Below, piece after piece: positions 1 through 64,000 of a stretch of DNA of 64,000 nt. This stretch comes from Raillietiella orientalis (Eukaryota). Both the position numbers and the translations under genes were made by a program. The stretch spans positions 3,224,001 to 3,288,000 of the forward strand of contig JAYWIR010000016.1 in assembly GCA_036172245.1 (NCBI GenBank), given 5' to 3'. Positions within the stretch are counted from its first letter, which is position 1. Each line of letters begins with the position of its first letter. The notes beneath the pieces are model-generated. The model saw only the letters and a program-made list of their open reading frames with translations, was not told the origin of the DNA and ran no database searches.

Positions 1-23
1 AAGAGCCATCTGGATTGATTTAC

Positions 24-3000
24 CTTTTCCAAATTATTTTATAAACACCATCTTGAGGTACTTCTTGGGCATGAGATGTATTCTGACACAAACTGAAGCA
101 TTCTGCAGCAGTTTCATTATCATGAAGCAGTATGTTTTGAAGTTGGGATTGTGGATTAGTGCCAAGTATTTCTAGGCCAGTGTGCTAAATCAAATTATGG
201 TACATTTATACTACATCTGTGTATTATACCAGTAATTCTAGTGTTGTATTCAGCACTTTCAACTGATGTGGAGAGCAGCACAATAATTGGCAAAACAATA
301 AAAAGTTTTCTTTACAAGGAATACTCTGAATGGGTATCAACATCAGTGATTTGTAGCTTACTGATACTTGAAATGGTAGCATGACATCCAATGTTAGAAA
401 TACATTTCTTTTGCAATGGCATTGAATTTCTTTTCCTAATACATTAACTAGGATATTGTAATCAATCTAAAACAAATTTCCATTAAATTGCTCAATGAAA
501 CTCTTATACACCTGAATCAAGAAAGTTCTTGTCCCCTCAGTTATAGCCCGTAGAAATACTGAATATCTCTTCTCTTCATCTATATTAAGAACAGGAAATT
601 TATGTGGTTCCAGAAATTGAGTTCCTTTTTCCGAGTCAGTGGGAGATTTATCAGTTAAAAAGGCTGAAACACATTCTTAGTCTTTTAATTTGAAAGTTGA
701 ACTTACTGTGTTGTTCCAAATTACGTTCAGATTTATAAAGATTAAATTGTAAATTAGCATCCCAAATTGCAGCCATTTCTTTATTGATCAGAACAATTTC
801 AATCAAGTACCACTCATGCAAAAGCACTGGTGGATTATGGTTCAGCTCAACTACCAACTTTGAAGGACGCTCAATTACACTAATACTAGTGATTGGTGTA
901 CTGTTTTTGCAAAATATATTACTGGGAAACGGGCTTTTTGCTGTCTCATTTAAATATCTTAAAAAAACAGACTGATTCAATTTAGTAATAAAACATTCGC
1001 ATACCTGGGATACTGGATTTTGGCTAGAAAGTTTGGGCTACATGTCCACTTCAGAACAATGCTTTCATTTAGATGTAAAGAAACAAAGAGCAACTAGAGC
1101 ACACTCGAAGTTAACTCATTAGTTGTATTTATTAATCCTCTTACCTGAATTTCTTTGCCAACATCACAACATTCTGGTACAAAATGGAAGTCACAACTTA
1201 AAACTTCATTGGGATTTAAGAAACATCTATCAAATACCTTAACCTTATTATAAGATGCATTGCTAAATGTCGCTGTTCCTTTTAGCACTGGAAAACTTGT
1301 GGATGCACTACAACTACTCGGGAAAAGATGTGCATTGTATTATTACTTTGTTTACCAAAAAAATACTTGTAGGGAAGCACACTGATCAGCATAAATGACT
1401 TGGTGCTGAAAATTTGCTATGCAAATAATACAAGATGTGATATCTGTCATTTGCACAATAACGTCAGTATTGGGTAGCTGCCATGGACTTTTTCTTGGGA
1501 AGTTACAAATGGAGGTGATTTTGTGTTGTGGAGCAACTCCCTAAGTGAAAACTCAATTGCAATACCGGTATTATTTTAGCAAATATTTGTGTTATCAAAG
1601 TATCTTTATTTGGGTTTATGAGTGCTATGTGGAAAATCAAATTCGGTGGAAAAATTCACACCTGACTACAGCACAGATTCTTATTATATAAATTACAGAG
1701 TTTCTGAGATAATGAATCATTCTAATGAAAAGTTTAAACAATTAGTGGCTGTCGGTTTATATACAATTAACTTCAAGCATTTCATAAACAAACAGAGATT
1801 CTTGAAATGATTCAATTTTTGAGTTAAGTTATTACTTTAGATTTCATTAAATATGGAATTTTATGATTACAAGAAGGCAACATTTAATTAATGTCTTCAA
1901 AAAGTCATAATTAACTGTTCAGAGGTGTTAGCATCTCAGACAGTAACGATTCTTTTTAGAATGTCTTCGAATGAAATACATGCTACTTTTAAATATTCGG
2001 TGTAGCAGAATTAAATGACATGTTATCAGGAAAGAGGGGAGAAGTGATGTGTTCAAATAATACATTAGCAAATCCAGTGGAAGACTTGTTTTTAACTATA
2101 ACAAAAATTATAACATTCTCAGGGTGTTTCTGGTTCAATCAAGTCTGCAGTAGTAGAGAATTACTATATTTTGAAGAAATTACTTATAAAATCAAATTGA
2201 TGTTCACATCGTTTTATCATTTCATAATATTCATTATATCATCAAGAAAATATTCTAATGTCATTTTCGAGTTCTGGGACTCAAGGACTTGTTAAGTCAA
2301 GCTGCATTAAATCTCATACGACTTAACACACTACGAGTACTGATTACATATAAATATTTATGATGAACTTAGAAAGAGAAATCACAATCTGATACAGAAC
2401 AAGTAATTGTTTTTCAAATTAAATATGAAAATGCGTTAGCTTGACCTGTATGATTTGCAATACATTTTCCCAGATACTCTGTTTTTCTTGTTCTGATGCA
2501 AAGGAATGTGGTCCACATAGTTCAAGTGCTGCTAAAAGATATTCCCTACAATTGCTTGTAAGAAAGGCTACATCAAGGATACGATACAAAAGTGAAGTTA
2601 AAATTGCAAACCATTGCTCCTTTCTGTATAGCCACAACACAGAAGTCAAAATTCTGAAGAAATGCATGTGCAATTATAATTTTATTGGGCAACTCACTCA
2701 AGGATTTGATCGAAGTGTTCTAGTGACTGCAATTCTGCCGCCATTTGTACTCCTTAATTCACGAGAATTAATCATTCTCACTTAAAATAATAATTACTTA
2801 CTGATCTTGTGAGTTGTTCTAATGTATCTATGCTTGTTGTAAAAGAACACAGCTCGGTCCAGCAAAATGAAAATGAGATTCTTTTGAATGTAGGGAAAAA
2901 GATATATTAATATGGCTTACTGAATGACTGATGCCTTGCTCTATATGCTGCATTGCTAAAAACGCCTGCATTTCAAGCTGCAAATCAATTACTTCCATCA

Positions 3001-6000
3001 GATGTCGATTTCCCCTCCAAGGTCGTTGACCAAAGTAATCAACTTCCACTTCCAGTAAAGAGAAATTAGGATGATCTTTGTTGCACAACTGTTGACAGAA
3101 ATGCAATGCATGCTGTTTCCTCTGAGTTGTCCAGTGGGCACTTTGTTCAAAGTAAACACCAGGATGCTGCATCAGTAATGTTGTGGAACTTGTGTGACTT
3201 CTTTGTTCCAAAAGTTCACCAAACAAATAAGCTTGATCGGCCAACCATTTGTAATGTTCAAATAGTATGCACTCAGGTCCTGTTTTAGGGGAAAATACAT
3301 CCACATGCTTCTGGTATTGTTCAACTGCATCTCGAAATAAGCCATTTTGCAGCATCATTGCACATATCTGCATAGAACAAATATTCAGAATTTGCATTTC
3401 ATTCGCTGTTTAGATAAATATTAAGATCACTAATTTCTTATTGAGTTCTTGATATAATCTATATTTAATTGATTTCTTGATAATAAAGCAAATTTGAATG
3501 AATTATAATAAAATTCAGGGAAACTTTGATTTGATCTCATAAGCAATTCAGACTCAATGTTGATTTGAATTAATTAATCAATGCACATGAAATTCAACTA
3601 ATACCTTATTAAAGTTAATATACATTAGAAGTTACTTCATAATTATACTGAATTTTTAATTATCTCTAAATGTAATGTAACAATTGCAATCTCTTTTCCA
3701 GTGAGTACTCTAAATGTACGACTTCACAATTTTGATGCATTGATTCCTCAAGTAATACAGTCTGAGTTTGCAAATTTTCTTTTAAATTCTCGTGTACACA
3801 TGTTAAATATAATTTTTTCTTTTCTTATCGTTTATTGGCGACCACTCTTGAAGACAAATTTCCCTTTTTTGATAACTTTTTGAGTTTCACTTGGTCAATG
3901 TTTTGTTATAATTTGCCAAAAAATTTAGAAATAAAACACTTAAGCTTCATGTTTATGCAATGATTTATAAAGTAAGTTATTTTAAAGCATAAGCTAACAA
4001 AACAAACAAACATACAATTGATAAAGTTAATGAAAACTACTTTGGACTACTCAGTAACAAAGATACCTTGTAATTGATAATTCCAGCTACCATTTTAATT
4101 TCATGCAAGTTTCCTTCTCCTTGTCTGATTTTTAAAAGACTATTATATGATTGAAGATAAAACCTTGAATATATAAGAAGTATACATTGTAATTGAGTTC
4201 TGCAATGTAAGATGCTAAATTATGAAATGAATATTTTACAAAACAAATGACAAGGCACTCAAAATATTCATCTATTCATTGGAAAATATTCGAGGAATTA
4301 ATTCAGATAGTGGACTGAAGCATTTGAACTAAGGAATATGTGTAATGATTTTACACAGTGCCCTGCCTTTTGATCATTACATATGCAACAACCAATTTCT
4401 TTCAAAAAGATGACAAGTGCAAGTGATTGTTGATCCTTGAGCACTTACTCTGCATATTTCAAACACTATTTGAGATCCTTGAAACATTTAAGTTATTAGA
4501 CTCATTTGTAAACACTTATCAAAAAATCAGTTACAATTTTCATTTGGGAGTTTTTCAATGATATATGTAAAAAGATACATATGCCATGCTTCTTTGCAAA
4601 ATTCCTGTAAAGCTAGCATAAAATACATGATTTATAACAAAGACAGATACTTATTGAGGAGAAAGGAATTGAGGAATTTTACTAATACATCATTCAAATT
4701 TGGAAACATGCACTTTCAGCTTCCCATTTTAAGAGAATACGATGATAAAAACAAAACAATAACTAACTTATAATGTTTTCCAGATTTGTAAAAAATTTTT
4801 GCAAATTTACTATAAAACTGGAAGTTTGGTGAGATATGTTAAATGCACTGGAAACTGCAACTACTCTTCACACTATAATCTTTTAAGCATAACAGCTAAA
4901 CTTTAATAAGTAAGCTGTGGCAAAAAATACATCATTGCAGAATCTGTAAACACAAACAATTACCACACTAAATCCAGTAGCACTACCAGCAGTTCTTGGG
5001 AGAGAAATTACACTATGATCATTATACTTATACCCACACATCAAAGAAACATTCCTAATCCTTAAGAGATACCTAACCAAAAACATCCCATATAAATTCA
5101 TTACTACTCAACAGAAAATGCAAAATAAAATTGCAGCACTTGATTTTCATTCAAGGTATCTGAAACTGAATAATCAATTCTGTAACAAGTTGACAAAGAG
5201 GTGATAATGCTAGCATGGAAATACTTACAACAGACAGTTAAATTAAAAACTACATACAAATCAAAAGTCAAAAGGTCATGCAAAAATTTCAGAGCACAAG
5301 CTACACAGTTTTTGACATAATATTTTTAAACCTATACTGAAGCATGAGATCCCTTAATTGGTTATGTCATTCAAACTGACTTCAATCTAAAGGAACATCT
5401 ATCAAAAGTCTCTAAAATTTACAGTGAAGATTTGCATACTTTTTAGCCAAGTTCACTTTGCTTAAAATAGATTCCAATTTATAACAAGATGCAAAAGATT
5501 CCAATGCAGTGATTGTGGTAAACAAACTTTTCTTCATAAAAAGTAAATTTTTAAAGACTTCCTAGATAATGTTTCTTAAAGATTCATCATTCAGGTGATA
5601 AACTGCACAATGCATGCAATAAAGAATTGCTTTCAGAAAATCAAATATGCTTTCAGTAATCAAAAAACTTACTTTTGGGAAGACAAAAAGTCTCTTTTCA
5701 GTTCATGATAAAACCCAAGTTTGAAAGGATGTCTTACAAATAGAAGTTGATGGCTTACTTCATTGAGAAGTTCACGATGTGCTTTCACGTTCTTTGCAGC
5801 ATTTGAATAGTAAAGCTGTGCCAATTCAAAAAGAGCTCCACCAATTCTATAACATTACTATCATGATGAAAAAAATATTGCAATAGTATTCACTATGTAA
5901 ACCTTATTATGTATTCCTTGATATGCTCAGAACATGGAAAAGTAAAGAGAGAGTTGCTACTTATATTTGCTTGGGAACACAAGCATGTTGCCCGCTCTGA

Positions 6001-6824
6001 AACTATAGCTGTTTCTTCTGACAAGGATGTGTGTTTTTGAAGCAAAATAAGTGCTAATTTGGTACCAAGATTTGCTAAAGATGATCTATGAACCATCTGT
6101 GAGCATACATGTTTTCTGCTTATAAAACATTCACCTTATCTGCCTAAGCAATGAGATGCACTCATTCTTCTTTTCATTCCATTCTGATGTGCTATGGAGA
6201 TCCAGTTCAAAGAAAACAACAATCACAGCTGGGATTATTCGTAGATGCTTAACAATCCAGTTTTTTTTGAGAATACCTCGAGGTATATAACGATCATAAT
6301 TTTGTTTCTGAAACAAATGCTGTTGAACTTCTGAGTTAACTGTGCAAACGCTGTTTTATTTATTAATCACAATTTCTGCAAAACTCAAACAAATGATGCA
6401 AAAATAAATGATAAAAATATTGAATTGGCACTGCATTTTCCTTGCACATTATTGTTGAAAACTATAAGCCTAGACACAGCTTTATGGAAAATGCTTAAGA
6501 TATTACAATCCCTAGCACCTTAGTCCAATAATTCACTTAGAAAACAGCATAAGAAACATGAGCATATGGTTTTATGCATTAAGACTTATGCAAAAAATTC
6601 TGCTTTCATTTTGAATACGTTCCTATTCTGGTACATACCTTAGGTTTTATCTCAGAAAATTTTTGGAATGATTCTATTATCTTAAAGTTTAAATAGTTCA
6701 CATCTCGACTTTCTGTTAATATTTTCCAAATTGTTTGGTGAGTAGCATTACCAGCAGCATTTAATCCTATAACACCAACTGTACCATAAGGGGTTTCTTT
6801 CACTTCATCTGGGAAAATGTCCAT
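24..6824 (-). CDS. TRAPPC11: Trafficking protein particle complex subunit 11 (foie gras/gryzun family), 3'-partial
   Basis: Phase-consistent GT-AG exons: 6824-6639, 6307-6135, 6085-5903, 5846-5673, 4163-4067, 3367-2921, 2880-2802, 2752-2698, 2653-2446, 1540-1356, 1307-1145, 1093-1005, 957-707, 663-512, 466-230, 184-24; the gene continues past position 1. Peptides YIPRGILKKNWIVKHL, SERATCLC, HQLLFVRHPFKLGF, EIKMVAGIINYKIC and YFGQRPWR match recalled TRAPPC11 sequence. Confidence 0.93.
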
Positions 6825-7111
6825 CACTCAGTACCAGTTTTATACACAAACAGAATTTACAACTATTGCTTGTTCTACCTAAACTATATTATCATCTCAC
6901 TTTTCCACTGAATATATTTACTTAAGCTGGATAACATCTGAAATTTTGTCAGAAAGTACTGATCAATTATCATCAGAATTTGAAAATATAAAGCAATCAA
7001 AATTCAAGCTTTCTTGGGAATTATTACTTCAAGTATTTCTGTGAAATAAATAGGACATTCCATATTGTACATAGAAACTTATAAAATGACTGTAAATTTC
7101 ATCATATGAAT

Positions 7112-9056
7112 CTACTTTATTTCACATTCCTTAATGACAACATTAGCAATGACTAGTTTCTGGATTTCCGAAGTGCCTTCATATATCTCTGTGATGCGTG
7201 CATCACGATAATGCCGTTCAGCAGGCATTTCTGATACATAACCCATTCCTCCTAAAATCTGTATTGTCTGATGAGTAACATATGTGGCTGCTTCTGATGC
7301 AAACAACTTGGCCATGGCTGCCTCCTAAATCAAGAAAGAAAATCAAAAATTAATTAATTTAGCAATCTTATGTGGAGAACTACCATACAATATGGAGAAA
7401 CCCTCATTAGTTTTGTATGTCACTACAAAAGCCAAACAAGTTACAAGGCAAAAATTCTGATTGCAATGCTGTTTTTTATTTTTCTCTGTGAGGCAATCAC
7501 TATACATTTCCAAAATGAATTCAAGAATGTACTATATGCATAAATAAATATGATCTAATGAATAATGCTAATGATTGACAAACTTGAGAAAGGGAGCAAA
7601 CTTGCTTATACAAACCTAACTGCAAATAACTTTACATGGTTACATGTTTTTCACTTAAAAAAATAATAATAATAAATCACCTTTGTAAAGGATTGTTCAT
7701 TGCTGCAAAGAACAGCAGCCTGATGAATCAGTAATCTTGCTGCCACCAATTTTACCGTCATGTCAGCTAACTTATTCTGTTACCACATAATCGTAGTACT
7801 TTAAAGCTGCAGCCCACCTGAATAGATTGCAACTTGGCAATTTTTGTACCAAAGGCACAACGTTTTTGTGCATAGTCCACAGCACATTCAAAAGCAGCTT
7901 GTGCAATTCCAAGAGCTTGAGCTGCTATACCGATCCGTCCAGCATCTGTAAAAACATATGCATTTAACAAATAGACAAATCTTATCTTGATTTGTTTGAA
8001 CGAATCTTATCTTCGACAAAAAGTACATCTTATTGAATTACAATTACTTACCTAGTGAAGCCATTGCAATTTTAAAACCCATTCCAGATTTACCAAGAAT
8101 ATTTTCTTTAGGGACTGCGCAATCTTCAAATATAAGATTACAGGTTGAGGAACCTCTAATGCCCAACTTATCTTCCTTTTTACCTAACGTCATTCCTTTG
8201 GGAAGTAAGCTGGTACACATGAGATCAAATAGCATCTAACCTTCAATGGGTTTTGGAACTAAAAAAGCACTAATGCCTTTATGCAACATCTTTTTGTCAG
8301 TAGTTGCGAACACAATTGCTGCTTTAGATTCATAGCCATTGGTTGTCCAAGCTTTTGTTCCATTTAATACATATGAATCATCTATGAATTTTGCTGTAGT
8401 GGAAGCTGCCCCTGCATCACTTCCATTTCCTAATAAATACACTTGAGTTACTATTTAATCACACCTAATGGTTCACCAGGTTCACTCAATGCAAAACATC
8501 CAATTTGCATGCCATCTGTGAAAGGCTGTAGAAAAGTTTCAATCTGTGGCTGAGTGCCATATTTCAAAATGGGACCCAAATAAAGGGAATTGTTCACACT
8601 CATTATCACTCCAGCAGATGCACATCCTCTTGAAAAAAATAATTAGCTTTCATTAACAAGTTACACCAGAATACCTAGAAATTTCTTCCATAGCCAAAAC
8701 ATAAGCTAAATAATCCATTCCTGCTCCTCCATAGCGTTCTGGAATAGTAATAGCCATTAATCCAAGTTCACCCATTTTCTTTATCTACATACAACCATAA
8801 TACATTAGTTTCCAAAAATAAAAATAACATTGACCTCTTCTCCAGGAAAGCAATGATTCTTATCAATTTTTGCTGCTTTGGGTTTAAGTTCCTCATTTGC
8901 GAATTCTCGGCATGTTTTCTGTAGAAGTTTATGAGTTTCTGGAAGGTTCATGTAATGTTGGGTGCTACATAATGCACTCTGCAAGAACACTGGAATTCTT
9001 GGAATCACCGGTCCCCATTTCGTAATACCACCTATCACATAATGCCGCAATGCCAT
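7112..9056 (-). CDS. ACADS: Short-chain specific acyl-CoA dehydrogenase, mitochondrial (~417 aa)
   Basis: 8 exons: 9056-8835, 8784-8675, 8628-8477, 8429-8241, 8195-8052, 7945-7818, 7776-7681, 7324-7112. Motifs [46 protein letters not shown] and [33 protein letters not shown]. Confidence 0.93.
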
Positions 9057-9099
9057 GATCAATGAATTTAGTCATTCATGGGGCAAAAAGACTGTCTAA

Positions 9100-9620
9100 A
9101 AACAAAAACATCACCAATAATAACACCGCCACTGTCCACGAAACCACTTTCGACATTCATAGAGTTCTTTATATGTAGTATTTATCGACTTGAAAGGGAA
9201 AAGTCTCACGTGCAACCCCCCAAGTTGCCAACCATACATGAACTTCGGAGAATAGCTTTTATGGGCAGTAGAGAAACTCACAAACGTGCAGGACGGCTCG
9301 ACACTTGTTCCCAAGCAACGCACATTACAGTGAAAGTCTCGAATGCCGTGGTAACACACACATGAGATACATTACCGGCAACCGCGACAGCACAGGCACA
9401 CTCTCAATGATAGGCAATGTTGTTGAAGAAGCATACAGTAAGGGTGCAGTGATTTCTTTATTGCTTTGTTACGAGTTGATGTCAAACGCAGGAACCAAAG
9501 GTTTCGCACGGAACCGTTGCCATCCCTGCAGCCTTTGCAGGCACAGTGACTGACGTACTGCGGCTCAACACTCAGCGTGCACAACTCGGCCGCCAGAAAC
9601 CAACCCCACATGGCAAACAC
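9100..9620 (-). promoter_or_regulatory. CpG-containing promoter/5'UTR region of ACADS with three RFX X-box-like sites
   Basis: Local rise in CpG. Minus-strand donor GTGAGT at 9281 and acceptor TTTTAG near 9096 suggest a 5'UTR intron. Sites GTTCCCAAGCAAC (9307-9319), ATGCCGTGGTAAC (9343-9355) and ATTACCGGCAAC (9371-9382). Confidence 0.4.
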
Positions 9621-12600
9621 CTACACGAAAAGATCCTGCCTTGAAGGATCGAACCATAATTTCGTGAGCTTCTTGCACTTTTGCGATCGTACGGAACCAC
9701 TCTTTGACGTATGAAGCTTTCTACCTGAATTACTGATTATTCACATGTATGTGACGTGGAAGTTCCAGTCCTCATGTGGAGAAATTCATTCCACAGACAA
9801 AAAAGCTCGTCTTTCCAATTCATAGAATCGGAAAGTTGAACTGTTTCTGTGCGGACGTCGTCCACTCGGCTAACCAACATAATGCAAGACACTCCCTTCA
9901 TGGTTTAAAGAACCTCGGACATTTGAAACAGAAGCACAATAACACTCTTAATGCCTAAAGGTTTATGCAAATGCACACAGAGGTTTAGTTTCACCCGCCA
10001 GGAAGTACCCCCATTGACATATTATTAAAATTTGATGATAAAAGATCGGGATTTTGATTTTTTATACGCGCTCAGGGAGACCTGCGTCCCACGGCCACTT
10101 GCGACCTGCAAGATTTTTCGCAAATCGGAATTCACATCCCCTCCGGCGACGATCGCTCAAATACGGATAGTAGTAGTTCTCACACAGAAGTAAACAATCA
10201 AAAATATCCATTGTTAATAATACTCTGTTGTGCAAATAGGTCCGCCGATGCACAGGTTAGCCTTTGGAGGGGCTGTAAGCACAAAACATGTATAAGACGA
10301 ACATGAACATTCGGGTGCCCTGCTTACTGAATTCGTGAATTTTTATCATTTGGAAATCTGTATCAATAGCCCTTAAGTGTCTAATAGTAGCTCGAACTCA
10401 CGTTGCATGTCTCACAAGCAACGTGAGTTCAACTCTCCTTGGAAATGCTGAGGAATTATCTTTCTAAGAAGTAAATTGGAAAGCATTGTGTTTGATTCCC
10501 TGTGACTCTGTTCCAGATGGGGAAAATACAACACTATGGGGCGTGTTCATACAAAATATAAAAAGTTCAATAACATTAGTGCAACTGCAGCTGCCACATT
10601 TCCGTCGAGTCTCGGCGTGAGGGGACTCCGTGATGCTGACTCGTTTCATGTCCTCATCCACGCAGGAGGAAGCTCACTTTCCCACAGCTTTTTCATGGGA
10701 AGAGACTCTGAGCAGGAATCACACCACACCGACCCTCACAAAAGCAAACACCACTGTTACGTCTCGTGCACTTAGGGGAGCAACTGCTCTGGTCTTGAGA
10801 GCATACTCTCAAGAAGGGAGATTCTTCGGAGATAAACTTCCCTTAGTAGCTCACTCCCTACCTTTCCGACCAAAAAACACGTCCACTGCATGAACCAATG
10901 GGAGAAACATTGAATGGGTGCAATGTTTAACAATTAATGGAGCAATATCTGTGAAAACTGAATGCATGGATTTCATTGAGAATCGGCCTCTGAACTGTGC
11001 CTAGTTTGAACAGCTTTCCTGAGGAATGAGTAAGAGTTTTCTGTGTTTTTCCCGTGTTTGGCAGCTCAATGATGGTGAATATCAGAGCATCTCTAGCATC
11101 CGAAACAGAGGATTAAGTTAAGAGAGATATGTAGCTTAAACGGGTCTCTGAAATCGGAAAGGATTAAATTTGTGATCATGTAAACATTACTTCACATTTA
11201 TCACAACTGAATATTAATCCTCAGGGTTTTGTGGAGTTAATCATCTCACTGTACTGGAATCTGCTTTCGCTGCCTTGCTTGAAAAACTAGAATTGCGAGA
11301 AAAGAACCATTCCATACCATTTCTCCTTCTTAAGGAAAGCTAGAGTCAACTCGGAGCAGCCTAGTGACATCTATAGAGGAGGAAAACTGCCTTTGGTGCA
11401 GAGTTGATTTTACCTAGCTGAGAAAATAGGGAGCGGTCGACTTCAACCTATTAAAAGTGGTTTCCTAGAACAAAGATCTTAGGAAGGTAGAATTGACTCT
11501 GTTGATCCGTAGAATGTAGAATTGATTCTTCCTTCTCATAGCGCTAGTGAAGGAATAATTGGTAGAAAGGAAGTTATCAATCACCTTAGCACAGCGTGAG
11601 CAGTCCTCAACTAATGGAAAAATCACCAGCTGAGACTGTTCTACTATAAGCGAAGAAAACAGGGGTGAGCTCCGAATGGATTACAGGAACTTATAGTGCC
11701 TCGTAACAGCCCAAAACCTCAAACAATGTGCACAGAAGAGCAGTACAGGTGAGGACTTGACCGCGTCTGTCCATTATATACCACAGACCATACGAACTGC
11801 AGAGCAATCGTAGTAGCGGTCTGCAATTCGTACTTGGAATCAGATATCCAGTATGATCTCCTGATGTTCCACGCAGGTACTCTGCGTAGCAGGCAGCCGC
11901 GCCACTGCACGAGAAGCCTTAAAGCTCTTCAAGGCGCGTAGAGATGACGACCCAACCGTACGTGCTCAACTGCTGAAAGCTGATCCAGGACTTGAATGTG
12001 CAAAGGCTTCTAACAGGATAACAGGAAAAACAAGCACGGAAATCGTACGTGGGCTTTTTGTAGGAAGGGGGATGTTCCCTTGTAAAAATCCCATGATTCG
12101 AATCGCCATCACCTCCTTCATTGCAAGCGTCTTGATAGAGTCGATCCGGTTCCAGTAAGGAAAAGCTGTAGCGCTCATGGCAACCCTGACGCACCTGCTG
12201 AAGAAGTAAACAGCCATCCGCCAATGCGGGCTCGCACGAGAATCGCAACCCAACAACCCGGCCCAGCACTAAGAGAGTGCATATACTCTAAAAGTAGCTC
12301 TGTCGAGTACATCGTGCTACCTGTGACCTTTTCTGCATGTGACTTGCAAATTGTGGGAATACAGTAGCCCACCTCTGGCCGGAAGGGGGAAAATAAAAAA
12401 GGTTCTTTCGTGAACCTCTGGGTTCCTTGAACTTGGCGTGGAATTGGATGCAATGCTGTGAGGAACCACTGGTTTCAATTTTCTTTACGAAATTGAGCTC
12501 TTTACTCCTTTCGTCGGGTTCTTATGGGCAGATTACTTCCGGAGGAATCAGACGCATCACAAATGTGCATTTGCAACTTCGGATTTTTCGTTTTTTCAAT
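9620..12600. mobile_element. Mosaic of degenerate Ty3/gypsy-like pol fragments (block A)
   Basis: RNase H-like RELLALL..ITDY..HRIGKLN (+, ~9650-9870); RTYLHNRV..EFRFAKNLAGRK (-, 10062-10253); RT-like YKKFNNIS..FMGRDSEQES (+, ~10440-11000); FYHN*ILIL..HLTVLESAF..YLAEKIGSGRLQPIKS (+, ~11050-11460); GELRMDYRNL (+, ~11540-11700); integrase-like AVYFFSRCVRV (-, 11966-12256); ECIYSKSSSVEY (+, ~12270-12560). Stops and frameshifts throughout. Confidence 0.65.
10394..10430. repeat. Perfect 13-bp inverted repeat / hairpin
   Basis: GAACTCACGTTGC-ATGTCTCACAA-GCAACGTGAGTTC; the loop can add a TGT/ACA pairing. Confidence 0.85.
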
Positions 12601-13317
12601 TACATTACGTACTGAAGAAAAAAGTTTTGTGCAGTACTCGGACAACAAGGCCTCTAGAAAACATTTTATGTTCGCCTCTCCTGTTTACGTTGGGTAATGA
12701 ATGCTCATTATCACATTCAAATATATTAATTACATATTTAATGGGCAATGAAATTTTATGCATGTTTTCGTGGATCGTGCCTAGTTTTTAAATATATCTA
12801 TACCTAGGATTTCGTAATTGCGTTAGCTTTCATTGGAAGGTTACCAGAACTGTCCTTATGCAATTTCCATTCATTCCACTCCTATCTTACATTCTGCATC
12901 TGAAAATCATACATGCATTGTTATTTCTCACCTTCATGTGAACAGTTAGGAAGACTTCTATGAATCAACACTGAATTAAACATATGAACTGGAAAAAAAG
13001 GCTATTATGAATAATAGATCAATTTTATTTTAGAAATCTACTATGAAAGCTCTTTACGCTTTCTGAAGATTATGAATAAATTATGCAGTTATTTTTCTGC
13101 TGTTTGATAAGCATCTTCAATAAATGACTAGCAACAAAGCTGGAATAAGGTAATATGGCACTAAGCAATCAATATTTGATGACAGTATCTGATTCTTCAA
13201 CATCATGGTAGTTCTGTAATTTTGGGGCATCATCACTTGCAAGTACTTTCAGCTGCACATTAATATCATTTAGTGTACTCAAGCTTCCATCTGCATTCCC
13301 TCCTTAATGAAAGCAAC

Positions 13318-16300
13318 CTATTCTTTCACTTGAATTTCCAAAGGATTGCACTTCCAAACATGATTTTCACTAGCATCTGCATTTTCCCTTGAACTTTCAC
13401 AAAACATATCCAGTTTGAAAATACCACACGTTAAAAACATAAGACCCAATGTTTGTATAAAACTTTCACTTACAGGAATCTAAGTTATTTGAAAACAAAG
13501 GATACAATCACAATCACACCATATTGATGTAAAGTTTACCTCAAGGATTTTCACTTTATTGTTGCCTATGAAAATAATTTGATTTTCTAATAAATAATTT
13601 TTGTGCCCATTTTGATGGTCTTGATAGCATTTTGCAAAAAAGTGGAAATTTTTCAATGATCTGAATCCTCGATTATGCAAAACAATATTGATTTTTAGGA
13701 GTTCCCCAATTTCCAAAACATAAGAATCAGAATCTACATGCAACTTTCCTTGTAGATAAACATCTAAAACGGATTTAACATTTCTTGTATTATATTCTTT
13801 CTTACCCCAATGAATAGGTGCCATCTGAATGATGTCAAGCATAGTAGCTGTCCATGGGATTTTTCCAACGGAAGCTTTGCCTTTAATAACTTGATTGCTT
13901 AATGACCATGTCAAGCTCACTGCTTGTGCCAAACGTGCATTATAAATGTCTCGCAAATTAGACTTGGAGTTGGATTCTTCCTGAATAAAGATTGTGCAAA
14001 TTCCAATTTCAACATTGAACATTACTTCACTGAGATCCAACCTGGTTACAGGTATTGGAATACAATGACATTCTGAAGAATCTAAGAGAATATATTTCTC
14101 TGAATACTTGATTTTCATTTCATGACCAGTAGCATTGTAAACATCCAATACAAGGTAACAAATATCGGGGCTAAAAAGTATTCATTAATGCTTCTTTCTT
14201 CGTTTCCTCACTTACACTTCTGCAAACAAGACATCCCATTTACAGAACAAAAGTGAAGGCATGATCTCTACTCTTATTAATATGTTGTTTGAACGACAGT
14301 ATTCACTGATGAGCCCAGGACCACCAGAATACTGAATCTTCAATAGCGCTTCTATGATTCTACTCTCTGGTACAAATTTCTGAGTGTCACTACTTGATTT
14401 TCCAATGGAACTCCAATCATGAGGGTCACATCGTTTTTCGGATGAAGGAATTTTAAGCATAAAGTCTGATATTCCATATATTCTGAGACTGAATGTGGTC
14501 TTGCTTCCAGGAGATAAAGGAAGATGAGAAACCATGCTAGCTATATTCAGCTTGAACATCTCTTGCATATACTCTGAATTGTCTTCCAGATTGATTTCCA
14601 GCATTTCAACAGGCTGTAAGCCACAACTATGCAAAGTAAAGCTTATGTCTACACTGATTCCGAAAGATATCTTTTCTGTAATAGGTTTCAATCCTTACGT
14701 TTGTCCTGCATAAACAGATATAAATGCCTCTGCTACTATCTGAGATTCAGAATTTTCGACTTCAGCAAAACGAATGTGTTCATCCACCTGATTTAATGAT
14801 ACCCTGATTCGAGGTAATGAAGGAACCACTGTTACAGAAAAACATGGCAATTTGAAATTTGGATGATTTTTCAAACGACAGTGTGATTCAATTCCAAAAG
14901 TAATAAACGAATATCCTATAAAATATCAATGAATCCCTCGTTGGATTTATTCCTCGATGCATTACCCCAAATCTCCATTTCTCCTGCAACATGGGGAATT
15001 ACAGAAACTGATGTGAAAACGGATTTTACTTCAGGAGACAAGCAGAAAGATGTGATAGGTTGTTCGGTTCTTTCTTCAGTTAATAGCATCTAAAAACGAA
15101 TCCGTCAAAATGCAAACAATACATTTTTGCTCACAAAATTCGATATTTTCAATTCAACTGGAAGAGGATTGCTCATTTCCAAATACACATGGGCCTCTTC
15201 TCCTTCTACCCAAAGCAATTCTAAAAACGAAAGGTGAAAATCAAACACCAATGCATTTAGATAACTCAAACCTGATTTGGGTGCTACACATCGCACAGTC
15301 TTGTCTTGACGAATAGGAGTAAAAATAAATGGGCTTTGCAATGATGACATTTTCGCATTCATCTTGATAGGGCACAAATGGCTTTGAAATGTCTCAATTT
15401 GAAAAGAACTGATAGGAAAGAACGAAGAAAAATTAATAATAGGATAAAAACAAAAATAAAACATGCAATTCTCGAAATTGACTTCCATATTGCATTTAAA
15501 TTTCTACATAAAAAATTGTCAGACTTGTTTCCACAAATTTCATGTTTTTATGCTTTTGGCATTTATGTATGAAACGCAAAAGCATCAACAAAAAGTTTCA
15601 AATAGAATGAATGTTAGGAAACTGAAGCAACTTCTTAAAACAGCAAATGGAAAATGCCAATTTTGATCTTCCTTATTTCTAATTAAGAAATCATCAATTT
15701 CATTATGTGAAAGCCTAAATCTCAACATCTATTCCCTGGAACATTCTGACTGTTATATAAGGTTCCACTTTATCAACAAATTATCAGTAACTTTAAACTA
15801 CAGATCGTGAGTATTTAATGAATCCAGATTTCAATTTTCATAAATATTCAATTTCCATTCCTTTTTGCAACACATCAGAATCCATTTGTTTATAGGTAAT
15901 GACAAAAGCAAATGTGAGAACACTAATAAGGACATGGTAAACAAATTAAAAATACATACATATTTGTATGTATTTTTAAAATTCAATACACAAGAATCGG
16001 AAAAAATAACCACAACTCATAACAAAGCATCTCAAGTTTCAAACACATTTCCGAACAATGATAAAGAATTTTTTTTTATGAGAAATAAAAATTCTTTTTC
16101 ACATGTTCTAAACAATTCCCTGCAACAGATATGCATAATAGGAAAAAAATTTATATCGTAAATTGCAAACAACGTTGATTCATTAATTTATAAATACAGA
16201 ATTTCCACAGAAGGAAAACGAACAGTTTAAGTTATCGAAAGAAATGAATTTTTGAAAAGAATATATGTCTGGAACAATCAACCAAAAAATGAGAGTAAAG

Positions 16301-19300
16301 AATACAAAACATAGTTTTAATTACAAATTGACTTTTTGCATTTAAGGCTGCAATTTACCTGATACAAGGAATATTATAAAAATGCACAGATGGTATAATT
16401 ACACCACTGTCCAAAATGCTAGGTCCTACAGGGCTATTGTAGCAAGATGTTAATTCATCCAATTGTTTTGCTAAGTCTTCTTTTTCTTTGAATGACAAAT
16501 AATCGAGTTTTGAATGCAGCAGATAAGTAAGATGCAAAATAGCCAAGGAATTGTTTCCCATACGTTTTGCTATACCTATCATTTCTTGCAGTACTTGAAT
16601 CTGAATAGCAACCCATCCTTCATTGGCTATCTATTCCTATAGTGCCATTATTTCTTCTATCACCTGTACCTGTTCGTTGTGGCCGATCAAAAGATAGCTT
16701 GAAGCCAGTTAATGATTCCAGAATAGAATAATAACAGTCAGACCATGAAGGATTGGGGTTTTGAGGTGAAGCACATCTCATAGCTGCTACTCTCATGTAG
16801 AATGAACTTTTTCTATGGAATCCTATTCTTTTAAACACACCGGAAATAGCTGTGTATCGTTGAATCTAAAATCATACCTACTTTCTAGCACAAAAGTTGT
16901 AGAAGCTAACGATTTTTATGATGGCTTCCACATATGTAGTGGAAGTTATCGGCTAATGATTGAGAGAAGAAAAAAAAAAAAAAACTCTAATCAAAGACAC
17001 AATTCCCATAAACTGTAATGTACTCAATCTTTACATAATTAGAGGTATATTATACACAAAATATGATGCTAGTATTGTACATTATTATATTCCACCAGAA
17101 GGTGCAAAAAACTGCAACTCTACATTTCTATCACTTGTGTGAAAGTACATAACATTTTTTAAGTAATTATAACCCACAATTGTATAGATCTATTCTCAAC
17201 GTAAAAGTCAGTTTTGTTTATCAAATCGACTTACTTTTTCAGTTTCAGGTAGATTAAGGTTAACATACGCTATCTTGTCAAGAAATTCAACTGTTGTCAA
17301 ATACTCATGTTTTTCAATCAGCACTTTACATGCCTTAATGTTACATTCAACCTCAATAATTGCTGCCTGTCGAAACTAAAATATTATTATACTTAATTAA
17401 AAATCAATATTAAAATTATTGTTATAAACCAGTAATACATGTAGCAAACCTCTTCAATCAAAATTTTGTTCACCAAACACAACAAATATTGGCTCCTCTT
17501 CTAAGCAGCACTATTTTTTAAATGCTTTCCCCCCAGAAATCCAATAATTTCGTGCAAACATAAACACGCAAATTAATAATCAAATTGCTGGGACTATTTC
17601 GAGTCTTTATATTACATTTCTAACAACATATATACCTTAGTACTCGATACTGCACCAACTTTGATCTACGCTGCTTTTACGAGTAATCATTCTGCTTTCG
17701 CATGTTGCACAGAATGTTGAGGAATGTATGATGTGCCAACTTGGGTTCAATTACAATTAAGGACAATACCATTTTTCTCTCGCTTTAATTTACGATGAAA
17801 GCAGAGTATGAAGAAGTTCATATTAGAAATTAACCCATCAAAACAGATTAGAACAAAAACACTTGAACTGATAGTCTCGTCAATGTTCTTTCCATTCTAT
17901 ATAACCAGAATTTCCATTTATTTCCCTGTTTAAAGAACATGGCTGTCATTCTCCAAGGGAAATAATCTCCGAATAAAGTCTCCAAAATCTCAAGGCATGC
18001 CTGATGTTCCCAATTCCAGGAATTCTTCCAACCACATTATCTCATTAGAGCAGCAAACTTCAACTTGGAATCGACGTGTTAATCTTTATACTTTGCTAGA
18101 TTTACTGTTCAAAATCGCATGTCTTCATTTTCCTACTAGTGTCAGTTTTGTGAGATTCTACTTCATAACAGATCTCTATCAAGGCATATTACTTTTCAGA
18201 CTCATAAGAAAAAAAAATCTCTAATCTCCATGACTAACGTTTGTTTTCCATATTAAAAAAGCCATTCTGTTTTCCATCCTATCAGGATTCACACATCTTT
18301 TAAGCCAGGGCACATTTATTTACCCTGGCTTCAAAAGAATCAAAAATAATTAAATTATATATAGTTCAGCTTATAAATGTAGAGATTAATAAAGGAATTC
18401 ATTTGTGGCACGGTTGCAGGGAAACAAAAACTTTAAAACTTCTTTGATCTTCTCAAGCTACTTGACTGTTGCATTCCTCAAAAGTCTAATATACACTTCT
18501 AAGTTCTAAGTAAATTGCGACACGTGAATATTCAGGTAATTAATTGGAAAACAAGATAAAGAAATATAGTTGGCATCCTCTTTTATTGTTTGCAGATTCT
18601 TTGGTTGTTTGTTAAAGCTTTTGTAGCTTACGCTGTAATTTCTCTTTTTGTTTGTTATCTGAATAGTTCACTTAAAGTATTGTACAATTATTGTCAGAAA
18701 ATATGACTTTTTTTGGCATAATTTTCATAACAAATTCATATGTGATCTGAAATAAACTTCTCATTTTCTGTTAGGTTGATCAAATATAAAAGATGATGGG
18801 CATGGTGGACATCGAAATTGCTATTATAACATAAAACGTATTTAACACAATATGGTGTGCACTTTCTGAATTAAAAGTGAACATAACTGAAATAAAATGC
18901 CACAAATAATTACTTAGCACTTAATGAACAGGGTGCTCGCATTCGATCAACATTTTGCAACAGTTTTATCAAGATGATTTACAAAACCATAGTAATTTCA
19001 AACAAGTGAAAATACCGAACCATGACTTTCAAAGAACATCAAAAAAAACTTAAGCTTGGATATCAACCTAAAATGAACTTCTGTTCATGCTTTTTGGATC
19101 GTCACAGATATTCAATGTATTTCTGATATATATTGAACAAACACAAACAAACTACACATTGCAAACACAAATAATATTAACTTCAAAATATTTTTATGTA
19201 TCTAAAAGCCAAACATGCAATAACATTAGTCAAAGGAAGGTCCAAGAGTAAAAATTTGGTAAAATTTTATAAGCATGGATCTTGGACTAATCTCTTAACA

Positions 19301-22300
19301 TTCTGAAATTATTGCATCAATCAATCACCTAACATTTTTGAAGACTAACTCGCTGAAGGATTCACAATCTTATAAAACCGCCTCAAAAAATTATTTATTT
19401 TTGAAGATAATTTTGCAAATTCATTGTATAAAATTTGTACACAAATTCTCAACAAACAAAATTTTACTTTCATCATTTTTCAAATGTCTTGGTTTCAAAT
19501 TTTCTACCAATGCTATATAAAGTAATTTTTTTTTTGATTTCTTTAGTTTTTAAAAGCATAAGACAGTTACATGATTAACTCGGATGATTTGTAGTTTTTA
19601 ATTTTCATTGCAAAATTCAATAACTTGTGCTGATTTGTAAACACATTGATAATCACCTTATTGTAGTTTTGGACTGCTTCACCATATTTTTCTTTTATTT
19701 CTTCTGGATGAAGGCAGTATTTTTTAATATTTGTTTTTGTAGTTTTGTCATTCCAATTAAACAAAGGTTTGTTCAGGGTTCTGGAAATTATGTACATTAT
19801 TAAATGCTTGAAGTCACTCTTATAATCTTTAGACGAAAACAGTTTCTAAATAACTTTACTTGATCAAAACCAGATTTTGTCTTCTGAGACTTTCATTTAG
19901 AATCATTACTGGTGGTCTTAACATTGTTTTCTGATAATTTTGCTATCAGTAGAGCAGTTGATTAAAAAATAGCACAAATGATATAATAACTGTCTTTATT
20001 ATGATATACAGATATATTCTTTTCTTACATTTTATATTATATTAAAATTATGACTTTTCTCCAAAACAATGCATTTCCATTTGAAAACTCACTTTGAATT
20101 TATTCCAGTATTCAGGGATGCAACTCTCTGAAAAGTTTTTCCAGCTGTAGGGTTTTGTAAAAATTCAGATGCAGAACATAAACCTTCATAACAACCTAAA
20201 AATGTATTAATAGAGATAACTAAAATTTTCGTGCATACAATGCATTTGTTCCAAACATACTGCTATAACATTTATTTTAAGTTATTTTAAATTCATTACC
20301 ATCTACTAGGTATCAAATCTAGAATACTGCTATTTGCACATTAAAAAGTAGCATCTACACATGCCAAATTCATAAAACCTCCAGTGTTCAAAGCTGAATA
20401 AACGTGCTGCAAAAATTGAAGGTACTTTATTCCTTGGTTGAATGTTTCTCTTTAGTAATCAACTGTCTTATAATTAATGAATGTAAATTAAGCTCATAAA
20501 TTAAAAGCAAAGAAAATGTCATAAGGAAAAAGTTGAGCTCTGGAGCTTATTTTACCCTTTACGACTGGTTATTGCACTGTTTACAACATTGCTAGTGATT
20601 TTTAAGAGTAACTATCTTACAGGAACATATCTCATATGCAATGATTATATTGAGTCCTCATTCTACTCCTGAAATTTCCTTTGTCTATTACCTTTATTAA
20701 AAATGCTGGAATGTAAAAAGAATTCCCTTTAACAATTAGGACTATGTGAATCATACTTTTATAATTTGTTTTACATATGGGAGTATAAAAATATCCACAT
20801 AAAGCAAGCACATGTAATGCACAAACGTTCAAAGTTACGATGCAATATTTAAATAATTTTATTCTTCACATAAGAATACAGTGCATACAGCAGTTGATAT
20901 CTATGTAGAATTTACTCGGAATGATATCTGTTCTGGTATTCTGCTTGTTATGAAAAGATATGCACGCATTATTCAACATAAACCAAACCTATTCTACAGC
21001 ATTTAAATGATTTACACTTGAAATAAGAACTAAATGATCCCCAGGATACTTCAAACCCTAAAAGCGAAATAAAACTAAAATATACCTTTATCACATGACA
21101 AATAAAAAAACTAAAAACTGTCATGGTGTACTGAATGCAACCAATGAACCAAATAAAGCTTTCAATGCAGAACCATTAATTCACAGGCTGAATGATTCAA
21201 AATCAGCAGGCTATTCATGGATCTGGTTCTGGTTGCTGTCAATTTGGTTTTAGACTGGTGCTCAATGACAGAACACACACAGAAAAATATGGATGAATCT
21301 AAAGATTACTACTAAAATTAACATAGATCATAAATAATTTTACAAAAGGAATAGAAGCAGTAAACAGGAACAGAAAAAGTTACAGAAAACGCTAAACAAA
21401 ACTCTTCGTCTAGGAAATTTTGATGCAAAATGGATTTTACAAATATGCAGAAGGCAATTATGGAACCAGTGCTATTTAAAGAGCTGCAGACTGAACTCTA
21501 TCTAATCAGCACTTGCAATGGCAGTTTCTGACTTGAACATAAGATTCCAGTTAAAACACAAATAATCTGACCTAAAGTTTTAATATGAATATAAATTTAT
21601 TTCAGTGGTAACAAAATTCATTCAACCATGAGTGAAGAACATATAAAGTTGACATGATTTAATATTTCAGACAATCACAAACCTGCCAGCCATAGCCAAT
21701 CATTAATACTTTTTAGCATTTCCCCTGCTTCTCGATAAAGATTGATGGACTCTGTTGGTAAATTCGCCTGCAGACAAAGATCAGCTAAATGCTTTTTTGC
21801 TCTACCATGGATGCGTTTACGACTAGCTCGAGATTCTAGATCAATTCCCACAAAGTCCTTCTTTTCAAAGGGTGCAAATAACATGGAAAGTTTATCTGGT
21901 TTTTCTTTCATTCGATCAAGCCGTTTAGATTCTAATATCCAGAATAATGATAGAAGAAATTTATAGATATCTTGCTCTAAAACATCGAATGCTTCCCAGT
22001 TTGGAAGAAACAGACAAGAATCGTCGAAATTATCAGGAAATTGAACTTCCAATCTTTCAGGCCTTTTTTCTTCAGGAGAATGAACCAACATTAAATAATT
22101 CTTTGGGGAATTCTTTGAATGAACACATGTAGAGTTGCAGTTTTTTGCACCTTCTGGTGGAATAACTGATTTTGAGATATCGTCAACTGAACCCGATTCT
22201 GATGTTTCTAAAGGAAGGTCAATATCACTATTGCATGAATCCACTTTTCTTTGATGCATAGAATGAGAACATGTCTTGGATACAAAGCACGTGGGGTCAC

Positions 22301-25300
22301 TTGAACTCTGCTCATTAGTGGAAACTGAGGAAACTGGCTCCCTCTGCTCATTTTCATTCCCAACAGCAAAACTATGAGAACATTCACTAAAACTCTGTTT
22401 GATATGTTCTTGAGAAGTTTCACAAGAATTGATTCCCACAAAAATACACCTGGAATCATATAAATGCGATGCAAATCTAAGTTTGATATGTTCGTGTTGA
22501 AGACATAAATTTGTTACATCTTCTTGATTCTGACATTTGCCTATGGAATAAAAAGGGAAACTCTATATCAATGCAACAGAAAATACAAGATCAAAATTCA
22601 TTTATATAATTAATATCATTAGAAAAACATATATAAGAATGAATATCATTTTTCTTAATACTTTTTATCGTTTCATGAAACTTTAAAAAGAAACACTTCA
22701 GAAGCTCTAGGTTTTTAGGACACATCGTAATTCACTTTGTAGTTATGCTATTTAACTGAATTCATTAACAATTATGTAACCATCACCACCATTTCCCAAG
22801 AACATAAAATCAATCTTGAATTTCAAGTTTCTCAAGGTTATTCTATTAAACTTATTTGTTGTACAAATCTTCAATTTTCAAGCTTGTAAATATTTCAGAA
22901 GTCAAAAGATATGGATACAGAAAGCTTTATTGATAGCATAACAACATATGCTTAGGGAAAACTGCATAAGACTTTAAATTGCCTCTGAATTCAAAATGTG
23001 ACACTCAAATGGCTATCCAAAGTGGGTTAAGAGAAACTATTAGAAATAACCCTTATAATTAAGAAATAGAATAACAAAAAATCAATGATACGTTTATCCA
23101 TGATAAACAACAGGAGAACCTCAATTTAGAAATTCTTGCACTTTGGGGAGTATAGAAGTTAACAAGAGTTTAGTCTGCTTTAATGTTTTTCTATTCAACA
23201 AATTAAATTTCAAATAAAGCCTAACTGAGGTCCTTCAAAAAACCATGACTATTGAGATGCTAAGTACCAAAACCCACTGACCTAATCCAATGTTATCACT
23301 TTAAAAAGCTTAGCATTCATAATTGTATGCAATTTAAAGTGACTTAAAAGACACCACTTCAAATACTTAAATCAGCACTGATTTCACATCTCATATGACA
23401 TACCATGTGTAACCTTGCACTACAAATAAACCACATAGCATCCTGTCCTGTTTCCTCATAACTAGAGTACACACACATGTCCATGAATACTTCTTCAATA
23501 CTTACTCATAAAAATTAGATATAACTACACATATGTAAACATGCTATTCAATATATGCATATGAGAAAGTTGGTCCAAGACATTGCAATTCAGTTGATTT
23601 AATTAAAAATTGATTCCTATAATGCACTGCATGCATTGTGGCACCTGGAATACACAAATACATGCTACCATAGATCACTGTTCCTGATTTACAACAAATG
23701 AAAGACTTTACTGATCTATGAAATCAAGTTGAATTACTAAAATATCCTTTAAGTTGGTGATAATGAAAAGTAATGGTTTTTAAAGCTGCAAGAAGCCCTC
23801 TAAGGCATCTAGAAAAACAAATTGTTTTAAAGAATTATTTTTAGCCATGCAAGTTAATATCTTTAGAATCTAGTTATTCACTTTAAAGAAACTAGGTTAT
23901 CTAATTTTCTGGCCAAGATTTTCCCTGATTGTCGTTTTTAAAATTCCAATATTTTTCAAACTTGTCTCCGTCTTAATTTGTCACCCAATTTTTCCCGAAT
24001 CACTTATGTATTGTAATAAGACTAGATAATAAATATACAGCAACCAAACAAAACATTATGAATTAACATCAGATTACTGGAGGATAATTTTAAAGATTCT
24101 GGACAATGCGTTATATTCTGTAAAAGCAGAATGTGCAATTACAGAATTATCTTAAAGCTTCTATAGCATATATATCCCATGCTTTCTATAAAAGAACTTG
24201 TGAAATTTTTATACACTAATTTTTCACAAGTGCGATATTCCAAGTGGAATATTCCTGTTTCAAACCAAGTAATACAATCAGTCAATACTGCTTCTACAAG
24301 TTCACCTAATTTGTAACGAAAGTTTTCAAAAGATTCTAGATCTTTTGAAACACTAATACAGCTTATGATGTAATAAGTAAGGAATAATGAACTGAACTCA
24401 TATGTAGCATGCATTCATGATGTGCAATTTATAATTATGAAGTCATTTCCTAAAGAAACACATATTATAACTGCCATGCACTGAAATGATTTATGATATA
24501 TGTTACCTATGGAAATGAGTCCCAAAATTCTTCTATGTGTCTGAAAATCACCCCATTCGTTGTTAAGTACTGGATAATTTTTTACAAATCTCAAGTGAAT
24601 TTTCCGATAATTTCCTTGGGAATCAGTTACTTGAATGGTAGAAAATTTTGTAATTCGCTCAAAAAATCTCAGTGACCAGCGATTCTTGGCACCTAAAAGC
24701 ATTACATAGTTTTGTAATGGATGAAAAACAGGTTAAAAATTTTGATACCAAACAGTCTTAATTTTGTTAATGCGCATTTGAAAACATGGAAAACTAACAC
24801 TAAATTACTTTAGAGAAGATAAAAGCAAGAGTTCTCTTTTATGTGCACCACTGAACTTCATTTTGGTAAGATGAGCAGCACAAAGATGCATGCATTAGAA
24901 TTTTGCATTCTTCACAGATTTCTATAGGCATAAATTTGCAGTGAAACTACTTGAAAATTACACACTTGGCCAAACTTAAACTTAAACTGACTTGATCTTA
25001 TCATTCTGTTTAAGTGACACAGAAAATGTGTTCGAATTTTTCTTGTAAAACACATCCATGGATTAAAACTGATTGAAAATTAAGTTATGATGTGAAAAGA
25101 CAATCACAGTATCACAAGTGAAATGCCAAACTGATAAACACAAATTTGGATAAGAACACAAAGCCTTCTGTCATACTGATATTAAAAATATCTGTTCAAT
25201 AGAAATGAAAACAATACTTCTATAAATGTTTAACACAAAATTACTTGAAGATAGCATGTGAAGTGCTAGAATCATTTTAAAGTCACAATCAGATCCAAAA

Positions 25301-26549
25301 GAATGTGGAAATCATATAAATCAACACTGGAAACTTTTCTGACAAACTTAATGAAAAATCATAAAATCATAGTAATGCACACTCTTAACATCCTGAAGCA
25401 CTGCACAGTTGTGTATTAAATGGAAACTAAGGATACAAAACCAATCACCGTGAAAAGAATGTACCCAACTCTGTGACCTTTTTTGTAAAAAGATTTACAA
25501 CAACTAATCTTTTTCAGTTTTTATGCTGGGTTCTTAAACATAAAAGTGAAACAAGCCATAGCCATAATACAGGGATCAGATCAAACTAATAGTCTGAAAT
25601 TTTATCAGGTTGAAAGCTTCCTTATGCTTACTGTAGTTGTCAGAAGGCAAGAATGACCTACAAAAAGGTTATGGTAAAAAATGAGGCCATAAATAATGAA
25701 GACACGTAATACAGTGCATCATATGAGCAAGTAACACTAGAGTGAATAAGTGGAATAGTTGAGGACATAAGGGAATAATCATAATTCTAATGAAAACTTC
25801 AAAATGTTAGAAAGAAAGTTCTAAGAAACTAAAAATGCAATACAAGAAAAATGATGAGACATCTAGCAGGAAACATTAGTAACAACTTCTAATTGTACCT
25901 GAAAAGTCTTAGATTTCTCTTTGATTTTGCAACACTTGAATGGAAAAAGCAACTTTTTACGAGCAACAGATGAATAATTTAAATGAACTGTGCAAATAAT
26001 ATGGAGCCCATTTACATTTCTCTAATTGACTTTACAGGAAATGATGACATCAAACTCCAAATTGGATTTTATTTGGAATCACCAAAGTACCTGGTGTCTT
26101 TTAGAAATCACTTAAAACACATCTGCAGTTTAAATAACACAAACTATATTGTTTAATTATTTACAAAAGGAACATTGAAATGATTTTTCAGGATCAGTAA
26201 TTACTGTTGAGAAGGTTCTTTGGAATGTTCTTTTTGACTGATAAAGAAATAACTGCTCTGTACTATGGAGATAATAATTTATGAATGTGTCTAACGTAAG
26301 AAAACATTCCCTTTAATTGTTAATGAGAAGCAAAAGCGCCATAACATGCTAACAAAACTTTCATGCTGCATTCATATTATATCTAAAGATTGACTTCAAC
26401 ATTAAGATTTTTATCCTTCACAAAACACTTGCAAGAATGCGATTGCAAAGATTCGAAAAATGTAACCTTAAATAACTACCTGCAATATTAACTAATACCA
26501 ACAAGGTGCCGTGGTGTTGAGCTTCTGAACTGTAATCAGGAAAGTCCAT
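13318..26549 (-). CDS. TRAPPC9: Trafficking protein particle complex subunit 9 (NIBP/Trs120/brunelleschi family, ~1229 aa)
   Basis: 16 phase-consistent exons: 26549-26480, 24692-24507, 22540-21683, 20195-20093, 19780-19657, 17375-17235, 16865-16670, 16617-16359, 15408-15272, 15220-15135, 15089-14966, 14915-14699, 14653-14216, 14170-13806, 13763-13540, 13479-13318. Motifs NNEWGDFQTHR, ILESKRLDR, PFEKKDFVG, NDWLWLAG, GFHRKSSF, SPFIFTPI and LKIQYSGGPG. Confidence 0.93.
17088..17125 (+). repeat. 38-bp intronic segment that is the exact reverse complement of TRAPPC9 exon 3 positions 22127-22164
   Basis: TATTCCACCAGAAGGTGCAAAAAACTGCAACTCTACAT; 38/38 match checked by eye. The peptide IPPEGAKNCNST appears in both ORF-track translations, on opposite strands. 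Confidence 0.95.
17850..18100 (-). mobile_element. Possible degenerate RT thumb fragment inside TRAPPC9 intron 5
   Basis: LEEFLELG..DFIRR and FFKQGNKWKFW resemble LRxFLGxxxYYRRFI..LLKKxxxFxW. Confidence 0.3.
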
Positions 26550-26629
26550 TTCTTCCCACTGACTTCTACATTGAGTGAACGACGGCGACAAATTTTCAAA
26601 GTATAAAATAAAATCTCTTCAAACTATTT

Positions 26630-27520
26630 CATTGTGTGTAATTTACAATACTGAATGGCGAACACACACAAAAATGTTACTAACAGAACACATCTTCCAA
26701 ATGCTTACAATTCTTTAAAAAGGATGCAGCTTGTTCGCAATTCTCAACACCCTGTTGCTTTGATCAAATCAAGAAAACCTATTTTGCTTTCAATCCAAAT
26801 GCCTAAAATGCATCAAGATTTCAGGGCATTCAGTTTCCCAGCTGTATATAAATATATATAAATGTTTTAAATGATACATTACAATAATATGGATAGTACA
26901 ATAAATAATAAAATAGTATTCATATGGATTCGAAAGACCTTTTTTTTTTTCTTTTTTACCAAGCTCCCTTTCCTGAACTTTACAGGGGTCCTGCTCATTT
27001 TACATTGAACGCTTGCCGTAGAATGAATTTGCAAATTCTGTACGAAAACCTTGAATACCACGTTCTACGACTCCACGTCGCCTACGTGCTCAGCTGCACG
27101 GCATGGGCAACGTCCTGCTGGCCGAGCGGTTGTCGCTCGCATACGTCACACATGCGCGTTGCCTGTTCGCGTGCTCTCTCCATGGCAGCAGCAGGGGTAC
27201 GCATTCGTTTCGTTTCACTCCTGCGGTATAGCTGCGCCAGATGAAAACGAAATCCAAACTTTGCAGCTATCAGCCATGGTGGATTTACTGTTTAAAAAAG
27301 ATTTTTGAAACTTTTCACGAGCATTTGATGCTACTTCGACTGCTTCAACGCGTTGCAGATTTTTTCAAGTCCTTACTTTTTTACTCTGGGTCGCTTCTCG
27401 CCCCTTTGGCTAACATCAAAGTATTTTTATTCATTGTGATTTTTTGTTCCCCTTTTAGCGTTTACCAGCCTCCATGTTTCCGAGCGTGTGAGATGCAAGA
27501 CGAAAGTAATTTCTGGTGAA
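26630..27520 (+). mobile_element. Degenerate gypsy-like reverse transcriptase relic overlapping the TRAPPC9 upstream region
   Basis: In the expected order: LCVIY, RTHLPNAY..IQMPKMHQDFRAFSFP, FYQAPFPELYRGPAHF, then after a CpG-rich stretch (27060-27240) FETFHEHLMLLRLLQRV, similar to FSxTFEEHLxHLRxVLQRL. Confidence 0.55.
27060..27240 (-). promoter_or_regulatory. CpG-rich island, candidate TRAPPC9 promoter
   Basis: Dense CpG/GC segment ~500-700 bp upstream of the TRAPPC9 ATG in an otherwise AT-rich context. Confidence 0.4.
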
Positions 27521-29519
27521 AACCTTAAACGCTCATGAATGCAAGTTCCATGAAATGAAAAGTTTTCAGAACACAAAATATAACAGAAATAAAAATTGTT
27601 AGAAAGAAAATCGTTCGATTAGATTCAAATAGCAAAGTTTACAAAATCGTATCACTGTAGAGCTTAAGACAACAGATTAACAGAGAGTTCTTAAGTAGGT
27701 TCAACTTGAAAAAGGATGTTTAAACATTGATGCACTCTTCAAAAGAATCATTTGTCTTTCTTTGTGACATTCTTAACAAATACGTAAACGAGGAAGAAAG
27801 GCAAAGAATAGAAGAGGAAACAAATTCAAACCATAAATGAGAAAATGGTGCTCATGGATGAATCAAAATGCTTTAAAGTCTTTTTTTTTTTAAAAAAAAA
27901 AAAAAAACTTTCCGCAGACAAAAGCAGACTTGCCCAGAATTCTCAAATAGTACCTTTGTTTTCATGTTCTGTTTTGAATGTATAGTTTTTGAAAATTTTA
28001 GCAATATTCATTATGCAGTTAGACAGAATTAACAGAGTATCATGTTAACTGATGTCTCAAAAACCAAGCCATCATAAGAAATAACAAATAATTAGATTCT
28101 AAAAATGAAAAGAAAATCATTTACGAATCACATTCATAAAGAATGAACAATAAACAAAAATAAGGGCAAGAACACAAAACAGAAGCGAAGATCACAACGT
28201 CGGATTCTTCGGGTTTGGATGTCAGAAGTATAAACCTAAATTAATATGCTGCATAGTTGATTTTGTGGTGGGAATACAATGATCCGTTAGTCATACATTC
28301 CTTTAAAAGGGTTCCACTAATTAAGATTTCCAGAATTTAGGAAAGCATAGTTTAAATTATGCTTAATAGGTTCTTCATTTACTCAAAGTTTCTGGAAAAA
28401 TACTTATGCCAACATGATGACAGTAAATTGAAAAGCATGGCTACTTCCCATTTTAAACTCGTCAAATTCTAAAATTTTCTCCAAACTGGTTCTTTTTCGA
28501 TAGAGCTTTTGTAAAAAAAAAAAAAAAGCTCAAGAGCGAAAATACTTTCCTTGTTCGAGATTTTTTTAAAAATCTGTAACAGTATGAAGTTATTAACCGC
28601 TTTTGGATCAGTTTCACTTAGCATCTAATCTGTAAATACCTTTTCTATTTTTCAAATTGAAATACATTACTATCACATTGAAATACATACTTACATTATA
28701 ATCTACATATTACAATCTATCAGTCTCTTTCGGCTTTTGTATAAATTGTTTCATCTAATAAATTCATTTTAGTGTACTTTTATAACTTTTCTTGCAAAAT
28801 CTAAGAAGATAATTCCTTTAGAGTCTTTAATTCAATTTAAATAAATTTGTGGAAAATGTTTTGGTTAGAGATTCCGAGCACTTAATTGTGTGTTAATTGA
28901 CTGAACAATTTAAGAATGATGCTTTATATGTGAGGAGAAAAAGAGACTTTATTTCTTTCTAATTCGAAATTTATAGTTGATAGCGAAAATGAATATTTAG
29001 CGTACTTTATAAAGAAAGTTAAAATCATACTACTCAATCGAGCGGATGTACGAATTCCAATGAATTCACTATGAATAATCCACATAAAAAATTCATATCA
29101 CTCAATGCACTTGGAATTTATGCACTTCAGAGTGGATTTTTTACTTGGATGAGTCAACTCATATTGCATACTTTTGTTTTTTAGTCGTGAAGAGAATGGC
29201 TTCATGCACTTTCAAAATATCTTAATTAATAATGATCTTATTCTTCGAATTTATTATTCATTTATAATTAGAATCGGCTAGAACTGAGTAACTAAAGTCT
29301 GAACCACAAAGAGCACTTTTTTATTTGAACAAATAATGTGATTTAATTATTCTGCAATCACCGTACATTATACGATCACTGTCGTAATGAAAATAAGTAA
29401 ATAATCTTTATCATGCTGAAGACGGGATTCTAAAATGATAAAATTCAAATTTCTCTAAAAGTATTGATTTGAATATGTGCGAACATCTTACGCAAGCTCT
29501 CACACACGCACTCAGACAT

Positions 29520-29590
29520 ATACGAAATGTACATAAATATGTATGTATATATATATGTATTTATATTTATATATATATTTATTTATGTAA
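29520..29590. repeat. TA-rich microsatellite / low-complexity tract
   Basis: tatgtatgtatatatatatgtatttatatttatatatatatttatttat. Confidence 0.8.
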
Positions 29591-30704
29591 TTAGTTTAGA
29601 ATATTGGATGTAATGATATTCGAATGTAACTTTGCAGAACCTATTTCGGTTCCTTTAGTAAATTGCGTTTATGCTTAATAGTTATTTTGGTTCATCTGAC
29701 GTGGGCACCCCTTTTTTTACGATCCAGTCATTGATTTTCGTGTTGTGTGTACCACATTCCCCAAGCAACGTGTTTGGAAGCTGGAGTATCTGCCCCGGCG
29801 CTAGAAACTTGTAGAGTTTCGGGAAACTTATAGAGTTGTGACGGTCAACTGGTTTCGGCAATAATGCAAGGCCGTGGTCGAGAGTCGATCAGTTGAATGT
29901 TCAATATTCTGTAAGTGATTTATAATGCGACCGTGTCAACATCACGGTTCAATACTCTGTATATGTATGTTTCATGCATTGGGGCGCTTTGAAAAACGAC
30001 TATTTTGTTTTCATTGGAAAGTAGTTCAATGTTGAAAATCTTTCAAACCACACCTCCCCGGAGGGGTTGCTTGAACGAGCAAAAACTTCAACCATTGTGG
30101 CAAAACTTTGCACACAAAATCACGTACGAATTCAAAAAATAAAGGAAAAAAATGTGCAAGTTTTACAAAAGGAATGGTGATAAAATTATTTGATATGGAT
30201 TATTCGATATTGAAAAGTATGAAAACATGTATTTGTGGAAGCATATAAAAAGTGATTGGTTTTTCAATTCTTTCTTTAAGAATTTCAAGGTTTGATCGAA
30301 TGCTTTGCGTTATTTTAATATTTTAGTTTACTGGTACCCTACCTGGTAGCGCTCCATTTAGTTTTTCCCAATAATAATTTTTTTTTCATTTTAATATCAT
30401 CAGAATTTTCTTCATGCAGCTATTAAACAAGATACAAAAGGTTATGCTCGATAGAGTATTATTTTTCCAAACTGTTTTTGCATGTACTGTTGACACGAAA
30501 AATTAAAATTGCATTCAGGAGGCATTAACGTTAATCATATTCAGAATCAGAACATGAGAATCCCAAAGAATGTTGATTTTCAAGTATAAGGTGTAGACTG
30601 GTTGTATATTAAGTATGTAACAACATGCATATGTAACAGAAACAACAGACATGAATACTGGATTCTCTCCTGTATTGCTTTCTTGCAAAAATATTTGATA
30701 AGAC

Positions 30705-31404
30705 ATGGATTCATTACTTCAGATGGAAATTGCAGTGTTTGGTAAGAACAACATGTTTAATTTCATAGGTAATTATCTTCAAGTAGGTGACCCTGCTGTA
30801 GGTAAAAGTACTTTAAGTAAAGTTTTCACATCAGATTCTTCAGGATTTTCAAATTATTATAGGATGGTAAATATTAAGAACATCCAGCACATGAAATTAT
30901 TTCTGTTGATAGACCTGTGGAATAAAACTACATTCAAGATTTATTGAAGTGAACAATGAGATGGTAGAATTATTAATACTTGACTGTGGTGGGCACATAG
31001 TTTTTCGGGAAACTTATAAGCAGTGTGTAAGATTTTTTGAGTCTGGTATGTTTCATACGGTATTCAGTGGTGCAATGTATCTAGCTATTGCCTTGTCTAT
31101 GATGTTACCACCAAAGCATCATTGAATTCATTGTTGGAATTGAACGAGCATCTAAAAAATTCATTTCAAAGAAGTTTGGTGCCATCAGCAATCGTTGGGA
31201 CTAAAATAGATTTGGCTGATAGGAGAGTTATCAGTAAGGAGGAGGGTGAATCAGTAGCAAGACAACTTGGTATGAAACATTTTACTTGCTCATCAGTAAG
31301 TTTCTGGCGATTCCTGAAATTTTATCTTTAGTTTTTCACAGAAGGAAAAAATCAATATTATGGAGCCCTTTGTTTATCTTGTTGAGCAGGTCAGGAAATT
31401 ATGA
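30705..31404 (+). CDS. IFT27: Intraflagellar transport protein 27 (Rab-like 4 small GTPase, ~173 aa)
   Basis: 5 exons: 30705-30741, 30787-30866, 30913-31026, 31068-31295, 31342-31404. GDPAVGKS P-loop, VELLILDCGG, CLVYDVT and VGTKIDLADRRVI; no C-terminal prenylation cysteines; AATAAA near 31572. Confidence 0.85.
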
Positions 31405-31699
31405 TAGCATATTTTATTGCCTGAATGTGAAAAAGAAAATGCGTGCTTTGTCCAAGTAGTGTTGTGTGATTGTTATTGATCTTTGGATGATTATTTGCAT
31501 TGTTGTTATGTATCATTGGCATGAATCATTCGTGTTGTTAAATTAAATTATGATTTCTTTGAAACCAGGAAAATAAAAAATTTTCGACTTTATCTGCACT
31601 GTTTCATTTTTTGCAGTGGCTTATATTTTTTAATGAGGTTTTCCAAAATGTATTCTTTGTGTTTGTGAAAGAACTGGATAAGTATTTATGTTTTGACAG

Positions 31700-34600
31700 A
31701 TAAACACATTAAGGTAAAGGCAGTAAACGTTGCTTGCAGTCGTGATGACAGCTTTGATCAGCATTTTGATTGACATTTTTGCATTAAACTTACAGGGTTG
31801 TGATGGAGCACAGCTTAGCATCATTGCTAATGATCCGATTATCGTTTGACGATTCTCAAAGATTAAGTGAAAAATTAACAAGCTTTATAGGATGATGTCC
31901 GGCAATTTTCTATCGGACCAGGATCACAACTTTTCCGTTTATTAAGTCATATATTTGAGATTCAGCTTTCCAGCCGCCTCCTCTTGCTGTTCGAAATCCC
32001 CTCTGGCACTTCCGTTATGCTCATGAACTGCTGCAATCACTGCATTTCTAACCTTACTCGTTGTGTGGGTCGCACTGCCCATCTGAATCATTCTTGCAGT
32101 GCTTGCAATGGGATGGTGGTACTCGAAATTATTACGTTCAACTTTCCATTTAATAAGTTTAAGGTTTCATTTTACATACGGAAATCGATAACTTCTGTTG
32201 GCTCCCACAAGCAAGCATTTTCCCCGCATTTTGATTGCATTTGTTGTGCCACTCATCGCAAGGACAAATTCCTCGAATTTTAGTACCTTTCGGGTGGAGT
32301 TTTCTCTCTCTCTCGTTCTTCTCATTTCCCTTTCCAAATATTCCCTTTGCAGAAACACCTCGCCTCCAATCCGATGGCATTGGCTGACCAGCACAGGAGT
32401 GGTCCCTTGCCTCTTTGTTTATTTACTTCAGTTCAGCATCACCGAGTCGCCTCAGTCTTCTGGCATCGTGTCGCGCTGAAAGTTTACACACTTTCTTGGT
32501 CAACTCCACATTACAAACCCCCACCGGGTTTTACGATCGAGGCAGGTCCGGCAATAACTGCGGCACCAAGCTTAAACATTTGTGTTCCCTACACGCGTGC
32601 ACGGCAAGTTTCCCACGTCATCTCATGAATGAGGCACTTGGGCATTGCTAATGAGGGGTCTTTGGACGTTTTCTGATCCGCAGGTTCGAACTCCCAATTA
32701 AAAGAAGCCAGCTCAATCAAACCCGGCTCGCAGCTCTCTCGACCTCATGCAGGATGACAGAGCTGCTCGTTTGCTTTTTGTTTCTTGGCGGCGTGAAGAG
32801 CCCTTCTTGCCATTTCCTCGCTCCGTGATGAGTCGAGTGCACACCATGGGGTCCCCACGGTGTGCCCTCTCACCACGGAGTGAGGGAGATGGCGCTGGTG
32901 GATGGAATTTCCATGGAAGATGATCGTTGGTGGAAGATTCAGGTTTCCCTGCGGGTTCGCGGGCATTGACAGGGGTCATGAAGCCGACTTTGTGACCAGG
33001 AAACTCGCCACTGAGAATGCGCGATCCTCCACACTTCCTCCCAGATTTTCCTTTCGAAAGAACGAACTGATTTCCTTGACGACTTCCACGATCACAGATC
33101 GCAGGAAGTGAGTTCATGGCATGCAGGGCATCAGAATGGCACGTATTAACAGCCAAGAGAATCTTTAAAATCTCGAATTCTCGGAGCTCTTCACACAGGC
33201 CAAGTGACTTCAGAAGAAAAGGAAAACTTTTTTATAAGCTTTTTGGAAGGGGGTGGCTTAGGTCGTAGATGACATTCCCGCATGGACATGAATCAATCGA
33301 TGAATACGTCCAGTGGACTACACCTCGTCCTGTTGGGGTCCCTCATGCCTGCGTGCGGAAGCATATATGCCCACCTATGTTTCCGTAAGTATCGGCTCTT
33401 TGGCAAGACGGATGGCAGGGATAATTCGATTACCTAGTAACGCTTGACAAGTAGATTCGCAGGGAATCTCATCGCTCCAAGAGAGCTGCGAGTCAGGGAC
33501 CGGAAAGCAGGACCAGATATTTCCCCGAAATGGTTCATCACGCAATGGAATGACGCCATTGCTGCTGAAGGTCGGAGGAGTAATACATATGTATTACAAC
33601 TGTTAATTCTCAACTTCACGCTGATCAATACAGATGCATTAATCGACTACTCTAGGGGGTCGTGACTTTTCCTTAAGATGAAATGCCAGCCATGGCATGA
33701 TACTTACCAGAAGTCTTCCAATTCTCACAAATCTCCTGAGGCATCCGAACACATCCCATCTCGTCGATCACCTTTACATCTTATCAGTTCATTTGTTTGA
33801 AGAGGAACGAGAAAAATTACTTTGCTAAAGACTGGAGATATGACCATCGACTCACGATCAATCTCTGAATGCACGTCTCCTCTGCATCAGTTGATTTAAT
33901 GCTCTGCACACTTACCAACACATGAGAAGCAGACGCAGTGGTTTGCGTTCACAGTGCAAGATTCTCCTCAATGGAGAACGCTCAGTATCTACCAGATTTC
34001 GTACCACCACTGCAAAGGCTGCATGTCTCTCTAGGTCAGGTGGAAATTCAAGCCCACGACCGTTTTGAGAAAATGAACCCAAACCGACTGCGCCGTACCT
34101 TTGATCACCCGTAAAAGTTACTTCAGAGGATATTCAGGTCCGATTCAGTGCAAAGGGAAAAGAACTTTCTACATCATGGCATTTGCTATATGGGCACTGC
34201 CCTGCCAATAACAAGCGTATTAAACCACTGCAAAATAAACAATCTGAAACAATCGATTACTTGTCGTGTTTTTGTCAGGATGTGTAAAGGCTAATACACT
34301 ACTGTCATCCGTTTCCTGTGCCCCAAATCATACTTCATCAGGATCTTTGACGGAGTACGATTATCCCGAATTTCCTGAGCTTTTAGGCAGGGAAAAAAAA
34401 AAAATCCACTTATGGCCATAGTTTTGCTAAACATTTAGAGCCAGCTTCGTGCACTCCAGGGAGGAAGTGTTTGGCGTTGGAACACGTGAAGCCAAAGCTG
34501 ATAATCGCAAATTGAAAATTTTCATTTGAAACACCTCCGACAACCTCTGGAATCGTTCGCACTAACAAGGGCCAAATAGGGTGCTCGTCACGTGCACTCA

Positions 34601-37530
34601 TTGGCGCCTGACTCACAGATGAGCCATTTAAGTCGGAGAAAGGAAAACGAAAAGCATCTTATCCCACTTTTGAGAGAGCGTACGTAGTCTTTAAGGTTGC
34701 CAGCTATCACGAAGCATCTCACTGCCTGTGCACGAGATAGGGATTTCCAGATGTACGAGTCAACGCTTTAGGGTCCAGTTGTCAAGACGTGTTTGGAGTG
34801 TTTGCAATACAAAATTCGCAATGCCATCGCGTTTGCCGAGTATTTGGGTCCAGAAAACGTAGTGTTTCCCTCAGTATCAAACTTTGTTGTTACTTCAGTA
34901 TGGAGTCCTGGTTTTCTTCCGGGCTACCAAAGCTTCGTGCCTGTCAGGGCAGTGTTCATTTCCCGCATCAGACGGGTCAAGCTAAACAGATTGTCAACGA
35001 AGGGGAGCTTTCTCTAGCAGGGCCTTCAGTAGCATCATACGTCCGGGACAACGATTAGCGAGAACTCAGGGAGTGGCGCAGCGCATGTTGATGGTTCTTT
35101 GGTAAGGATGGCATCACTACGTTGTTCATGAGTCCCAGAAGACATTGCATTTGGATAAAGGACACCTTCAGTTCTATGCCGCGTACGAACCTCAGTAGAT
35201 TACATAACAGACTGTCCGCATGAAATCTAATTCAAAGGCACTCCGCCGATGCTGGGGGAAGAGACTCAATGCCTTTATCTGGGTCTGTAACTGTTTAGCC
35301 CTTTCCAACCTCCTAACTGATCTGACTTCCACTCCTGTGACTTTTAGAGTAAAGGAAAGCACGCCAACGTTCAGCCAATTCAAGAAAGGGAAAGGATAAG
35401 TACAAATTTCCACCGTTTCTCAGGAATTCCACACGAAGCTTGGCTACCGGAAACCTGGACAAGGCTTGGAAGCCATCAAAACATCCCGCTACTCTCCAAG
35501 GTGACATTCCATGACACCTTTACTGCTTGTGTCTGACAGGCAGGCTGCATCGGAAGCTGGGATCCCTTGCACAGATAAATACTTCCTCAAGCGCAAAAAG
35601 AGGAAGCGGGGAAGAATTCCATCTAATGGGTTTAGAAGAACCTAGAGACCCTGGCAGGCTTCCTTTCCCGGAGGATCCATAAAGAAAGGATCTGCTCAGG
35701 ATACATGCGTGCATGTGATTCTCCTAAGCTGCGTATGGTGCAATTCTCAAATTTCCCCGATTTCTTCGAGGCACCGCCTCCTCCCCTTCTATGCGGTTCG
35801 AAGGAAATGCAAACCCATTTTCGTCCATGCCATGAGCTTTTCTGCTGACAGTGGCAATTGCTTCGAATGGAAGAGCGGGTGAGTTTTGCTTACACCACAG
35901 CACACTGACGATCCAGATGTCCTCCGATGGTCATGCACCGAATGCACCTGCAGGGTCAACAAAGGACGTCAATGGGAGCAATGTGTTTTTTCCCGACGGT
36001 TACATCAGGAAGCGCTGGATTTGTTCTAGGCTGCTGCTTACGCAGCGGGTGTGAATGCTCTCGGCTTATCTCGAGAGTTTGACTTTGATCTAGCATCAAC
36101 GTCTGTAACTCTCAGCTTCAACAGCATCGTTTTCACCCATGCTTGCCGTGCGATTGCTCTTGAAGTGGCCTGGAAATTTATCGGACCACCCTGATCTCAC
36201 ATTACCGAAGAGCAGTCATTTCCAACACAGCAGCCACTGAGAATAAGTGGGGTTTCTTCAAGAGCAACAATTGTGTTTGGAAGCCTCCATCTACAAGATC
36301 CCTAATCGTAAAAGCCAGCCAATGGACAAGAAGTTCCTTCAGCGCCGCAAGGCTTGCGCCTCCGTAGGAGACGAAAGGAAACCTCGCTACATTCGGAGAC
36401 AAGACATTTGCCGCCACCGCTGATTGTGATATCCCTCGGAAATCCAATTCCATTGATGATTGTTCCTTGAGACAGAACTGAGGTGCTCGGGGCCAAAACC
36501 TTAAAGTACGAACTCCATCACACAAAGGTCTGTGCACAATTCCATCTCAAGTTCAAGCACGCTACCAAGTTGCGAACTATTCAAGAGACGCTGAACGAAC
36601 AGTTGGAAAGTCGAATAATACTCCCGAGGATGCAATCACATGCATACCTGTGCGGGAGCTCGAGCACAGTTTGCCTATTCTTCCAATGCTTTGGGTCGGT
36701 CTGCCTTCGTGCCACCACTGTACTTACACAGTTATGTGCATCTTTGGTACTTTTTGACGATTCAACCCAGCGACTCTTGCAAGCAGTGTTACACACATTA
36801 AGTCGAAGACTAAAAGCATTGGTACGTCCTCGGGACACTTACACGTCGGCGACGTGGTGCTAGCGGTTTGGCAGCATGCATTGGATGCCTTCGTTTTGAT
36901 TTTTGGGGATACCGAGACCACACCTACATTGCTTCAAAAACGCTACTTGGTTTCGTCCCCCTGGTCTCCATGCGATCAAACTTACAAGATCTTTGATCTC
37001 ATCGTATGACATTCCCAGTCTAGCATTCCAGACCTTTATACTGGAATCGTTTTCGAGTGGACAGCACTCGGAACCAAATGCAGCCTCAAAATCAGATCTA
37101 TTCACACAACTGACACCTTCTTCTGCACACGAATCGCTCTCACAAGCTCACGTTATTTAACTGGGCGAAGTAATAAGAACTTATTTTCAACGGGAGATTT
37201 GCAGGATCTGGTTCGTGAGCCTGAGTGGGGAGAATGTGCATGTGCACCCCAAGAATCCGAGAGGACGGGAGTGAGTTCTGCACACACTACATGTGGGGTC
37301 TCCCGGGGCAGGATGTCACAATAGCACTAAAAAAACGTGGGGAAAAACCCGTCTGAAATTCTGGAAGTCCAGGCTTTGGTCCTCAAGCACAAAGCAAACA
37401 GATGTAAATGGGGTGTTGTGTGTGATTCGTCAAGACTTGGAAGTAAAAAACTCCTGCTGTCCCGATTTCAAGACTGTACGATTTAGATATAAATCAGTGA
37501 AGCTCTTTCACTGCGCACCTTATTAACCTT
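31700..37530. mobile_element. Mosaic of degenerate Ty3/gypsy-like pol fragments (block B)
   Basis: Integrase core FLSDQDHNFS..RTAHLNHSCSACNGMV (+, ~31720-32320); connection/RNase H (+, ~32350-32650); RT RKCGG..EFPGHKVG (-, ~32800-33150); AMASFHCVMN (-, ~33450-33650); GYSGPIQCKG..FYIM (+, ~34080-34370); QAPMSARD..FQFAIISFGF (-, 34410-34616); AEYLGP..GFLPGYQSFVP (+, 34793-35050); EFCLHHSTL..NGSNVF (+, 35851-36054); integrase zinc finger plus core LVSLIAWRPG..FLKQCRC, SRWVE, HRPLCDGV (-, 36300-37105); HVGSPGAGCHNSTKKTWGKTRLKFW (+, ~37250-37530). Confidence 0.7.
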
Positions 37531-38387
37531 GATGATGCTCCTGTGGTATTAATCTTAGAAAGCTCCTGTAAGAAAAAAGAAAAAAAATCTTCAATGTCAT
37601 GCTCATGTTCATGAAATCTCGAAATTCTTATATCAAATAGCTGTAAATGGATTAATTTTAAAGATTAAGTTGGTCAATGCATTTACGCAGGTCGAGAAAG
37701 TCACGCTTCAGTACCTGAAAACACACTTGAACTCTTATTGTATCAGGTACCATTTCATGCAATGCACATCTGTACCCTAGTCATCCATACCAAGAGAAAA
37801 AGGTAAAATTACCATAAACCCATTAATGTGATTAATCATGTGATTAGGTTAAAGATTTGATCTGGTGTACATGCTAATCTAATGACTTCCTTGATACAAA
37901 GCAAAAGTCACAAAACTGGCTCTCATCTGCTGTCCAAAGTAACCCATCACTGGTCTAAAAAAAAGTGATTTATGAAATCTTCGAATACTTCTAAATATAT
38001 CCATCATGATAAAACAGAAATAATGGAATGCCAAAAGCAGGTATGGGGCTAGAATTCTTGAATGAAATTATGCCAATTGCACACTTCATTTAGGGTTATT
38101 GTACAAGAATAAGTGTTATCATAGAAGAATTGCAAAGGTTATTCTTCTTCTAAATGAGTATACATACAAACCACAGAATATCATGCAATGTTTTTTATAG
38201 AGAAGTCTGAAATAACAAACGGAGTCATAAACTTTATTTGCAAATGAAATTGCTAAGGAGTAAGAAATCCATTTCTGAATACCAAATAAAGTACATGTGC
38301 ATTGAAAACTGGAACTGTGATAACTAATGATTTGCAGAACAGTTAATATCTTACCAGTTTTTAAACCTCATCTCACATAAATTCTTT

Positions 38388-41134
38388 TCACCATGAATCC
38401 ACCCAATCATCTTGCTGATTTTGCTGATTGTCTCTACTCTGATACTGCAGACCAAAGAACAATAAAATATTACACAAGGAAGATTTACCTCAAATGCATT
38501 GTCAGCACTTTCGGAACTGGAAAAACTTGAGATCTCTGACTTTGCAGGTGGGAAGTAATAACTTCCAGATGAGCCCATCCAACTAGGAATTTGCTGTTGG
38601 GACTCTTTCAAGACATCCTTTAATGCTGTAGAAATTGAATAATCAACTGAAGAATCAAAAAATGAAGTTGCTTTTCCAAGATTGCCAAGTCGACCAGTAC
38701 GACCAATACGATGGATATACTCATCAACTGTTTTAGGCATATCGTAATTAATCACCCATGAAATATCTTGGATATCCAATCCTCGAGCTGCTACAGCAGT
38801 AGCTACCAAAATTGACTGGTGACCAGTTTTGAAACTATTTAAAGCTTCTTCCCGTTGTTTCTGAGTACGATCACCGTGAATGCATGCAACTGGATAACCA
38901 CGATATCTTAAAGTTGACGACAAAGACTCTGCAGTTCTTTTCATCTCCACAAAAATTAAGATCTTTTCAGAAGCAAATCTGCTCAATAAATTGAACAATG
39001 TACTCTGCTTTTGCCCACGAGAAACTTCAATAAAATCTTGCTGTACATCTTGACAAGCAGAACCCACTACTCCCACTGACACAAAAATGTAGTTATTCAA
39101 GAATTCTGCTGCTAATTTCCTTATAGCACATGGAAATGTTGCTGAAAACAGAAGTGTCTGCCGACGCCGTTTAGGTGGCATGCTGTTATGTTCCAACACT
39201 TTCTTGATATCTGGTATAAAACCCATGTCTAGCATTCGATCTGCTTCATCCAACACTACGAATCTCACTCGATCGAACAAAACTTTCCTTCTGTTCATAA
39301 AATCAATCAAGCGACCAGGAGTAGCTACAAGCACATGGCACCCAGCAGCAAGTTGCTCCAGCTGATATGCCACTGAAGTTCCCCCATATGATATAACCAC
39401 TTTCAAGCCTGATGTGTAAGCAAACTTCAGTGCTTCCTGATAGATCTGTAAAGACAATTCCCTTGTTGGAGTAATGATAACAACATATGGATGCTGAATT
39501 CCTCGACTGCATGGGGATACTTTTCCATTCAAGAGGGAGTTGATCATGGGTAATAAAAATGCTGCCTGCAAGTAAACTCACACATTGCTGGATATCATGT
39601 AGTAGAACCATACCGTTTTCCCAGATCCCGTCTGTGCACAAGCCATTAAATCTCTTCCTCCAATAACAATGGGGATAGCATATTTCTGAATTGGTGTGGG
39701 CCTAGAATACTTACAACGATTTATATTGTACAAAAGAAGAGATACCAGTCCACAGTTATTAAAAGTCTCAATAGGCTGGGGACATGAATCTCCAGTTACC
39801 TGAGCAGATGCAAGAAAAAATATTCAACTGGATGTTAGATTTACTTGCACTGGTATTGAATCATAACGATTAAAATTTATTCCTGCATTAATATGCTCAT
39901 CAAACAGTTCCTCAATATGATTAGAAACATCCGGAGGAACATAGGGTTCAGCAGATTTTCCATCACCTAACATTAATACTCAGATTGTATCTTTTCTTAA
40001 ATTTTTCACTTACAAATTGAATCCTAAGTAAAGCAGGAATTTACATACATACACACAGAAAGAGCATATGGTCATTACCTTGTCATTATCTCTTGGACTA
40101 AACCTATGAGCTGTATTATCATTCCTGGATGAAAATCCAAACCTGTTGCCTTCATTACCTTCATAAGTGTGTCGGAATCGATTATCTACAAAAAATTAAC
40201 CTACCAAGCCCACGTCTTGTCGATCTACCATGTTCCCTGGATCCTTTAGTAAAACAAAATATGCTAACAGAACTCAATTCAAACACTACCTCTACTTTGG
40301 TTAAATATTGTAGTTTCAGTTCCACACTGAACATTGGCATAAATGTTCGATGTTTCATTGAAATTCTGTCTTTTTTCTATGTTAGGTCTCCTATCTAAAA
40401 TTATTTGCCAGCTGTTATTACTGAAAAATCTTTTTTGGCAGGTCACCTCCTGCTGGATCTCTGTATTTTCCTCTTGAACTCTGCTTTTGTCCATCATCTC
40501 TTTCTCTTGTTTTTTTTTTCTGCCCAGAGGATATTACATTTGCAATATGGTGTGTAAACATATCTGAGCTCTCATTTCCTATGTTCCCAATATTGTGGTG
40601 TGAAACGGCAAATTTATGTCAAGTTTACCAAGATATCTCTGTTCATGATTCTTGTTAGTGTCTGCGTCATCCCAAGGTGGCATATTACTGCTGGTACATG
40701 CCACATTATCTGCCCAACTATTTTTCTCTAAAAATTGAAATGAATTCAAGGCAGTGAATTATTGTGTATCGGATATAGTTAAAATAAAATTCGGATTTGT
40801 ACTTTACTGAGAAAAAAATGGCTAAACCTCCAAAAGTTATTGGAAGTTGAAATTCTGTTAAAGTACAATAACGTCCATTAGAAATGGAGCCAAAACTCGC
40901 AACCAAACTGAATCAAAACCCTGGTGTTACCTGATGAAAATTTATGTTCCGTTGCAATAAATCTATCTGTGTTTGTTTGGCCACGCAGTGTGCTGTCCCT
41001 GGACTGGGAAGGAAGGTTTTTGTTGAAATTGCCAACAAAGTCTTAGGTGAACATGGTTACGCACATTAGATACTCAAGTGACTTAACTCACGCAAAAATC
41101 CCCTTCCTCTTCCTCGGCCACTATAACCCGACAT
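38388..41134 (-). CDS. vasa: Vasa/DDX4-type DEAD-box RNA helicase (~690 aa)
   Basis: Core exons 39966-39845, 39799-39614, 39565-38489, 38444-38388. Less certain N-terminal exons 41134-41092, 41041-40931, 40727-40629, 40578-40447, 40394-40290, 40243-40229, 40185-40079, 40023-40014. YVPP..GINFNRYDSIPVQVTG, PTPIQK, AQTGSGKT, PTREL, TPGRL, DEAD, SAT, ATAVAARGLDI, HRIGRTGR, and an acidic Trp-terminal end DDWVDSW*. Confidence 0.88.
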
Positions 41135-41899
41135 TTCAAAATAAAACAGTTAAATTCATAACTGATTTATTTAGATATCATACATGTATAATGCGCTCAT
41201 TTTTTCCAAGCCGATTCATATAACTGTAAAAAGTTGTTCCTTTTTTCCTTAACAATGCAAAGCTAATGCAAAATGAAATCAATAAAGTTCAATTAATATA
41301 TCACTAACAGAAGAAACCCACACATCCTTTACCTTCCGCGACACATGAAATTTAACTAAAGCGGTAAGAATTTTGCGGATGTAAAACCGAGAGGAACTAC
41401 CAGTATAAACTGGTTGCTAATGGGAAATAGGAGATGTGTTGTTCCAAAGAGTTAATGAAAAAAAATAAAAAAGGGAATAGCGATCGAGTCTTCATTAAAG
41501 ATACGTAAAATAATCTTAATGTATAGAATTAGAATGTAAAAATATCAGGAATTCAAATCTTAAAGTCGTATAAAGAACTGTAAAGATAATGGAACATTAT
41601 ATGAAAAAAGCACTATTGCAATCAACTTTTCTTTAAATTACTCGCATCCAACATGAAAGTATGAAAAGTTGAAGAAAGGGAGTTTAACTGAACACGAGTA
41701 GTTTGGCCTAGTTTAATAAATAAAAATTTTGATTTCATAACTGATTCATAACTAAATAAGCGTGTTCATCATGAAATAAGTTTCATGATAAACATGGTTC
41801 GGCTGCACATATATTTCTGAATAAGATCTCAGCAAACCTGAGTAAGATTTTATTACCTCCCATGAGAAGAAAAAAACATGGAATTATCAAGGGATCACA

Positions 41900-43700
41900 T
41901 CATATCTAAATTAATTAAGTGAACGCTCTATGACATTTCAAGCCAATTTTTCGTCTTTTGCACTTTAGATTTCAAAATATTCTAGATGAGTGCATTCGAT
42001 TACTTTCTATTCTTCCAGGCTAATGAAATTGGTACTACAAGGGTGGGTTTTGTGCATCAACTGTTAGGAATCTGTCGAAAGAACTAAAAGAAAGCATTTT
42101 AATTTATGAACTTAATTCAATTTATGAACAATTTTTCAATTATCAATGAGCATCTCCATAATTTCAACTGAATCCAGTAACTAATCTTTGCTTTTTGATC
42201 TCTCTGGATTTTTATTCGGTTTCTTTTAATCTTATTTGAATGAATAAAAGTTTAACGATAGAACCCTGTTGCAGTCTCTCCACTTTATTTAGTGAGATTC
42301 AAGTTGTCAAAGACTTCGACAGTGATGATTAGATAGCTAAGAGTATTAGTTTTAAAATTTTCTCTAAGCTAAAATCATGCAAAAACAAAGAAAAAATCTT
42401 CAGTGATCCGTGCAGTTTCAGATCAAATGTGAAGTTTGGCAACCTCCTGATTCCGGTTTTCAGAGACTCCATTCTGCACCTCACTTCTGCTATATCTACC
42501 TCCTCATCCCCCTAATAGTCACAGAGCTAATTACATGAACAGCGTTAACGAAATTGGCAAATACCAACTGTCACGAATGTGTCAAGGATGGTTAGGAAAT
42601 GCAATTGAATTCATGAATACGGAATTTCCAAAAGAGTTCCGTCTTTATTTTGGGGAAAAAAGAGGCTCAGTAAAAGAGAAGCCTTCTTCCTGTAGGCATC
42701 TTGAGTCTGCTAATACAATTCCCTTTTTAATTCAATGTTTTTATGTGTTGTTTTAAAGCTCAAGATCAACGCTCCAGATCTCTGGGCACTTCTTCTCAAG
42801 TTCGAATGTCTTCAAATCATCAAACTAGTTATAAATGCTGTAACTATGTTAAGGCACAGTAATGTCCTTGATTACCTCGATTATTTCGTGAAAATTGTCC
42901 CTGGTTACTTGTAGCAAGGGAATAGGAAGCGGAACATCCTTTCGTCCAAAAATAAATGACTCGATTTTTTTCTTTTTTTTCCAATCACTGTTTCGGAAGA
43001 AAAAAAATTTACCGAAGAGATCTACAGCAGCACTCCTGTAAAAACAAGAGGAATGCAATAACACCTAAGAGCAACAGCTGCTGTGCTGGACCAAGCTTAA
43101 AGGAACGGATGTGCATCGGAAGGCGTAACAGCGGATGCATGTAATGGGCAAAGACCTGAAAAAAAACATGCATGAGATAACAGTGGAAATATAAAATAAC
43201 AGTTGAACAAGAGAGAGACAGAGAAAAAAAACACGTGTAATAAAGAAAGAGGTCAAACAAAAATCCTGAAAGAAGAGTTGTGTATTAACAGGGCAAGTGA
43301 AGCAACAGTGGACGTGCTATAATGAGCACACGTAGAACAGCACAGGCAGCAGGATCGCAGCAGCAGACGCGAAATCACAGCGTGCATTTCATCCTTCCCA
43401 TCCTCTCTCTTCCTGCACCGGTGTCAAAGGGATGTACCAGAGGTCTGGCAATACCCGTAGCTAGAGCAGGCTTCACCAGGCGGCTTGCAAAGCGGGTTTC
43501 CAATCACGTGTGGAAATTCTCCCCGTACTGTGTCCAGTGGAATCCAGCCACCTCCATCTCTTAAATTTGACTCCAGTCTGGTCTCTTTTACGCCTAAACG
43601 CTCTCGTTTGACAGGTACTCCTGGTGGTCGCCGGAAGTCTTTGATTATATGACCGGGCTCGAGGTGATAGCAACATGCAAGCACGCGTGTCACACCCCTC
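41900..43700. mobile_element. Degenerate gypsy-like RT and gag fragments upstream of vasa (start of block C)
   Basis: IGKYQLSRMCQG (+, 42535-42756); ITPKSNS..RMCIGRRN (+, ~42980-43144); ILSLPAP..AGFTRR (+, ~43380-43500); decayed zinc knuckle CYHLEPGHIIKD (-, ~43635-43680). Confidence 0.55.
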
Positions 43701-44593
43701 ACACTTGTGTCTCACCCTTCCACTCTTGCTTGCTTCCACGTGGGGCAGATTTTCGCTCTCCAGGTGATCCTCTCTCGTAGTGCCCAGGCGCGAGGAGGGG
43801 CGCGTACCCTTCCTCCCAACACTTCCAGGGGTTCTCTAGAGTTTAACCTCCCCTTCCTCGGCCCTTCTTCCTCTAGGGCACTAGGAAGGAAACGCTTGAT
43901 GCCCTTCCGAAGAGGCTTTCACCAAATCTCCCTCTTAAGGTGAACCCTCTTGCGATGGGAGGGGACAGGAGGGGAATGGAGGGAAGAAAACGGAGGTTTC
44001 GGCAGTAGAATTCTCCCTCGAAGGCTTCCTCCCATCCTGTTCCTTTCTTATTCCGGGAGCGCCCGGGTCCGTGCAAGGGCCGTTCGTTCCAGGAACGCGC
44101 CGAGCATCCTCTCCCCCTCCCCCTTCCTCTTTCTTGGGGCGATCCCGTCCGCGTTCGAGGTTCCCTTCCAGGAGAACGTGCACCATACCGAGCGGCTTTG
44201 TACCGTCGGCTCAATCAGGAGAGATAACGAATCTCAAAAGTGAAGAGGGTAGGGGGTAAGGTGGGGAAGCAAAGGGGGGAAGCTTTCAGTACCCTCCTCC
44301 CCCTATGTTTCTGTTCCGGGGCTGAAGATGGCGCTCTCTACGCACAGATCCCCCAATCTGCCCTGACCGTCAGCCTGTGCGGAAGGGCGCACCCTTCCAG
44401 GACTGCTTCCCTCCCGTCCCTCAGGGAAGCAGGAAGGACTTGCCCTCCAAGGAGAGGCTCAGGGAGCAGCGGCCAGCATCTCGGAGAGGCCGGTGCGCCC
44501 TGGGGGCTGCTGCTTCTCACGGGATGAGTGCAACTGGAAAAGTGGAAGGAGTCGCGTCTCGGGTTTCCCTTGAGCGTGTTTCTCGCGAAAAGA

Positions 44594-44611
44594 GGGGGAG
44601 GGGAGGGAGGG
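44594..44611 (+). other. Canonical G-quadruplex motif (one of several in the GC block)
   Basis: GGGGGAGGGGAGGGAGGG; others at 46060-46078 (+) and 57501-57523 (-). Confidence 0.7.
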
Positions 44612-47600
44612 AGGCACGACTCTCGAGCCGTCGAGACCAAGAAGAGTCCCTATGGGAACGTCATTGCCGCCGCCCCCCCTCCGACCTGGCCGCGCACCCA
44701 GAAGAGCCCTGGAGTGGGCCAGGGAGAGAGTGAGGGTGAGGGTTTCCGAGGAGGCGCGGCTCTGCGCCGCAGGAGCACCCGACCATCCGGGACAAGCAAA
44801 GCCGACGGAAGAGGGCGCTCGTGGCAGGCAGAGACAGCGACTGCTGAGCCCTGCACGAGAGCAGGGAGGAAGGGAGGAGGAGGGAACGGCGCCAGGCATG
44901 GGCGTTGTTTTGAATAGAGGGGACGGACGGGAACCTCCCTTGATCCAGAGGCCGGCTGTTGCCGTGGGAAACTCAGGGCAGTCCTGACCTCCGTCTCTCC
45001 CCGGTCACCGCGGTCTCCGCGAGTTAGTTCCTTCCTTCTCGGAGGAGGTCGGGAGGGTCACTCCAAGCCCCCTCCCCTCCCCTCTACCATATTCCCCCCT
45101 TCCAGTCCACATCCTCACCTTATTTTTCCAGAGGGAGGAAGAGGTTGGTGAGCTCGTAGCCAGGGTGGAGCAGAAGGCTCCCTTCCCCCCCACTCGAGCA
45201 GGGAAGAGAGAAAGAGGAGAGAGCGGCTAGGGAGGGAAGAGAAAGACCATTCATTTGCATAATAATATCTCCTTTTTTGAGGTCATGCAATTTACGATTC
45301 CTATGAACATCTATATTAGTAACTATTACGCCTTTTGCCAGATTTGCCCAAATATGCAAAGGATGCAGCAAATTTTGCACTTTGGTCGTCATTAATTTTA
45401 AAATTAGAGGGAGGTACCTTTATATAAAAAATATAAATCACAAGATGTTATCTCAGTAAACCAAAAAGTGTTGGTCCAGCTAACTAAAGAAGAACGAGGC
45501 AATTTAAGATTCAAAAAGCGTACAAGTTCCCTCGTTTGTTCCTTTATCATGTCCTGCTGTTCTTTTAAAGAGGCACTCACCTTTTCTCCAACAGCAACCC
45601 AACCGATAGGAAGACCACAGAGCTGCCAAGCGTGGGTTAGAGGGAAGGAAGGGGGGTAAATGAACCACCCCCTACGAGGTGAGGAGAGCGCTCTGGACTC
45701 GTGCGGAGAAGACGACGCCGACTACGCACTGTCGGTTAGAAGCGTTTGGGGGAGACGGGAAGCGAGGCGGGAGGAAGTGAGGTGAGGAGCAAAAAACAGA
45801 TCCCTCCTTTGCCGAAGGGGGGAAACATGGGGAAGAGTGCGCGGCGCCGCACTGCAGCGTCCGACCTCGTCATCCTGTGAAGGGGGTCGGTCCGTGAGAG
45901 GAGGGGGGACGTGATCACCTCTGATCTCGCGCAAGATTCCCCCTGCCTTTCCCTAGGGAAGGGGAGAACTTGCGGGCGATCAGCGCGAAAAGGAGCGGCT
46001 CATCTGTGCCCTCGTGGAAGCGGACGGATGCGCGTCGGCTCAGTGGCGCGAGGCAGTAAGGGAGGGAGGGAGGAAGGGAGGGAAAAGAATCTTGGAGATC
46101 GACTGAGCCTCTCCTCCGGGAGGTCGCCGTCTCCCTCTTCTCCGCTCGTTCCTGAGTCCCGCTGACGTTCGGCGTCCTGGAAGACCGCCCGCCGCCCACG
46201 GAATCGGCGTGCGAGCGTGGGGAGGGGCGAAGAGAAGAGAGAGTCCTCTGGATGGCTGGAGAGCCACCCAGGATGTGTCTGGATGCAAGGCGTTTCCTGG
46301 CTCCCCTGTGGGGCCAGAAAGGGAAAGTCGCTCCGTGAGTCCGGGAGTGGATGGAAGGGCACGGCGCACCTGCGCCCCGGCTAGGGAGGAACCTCGAGTC
46401 CCCCTGCTTTCTTCATCCTCACCAGAGACCCCACCGAAGGAAGGGTGGTCGAGGGGGTGGGAAGAGAGCGCCCCGGGTGGGAGGAGGCCGTCTGAGGAGG
46501 AGCCCTGCTCGGCCTTCGGGGGGGAGGAGATGCGCGGCGGGGAAGGGGAAGGATAAGCAAGGCCCTAGTGGCCAGGCCCCAGCGGCCAGCGGGTGTTTTC
46601 GGGAGCGGACCGGCGGCGGAGCTCTCCCAGAGCCTCCGAGAAGTCTCTTCCCAGAAGGGAGGGGAGAGAGGGCGGTAACGCAAAACTGGGGGAGGTCCGC
46701 GCAGCCGCAGCCTCTTTTCCCTGGAAGATGAGGATTGAGAGCGGATCCAAGTGGCGCTAGTTGTCGTGATAACCGGGTACCCGGAGATTGGGAGGAAGCG
46801 GGGCAGAAGAGAGTTCCCGGGATCTATGGCGAAGGGGGGGGAGAAAGGGTGCATCGGCCGTGCGGGGGAGAAGAGGAGCTGAGGTGCTCGGGTGGGCTCG
46901 CGAAAGGGTGTTAGTCGCGGAACGGGGAGGGCTCGCTTACTCACTTCTCCTCGCTACGTTTGCCTGCTCCGAGAACCTGCCCTGCCGGGATGGTAGGGAA
47001 GGGAGAGGAGGGAAGAAAGGCCGTCGGTTTCTGTTCTGGCAGGGGCCTGGGTTTTCAGTGCTCCCGGGGGAGGGGGGGGGGGAAGGCTAACGCTCTGCCT
47101 AAGGGACTCTTGGCCGAGGCTTCGAGGTTGCGACGTCACCCGCCGTAGCGGAGGAGGCCGGAAGGCGACTCACAGGGGGGAAGCGGAGGAGTAAACGAGG
47201 AGACTTCCTCCCCAAAGAAGGGATGGAAGTGATGGCTCACCCAGGGGCTTGCTCGAAGAGGGCAGCGGTCGAGTTTCTCCCTACTCCTCTCCCACCCTAC
47301 GTTCCTCTGACTGGGCTCTGAGCGTGGGCGACCGAACTTCCCAGGGAACTCCTCCATCACGGCTTCCGCGGGAGAGAACACCTGGAAGTGGATACGGGGA
47401 GGAGGCCGCAAGGAGGCGCCCCCTTCCCTCCCTTTGCACTGCGTCTCTTCGGACAACGCGCATGTTGGGGAAAGGCAGTTGCTGGACCATTCCTCTCCCT
47501 CCAACCCCCCCGAGAGCCGAGCGGTGCAGGTTCGGCCTCCATGGCAACGGCTGCTGATACGGGGAGCTCCCTCCCTTCCCTCCCTTTTGGGAGGAGGAGG

Positions 47601-50600
47601 GTAACCCTTCACCCCTCTCTTGCAAGACGCGCGTGGCGCAGGACGGCGGCGGCAGCCACCCTCGGCGGGAGGCGACCGAAGAGGGGAGGGGAAGGAGGGA
47701 AAGAGGTGGGGGAGACAATCGCTGCCGCCGCCCCCGCGGCGCCCCCTCATTGTCTGCCTGCCCTGACGAGCCCCCGCGGCCTCGCGTTCCTTGCCCCCGC
47801 GCCCGGAGGCGAACACAATGGCAGAGTCGGTCCCCATACGCATGGGCCATTCAACCGAGCCATCCCATCTTTGCTCCATTTGACCCCATCAGGCAGGGGT
47901 CGACCCCCTGGGGCCACCTTCGAGAAGGAAGGACGAGACGGAGGTGGAGGGGGGAGGAAGGGGTGATCGGAGGCGGCAGGACGACACGGAGAAGAAATAG
48001 GGGAGCGCCTGGGATGCGCTTCCGGATGTGTGTGTGTTTTTTTCTTCTTCTTCCAGGGAACCACCACTGCGGAGGAGGGGGAAGGGAGAGAAAGGGGGAG
48101 CGGAAGGGAGATGGAAGGCTCCTTCTCCCTGGGAGGAACGTCCCCATACCTCTCGAGTGTCTCCCCTGAAGGGACGCTGTGGGAGACCCTGGGAAGGGTC
48201 ATCTCCGGCAGGTTCTCCCTGCTTCTTCCCAAACCTTGAGGGATAGAGAGCGACCCCGCGAGTGTGCTCATCGGAGCGCTCCTCCACGGCGACAGTTCGC
48301 CGATTCGCGGTTGCCGTGGGAAACGGGGGAGGGGGACCTCGAGCTCCCGCGTGCCCGGCTGCTTCCCTGCTTGGCCGACTCGAGTGGGCGAGAAGGCTGC
48401 TCCGTCCCTGGGGATGGCGGGAAATTGCCGCCCGCTTCCCGTGAGGGGGAGGGCAGGGGAGGAGTTTCTTTGGTGCCTTCCGCAGCGCCAGTGTCTGCTC
48501 GAGGGCGCGCCTCCTCCTCCATTCCTTCCCCCCCCCCCTTCCTGCTCTCATTCCAGGGATGCGTCAGAGCCTTGGCAGAGGACTCTGAGGCGAAGGTGCT
48601 CCTCTCTCTCTCCCCCCCTCCGAGGCGGAGAGGAGGAAGCGGCTCGGACCACCGCCACGGAGCGAGGGGTGGGGTGGGAGGGAACAGGAAGAAGGGGGAG
48701 ATGAGAACCCGGGGGATGTGTGCCGCTTCCAAGGGGTCATCCTGTCGCGATCTGCATCGCGCCGGGTTCCGCACCCCTTTTTCGTCGGAAGGGCCGGGGA
48801 AAGAAGGAACGGCGAGACGGGGGCTAAGAGCGCGAGCGGACGCTGCTTCGAGGGCCGGGGTCGTTGATCCAGGAGAAACCTGGGGGAGTGGAACAGAAGG
48901 GTGGAGGAGGCCGAGGGAGGAGGAGGAGGGGGGAGGGGGAAGAGGTGGCACACGTCGGGCGGAAGGGGTTCGTGGCGGCGGTGGCGAGCGACCCCGCCCC
49001 GGTGCAGCCCTCGGGCACCTCGCGCCCCTCTTTCGGTGGGGCGAGGGAAGGGGCGGATCATCCCAGTTTCCGCTCGCGTCGGGGCGGCGCCGCGGTCCGG
49101 AACGTCCGGACCGCAGAGCCGCCCCAAGCTCTTCCCGTCAACGCCCGCCGGGAAGGTCGGGGAAGGAATCCGAGAGAAGAGGGTGGTGGAGTGGGCATGG
49201 TAGTGTCGCGACGCCTCCCTCGCTGCGGCGCCCGGCCGAGACTGCTGGGATCCGGGTGTGACCGCAGTGTGCCATGGGGACGCTCGCATGGAGCTGCTGG
49301 CAAGCCAAGAGTGGCCCAGCGGGGGGGAGAGGGGGGAAGCCCCTTGTTTCCCGGGGAGCCGCTGAAGCAGATTGGGAGTAGCCGGTCCTTTACCTTCACT
49401 TCTATGCCGGCGAGAGCGACGGGCCCAGCGAACTCCTCCTTCCTCCACCACCCCATATCACCCTCGTGGCGTTGGATGTTCCCACAACGCTGCTCCTCGA
49501 GAGAGCCGCAGAGAATAGGCAGGAGGAGAGCTTCTCCCTTCTCCACCCCACAACTGCTCCCTGCAGGCGTAGGGGGTCGGACCGAAACCCTCCGCAGAGG
49601 AGGACGGGATCAGAAGGACCGCAGACCCGAAACAGGAACCCCGGCGAGGCGAGGCAAAACAGGGGAGTGGGAAAGGAGGAACTTGCGAGTCACGTGACCC
49701 GGAGTCGCTGAGGTCAACCACCGCGCCGGCAGGAGGGAACGCGGCCCCGTGCTTCCTCCTGGAAGTGGATAGGGCGCGAAAATTATTTCCCCGGCGCCTC
49801 AGCGTAGGAGGAAGCAGCACGGGGCTCTGAAGGGACGAGGAGAATGGGGAGATGAGGGAGGACGCGGAACCGCTCCCGTCCTCGCCCCGAGAGGAGGGAG
49901 GTGCGCTCCAGATCCTCCGCCACCGCTCTCCTGGGTTGGTCTTCCTCAAATCCTCACCCAGCCGGAGGGTCGAGCTCCTCCTCCCTCTTCTTGCCCCGAG
50001 GGGCTGTATCGGGAGCCACCCTGCGGAGTCGCACGTGAGGAGCTTCCGGCGAGCGAAAGGGGGGGGGGGAAGAAGAAGACCCGGAGGGAGAGAGATCGAC
50101 GACACTCCGGACGGAATTCGCTGCGGGTGTCGTCCGGATACAGACCAGGAGGAGGGCGTTTCCATGGCGTCCCGGCGGCTGCGGGTGAGTGGACCTGGTG
50201 GGCTCGAATCACCGTGGCTGCTGCTCCCTTCCTCTCCGAGAAGACTCTCGCGGAGCTTCGTGGTCGTCTCCGCTGCCTCTCGCCGTTCCCAGGAGGGCGC
50301 GGGCGAGGGTCTGCGACCTCCCCTCTCCGGCAGAGCGAGGGAGTCCGACAGGGGGAGGTGGAGGGGGGGAGAAGAGAAGTGGAAGGTCGCGCGGGACGAG
50401 GACCGGCTCCCGCGTGCGCACGCCGTAAGGAGGCGACCCGAACGCACGCACCAGTGGACCCGTGAGGCTGCGGGAGGAGCTCCCAGGGCTCATCTGAATT
50501 TTCATCATGTCAAACAGCCGCGGGGCAGAAATACCAGGTCAGGGGAATGATGCGAGTGCCGCGTCGGCTGGCGCCGGAGAGAAAGTCGGGCCGCTCGCTC

Positions 50601-51851
50601 CTCCGGCGCCCCTGCCTTTGCGGAGGGAGCGGATTGGGTCAGCAGAAAATCCAGCGGCGAGTCGGCGAACGATCGCCGGAGGGGGTGGCAGCAGAGGCGG
50701 AAGGGAGAGGCAGCGTCTCCGGCGAGGGGGGTCGAGTCTGGAATCCCTCCGTCCGGTTGTAGGGGAAGGAAACTCCCCTCGTGCACGGCCTGCGGAGTGA
50801 AGGGTGGGGGGAAGACTGACGCGTGCGTGCGCGCGCTACCGGTCCAGACCACGCGGACGAAGCCCTGCCCATGAGCGTGAGTGCGGCGAGCCCCTACGGG
50901 CGGTATCCCTGACCCTTGCCCCGCCCGCGAGGTGGCTCCAAACACGGGGTCCACCTCCGCACTCTCCCTCCTCCTCACGGGGATGAAAAAGGAAAGGGTA
51001 AGCGGCAATGCCGCTACTCCGTCCTCTCCCCCAGCATCTCTAAAGGGAACGGAGAGGTGGCTCACGGACGAGCCACCCGGCGCCGTCTGCGAAGAGGCTA
51101 AACGCGTACCTCCTACCTCAGAGGTGTGTGGAACGGGAGGGCTAACATAAGAAGGAAGGAGGAAGGAAGAGGGATCAACTCCGGGGAGACTGGGGCTGTG
51201 GGGCCTCCGCACCCCGGCATGTCCTCAAATTCCACTCCCGGACGCGGGCCTTCTTTTCCTGGACCGCACCTCTTCCCCCCCATAAGATTTTTTTCCCGCC
51301 TGATCATCTACCACGCGTGGGTGGTCGGTGATCTCCGATACGCTCCCGTTGCCTCCAGGGCAGTCGGATGTCCCGGCGACCCAGCCCCCTTCGCCATTGC
51401 CACCCGCGCGCTCCGAGGGAGACTTCGATGAGGTCTCCCCATGAGTTCGAGGTGAGCAAAGGGTTCCTTTCCGTCCCCCTGCGTGATCTTTGACCTCGTG
51501 CCGACGAACCAGTCAGCCCACTGGCGGGCATCAGGCGGAGGGTGCGTCGAGAACAGGGCGGGACGAGGTGCGATGGGGAGAGGGAGGGAAGGGGGGGGGA
51601 TAAAGGAGCGAGACGCTGGCGAGCGCGCATCAGCAGCGTCATTTCCCGCTGTCGGAAAGCGAACGTTGAAATTCCGTCTCTGGGATCAGTTGCTCCCAGG
51701 ATCCCGGTCCAGAAACGGAATCTGGACTGGCTCTCTCTGCACCTACGCCCTTCTCCCCGATCCCCTACCAGTGCTGTGCGCACAGTTTGGTCGCCTTCTG
51801 GACTCAGAGGACTCCCGGAGGTCAGCTTCCGCCTTTCCTCGTGGCCGATGT

Positions 51852-52177
51852 CCCCACTATTCCGACCCCCGCAGAAGAGAAGTCGACCCTCCTCCGACAC
51901 CTCCTCCAGGGAACCCGGGAACAACGAGAAAAAAAATATATATATATGGACGTCCGAGGAGTCGCTGCGCGGGCGAGTTGAGGCGCGGCGAAGAGTGGTC
52001 CACAGTCATGGGAGGATGTCGAAGCATCGGCAACGCCCGAGACTCCGACCCGCTCTTCCCCGGAGGCTCGAGGTCGCGCTGCACCACTTCTCCGAGAGGA
52101 GGGGAGCAAGCCGCGCGTCCCGGTTCTGACCAGGCGGGCTCTCAGAAAGACCTGCCGTCTCAGCTCCGGCTTGTCGT
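51852..52177 (+). repeat. Left arm of a ~326-bp near-perfect inverted repeat
   Basis: Reverse complement of 52990-53316. The only differences I saw are in the internal A/(TA)n tract and one substitution near the outer end. Confidence 0.95.
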
Positions 52178-52989
52178 CTGGTCCGTGGTGCCAGGAACAC
52201 CCGGGGCAGCATCGCACGACCACAGCTTCCGAGAGCGCCAGAGTGGGCCCGAGCCATCGCCATCCTCTTCGAATGCACTACGGTCGGTATGAGGGCCCAA
52301 AGATCACGGGAGGAGCAAAGATGATGATGATGACGATGTAGAGGAGAAGGAAGAAGAGGAGGAGGAAGAGGAACAGGGAGAGGTCCCCAAGTGGACTCGC
52401 CAAGCACCTGTCCACCCCCTCCTCCTTCCCCGCACTCATGCCGGCGAAGCACGGTGGGGCACCTCGGTTCGCGCGAACGGGGCAGAGGGGAGAGGGTGGT
52501 AGCAAGCAACCTGGAGGTGTGGCATCGATCAGCTACTGCTGCCGGAGGGTCAACGTATGACGGGTCAGAAAGAGGGCGCCGAGGGGGAAACGAGGCTTTC
52601 ACCAGGGCTTCCGAGGTCCCCTCGTCCGCCCTCCTCGTCGTCGCTCCACCGAAAAAAGCCCCCGGAGGAGCGGCGAAAGGAAGGCGCCAGCTTTCCCGCG
52701 TCGGGTGCGGGAAAGTGGGGGTCTCCCGGCCGGCCGTTTCCTACCAGGAAGACGGCAGGCAGAGGGTCGTGGCCGCAGCGAGCAGCGCGGGCACCTCCGA
52801 AAGACGGCGGTAGGAGGCGGTGGGAAGGGGGGGGGAGAGGAGGTAGACTTCTTGCCCAGAGCGTCCGGTCGAGACTCAAGCAGTTCTTCCGAACCCGAGG
52901 GTCGAGGGCGGGAGAGGTGCATCCGCGCACCCTCACCGAAAAAATGGGTGAAGGTCAACGTACGACGGGCCGGAAAGGGTGCAGGACAA

Positions 52990-53316
52990 ACGACAAGCCG
53001 GAGCTGAGACGGCAGGTCTTTCTGAGAGCCCGCCTGGTCAGAACCGGGACGCGCGGCTTGCTCCCCTCCTCTCGGAGAAGTGGTGCAGCGCGACCTCGAG
53101 CCTCCGGGGAAGAGCGGGTCGGAGTCTCGGGCGTTGCCGATGCTTCGACATCCTCCCATGACTGTGGACCACTCTTCGCCGCGCCTCAACTCGCCCGCGC
53201 AGCGACTCCTCGGACGTCCATATATATATATATTTTTTTCTCGTTGTTCCCGGGTTCCCTGGAGGAGGTGTCGGAGGAGGGTCGACTTCTCTTCTGCGGG
53301 GGTCGGAATGGTGGGG
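52990..53316 (-). repeat. Right arm of the ~326-bp inverted repeat (812-bp spacer)
   Basis: Identical peptides appear on opposite strands in the ORF track (e.g. MVQRDLEPPGKSGSESRALPMLRHPP at 51857-52087 - and 53080-53532 +). Confidence 0.95.
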
Positions 53317-56300
53317 CCGAGAAGAGAGGGAGAGAGGAGGAGGTGGAACCCGCGAAGGGGTCTCCGAGGTGGTCGATTACTGCAGGGGAGAACCGGAGGT
53401 CGCCTCGTGTGCGGAAGCAGCGCGCTGTATGGAGCCTCAGTTGCGTCGCCACTACCGTTTCGGCCACAAAGGCCCTCCCTCCCACGCACCGGGAGCCGCG
53501 AAAAGTGGGGAGCACGAAAACCTTCGGAATAAAGTTGGGAGCGAAGGAGTGTTCCAGAATAAGGAGGAGGGAGGGAGGAAGGGAAAAGAGGAAGATTTTT
53601 CGGGATGAGGGTGCATCCGCTAGAGAAAAAGGAGAACATAGCTTCATTCATGAAGGAAAGCAAAAGACGCGCGCCTGGCCCCCCTGCTCCGCCCCTTTGC
53701 CCACAGATTTTCCTCTTCCGGTTCCCTTCCTTTCCTGTGCTCCATCCGCCTTGAAACTTCGGGGCAGCATCCTCCCCCTCTCCCCCATTTACGTCTCCCC
53801 TCCTCCTGATTGCGTCCAAGCACTGCCTCTGCAACTCGTTATGCCCCGCACTACAGCAGGCGGCAGATGCTCGGGTAACGGCTGCTTGGTTTTCGGGTTC
53901 TGCTGAGCTTCTGCTGCCTCCTTTCTACTCCGTTCTTCAGCAAAGGGGAGAAGGGAGCGCGCGATGACCTGCTGCCAGCTCCGAGGTCAGACCTCTCCAG
54001 ATTCAAGTGCCGTCTTGCCGGGACTGGGAGGAGGGGAGGGGAGGCCATTCGCCGGGTCGCCTCACTCTACCTGGCGTGCACCCGCTATCCGCAGGATTCG
54101 AAGATCCAGATCGCCAATGCGCTCGGGAGGGAGGGTGATGGGAGCGTAGAGGACGCTGAGGTCTAGGAGGGACGGCAGCACACCCTGAGGTCGTTCTCCT
54201 GGAGAGCCGGGCGCTAGGGCCCCAGCCTTTCCCCACCGAAGAGGGGAGGTCCTCAAATCGGGGGCATCTCCCGATCGCTTCGCTTCCTTTGTCCCGCTGA
54301 AGAGCGTGCCGAGGTTGCCTGAGTCCGGGGTCAGGGTAGTAGGGGAGGTGGGCCGCGAGCCGAGAAGGTCCGAGGTCACTCCAGGGTGTCCGTCTTCCCG
54401 CTCTCTCTCTCCTCAGTCGTCGCTCCCCCTTCTCCGGCGGGAGCAAGCCAGGAGACTTACGGGAAGAGCAGCTTCCGGAGAGGGGAAGATGGTGGTGAGG
54501 ACTTCCCGCGATGGCAGACTTTGGAGGAAGAGGAGGGGGGAGAGGGAAGCGAATTCGTAGGCGACCACGGAGACGCCTCCGGGAGGGTTGGAGCCGGGGA
54601 GGGCGGGGGGTCCCGAGAGGACAAGGAGGTCAAACGGTAGCGGCGGCGATGAGGGATGAGGTCACGTGGACGGAAGTGACGTAAGGAGAGGGTGGAGTAG
54701 GGGAAGAAGAGCGGCGGCGACGTCGCCGCGTCGAAGCACAGGACCGAGGTCGAGTCTCTCCTTTCCCCCGGGGAAGGCCACCGCGCCTACCTCCGGAAGG
54801 ATCACCGCCAGGTGGCAGCACCCACTTCCGCACGCGCCTCTCCCCCTTCCTCTGCGCGTTCCGAACCAAGCCGAGCGAGAAGGCGGGCGGGTTCGGGCGT
54901 GCTTTGGGAGGGGCGGGGGGCCGCAGCCGGCGTTCCTTGGTGGGGCCCCCAGAAAGAGGCACGGAGGGCGCGCGTACGGCACGACGGCGGCGAGCGCGCG
55001 CGTGCCCGTCCGGATTCGAAACGTGCGCGTGCGCACGCACGAACGCACTCACGTCTCGTCGAGCGCGCGTGCTATCCCCTTGGATGCATTCCGCAGCCCT
55101 CAGCTCCTGCTACCAGCGGGGGACCCCAAGCGTGCTCGCGAGCTTCCCGCTTGCGTAGGCGAATGGTCCCCCCCCTCCCTTTCGTTCTCCCCCTCCCGAC
55201 TTCCTGCGCAGTCCGCCTGACCGCACTGCCTTTTCTGCGCGTGCACGCTCACCCAATCCCAAGGAAGGTGCGAGCCGCCCCTCCTCGCCCACCGAATGGC
55301 CCTCGGGACGGTCCGGAAGCATCCGGCCGTCGGCGCTCCCCCTTAGAGGAGACTGCCTTCTCCGAACGACGGCGCAATGTCGGACGGGGAAGTCCAGACT
55401 CGTTTTTGGGAGAGAGAGGGCGGGAGAGCGCGGCAGGGAGAGGACCGCCTTACGGAAAGTCCTGCAGGACCCGCGGCATAGGAAGGAGTGCGCGACGTCG
55501 GAGGCACCCGGATCGCCGGAGGGGTGGCGGGGGACGCGTGGCTTCGGTCGCTCTCGGAACCTCCCTGCGAGGGGGAGAGGAGGAGAAGGAAGTGTGGGGA
55601 GGGGGGGAGCAATGGCGCATCATCTCACCAGCCGTCCGAGGGCGCAAGCGAGGACCCCTGCTGCGCGCGCGCACGTGTCTCTCTCGCTTCCGCGACTCCT
55701 GCGGCCCGACCCGGCGAGGATGTTCCTGGGCAGGGAGAGGAAAGTGGGCAGCCGAGCGAGGAGGAGGAAGGGAGGGGGACCTGGGGTTCTGGCGTGTCCC
55801 TGGCGTCACGGGTCGAAGGAGCCGTTCCCGAAGGTCGCTCTCGCCCGTGTGGCAGAGTCGGTCCCTGTTGCCCGGGGACAGAGCCGACTTCGAAAGTGAG
55901 TCCCAAAAGATAAGGGAGGACGCGCGCGCTATTCCCCGGGAACCAGGAAGGTAGCTGGGAGGAGCGCACAAGGGAGCGCCTGTAAGAAGAGCCCGGGATG
56001 TGTTCTCCTCACGAGAGGTCGCTTCCGGAGACGACGTGGTCAGCATGTCGACCGCAGAGAGGCAGCTGCGGCAACGGACGGCTTAAAGGGAGCGAAGCAA
56101 GAAGTCTGGGAGGGAACGATGGGATGGCGAGTGGGATTCAAGAGAAGGGAGAGTAGGGGCGTGGCTGGATTTTCCGCCCGGAAGTGGAAAGAGAATCGCA
56201 AGCAGCTGGGAACAGGGGACGCATAAGGAGGAAGAAAAGGGAGCAGGAGTAGGAAGCAGTGCTCTCCCTCTTTCCTTCTCTCGAGGTCAGTCTCGAGGGA

Positions 56301-59300
56301 GAGAAGGAGAGTCGAAGACTTTGGTACCGCTTCTGGGCCTCCCTCACTCTGGAAAGGGCACGGAAGGTGCTCGCCCCCGTTCCCTTCCTTTCCTCTCCTT
56401 TTCTTCCCTCTCACGAGGTGAAGGGGAGCTGCGTCCTTCAGTCTCCCGGCCGTGGGACGAGGAGAAACCGAGAGAGAAGTCGGCGCAGATCCCTCCCGGT
56501 CCTTCCCCCTCCCCTTCCTCCTGGGAGTAATCGGAGGGTTCGGTCCGCTGGGGAGGACGCCTGGATTCATTTCCGGGTTTGCTCGAGCGTCCTGGACAAT
56601 GGTTTCCCTTCCTCCGACCCCCTCTCCCTGAGGAAGAAGAGAGACCCTCGGGGCGTAACCGAAGGCAGGGAGGGTCTCCCTGAGCAAAGGTCACTCGAGA
56701 AGGCGGAGGGGAGATACCTTGCGGAAGGGGCACCCGCAGCGGAGCAGCACCGTCCCCTCCCTCAGTTTCTCCCACGTGCTCGAGAGGAGGAGGCGACCGG
56801 AGAGACGGAGGCGAGCATCGCTTCCGCTCCCGGAAGCACGCCGTCGATGATCGCCTGAGGAATGGTCCAGAGAGCAGCAGCAGCACTTTCCATCTCTCCT
56901 CCTCTCCGGGGAGGGAGGGGGGATGTAGGGAGAGAGAGACGACCGCTGCTTCTCTCAAGGCTGGCGTGCACTCTGCGAACGCAGTCGCCTCCGTCGCAGT
57001 TGCCGAGAGAATTCTTCTGAAGGAGGAGGAGAAAGAGGAGGGGCGCCGCCGTTCTCTCTCTCTCTCGCACGAGCGCCGCCGCCGTCCCCGCTTCATCACC
57101 ATCCCCTTTCTTTTTCTCACACGCGGGAAACCCGGGAGCGAGCAAGCGCGCGCCGCCGCCGCAACTCCTTACCGCCCCCTCTCCCTCCGCACCCGTCCCC
57201 GAGGCCCGGGAAAAGGAAGGAGTAGAAAAAGGAGGCATGGTCGAGAGAACTGCAGGGACTCCTCCCGTCCCCTCCTCGCTCATGCGGAAGGGAGGGGGCA
57301 TGGTCTCCCGTATCTTTGCCTCTAGAAGCATCTGCGGGCCGAGTGGCCGATGCCGCGTGCGGTTACCCCCCTCTCCCTTTCCCCACCTCATCCTTTCGTG
57401 ACGTCACTCCCAGGTCTAGACGGGAGGTCGCCTCGCATGTTCGCTCTCTCGCGCGCGGGCGAGAGCTCCGGTGCAAGTGAAAGTGAATCTCCGGATTCGG
57501 CCCTCCCGCCCGCCCGCCCGCCCGCTCGCTTGCTCGCTCGCTCGCGCGCGCGGCGCGCCGCGGGAGGAGGAAAGCTGATCGCTGCCGCAGGTGGACCGCC
57601 ATTCGTCTTGGCGCCCACCACGAGCACCGCACGCAGCGCGCGGGGCCAGCCGCTGAGGATCAGCAAGGCGACGGAGACGCCGACGACTGCCAGGACGAAG
57701 GAGACGCCGACGACGCAGAAGACGACGGGATGGTCCTCACGGCCGGCAGCCTCCGCTGAGACGCCTCTTTAAGGAGATCGACGGAGCGCCGCGGGCAGCA
57801 ATCGGTCGGTGCGCAACGCCGTCGCCGCCAGCTTACCCCTGCGTTCGCGCCAGGAGACGTCCCAAACGCAGGTAAGCGGCTCGCTCCTGGGATGCTGTGG
57901 GCTCGCGCGTCCCGCCGGCGTCGGGTGCGATAGGGGAGGAGGAGGAGGAAGACGGAAGGGGGCGCGGGCCAAAGGTGCCCGCCTCTGCGGTCCGGGCGCG
58001 AGGGAGGAAGGGAAGAAGCATCAGGGAAGGCGGGCTATTGGCAGTGCAGTGTCTTTCCGGTAGCCCGACGAGTCATACCCTGTTGCATCTAGGCCATCCC
58101 TGTTTTCGCGCACCTCTCCCCCTCCCTTCCTTCGCTCCTTAGGACCGTGCCCTCTCGAGGCGCGCGGGCGGGTCGGCGCCGGCTCGGGAAGGTCAAGTGT
58201 GCGGAAAAATCGGCCAGCCCACGGGAACGAGGACGTACGCGCCGAGCGTAGGTCGCTGCTACTATGGCGCCGACCAATCCCCTCTTGCCTCCGCTCCCTG
58301 CCCCGCTTGCCCTCGCCCTCTCTATAGTCGTCGTCTGCGAGCGCGGGAGGGAGGGAGGAGGCTGGAGACGGCTGCGGGAGAGGTGACGGCGGCACCTGCC
58401 GACCGGCTCCCGAGGCTGGCCGGGCCCGCGCCACGTGCGACATGGCCGCTGCTGTCGTGGTCTTACTCCTCGGCAGGCTGCAAGCGACGTGACCTTGAGG
58501 GCGAGAAGGAAGAGGAGAAACATCCGCAGGTGCCACGGCTGCTGCAGGTGGGGAAGTGGAAGTAGAGGCGCGCGTGTTGGGGCGGGCGGGCTGCTCGTCT
58601 CATCTCGCTCGGGGGTTTTCCTCTCTCCCTCGCCCTGCCCTTGCCGCTCCGTGCGTCGTCGCCCGTGCAGGGGAGTGGTTCCGTCTCCAGGAAGCGGATT
58701 CCGCTGTTGCTCAGCAGGTCTCTCCCGAGCGACCGTGGGAGACCGCGAGGGGGTGCGACCGCTTTTCCCTCCCTCCCCCCCCCCTCTCTATCGCGAGCGC
58801 CCCCCTCCTCCTCGTCCCTCCCCCCTCTCTCTCCTCCGGTGGGCGGAAGAAACAAGAAGCAGGTGAAATGGAGTCTTCATCGGAGAAGATCGCCTGACCT
58901 CTTTACGGAAGCCGACTCCTCCATCTCGGTTGACCCTCGCGCGGTTCCCCCTCTGGGCTGCACTCGGAACGGTGCCGTCGCCGCCGCTTCCATCCGGCTC
59001 CGCGCACGCACGGGCGAGTGTGCAGGTCCGTCGGCATCGGCGTCCCCCCGGGGTGGGAGGGTGGCAAAAGGGGGAGAAACCGGCCGGGGACTCGACGAGG
59101 CGGAAGACTTCCCACCCTACACCCGGTGGAGGGGACTCGTGGGAGGAGCCGGGAGCATGGGTAGGGGCATCGAGACAGGGGACCTCCTCCGCCCACGAAT
59201 GAGTGCGCCCAGCCAAGTAAAAGCGGCAGTGACGGCGGCCGTCCGCATTCCGACGGCGACGGACAACCGCAGTTGCTTTCGGAGGCGCTGCGGCGCCGGC

Positions 59301-61109
59301 GGCGACGCAGGACGCGTGCGTTCTCTCTTTCGTGTCGAGCTGCGGAGTCACCCGGCTGCGGCGGTCGCGGCTGCCGTGGACGAGGGGGGGTGGGTGCTTC
59401 TGGAGAAGAGGGGAGGAGGCGCCTTCCCTTCCCTGACTGGGAACCTCGCTGAAGTGAAACTCTTCCCCTTTCCCCTCCGTCCTCTCCTCCCTCCTTTCCG
59501 AGCCCTGGATGCCCGAGGGTCCCGCGAGGTCCAATGAAGGCGGCACTGGGGGAATGCCGGTCTCTCTCGGACAGGAAGCGGCCATGCCCGCGAGCCTCCC
59601 GGCTGTTGCTCACCTGCGCGGGTCGCTCAGAGACCTTTGCGCACCCCACCCTCTCCCTCGCGGCTCGGACCGGGAGGGAAAGTGACCCGGCGCACCTCCA
59701 CCGGCGAGGTCGCACCGCGAGGCCACCAGACGCCTTCGTGACTTTTACGGATTGTGAGCCCCCCCTTCACCATCCGCACCGCAAGTGGGCCGGCTCCCTT
59801 CCTCGGCACGTGCGCGCGCCTTTCTGGCAGCGGCTCTTGAATAGGGCCAGGAGAGAACGACCTGGCGGGGTCCGCGCGCGAGGTGGGCGAAGCCGGAGGC
59901 GGGGCTCTCGGTGGACTGCCCTGCTCGCCGCTCCCGGAAGAGAGGCGAAGGGAGGCTCGGGGCTACAACTGGAAAAAACGAGGAACAGCGAGGAAGAGGA
60001 GCTCGTTCAAGGAGTAGCGCCGGGGGCCCAGGGAGGGCAGCGGGAACAAGGGATGGAGAATGGAGGAGAAGGTTCCGGGATGCCTCGTTGCCCTCCCCTT
60101 CGACGCCAGGTCCGGAAAAACACGACATGAATTCCCCGGGCCCTCCGTCCACCCTGCCCGCGGCGGCGCCGGGAGCAGATGGCTGGGGAGTCCAGTCCGA
60201 ATCCAACCCTCTCTGCGCTCTCTCCGCCCCTCGTAGACTGGCGCCATCGCCGCTCCCCTGGAGGGCAGCACCGTCGCTATCACGCTCTCGGGAAATTTTC
60301 CTGGAGTCGGCCGGCGGACCACTCCGCGTCCCATCCTCGCACCGCGGACCTGCGTCGGACCCCCCGGAAGCTGCGCTGTTGCCCTCCCAAGCAATCCAGC
60401 AGCCCCTGGTGGACGCACTAGGCCCCTGACCAGCGTCCACTGCTCGAACGAGGAGGAGGAGGAGGAGGGAACGTGGTCTCCTGGGATCGGCAACGGAGAC
60501 GGCGGCAGGGCCAGAGAGAGGAGGCGAAGGACCGTTGCCGGGAAACGGAAGACTACGGCCGAGCTTCTGCCCATCCCCCGCCAGCGTCCACATCTCTCCA
60601 GGGGCTCCTTCCGCGTGCTGCCTTCCCTCCTGCTGCACCCCGAATCCGAGGGCCCGAAGGTGGGGGGGGGGGGGCAGAACGGGAGGACGACCAAGCGAAG
60701 CGGCTGTGAGTCCCTTTCCCACACACCTTCCGCTTTCCTGGGTCCGGAGCGAACGGGAGGAAGGGGGAAGATGAAACCCCTTGGCTCTTCGTCTCCCGGG
60801 CAGCAGCCGAGGTGCCTTCCCTCACAGAAAAGGAAGGATGGAAGGGAGGGGGAGGAGGAGCAAGGAACCGTTCGTCGAGCGGCCGCCGAAGGTCGTTGCA
60901 GCGACCTTCGGCGACCGCATCCCTCCTTTTTTGTTCGGACCACCTTGTTTGTCTGTCGCGTGGGCGTGAAGAAGAGCGCGCGCGCGCCCCTCTCCGTCCC
61001 TCCTAGGCCCCCTCCCTCCCCCCTCGCCCTTGAACTTATTCCCGCTACGGGGCCTTCCCGCTTTTCCTTTCTAACGGACGAAAGTTGCGCGCTGCCCCCT
61101 CCCGCGCCT

Positions 61110-61140
61110 AGGCGGCGGCGGCGGCGGCAGCGGCGGCGGG
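61110..61140 (+). repeat. (GGC)n trinucleotide tract
   Basis: ggcggcggcggcggcggcagcggcggcggg. Confidence 0.85.
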
Positions 61141-64000
61141 AGACATGACGACCCCCGGATGCCCGCGAGGAGCGGGAGAGGACGGTTTCCTCCCTCTCCC
61201 ACCTCTGCTCCCTTCCCCCAAAAGCTGACAAACAAAGGGCGCGCGAGAGAGCGTGGCCCAGCGGCGCGCTTGACCTTGGTCTTCCTCAGCCCTTAGTGAG
61301 GCCACGGGAGTGCCGGGATTCCCGCCTCCTCCTCTCCCGCAACCTCGTTTTCCCCTCCTCCTCCTTTTTTCCCCCTTGTTTTGTTTTTCTTCCTTTCCTG
61401 AAAAAAAGGTCAAGGATGTCCGCCCTTGAAGGCCTCGAGGGCGAATGGGGGTGGGTGAACGTCAACGTGTCAGGCGTGAGGTTGGGAGGAGGAGGAGGGG
61501 AAGCGTTGCTGGCACGCTCTCAAGAGGAAGGGGGAGGGAACGAATTCCCGGAAAAGCCGGAAGAGAGTCATGCCAGTCCTTCTCTGTTCCTCTCTCTCTC
61601 CCTTCCTCCCCCGTTACCCCAGTTCTCATCCCCACCGCCGCCGTGCGAGTCGCAAGCCGTGGGTTCCACGTGCCCGAGCGGAGGATGCTGAGGGGGTGAG
61701 AAGAGGTAGGGAGGGGAGGGAGGAGGAAGGCTCTTTTCGTGTGGGGCGAGGGGGTGTCATCAGGCGGCGGAGAAAGTGAAAGTAACAGCCGAGCTCTCCG
61801 ACCCGGCCTCTTCGGCGCGTGAGGGGGAAGGGCGGTAAAGTCACCAGCCTGTATGCCTTCTTGCGCACCGCCCCCAAGAGACGCCTCCTGCATCCCGCTC
61901 CCGTGCATAGAGGAGATAAAGGAAGAAAGGGAATGAGTGAGGAAGGCACCGCGTTCTGTGAGGCTACCGAGTGGACCCTTTGTGCAACCTCCTCCTTCCC
62001 CTTTCCCTATGCCCCATTCCGGGAGCAGGAGCAAAGAGAGGAGGAGTGACCCCCTCTAGAGGGCGGAAAAACTCCCGGTTGCCTCCCCTGAGGACCTTCG
62101 CCTCATTCCTTGTGCTCGGGCACAAACGGTACTAGCGGGGAGGGCCAAGGAGTGGGGTGGGAAACGGGCCGTCTCCTCCCAGCCCCTTTCTTCTCCCCTA
62201 TTCACGGTTCCTCCTTCCTGGAAGCTCTCCCGGGCTCTCCCTTGGCGTGCGGCTTGCATGCCCACCCGCCAAAGCCACGAAGAGGGGGAAGGGCAAACAG
62301 AAAGGGAGCGGAAGAGAGTGAATCCCTTCCTCCCGATAGAGCCATCTGGCGTCCCAAGCGTCCGCTTCCTTCATCTCAGACTCCGTGGACTCCCATCGGG
62401 ACATCCGGGAGTCTGGAATGAACGAGCTCCCTCTCTGCAGCGCTTCGCTGCAGGTGGCTCCGAGAGGGAGCTCACGAGGGCAGCCGGGCATCGGCTTCCC
62501 CAGCAACCCTTTGCAGGGCGTGCATCCTGGACGGATGGGGGTCTCTGGGTCAGGGGTGGCGTGGGTTCGCGCAAAGAGCACTGTGTGGTTTCGCGAAGTG
62601 TAGGGAAACGGTGGGGTGTTTTTTTTTCGGGATAGGACGTATGCTTCACCCTTATCCTTTCGGGGCCGCAGCGCCGTCCTTGGAGGAAGAGGGAGGAGGA
62701 GGGACGCCCCTCTAGGGTAAAGGCAGTTCTCCCTCCTCTTCCGATCTTTGGCAAAGGTGCCTGCCTCGCCTACCGTCCTTCCCCTTTTCTTCCCGTTCAT
62801 CCCCCGTGTCCCTCACGATTTTGGAGGAGGAGGAAGAGGTCGTTTCCCCTCTCTTCCCCACAGACATCGAGATGCTTCCGGGTTCCTTCGAGAAGAGCTT
62901 CAGGAGAAACGTCTGGGGAGACAGCTCTCTCCCACAGTTGCGCTCGCCTGCTGAAGGAGAAAGAGGGGGGAGACACAGTCGACCCTCCTCTGGGGCCGTC
63001 CGGGGTTGCATGCGCGGCTTCTCCTATGAAGAGTCTACTGTTGCATGCCGACATGCAGCTCATGTGCATACGCCCACGTCCCGGAGGGTACGCCGGATGC
63101 TCCCCCTCCCCCGTTGACTGCACGACCGATGTGACGTCAGAAGGGAGGGGGTGGGTAGGGAATCGAAGGCTCGTCTGCAAGGGGGGTCCCCTCCTCTACG
63201 GATCCATGTGACGGCGCCAAAAAAAAATTCTTTCGGGACTCCGCCCTCTGATACTGATCACGCCAAACCTTCCCCACCCCCTCCTCGACCTTTCCTCCCT
63301 TCGGAGGGTTGAGACAGGATGGGGCCTCCGTCCGGAATCATATCGAGCGTGGGCGCCCAGAGTCCCTGTTTCCCCTGCTCGCTCCGCTGCGCCACTTTCC
63401 CTGCATCCCCGTCCCAGTGACGCTGCTAGTCAGTGTTTGGCGTCACTCGAGCTTTCAGAGAAAGGTCAGGTCAGCGCATCTTCCAGGATGTGCAAGGGTT
63501 AGGGGATTCCGGGACGTCGGCAGCCCCCCCCCCCCCGGCGGTCTCAGTCCGGGCATGCTCTTCGCGGGATCGGGGCTGTCCTCTGCACGTCCTTCGCTGC
63601 CCCTCCGGATGTCCCTGTCGCCTTTCCGTACCCGGGATACCCTCGGGTTCCTGGGGTGGTCCGAAGTTCTCGACTTCCCGGGGGAGCTAATATTTCTTTC
63701 CCGAAGGGTCTTCTTGGACGAGGCTTGCCCATTCCGTGGGAATAGGCTGTCAGGAGAAGGCCCCGGGTTCGTCCATCCCGGAAGGAGGGAAGAAGCGGGA
63801 CCGCCCGCGGACTAGGGGGCCTTCGGGAGCTCGGCTCTGGCCGTTGTTTAGGGGAGAACGGGGGCTGCGCTTCCTGTTTGGCGCCGTCCCCTTCCCCCTG
63901 GTCTCTGGGCTTTAGACGGTGGCAGGCGAAGCTCCCAGGTCGGATGGCCGCCCCTGTCCAGGGCGCTCCCACTTGCTCGCCGCACTGCGGGCGCGCGCGC

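Follow-up and report, generated by a model that had tools for sequence, protein, structure and literature searches.

The 64,000-nucleotide stretch of DNA analysed here (the window; positions 3,224,001 to 3,288,000 of contig JAYWIR010000016.1 in the Raillietiella orientalis assembly GCA_036172245.1) spans two kinds of DNA. Its AT-rich part belongs to a 65-kb, CpG-depleted cluster of housekeeping genes that is flanked by GC-rich blocks, and its remaining part lies in one of these blocks. The features are, in window coordinates:

2828..3409, minus strand: TRAPPC11 (foie gras domain) exon, GC3 0.36
7770..9071, minus strand: acyl-CoA dehydrogenase exons
11919..12230, plus strand: LINE fossil in the AT half (tblastn E 2e-11), the sole transposon remnant detected in the window
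13480..22562, minus strand: TRAPPC9 exons, AT-rich and CpG-depleted, GC3 0.28-0.29
30700..31400, plus strand: a gene with P-loop motifs, which we take to be a small Rab-like GTPase
32000..37500, no strand: intergenic gap in the AT cluster, 47% GC, CpG o/e 0.79; without a match to gypsy or any other family
38351..40200, minus strand: vasa-like DEAD-box helicase gene, the last gene identified in the AT cluster, GC3 0.32, CpG o/e 0.42
42900..44200, no strand: AT-to-GC ramp (logistic fit and 250-bp profile), midpoint about 43,530
43300..64000, no strand: GC-rich block, 64% GC, CpG o/e 0.85; non-coding, unique sequence that precedes an ELOVL elongase gene
45250..45600, no strand: AT-rich, single-copy islet, 35% GC, with one octamer motif
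51852..53316, no strand: recent inverted duplication with 329-bp arms (51,852-52,180 and 52,987-53,316)
57560..57871, plus strand: candidate non-coding first exon read from the sequence, with a CG-rich start region and a consensus donor at 57,872

The step in GC content is genuine. It amounts to 35.5% at 1-43,299 vs 64.0% at 43,300-64,000, and the abrupt shift that the initial annotation had placed mostly between 43 and 44 kb is confirmed by a logistic fit from 35% to 65% GC with its midpoint at 43,534 and a 10-90% width of about 1.36 kb. The ramp model beats a single step by about 11 log-likelihood units, and the ramp lies upstream of the vasa-like gene, some 3 kb from its 5' end. Hand-counted values for five lines of sequence (22, 48, 73, 78 and 62% GC) were recomputed identically. 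The high lines among them are extremes, the 2-kb windows within 44-64 kb ranging from 57 to 68% GC. A 63-aa protein-like frame at 43,461-43,652 was considered as the final exon of a gene at this boundary but is left unsupported: its three matches are all to long proteins and arise from several summed stretches, and it has no Atlas match.

The conserved genes of the AT cluster show a CpG o/e of 0.27-0.42 and a TpG/CpA excess of 1.3-1.4, with GC3 of 0.28-0.36 in four exons. At 45% and 47% GC, the gaps within the cluster lie between the two extremes. This loss of CpG probably reflects CpG methylation, and the genome holds a candidate maintenance methyltransferase at C11:3.436 Mb, a gene that matches PF00145 and that we take from its motifs to be DNMT1-like. 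Mosaic gene-body methylation is a known kind of methylation in invertebrates. The likeness lies in CpG depletion and TpG/CpA excess that are sharply bounded and limited to conserved gene bodies, and in transposons that are free of CpG hypermutability outside such regions; the difference is that, of the 33 GC points between the compartments, CpG decay explains here no more than about 4. Adding back all excess TpG/CpA raises the AT cluster just to 35% GC, so CpG decay alone cannot account for the contrast.

The GC-rich block totals about 120 kb, extending to about C16:3,388,000, and carries the intron-split genes ELOVL, LIX1 and OSBP. The coding exons of ELOVL (fatty-acid elongase) start about 0.9 kb beyond the window end (L001:891-2736); a simple donor scan did not find its first coding exon, and the candidate non-coding exon at 57560..57871 perhaps belongs to this gene. 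GC is elevated at non-coding and silent coding sites alike: the introns are as GC-rich as their surroundings, and GC3 is 0.74-0.95 in 11 exons of four genes. Silent-site GC3 reaches about 0.9 vs 0.64 GC in the flanking non-coding DNA. Such an excess would suit selection that keeps domains of regulated genes GC-rich for the sake of chromatin or expression, codon selection adding to GC3. Site-by-site selection is, however, hard to reconcile with 120 kb of unique non-coding DNA that is nearly uniformly rich, introns included, and we regard this explanation as very unlikely. The islet at 45250..45600 is possibly a constrained regulatory element; no TAAT enrichment was found across the 14 AT islets of the block. 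The arms of the inverted duplication, spaced by 806 bp, differ by two substitutions and one indel.

The GA/CT tracts and G runs noted in the initial annotation are borne out, in that all purine-purine and pyrimidine-pyrimidine steps of the block are enriched and all mixed steps depleted, and in that 28 G4-like motifs occur in its 20.7 kb vs none in the first 43.3 kb. Clustering of purines and pyrimidines is not expected from transition-biased conversion. Stop-free frames of at least 150 codons number 62 vs 33-43 in dinucleotide simulations, so that structure of an unrecognised kind persists in the block. A search for structured RNA gave no Rfam match in 42-64 kb.

The initial annotation had further described the block as built of gypsy pol fragments that continue across the boundary and have been shifted to GC in place, so as to translate into Gly/Ala/Arg/Pro-rich versions. 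In a Pfam scan of 43.3-64 kb, none of the 61 frames of at least 150 aa and none of the 138 frames of 75-149 aa reached the cut-off for any family, the scan as a set covering frames of at least 75 aa, with 121 frames of 45-74 aa outside it; homology to protease, RT, RNase H or integrase was likewise not found among frames of at least 75 aa. At 31.5-38.3 kb no frame of at least 45 aa reached the cut-off. The region holds no long direct repeats or LTR pairs, matches nothing in 716 kb of the same genome, and, when 44-64 kb was compared with the whole genome, gave five matches of 37-74 bases each in a search that skips very common words. A whole-genome search with the rve profile gave no candidates, with the control detected in 6 of 14 cases; searches with Integrase_H2C2 and RT_RNaseH gave no matches either, but their controls were silent too and these zeros weigh little. 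For RVT_1, 150 of 3358 genome candidates were scored. The genome's own LINE proteins, used in tblastn, recovered fossils elsewhere and none in 43.3-64 kb, the fossil at 11.9-12.2 kb serving as positive control. Gly, Ala, Arg and Pro account for 45.4% of the residues in the six-frame translation vs 44.3% in shuffled DNA, so that the supposed richness is that of the shuffles. The GC domain is not built of recognisable retroelement fossils. Very old remnants could fall below detection, yet the frame scans, repeat searches, rve search, tblastn and shuffles all speak against a domain of gypsy fossils, for which no support was found and which we consider extremely improbable. No feature shared with Ty3/gypsy fossils was found, the detectable fossils here being LINEs. 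Nor can transposon fossils serve as an internal record of a GC shift: the LINE fossils of the wider block belong to families whose GC content is 54-62% irrespective of location, and source families natively this rich are what the initial annotation itself had named as contradicting its reading.

The window is not an exceptional place in its genome. Alternating GC and AT blocks with ramped edges run across 254 kb, edges of this sort are met again at intervals of 10-120 kb along the contig, and the histogram of GC in 2-kb windows is bimodal. Forty spaced genome samples average 50.8% GC with an SD of 9.5 points (0.9 expected from sampling), and 15 of them are at least 55% GC; CpG o/e correlates weakly with GC among them (rho 0.28, p 0.08). 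The genome is therefore a mosaic throughout and neither AT-rich, as had been supposed, nor interrupted by a rare local island. A subtelomeric position is not borne out either, the contig being 3.98 Mb long and its end 0.69 Mb away from the block, although contig ends are not chromosome ends. The AT-rich, presumably methylated clusters of housekeeping genes are the exception and GC blocks are common. The recurrent edges make an assembly chimera or contamination, for example by vertebrate host DNA, unlikely. The edge moreover is a ramp, LINE families are common to both DNA types, and the LIX1 exon is 66-70% identical to vertebrate LIX1L (whose members share 86-100% identity with one another) and 68-72% to arthropod sequences; we give this explanation next to no weight. 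Among the best 120 COX1 matches listed, the top three are pentastomids at 72-73% identity, vs 68-71% for the others, which are nearly all insects; in a tree confined to these two groups the query sits on a long branch, so that the tree does not fix its lineage. In the mainly open-access papers covered, no account was found of such a mosaic in the nuclear genomes of pentastomids or of crustaceans related to them.

Private changes in 36 young LINE copies number 222 W-to-S and 665 S-to-W, from which an equilibrium GC of 0.29 (bootstrap 0.26-0.33) follows, an estimate drawn mostly from copies outside GC blocks. This value is close to the AT cluster and well exceeded by the 0.64 of the block, hence an extra GC-favouring force is needed in the blocks. 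A regional bias of mutation or repair tied to chromatin state, for example through replication timing or germline transcription, might supply it; the narrow edges (1.4 kb), the confinement of purine/pyrimidine tracts to the GC block, and substitution rates in an ant that, in the available part of PMC4751555, are tied more to active chromatin than to methylation itself would all be in its favour. Private LINE changes are, however, AT-biased in every flank class, including three copies with flanks above 51% GC that behave like the rest (0.32), and we hold a regional mutation bias to be unlikely. CpG transitions are raised 2.5-fold solely in the four LINE copies with AT-rich flanks (p 0.003), the ratio elsewhere being 0.84-1.13.

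That young LINE copies lose GC everywhere would also suit blocks made by a past regime and now decaying toward about 29% GC, as would old LINE fossils that, even in flanks of 62-64% GC, equal their intact relatives in GC or fall slightly short of them (-0.054 to +0.006, reference L105). Against such a relic, these fossils, at about 30% divergence, show smaller GC losses in three of the four most GC-rich flanks than in the remaining ones, though without significance, and NUMTs tend to gain GC in richer flanks, which leaves the relic quite unlikely in our judgement. At conserved COX1 sites, NUMTs in flanks of at least 52% GC lean to GC (63:29 vs 276:229, pooled p 0.016), all NUMTs sampled having flanks of no more than 58% GC; by locus the trend is not significant (permutation p 0.085; Spearman p 0.11, n=16; all sites p 0.35, n=36). 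In old LINE fossils the GC shift does not follow flank GC significantly (rho 0.27, p 0.34, n=14; three other references p 0.25-0.91). The second-codon-position test gave 0.16, 0.23 and 0.18 by flank class, and fossil GC3 vs flank GC gave rho 0.37 (p 0.056, n=27); with families mixed, this version says little. The effect of position is thus weak for NUMTs and not seen for LINEs.

The reading we prefer, with a probability of about 0.55 for the explanation as a whole, is a two-regime arthropod genome in which GC-rich compartments of 50-120 kb are numerous and the window straddles the border of one, the step at 43.5 kb being most likely the end of a methylated cluster. Mutation pulls everywhere toward about 29% GC, as the LINE copies show. 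Clustered housekeeping and germline genes rest near this equilibrium and show the CpG loss that methylation would leave, and a fixation bias for G and C would keep unmethylated DNA between and within the other genes at 60-70% GC and their silent codon sites near 90%. We infer this force; it would most likely be GC-biased gene conversion, methylated gene bodies being shut off from recombination as the honeybee suggests, and a bias B of about 1.5 would suffice for 64% GC. What counts against it are the lack of a position effect in LINE copies and its weakness in NUMTs, the weak correlation of CpG o/e with GC, the clustering of purines and pyrimidines, and the surplus of long stop-free frames. 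Of the local gene conversion or mutation bias that had first been proposed, a GC-favouring substitution regime thus stands as the best explanation, and its local, rare and retroelement-recorded form does not.

In Apis mellifera, as far as the available text of PMC4406589 goes, low-CpG methylated genes show 29% of the crossover rate. There too genes fall into two classes by CpG, the low-CpG class being housekeeping and AT-rich, and mutation is AT-biased so that GC needs fixation bias (PMC4406589, same part). The bee genome averages 34% GC, its introns and intergenic DNA being GC-poorer than exons, with a CpG o/e of about 1.67 (same part of PMC4406589), whereas non-coding DNA here reaches 64% GC at a CpG o/e of 0.85, in a genome with a sampled mean of 51%. 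Recombination and allele frequencies were measured in the bee; our case is made from composition and from changes in LINE and NUMT copies. The runaway GC regions of gerbils are likewise of extreme GC content, silent coding sites included, but, in the part of PMC7403616 available, form clusters at megabase scale on an ordinary background, unlike the 10-120-kb blocks that alternate here all along the sampled contigs, where AT parts are the minority.

We also consider, tentatively and as a rather doubtful variant, that methylation state sets the two-state composition cluster by cluster, a non-crossover bias (for example, chromatin-dependent repair that builds purine/pyrimidine tracts) driving the rest to 60-70% GC. 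In vertebrates, gene-dense DNA is the GC-rich part. If the variant were true, this would be, in an arthropod lineage that has been little sampled, an isochore system set by the epigenome, with an amplitude of about 30 GC points and edges of about 1 kb, and inverted relative to that of vertebrates.

For practical purposes, contamination filters or binning based on GC would wrongly split this genome, and the long Gly/Ala/Arg/Pro-rich frames of its blocks are prone to false calls of genes and transposons. As a stretch of this genome, the window is unremarkable. Since the 29% equilibrium matches the AT clusters, the question becomes what lifts the rest, and with a contrast so large and edges so narrow and so many, this genome is a good test of whether methylation shapes composition via recombination.

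The compositional step in the window is real, its content had been misread, and the window is ordinary for its genome. All five GC line counts made by hand in the initial annotation were exact on recount, and the step it placed near 43-44 kb was recovered, with 35.5% GC at positions 1-43,299 versus 64.0% at 43,300-64,000. The GA/CT tracts and G runs it described are likewise present. Over 38-50 kb, with the AT islet at 45,250-45,600 excluded, a logistic ramp fits the transition better than a single step, rising from 35% to 65% GC with its midpoint at 43,534 and a 10-90% width of about 1.36 kb. The window spans C16:3,224,001-3,288,000; once the 40 kb before it and the 150 kb after it are included, the GC block extends for about 120 kb (44-160 kb being 62.5% GC), beyond which AT and GC stretches alternate anew. 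The neighbouring GC block stops about 22 kb ahead of the window start, so that the AT part of the window is a 65-kb cluster. The features are (window coordinates):

AT-cluster genes: TRAPPC11, acyl-CoA dehydrogenase, TRAPPC9, a presumed small GTPase (label from its motifs) and a vasa-like helicase
27,000-27,260: short CpG- and GC-rich patch (55%) within the AT cluster that looks like an unmethylated promoter and lies upstream of the TRAPPC9 exons (minus strand)
38,351-39,577, minus strand: the vasa-like helicase, whose best arthropod relatives share just 52-56% identity with it, which points to a long-branched, poorly sampled lineage
43,461-43,652, plus strand: SP/TP-rich 63-aa frame exactly on the ramp; a search found no credible homologue
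45,250-45,600, and near window-equivalent 78.2 kb in L002 (a stretch beyond the window): AT-rich single-copy islets in the GC block; these two of its 14 AT-rich islets carry an octamer motif and are candidate regulatory elements
51,852-53,316: inverted duplication whose two 329-bp arms are nearly identical and lie 806 bp apart, either a recent template-switch event or an assembly/amplification artefact
57,871: end of a candidate non-coding exon
GC-block genes: ELOVL (six coding exons, normal splice sites), an EF-hand gene, LIX1 and an oxysterol-binding protein

Since the ELOVL coding exons begin 0.9 kb beyond the window, 43.3-64 kb is DNA upstream of this gene and probably also its first intron. 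The initial annotation had read gypsy pol fragments running across the boundary, and this reading fails. No Pfam match was obtained among the 61 block frames of at least 150 aa, and the 138 frames of 75-149 aa (42-64 kb) gave five weak matches below the cut-off and no transposon family; these scans covered frames of at least 75 aa. On the supposed source side (31.5-38.3 kb) no frame rose above a Pfam cut-off. The rve integrase core model, positive in 6 of 14 control genomes, found no candidate in the 210-Mb genome, and two gypsy-specific models were silent both here and in the control genomes. As DNA, 44-64 kb had five matches to the genome, of 37-74 bases (very common words skipped). The positive control used 113 natural open frames taken from 52 of this genome's own LINE loci: they recovered a fossil at 11,919-12,230 (E 2e-11), and further ones beyond the window, but none in 43.3-64 kb. 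The block does hold a surplus of long stop-free frames (62 versus 33-43 in dinucleotide simulations), which would speak for fossil content and is tentatively attributed to tract structure. The supposedly Gly/Ala/Arg/Pro-rich pol versions dissolve as well: these residues make up 45.4% of the translation versus 44.3% in shuffles, so base composition was being read. That the domain consists of gypsy fossils shifted in place is therefore hardly credible. Genome-wide there are 3,358 reverse-transcriptase candidates, the best ones LINE-type, against no rve candidate, so LTR retrotransposons could be scarce or even missing.

Forty spaced 3-kb samples, taken from contigs C1 (0.5-8.1 of 12.2 Mb) and C16, have a mean of 50.8% GC (SD 9.5 points), which contradicts an AT-rich genome; 15 of them reach at least 55%, seven at least 60%, and six are at or below 40%, so the block is no localised island. 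Nor does it lie at the end of its contig. An assembly chimera is highly improbable. The LIX1 exon shares 66-70% identity with vertebrate LIX1L sequences (mutually 86-100%) and 68-72% with arthropods, evidence against vertebrate DNA. The organism is an arthropod, its COX1 being closest, by a small margin, to pentastomids among the matches listed. This COX1 (73% identical to its best match) lies on two mitochondrial-type contigs, C282 and C285, which are about 9 kb long and strongly skewed to C over G, and is followed by a gap of about 550 bases ahead of COX2. NUMTs are numerous, with 54 COX1 matches in the genome.

Mutation is AT-biased, the genome has two compartments, silent sites track the compartment, and CpG loss is confined to the conserved-gene cluster. 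The four genes of the GC block have a GC3 of 0.74-0.95 over 11 exons, whereas four AT-side exons have 0.28-0.36, and CpG observed/expected is 0.27-0.42 across AT-side genes (TpG/CpA 1.3-1.4) versus 0.85 in the GC block. Restoring all excess TpG/CpA would raise the AT cluster only from 31.6% to 35.2% GC, so CpG decay is too small for the contrast. Among 50 distinct LINE copies, 36 belonged to the two families with enough members for changes to be polarised, and the other 14 were omitted. Private changes in the 36 numbered 222 in 49,734 sites for A/T to G/C and 665 in 61,313 for G/C to A/T, giving a mutational equilibrium of 0.29 GC (bootstrap over copies 0.26-0.33). This matches AT-cluster GC; the GC blocks therefore need an extra bias towards G/C fixation (B), of about 1.5 for 64% GC and 3.1 for 90%. 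CpG transitions are raised 2.5-fold in four LINE copies with flanks of at most 41% GC (20/1,590 versus 26/5,201; p 0.003), a rise absent from copies with other flanks and read as a sign of methylation. The genome carries a gene that we take, from its motifs, to be DNMT1-like.

That the bias lies in mutation itself, linked to chromatin, is unlikely; young LINE copies showed no position effect (0.32, 0.30, 0.32 and 0.28 by flank class, n=3 in the richest). In an ant, substitution rate goes with active chromatin more than with methylation as such (PMC4751555). Young LINE copies also form arrays with all members in one orientation and about 5.6 kb between them (C71, C114, C53, C33, C189 and contig starts), many on small contigs or close to contig ends. 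TE fossils had been proposed as an internal record; the families of the old LINE fossils are 56-62% GC regardless, and the shift in these fossils shows no significant dependence on flank GC (rho 0.27, p 0.34, n 14). Among NUMTs, 27 of 37 loci span conserved COX1 sites (none with a flank above 58%, two resembling duplicates), and the six with flanks of at least 52% lean to GC at 63:29, versus 276:229 for the remaining 21 (p 0.016 when pooled, 0.085 when loci are permuted). Together, the inserts at most suggest that a GC-favouring regime is active at present. That the block is a decaying relic is a shade less plausible than a chromatin effect. Selection for GC seems less probable again. Short gaps inside the AT cluster are intermediate (45% and 47%).

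We favour, at a probability of roughly 55%, a reading in which methylated gene bodies would recombine little and settle at mutational equilibrium, and unmethylated DNA would undergo GC-biased gene conversion (gBGC); membership of the block in the gBGC class is unproven. In gerbils (PMC7403616), GC regions are megabase clusters in an ordinary background. In the honeybee, according to PMC4406589, low-CpG methylated housekeeping genes cross over at 29% of the high-CpG rate and gene conversion is strong. The present system differs from the bee in amplitude, its non-coding DNA is GC-rich and the bee's CpG excess is lacking; in the favoured reading the two compartments of R. orientalis would nevertheless work in the same way.
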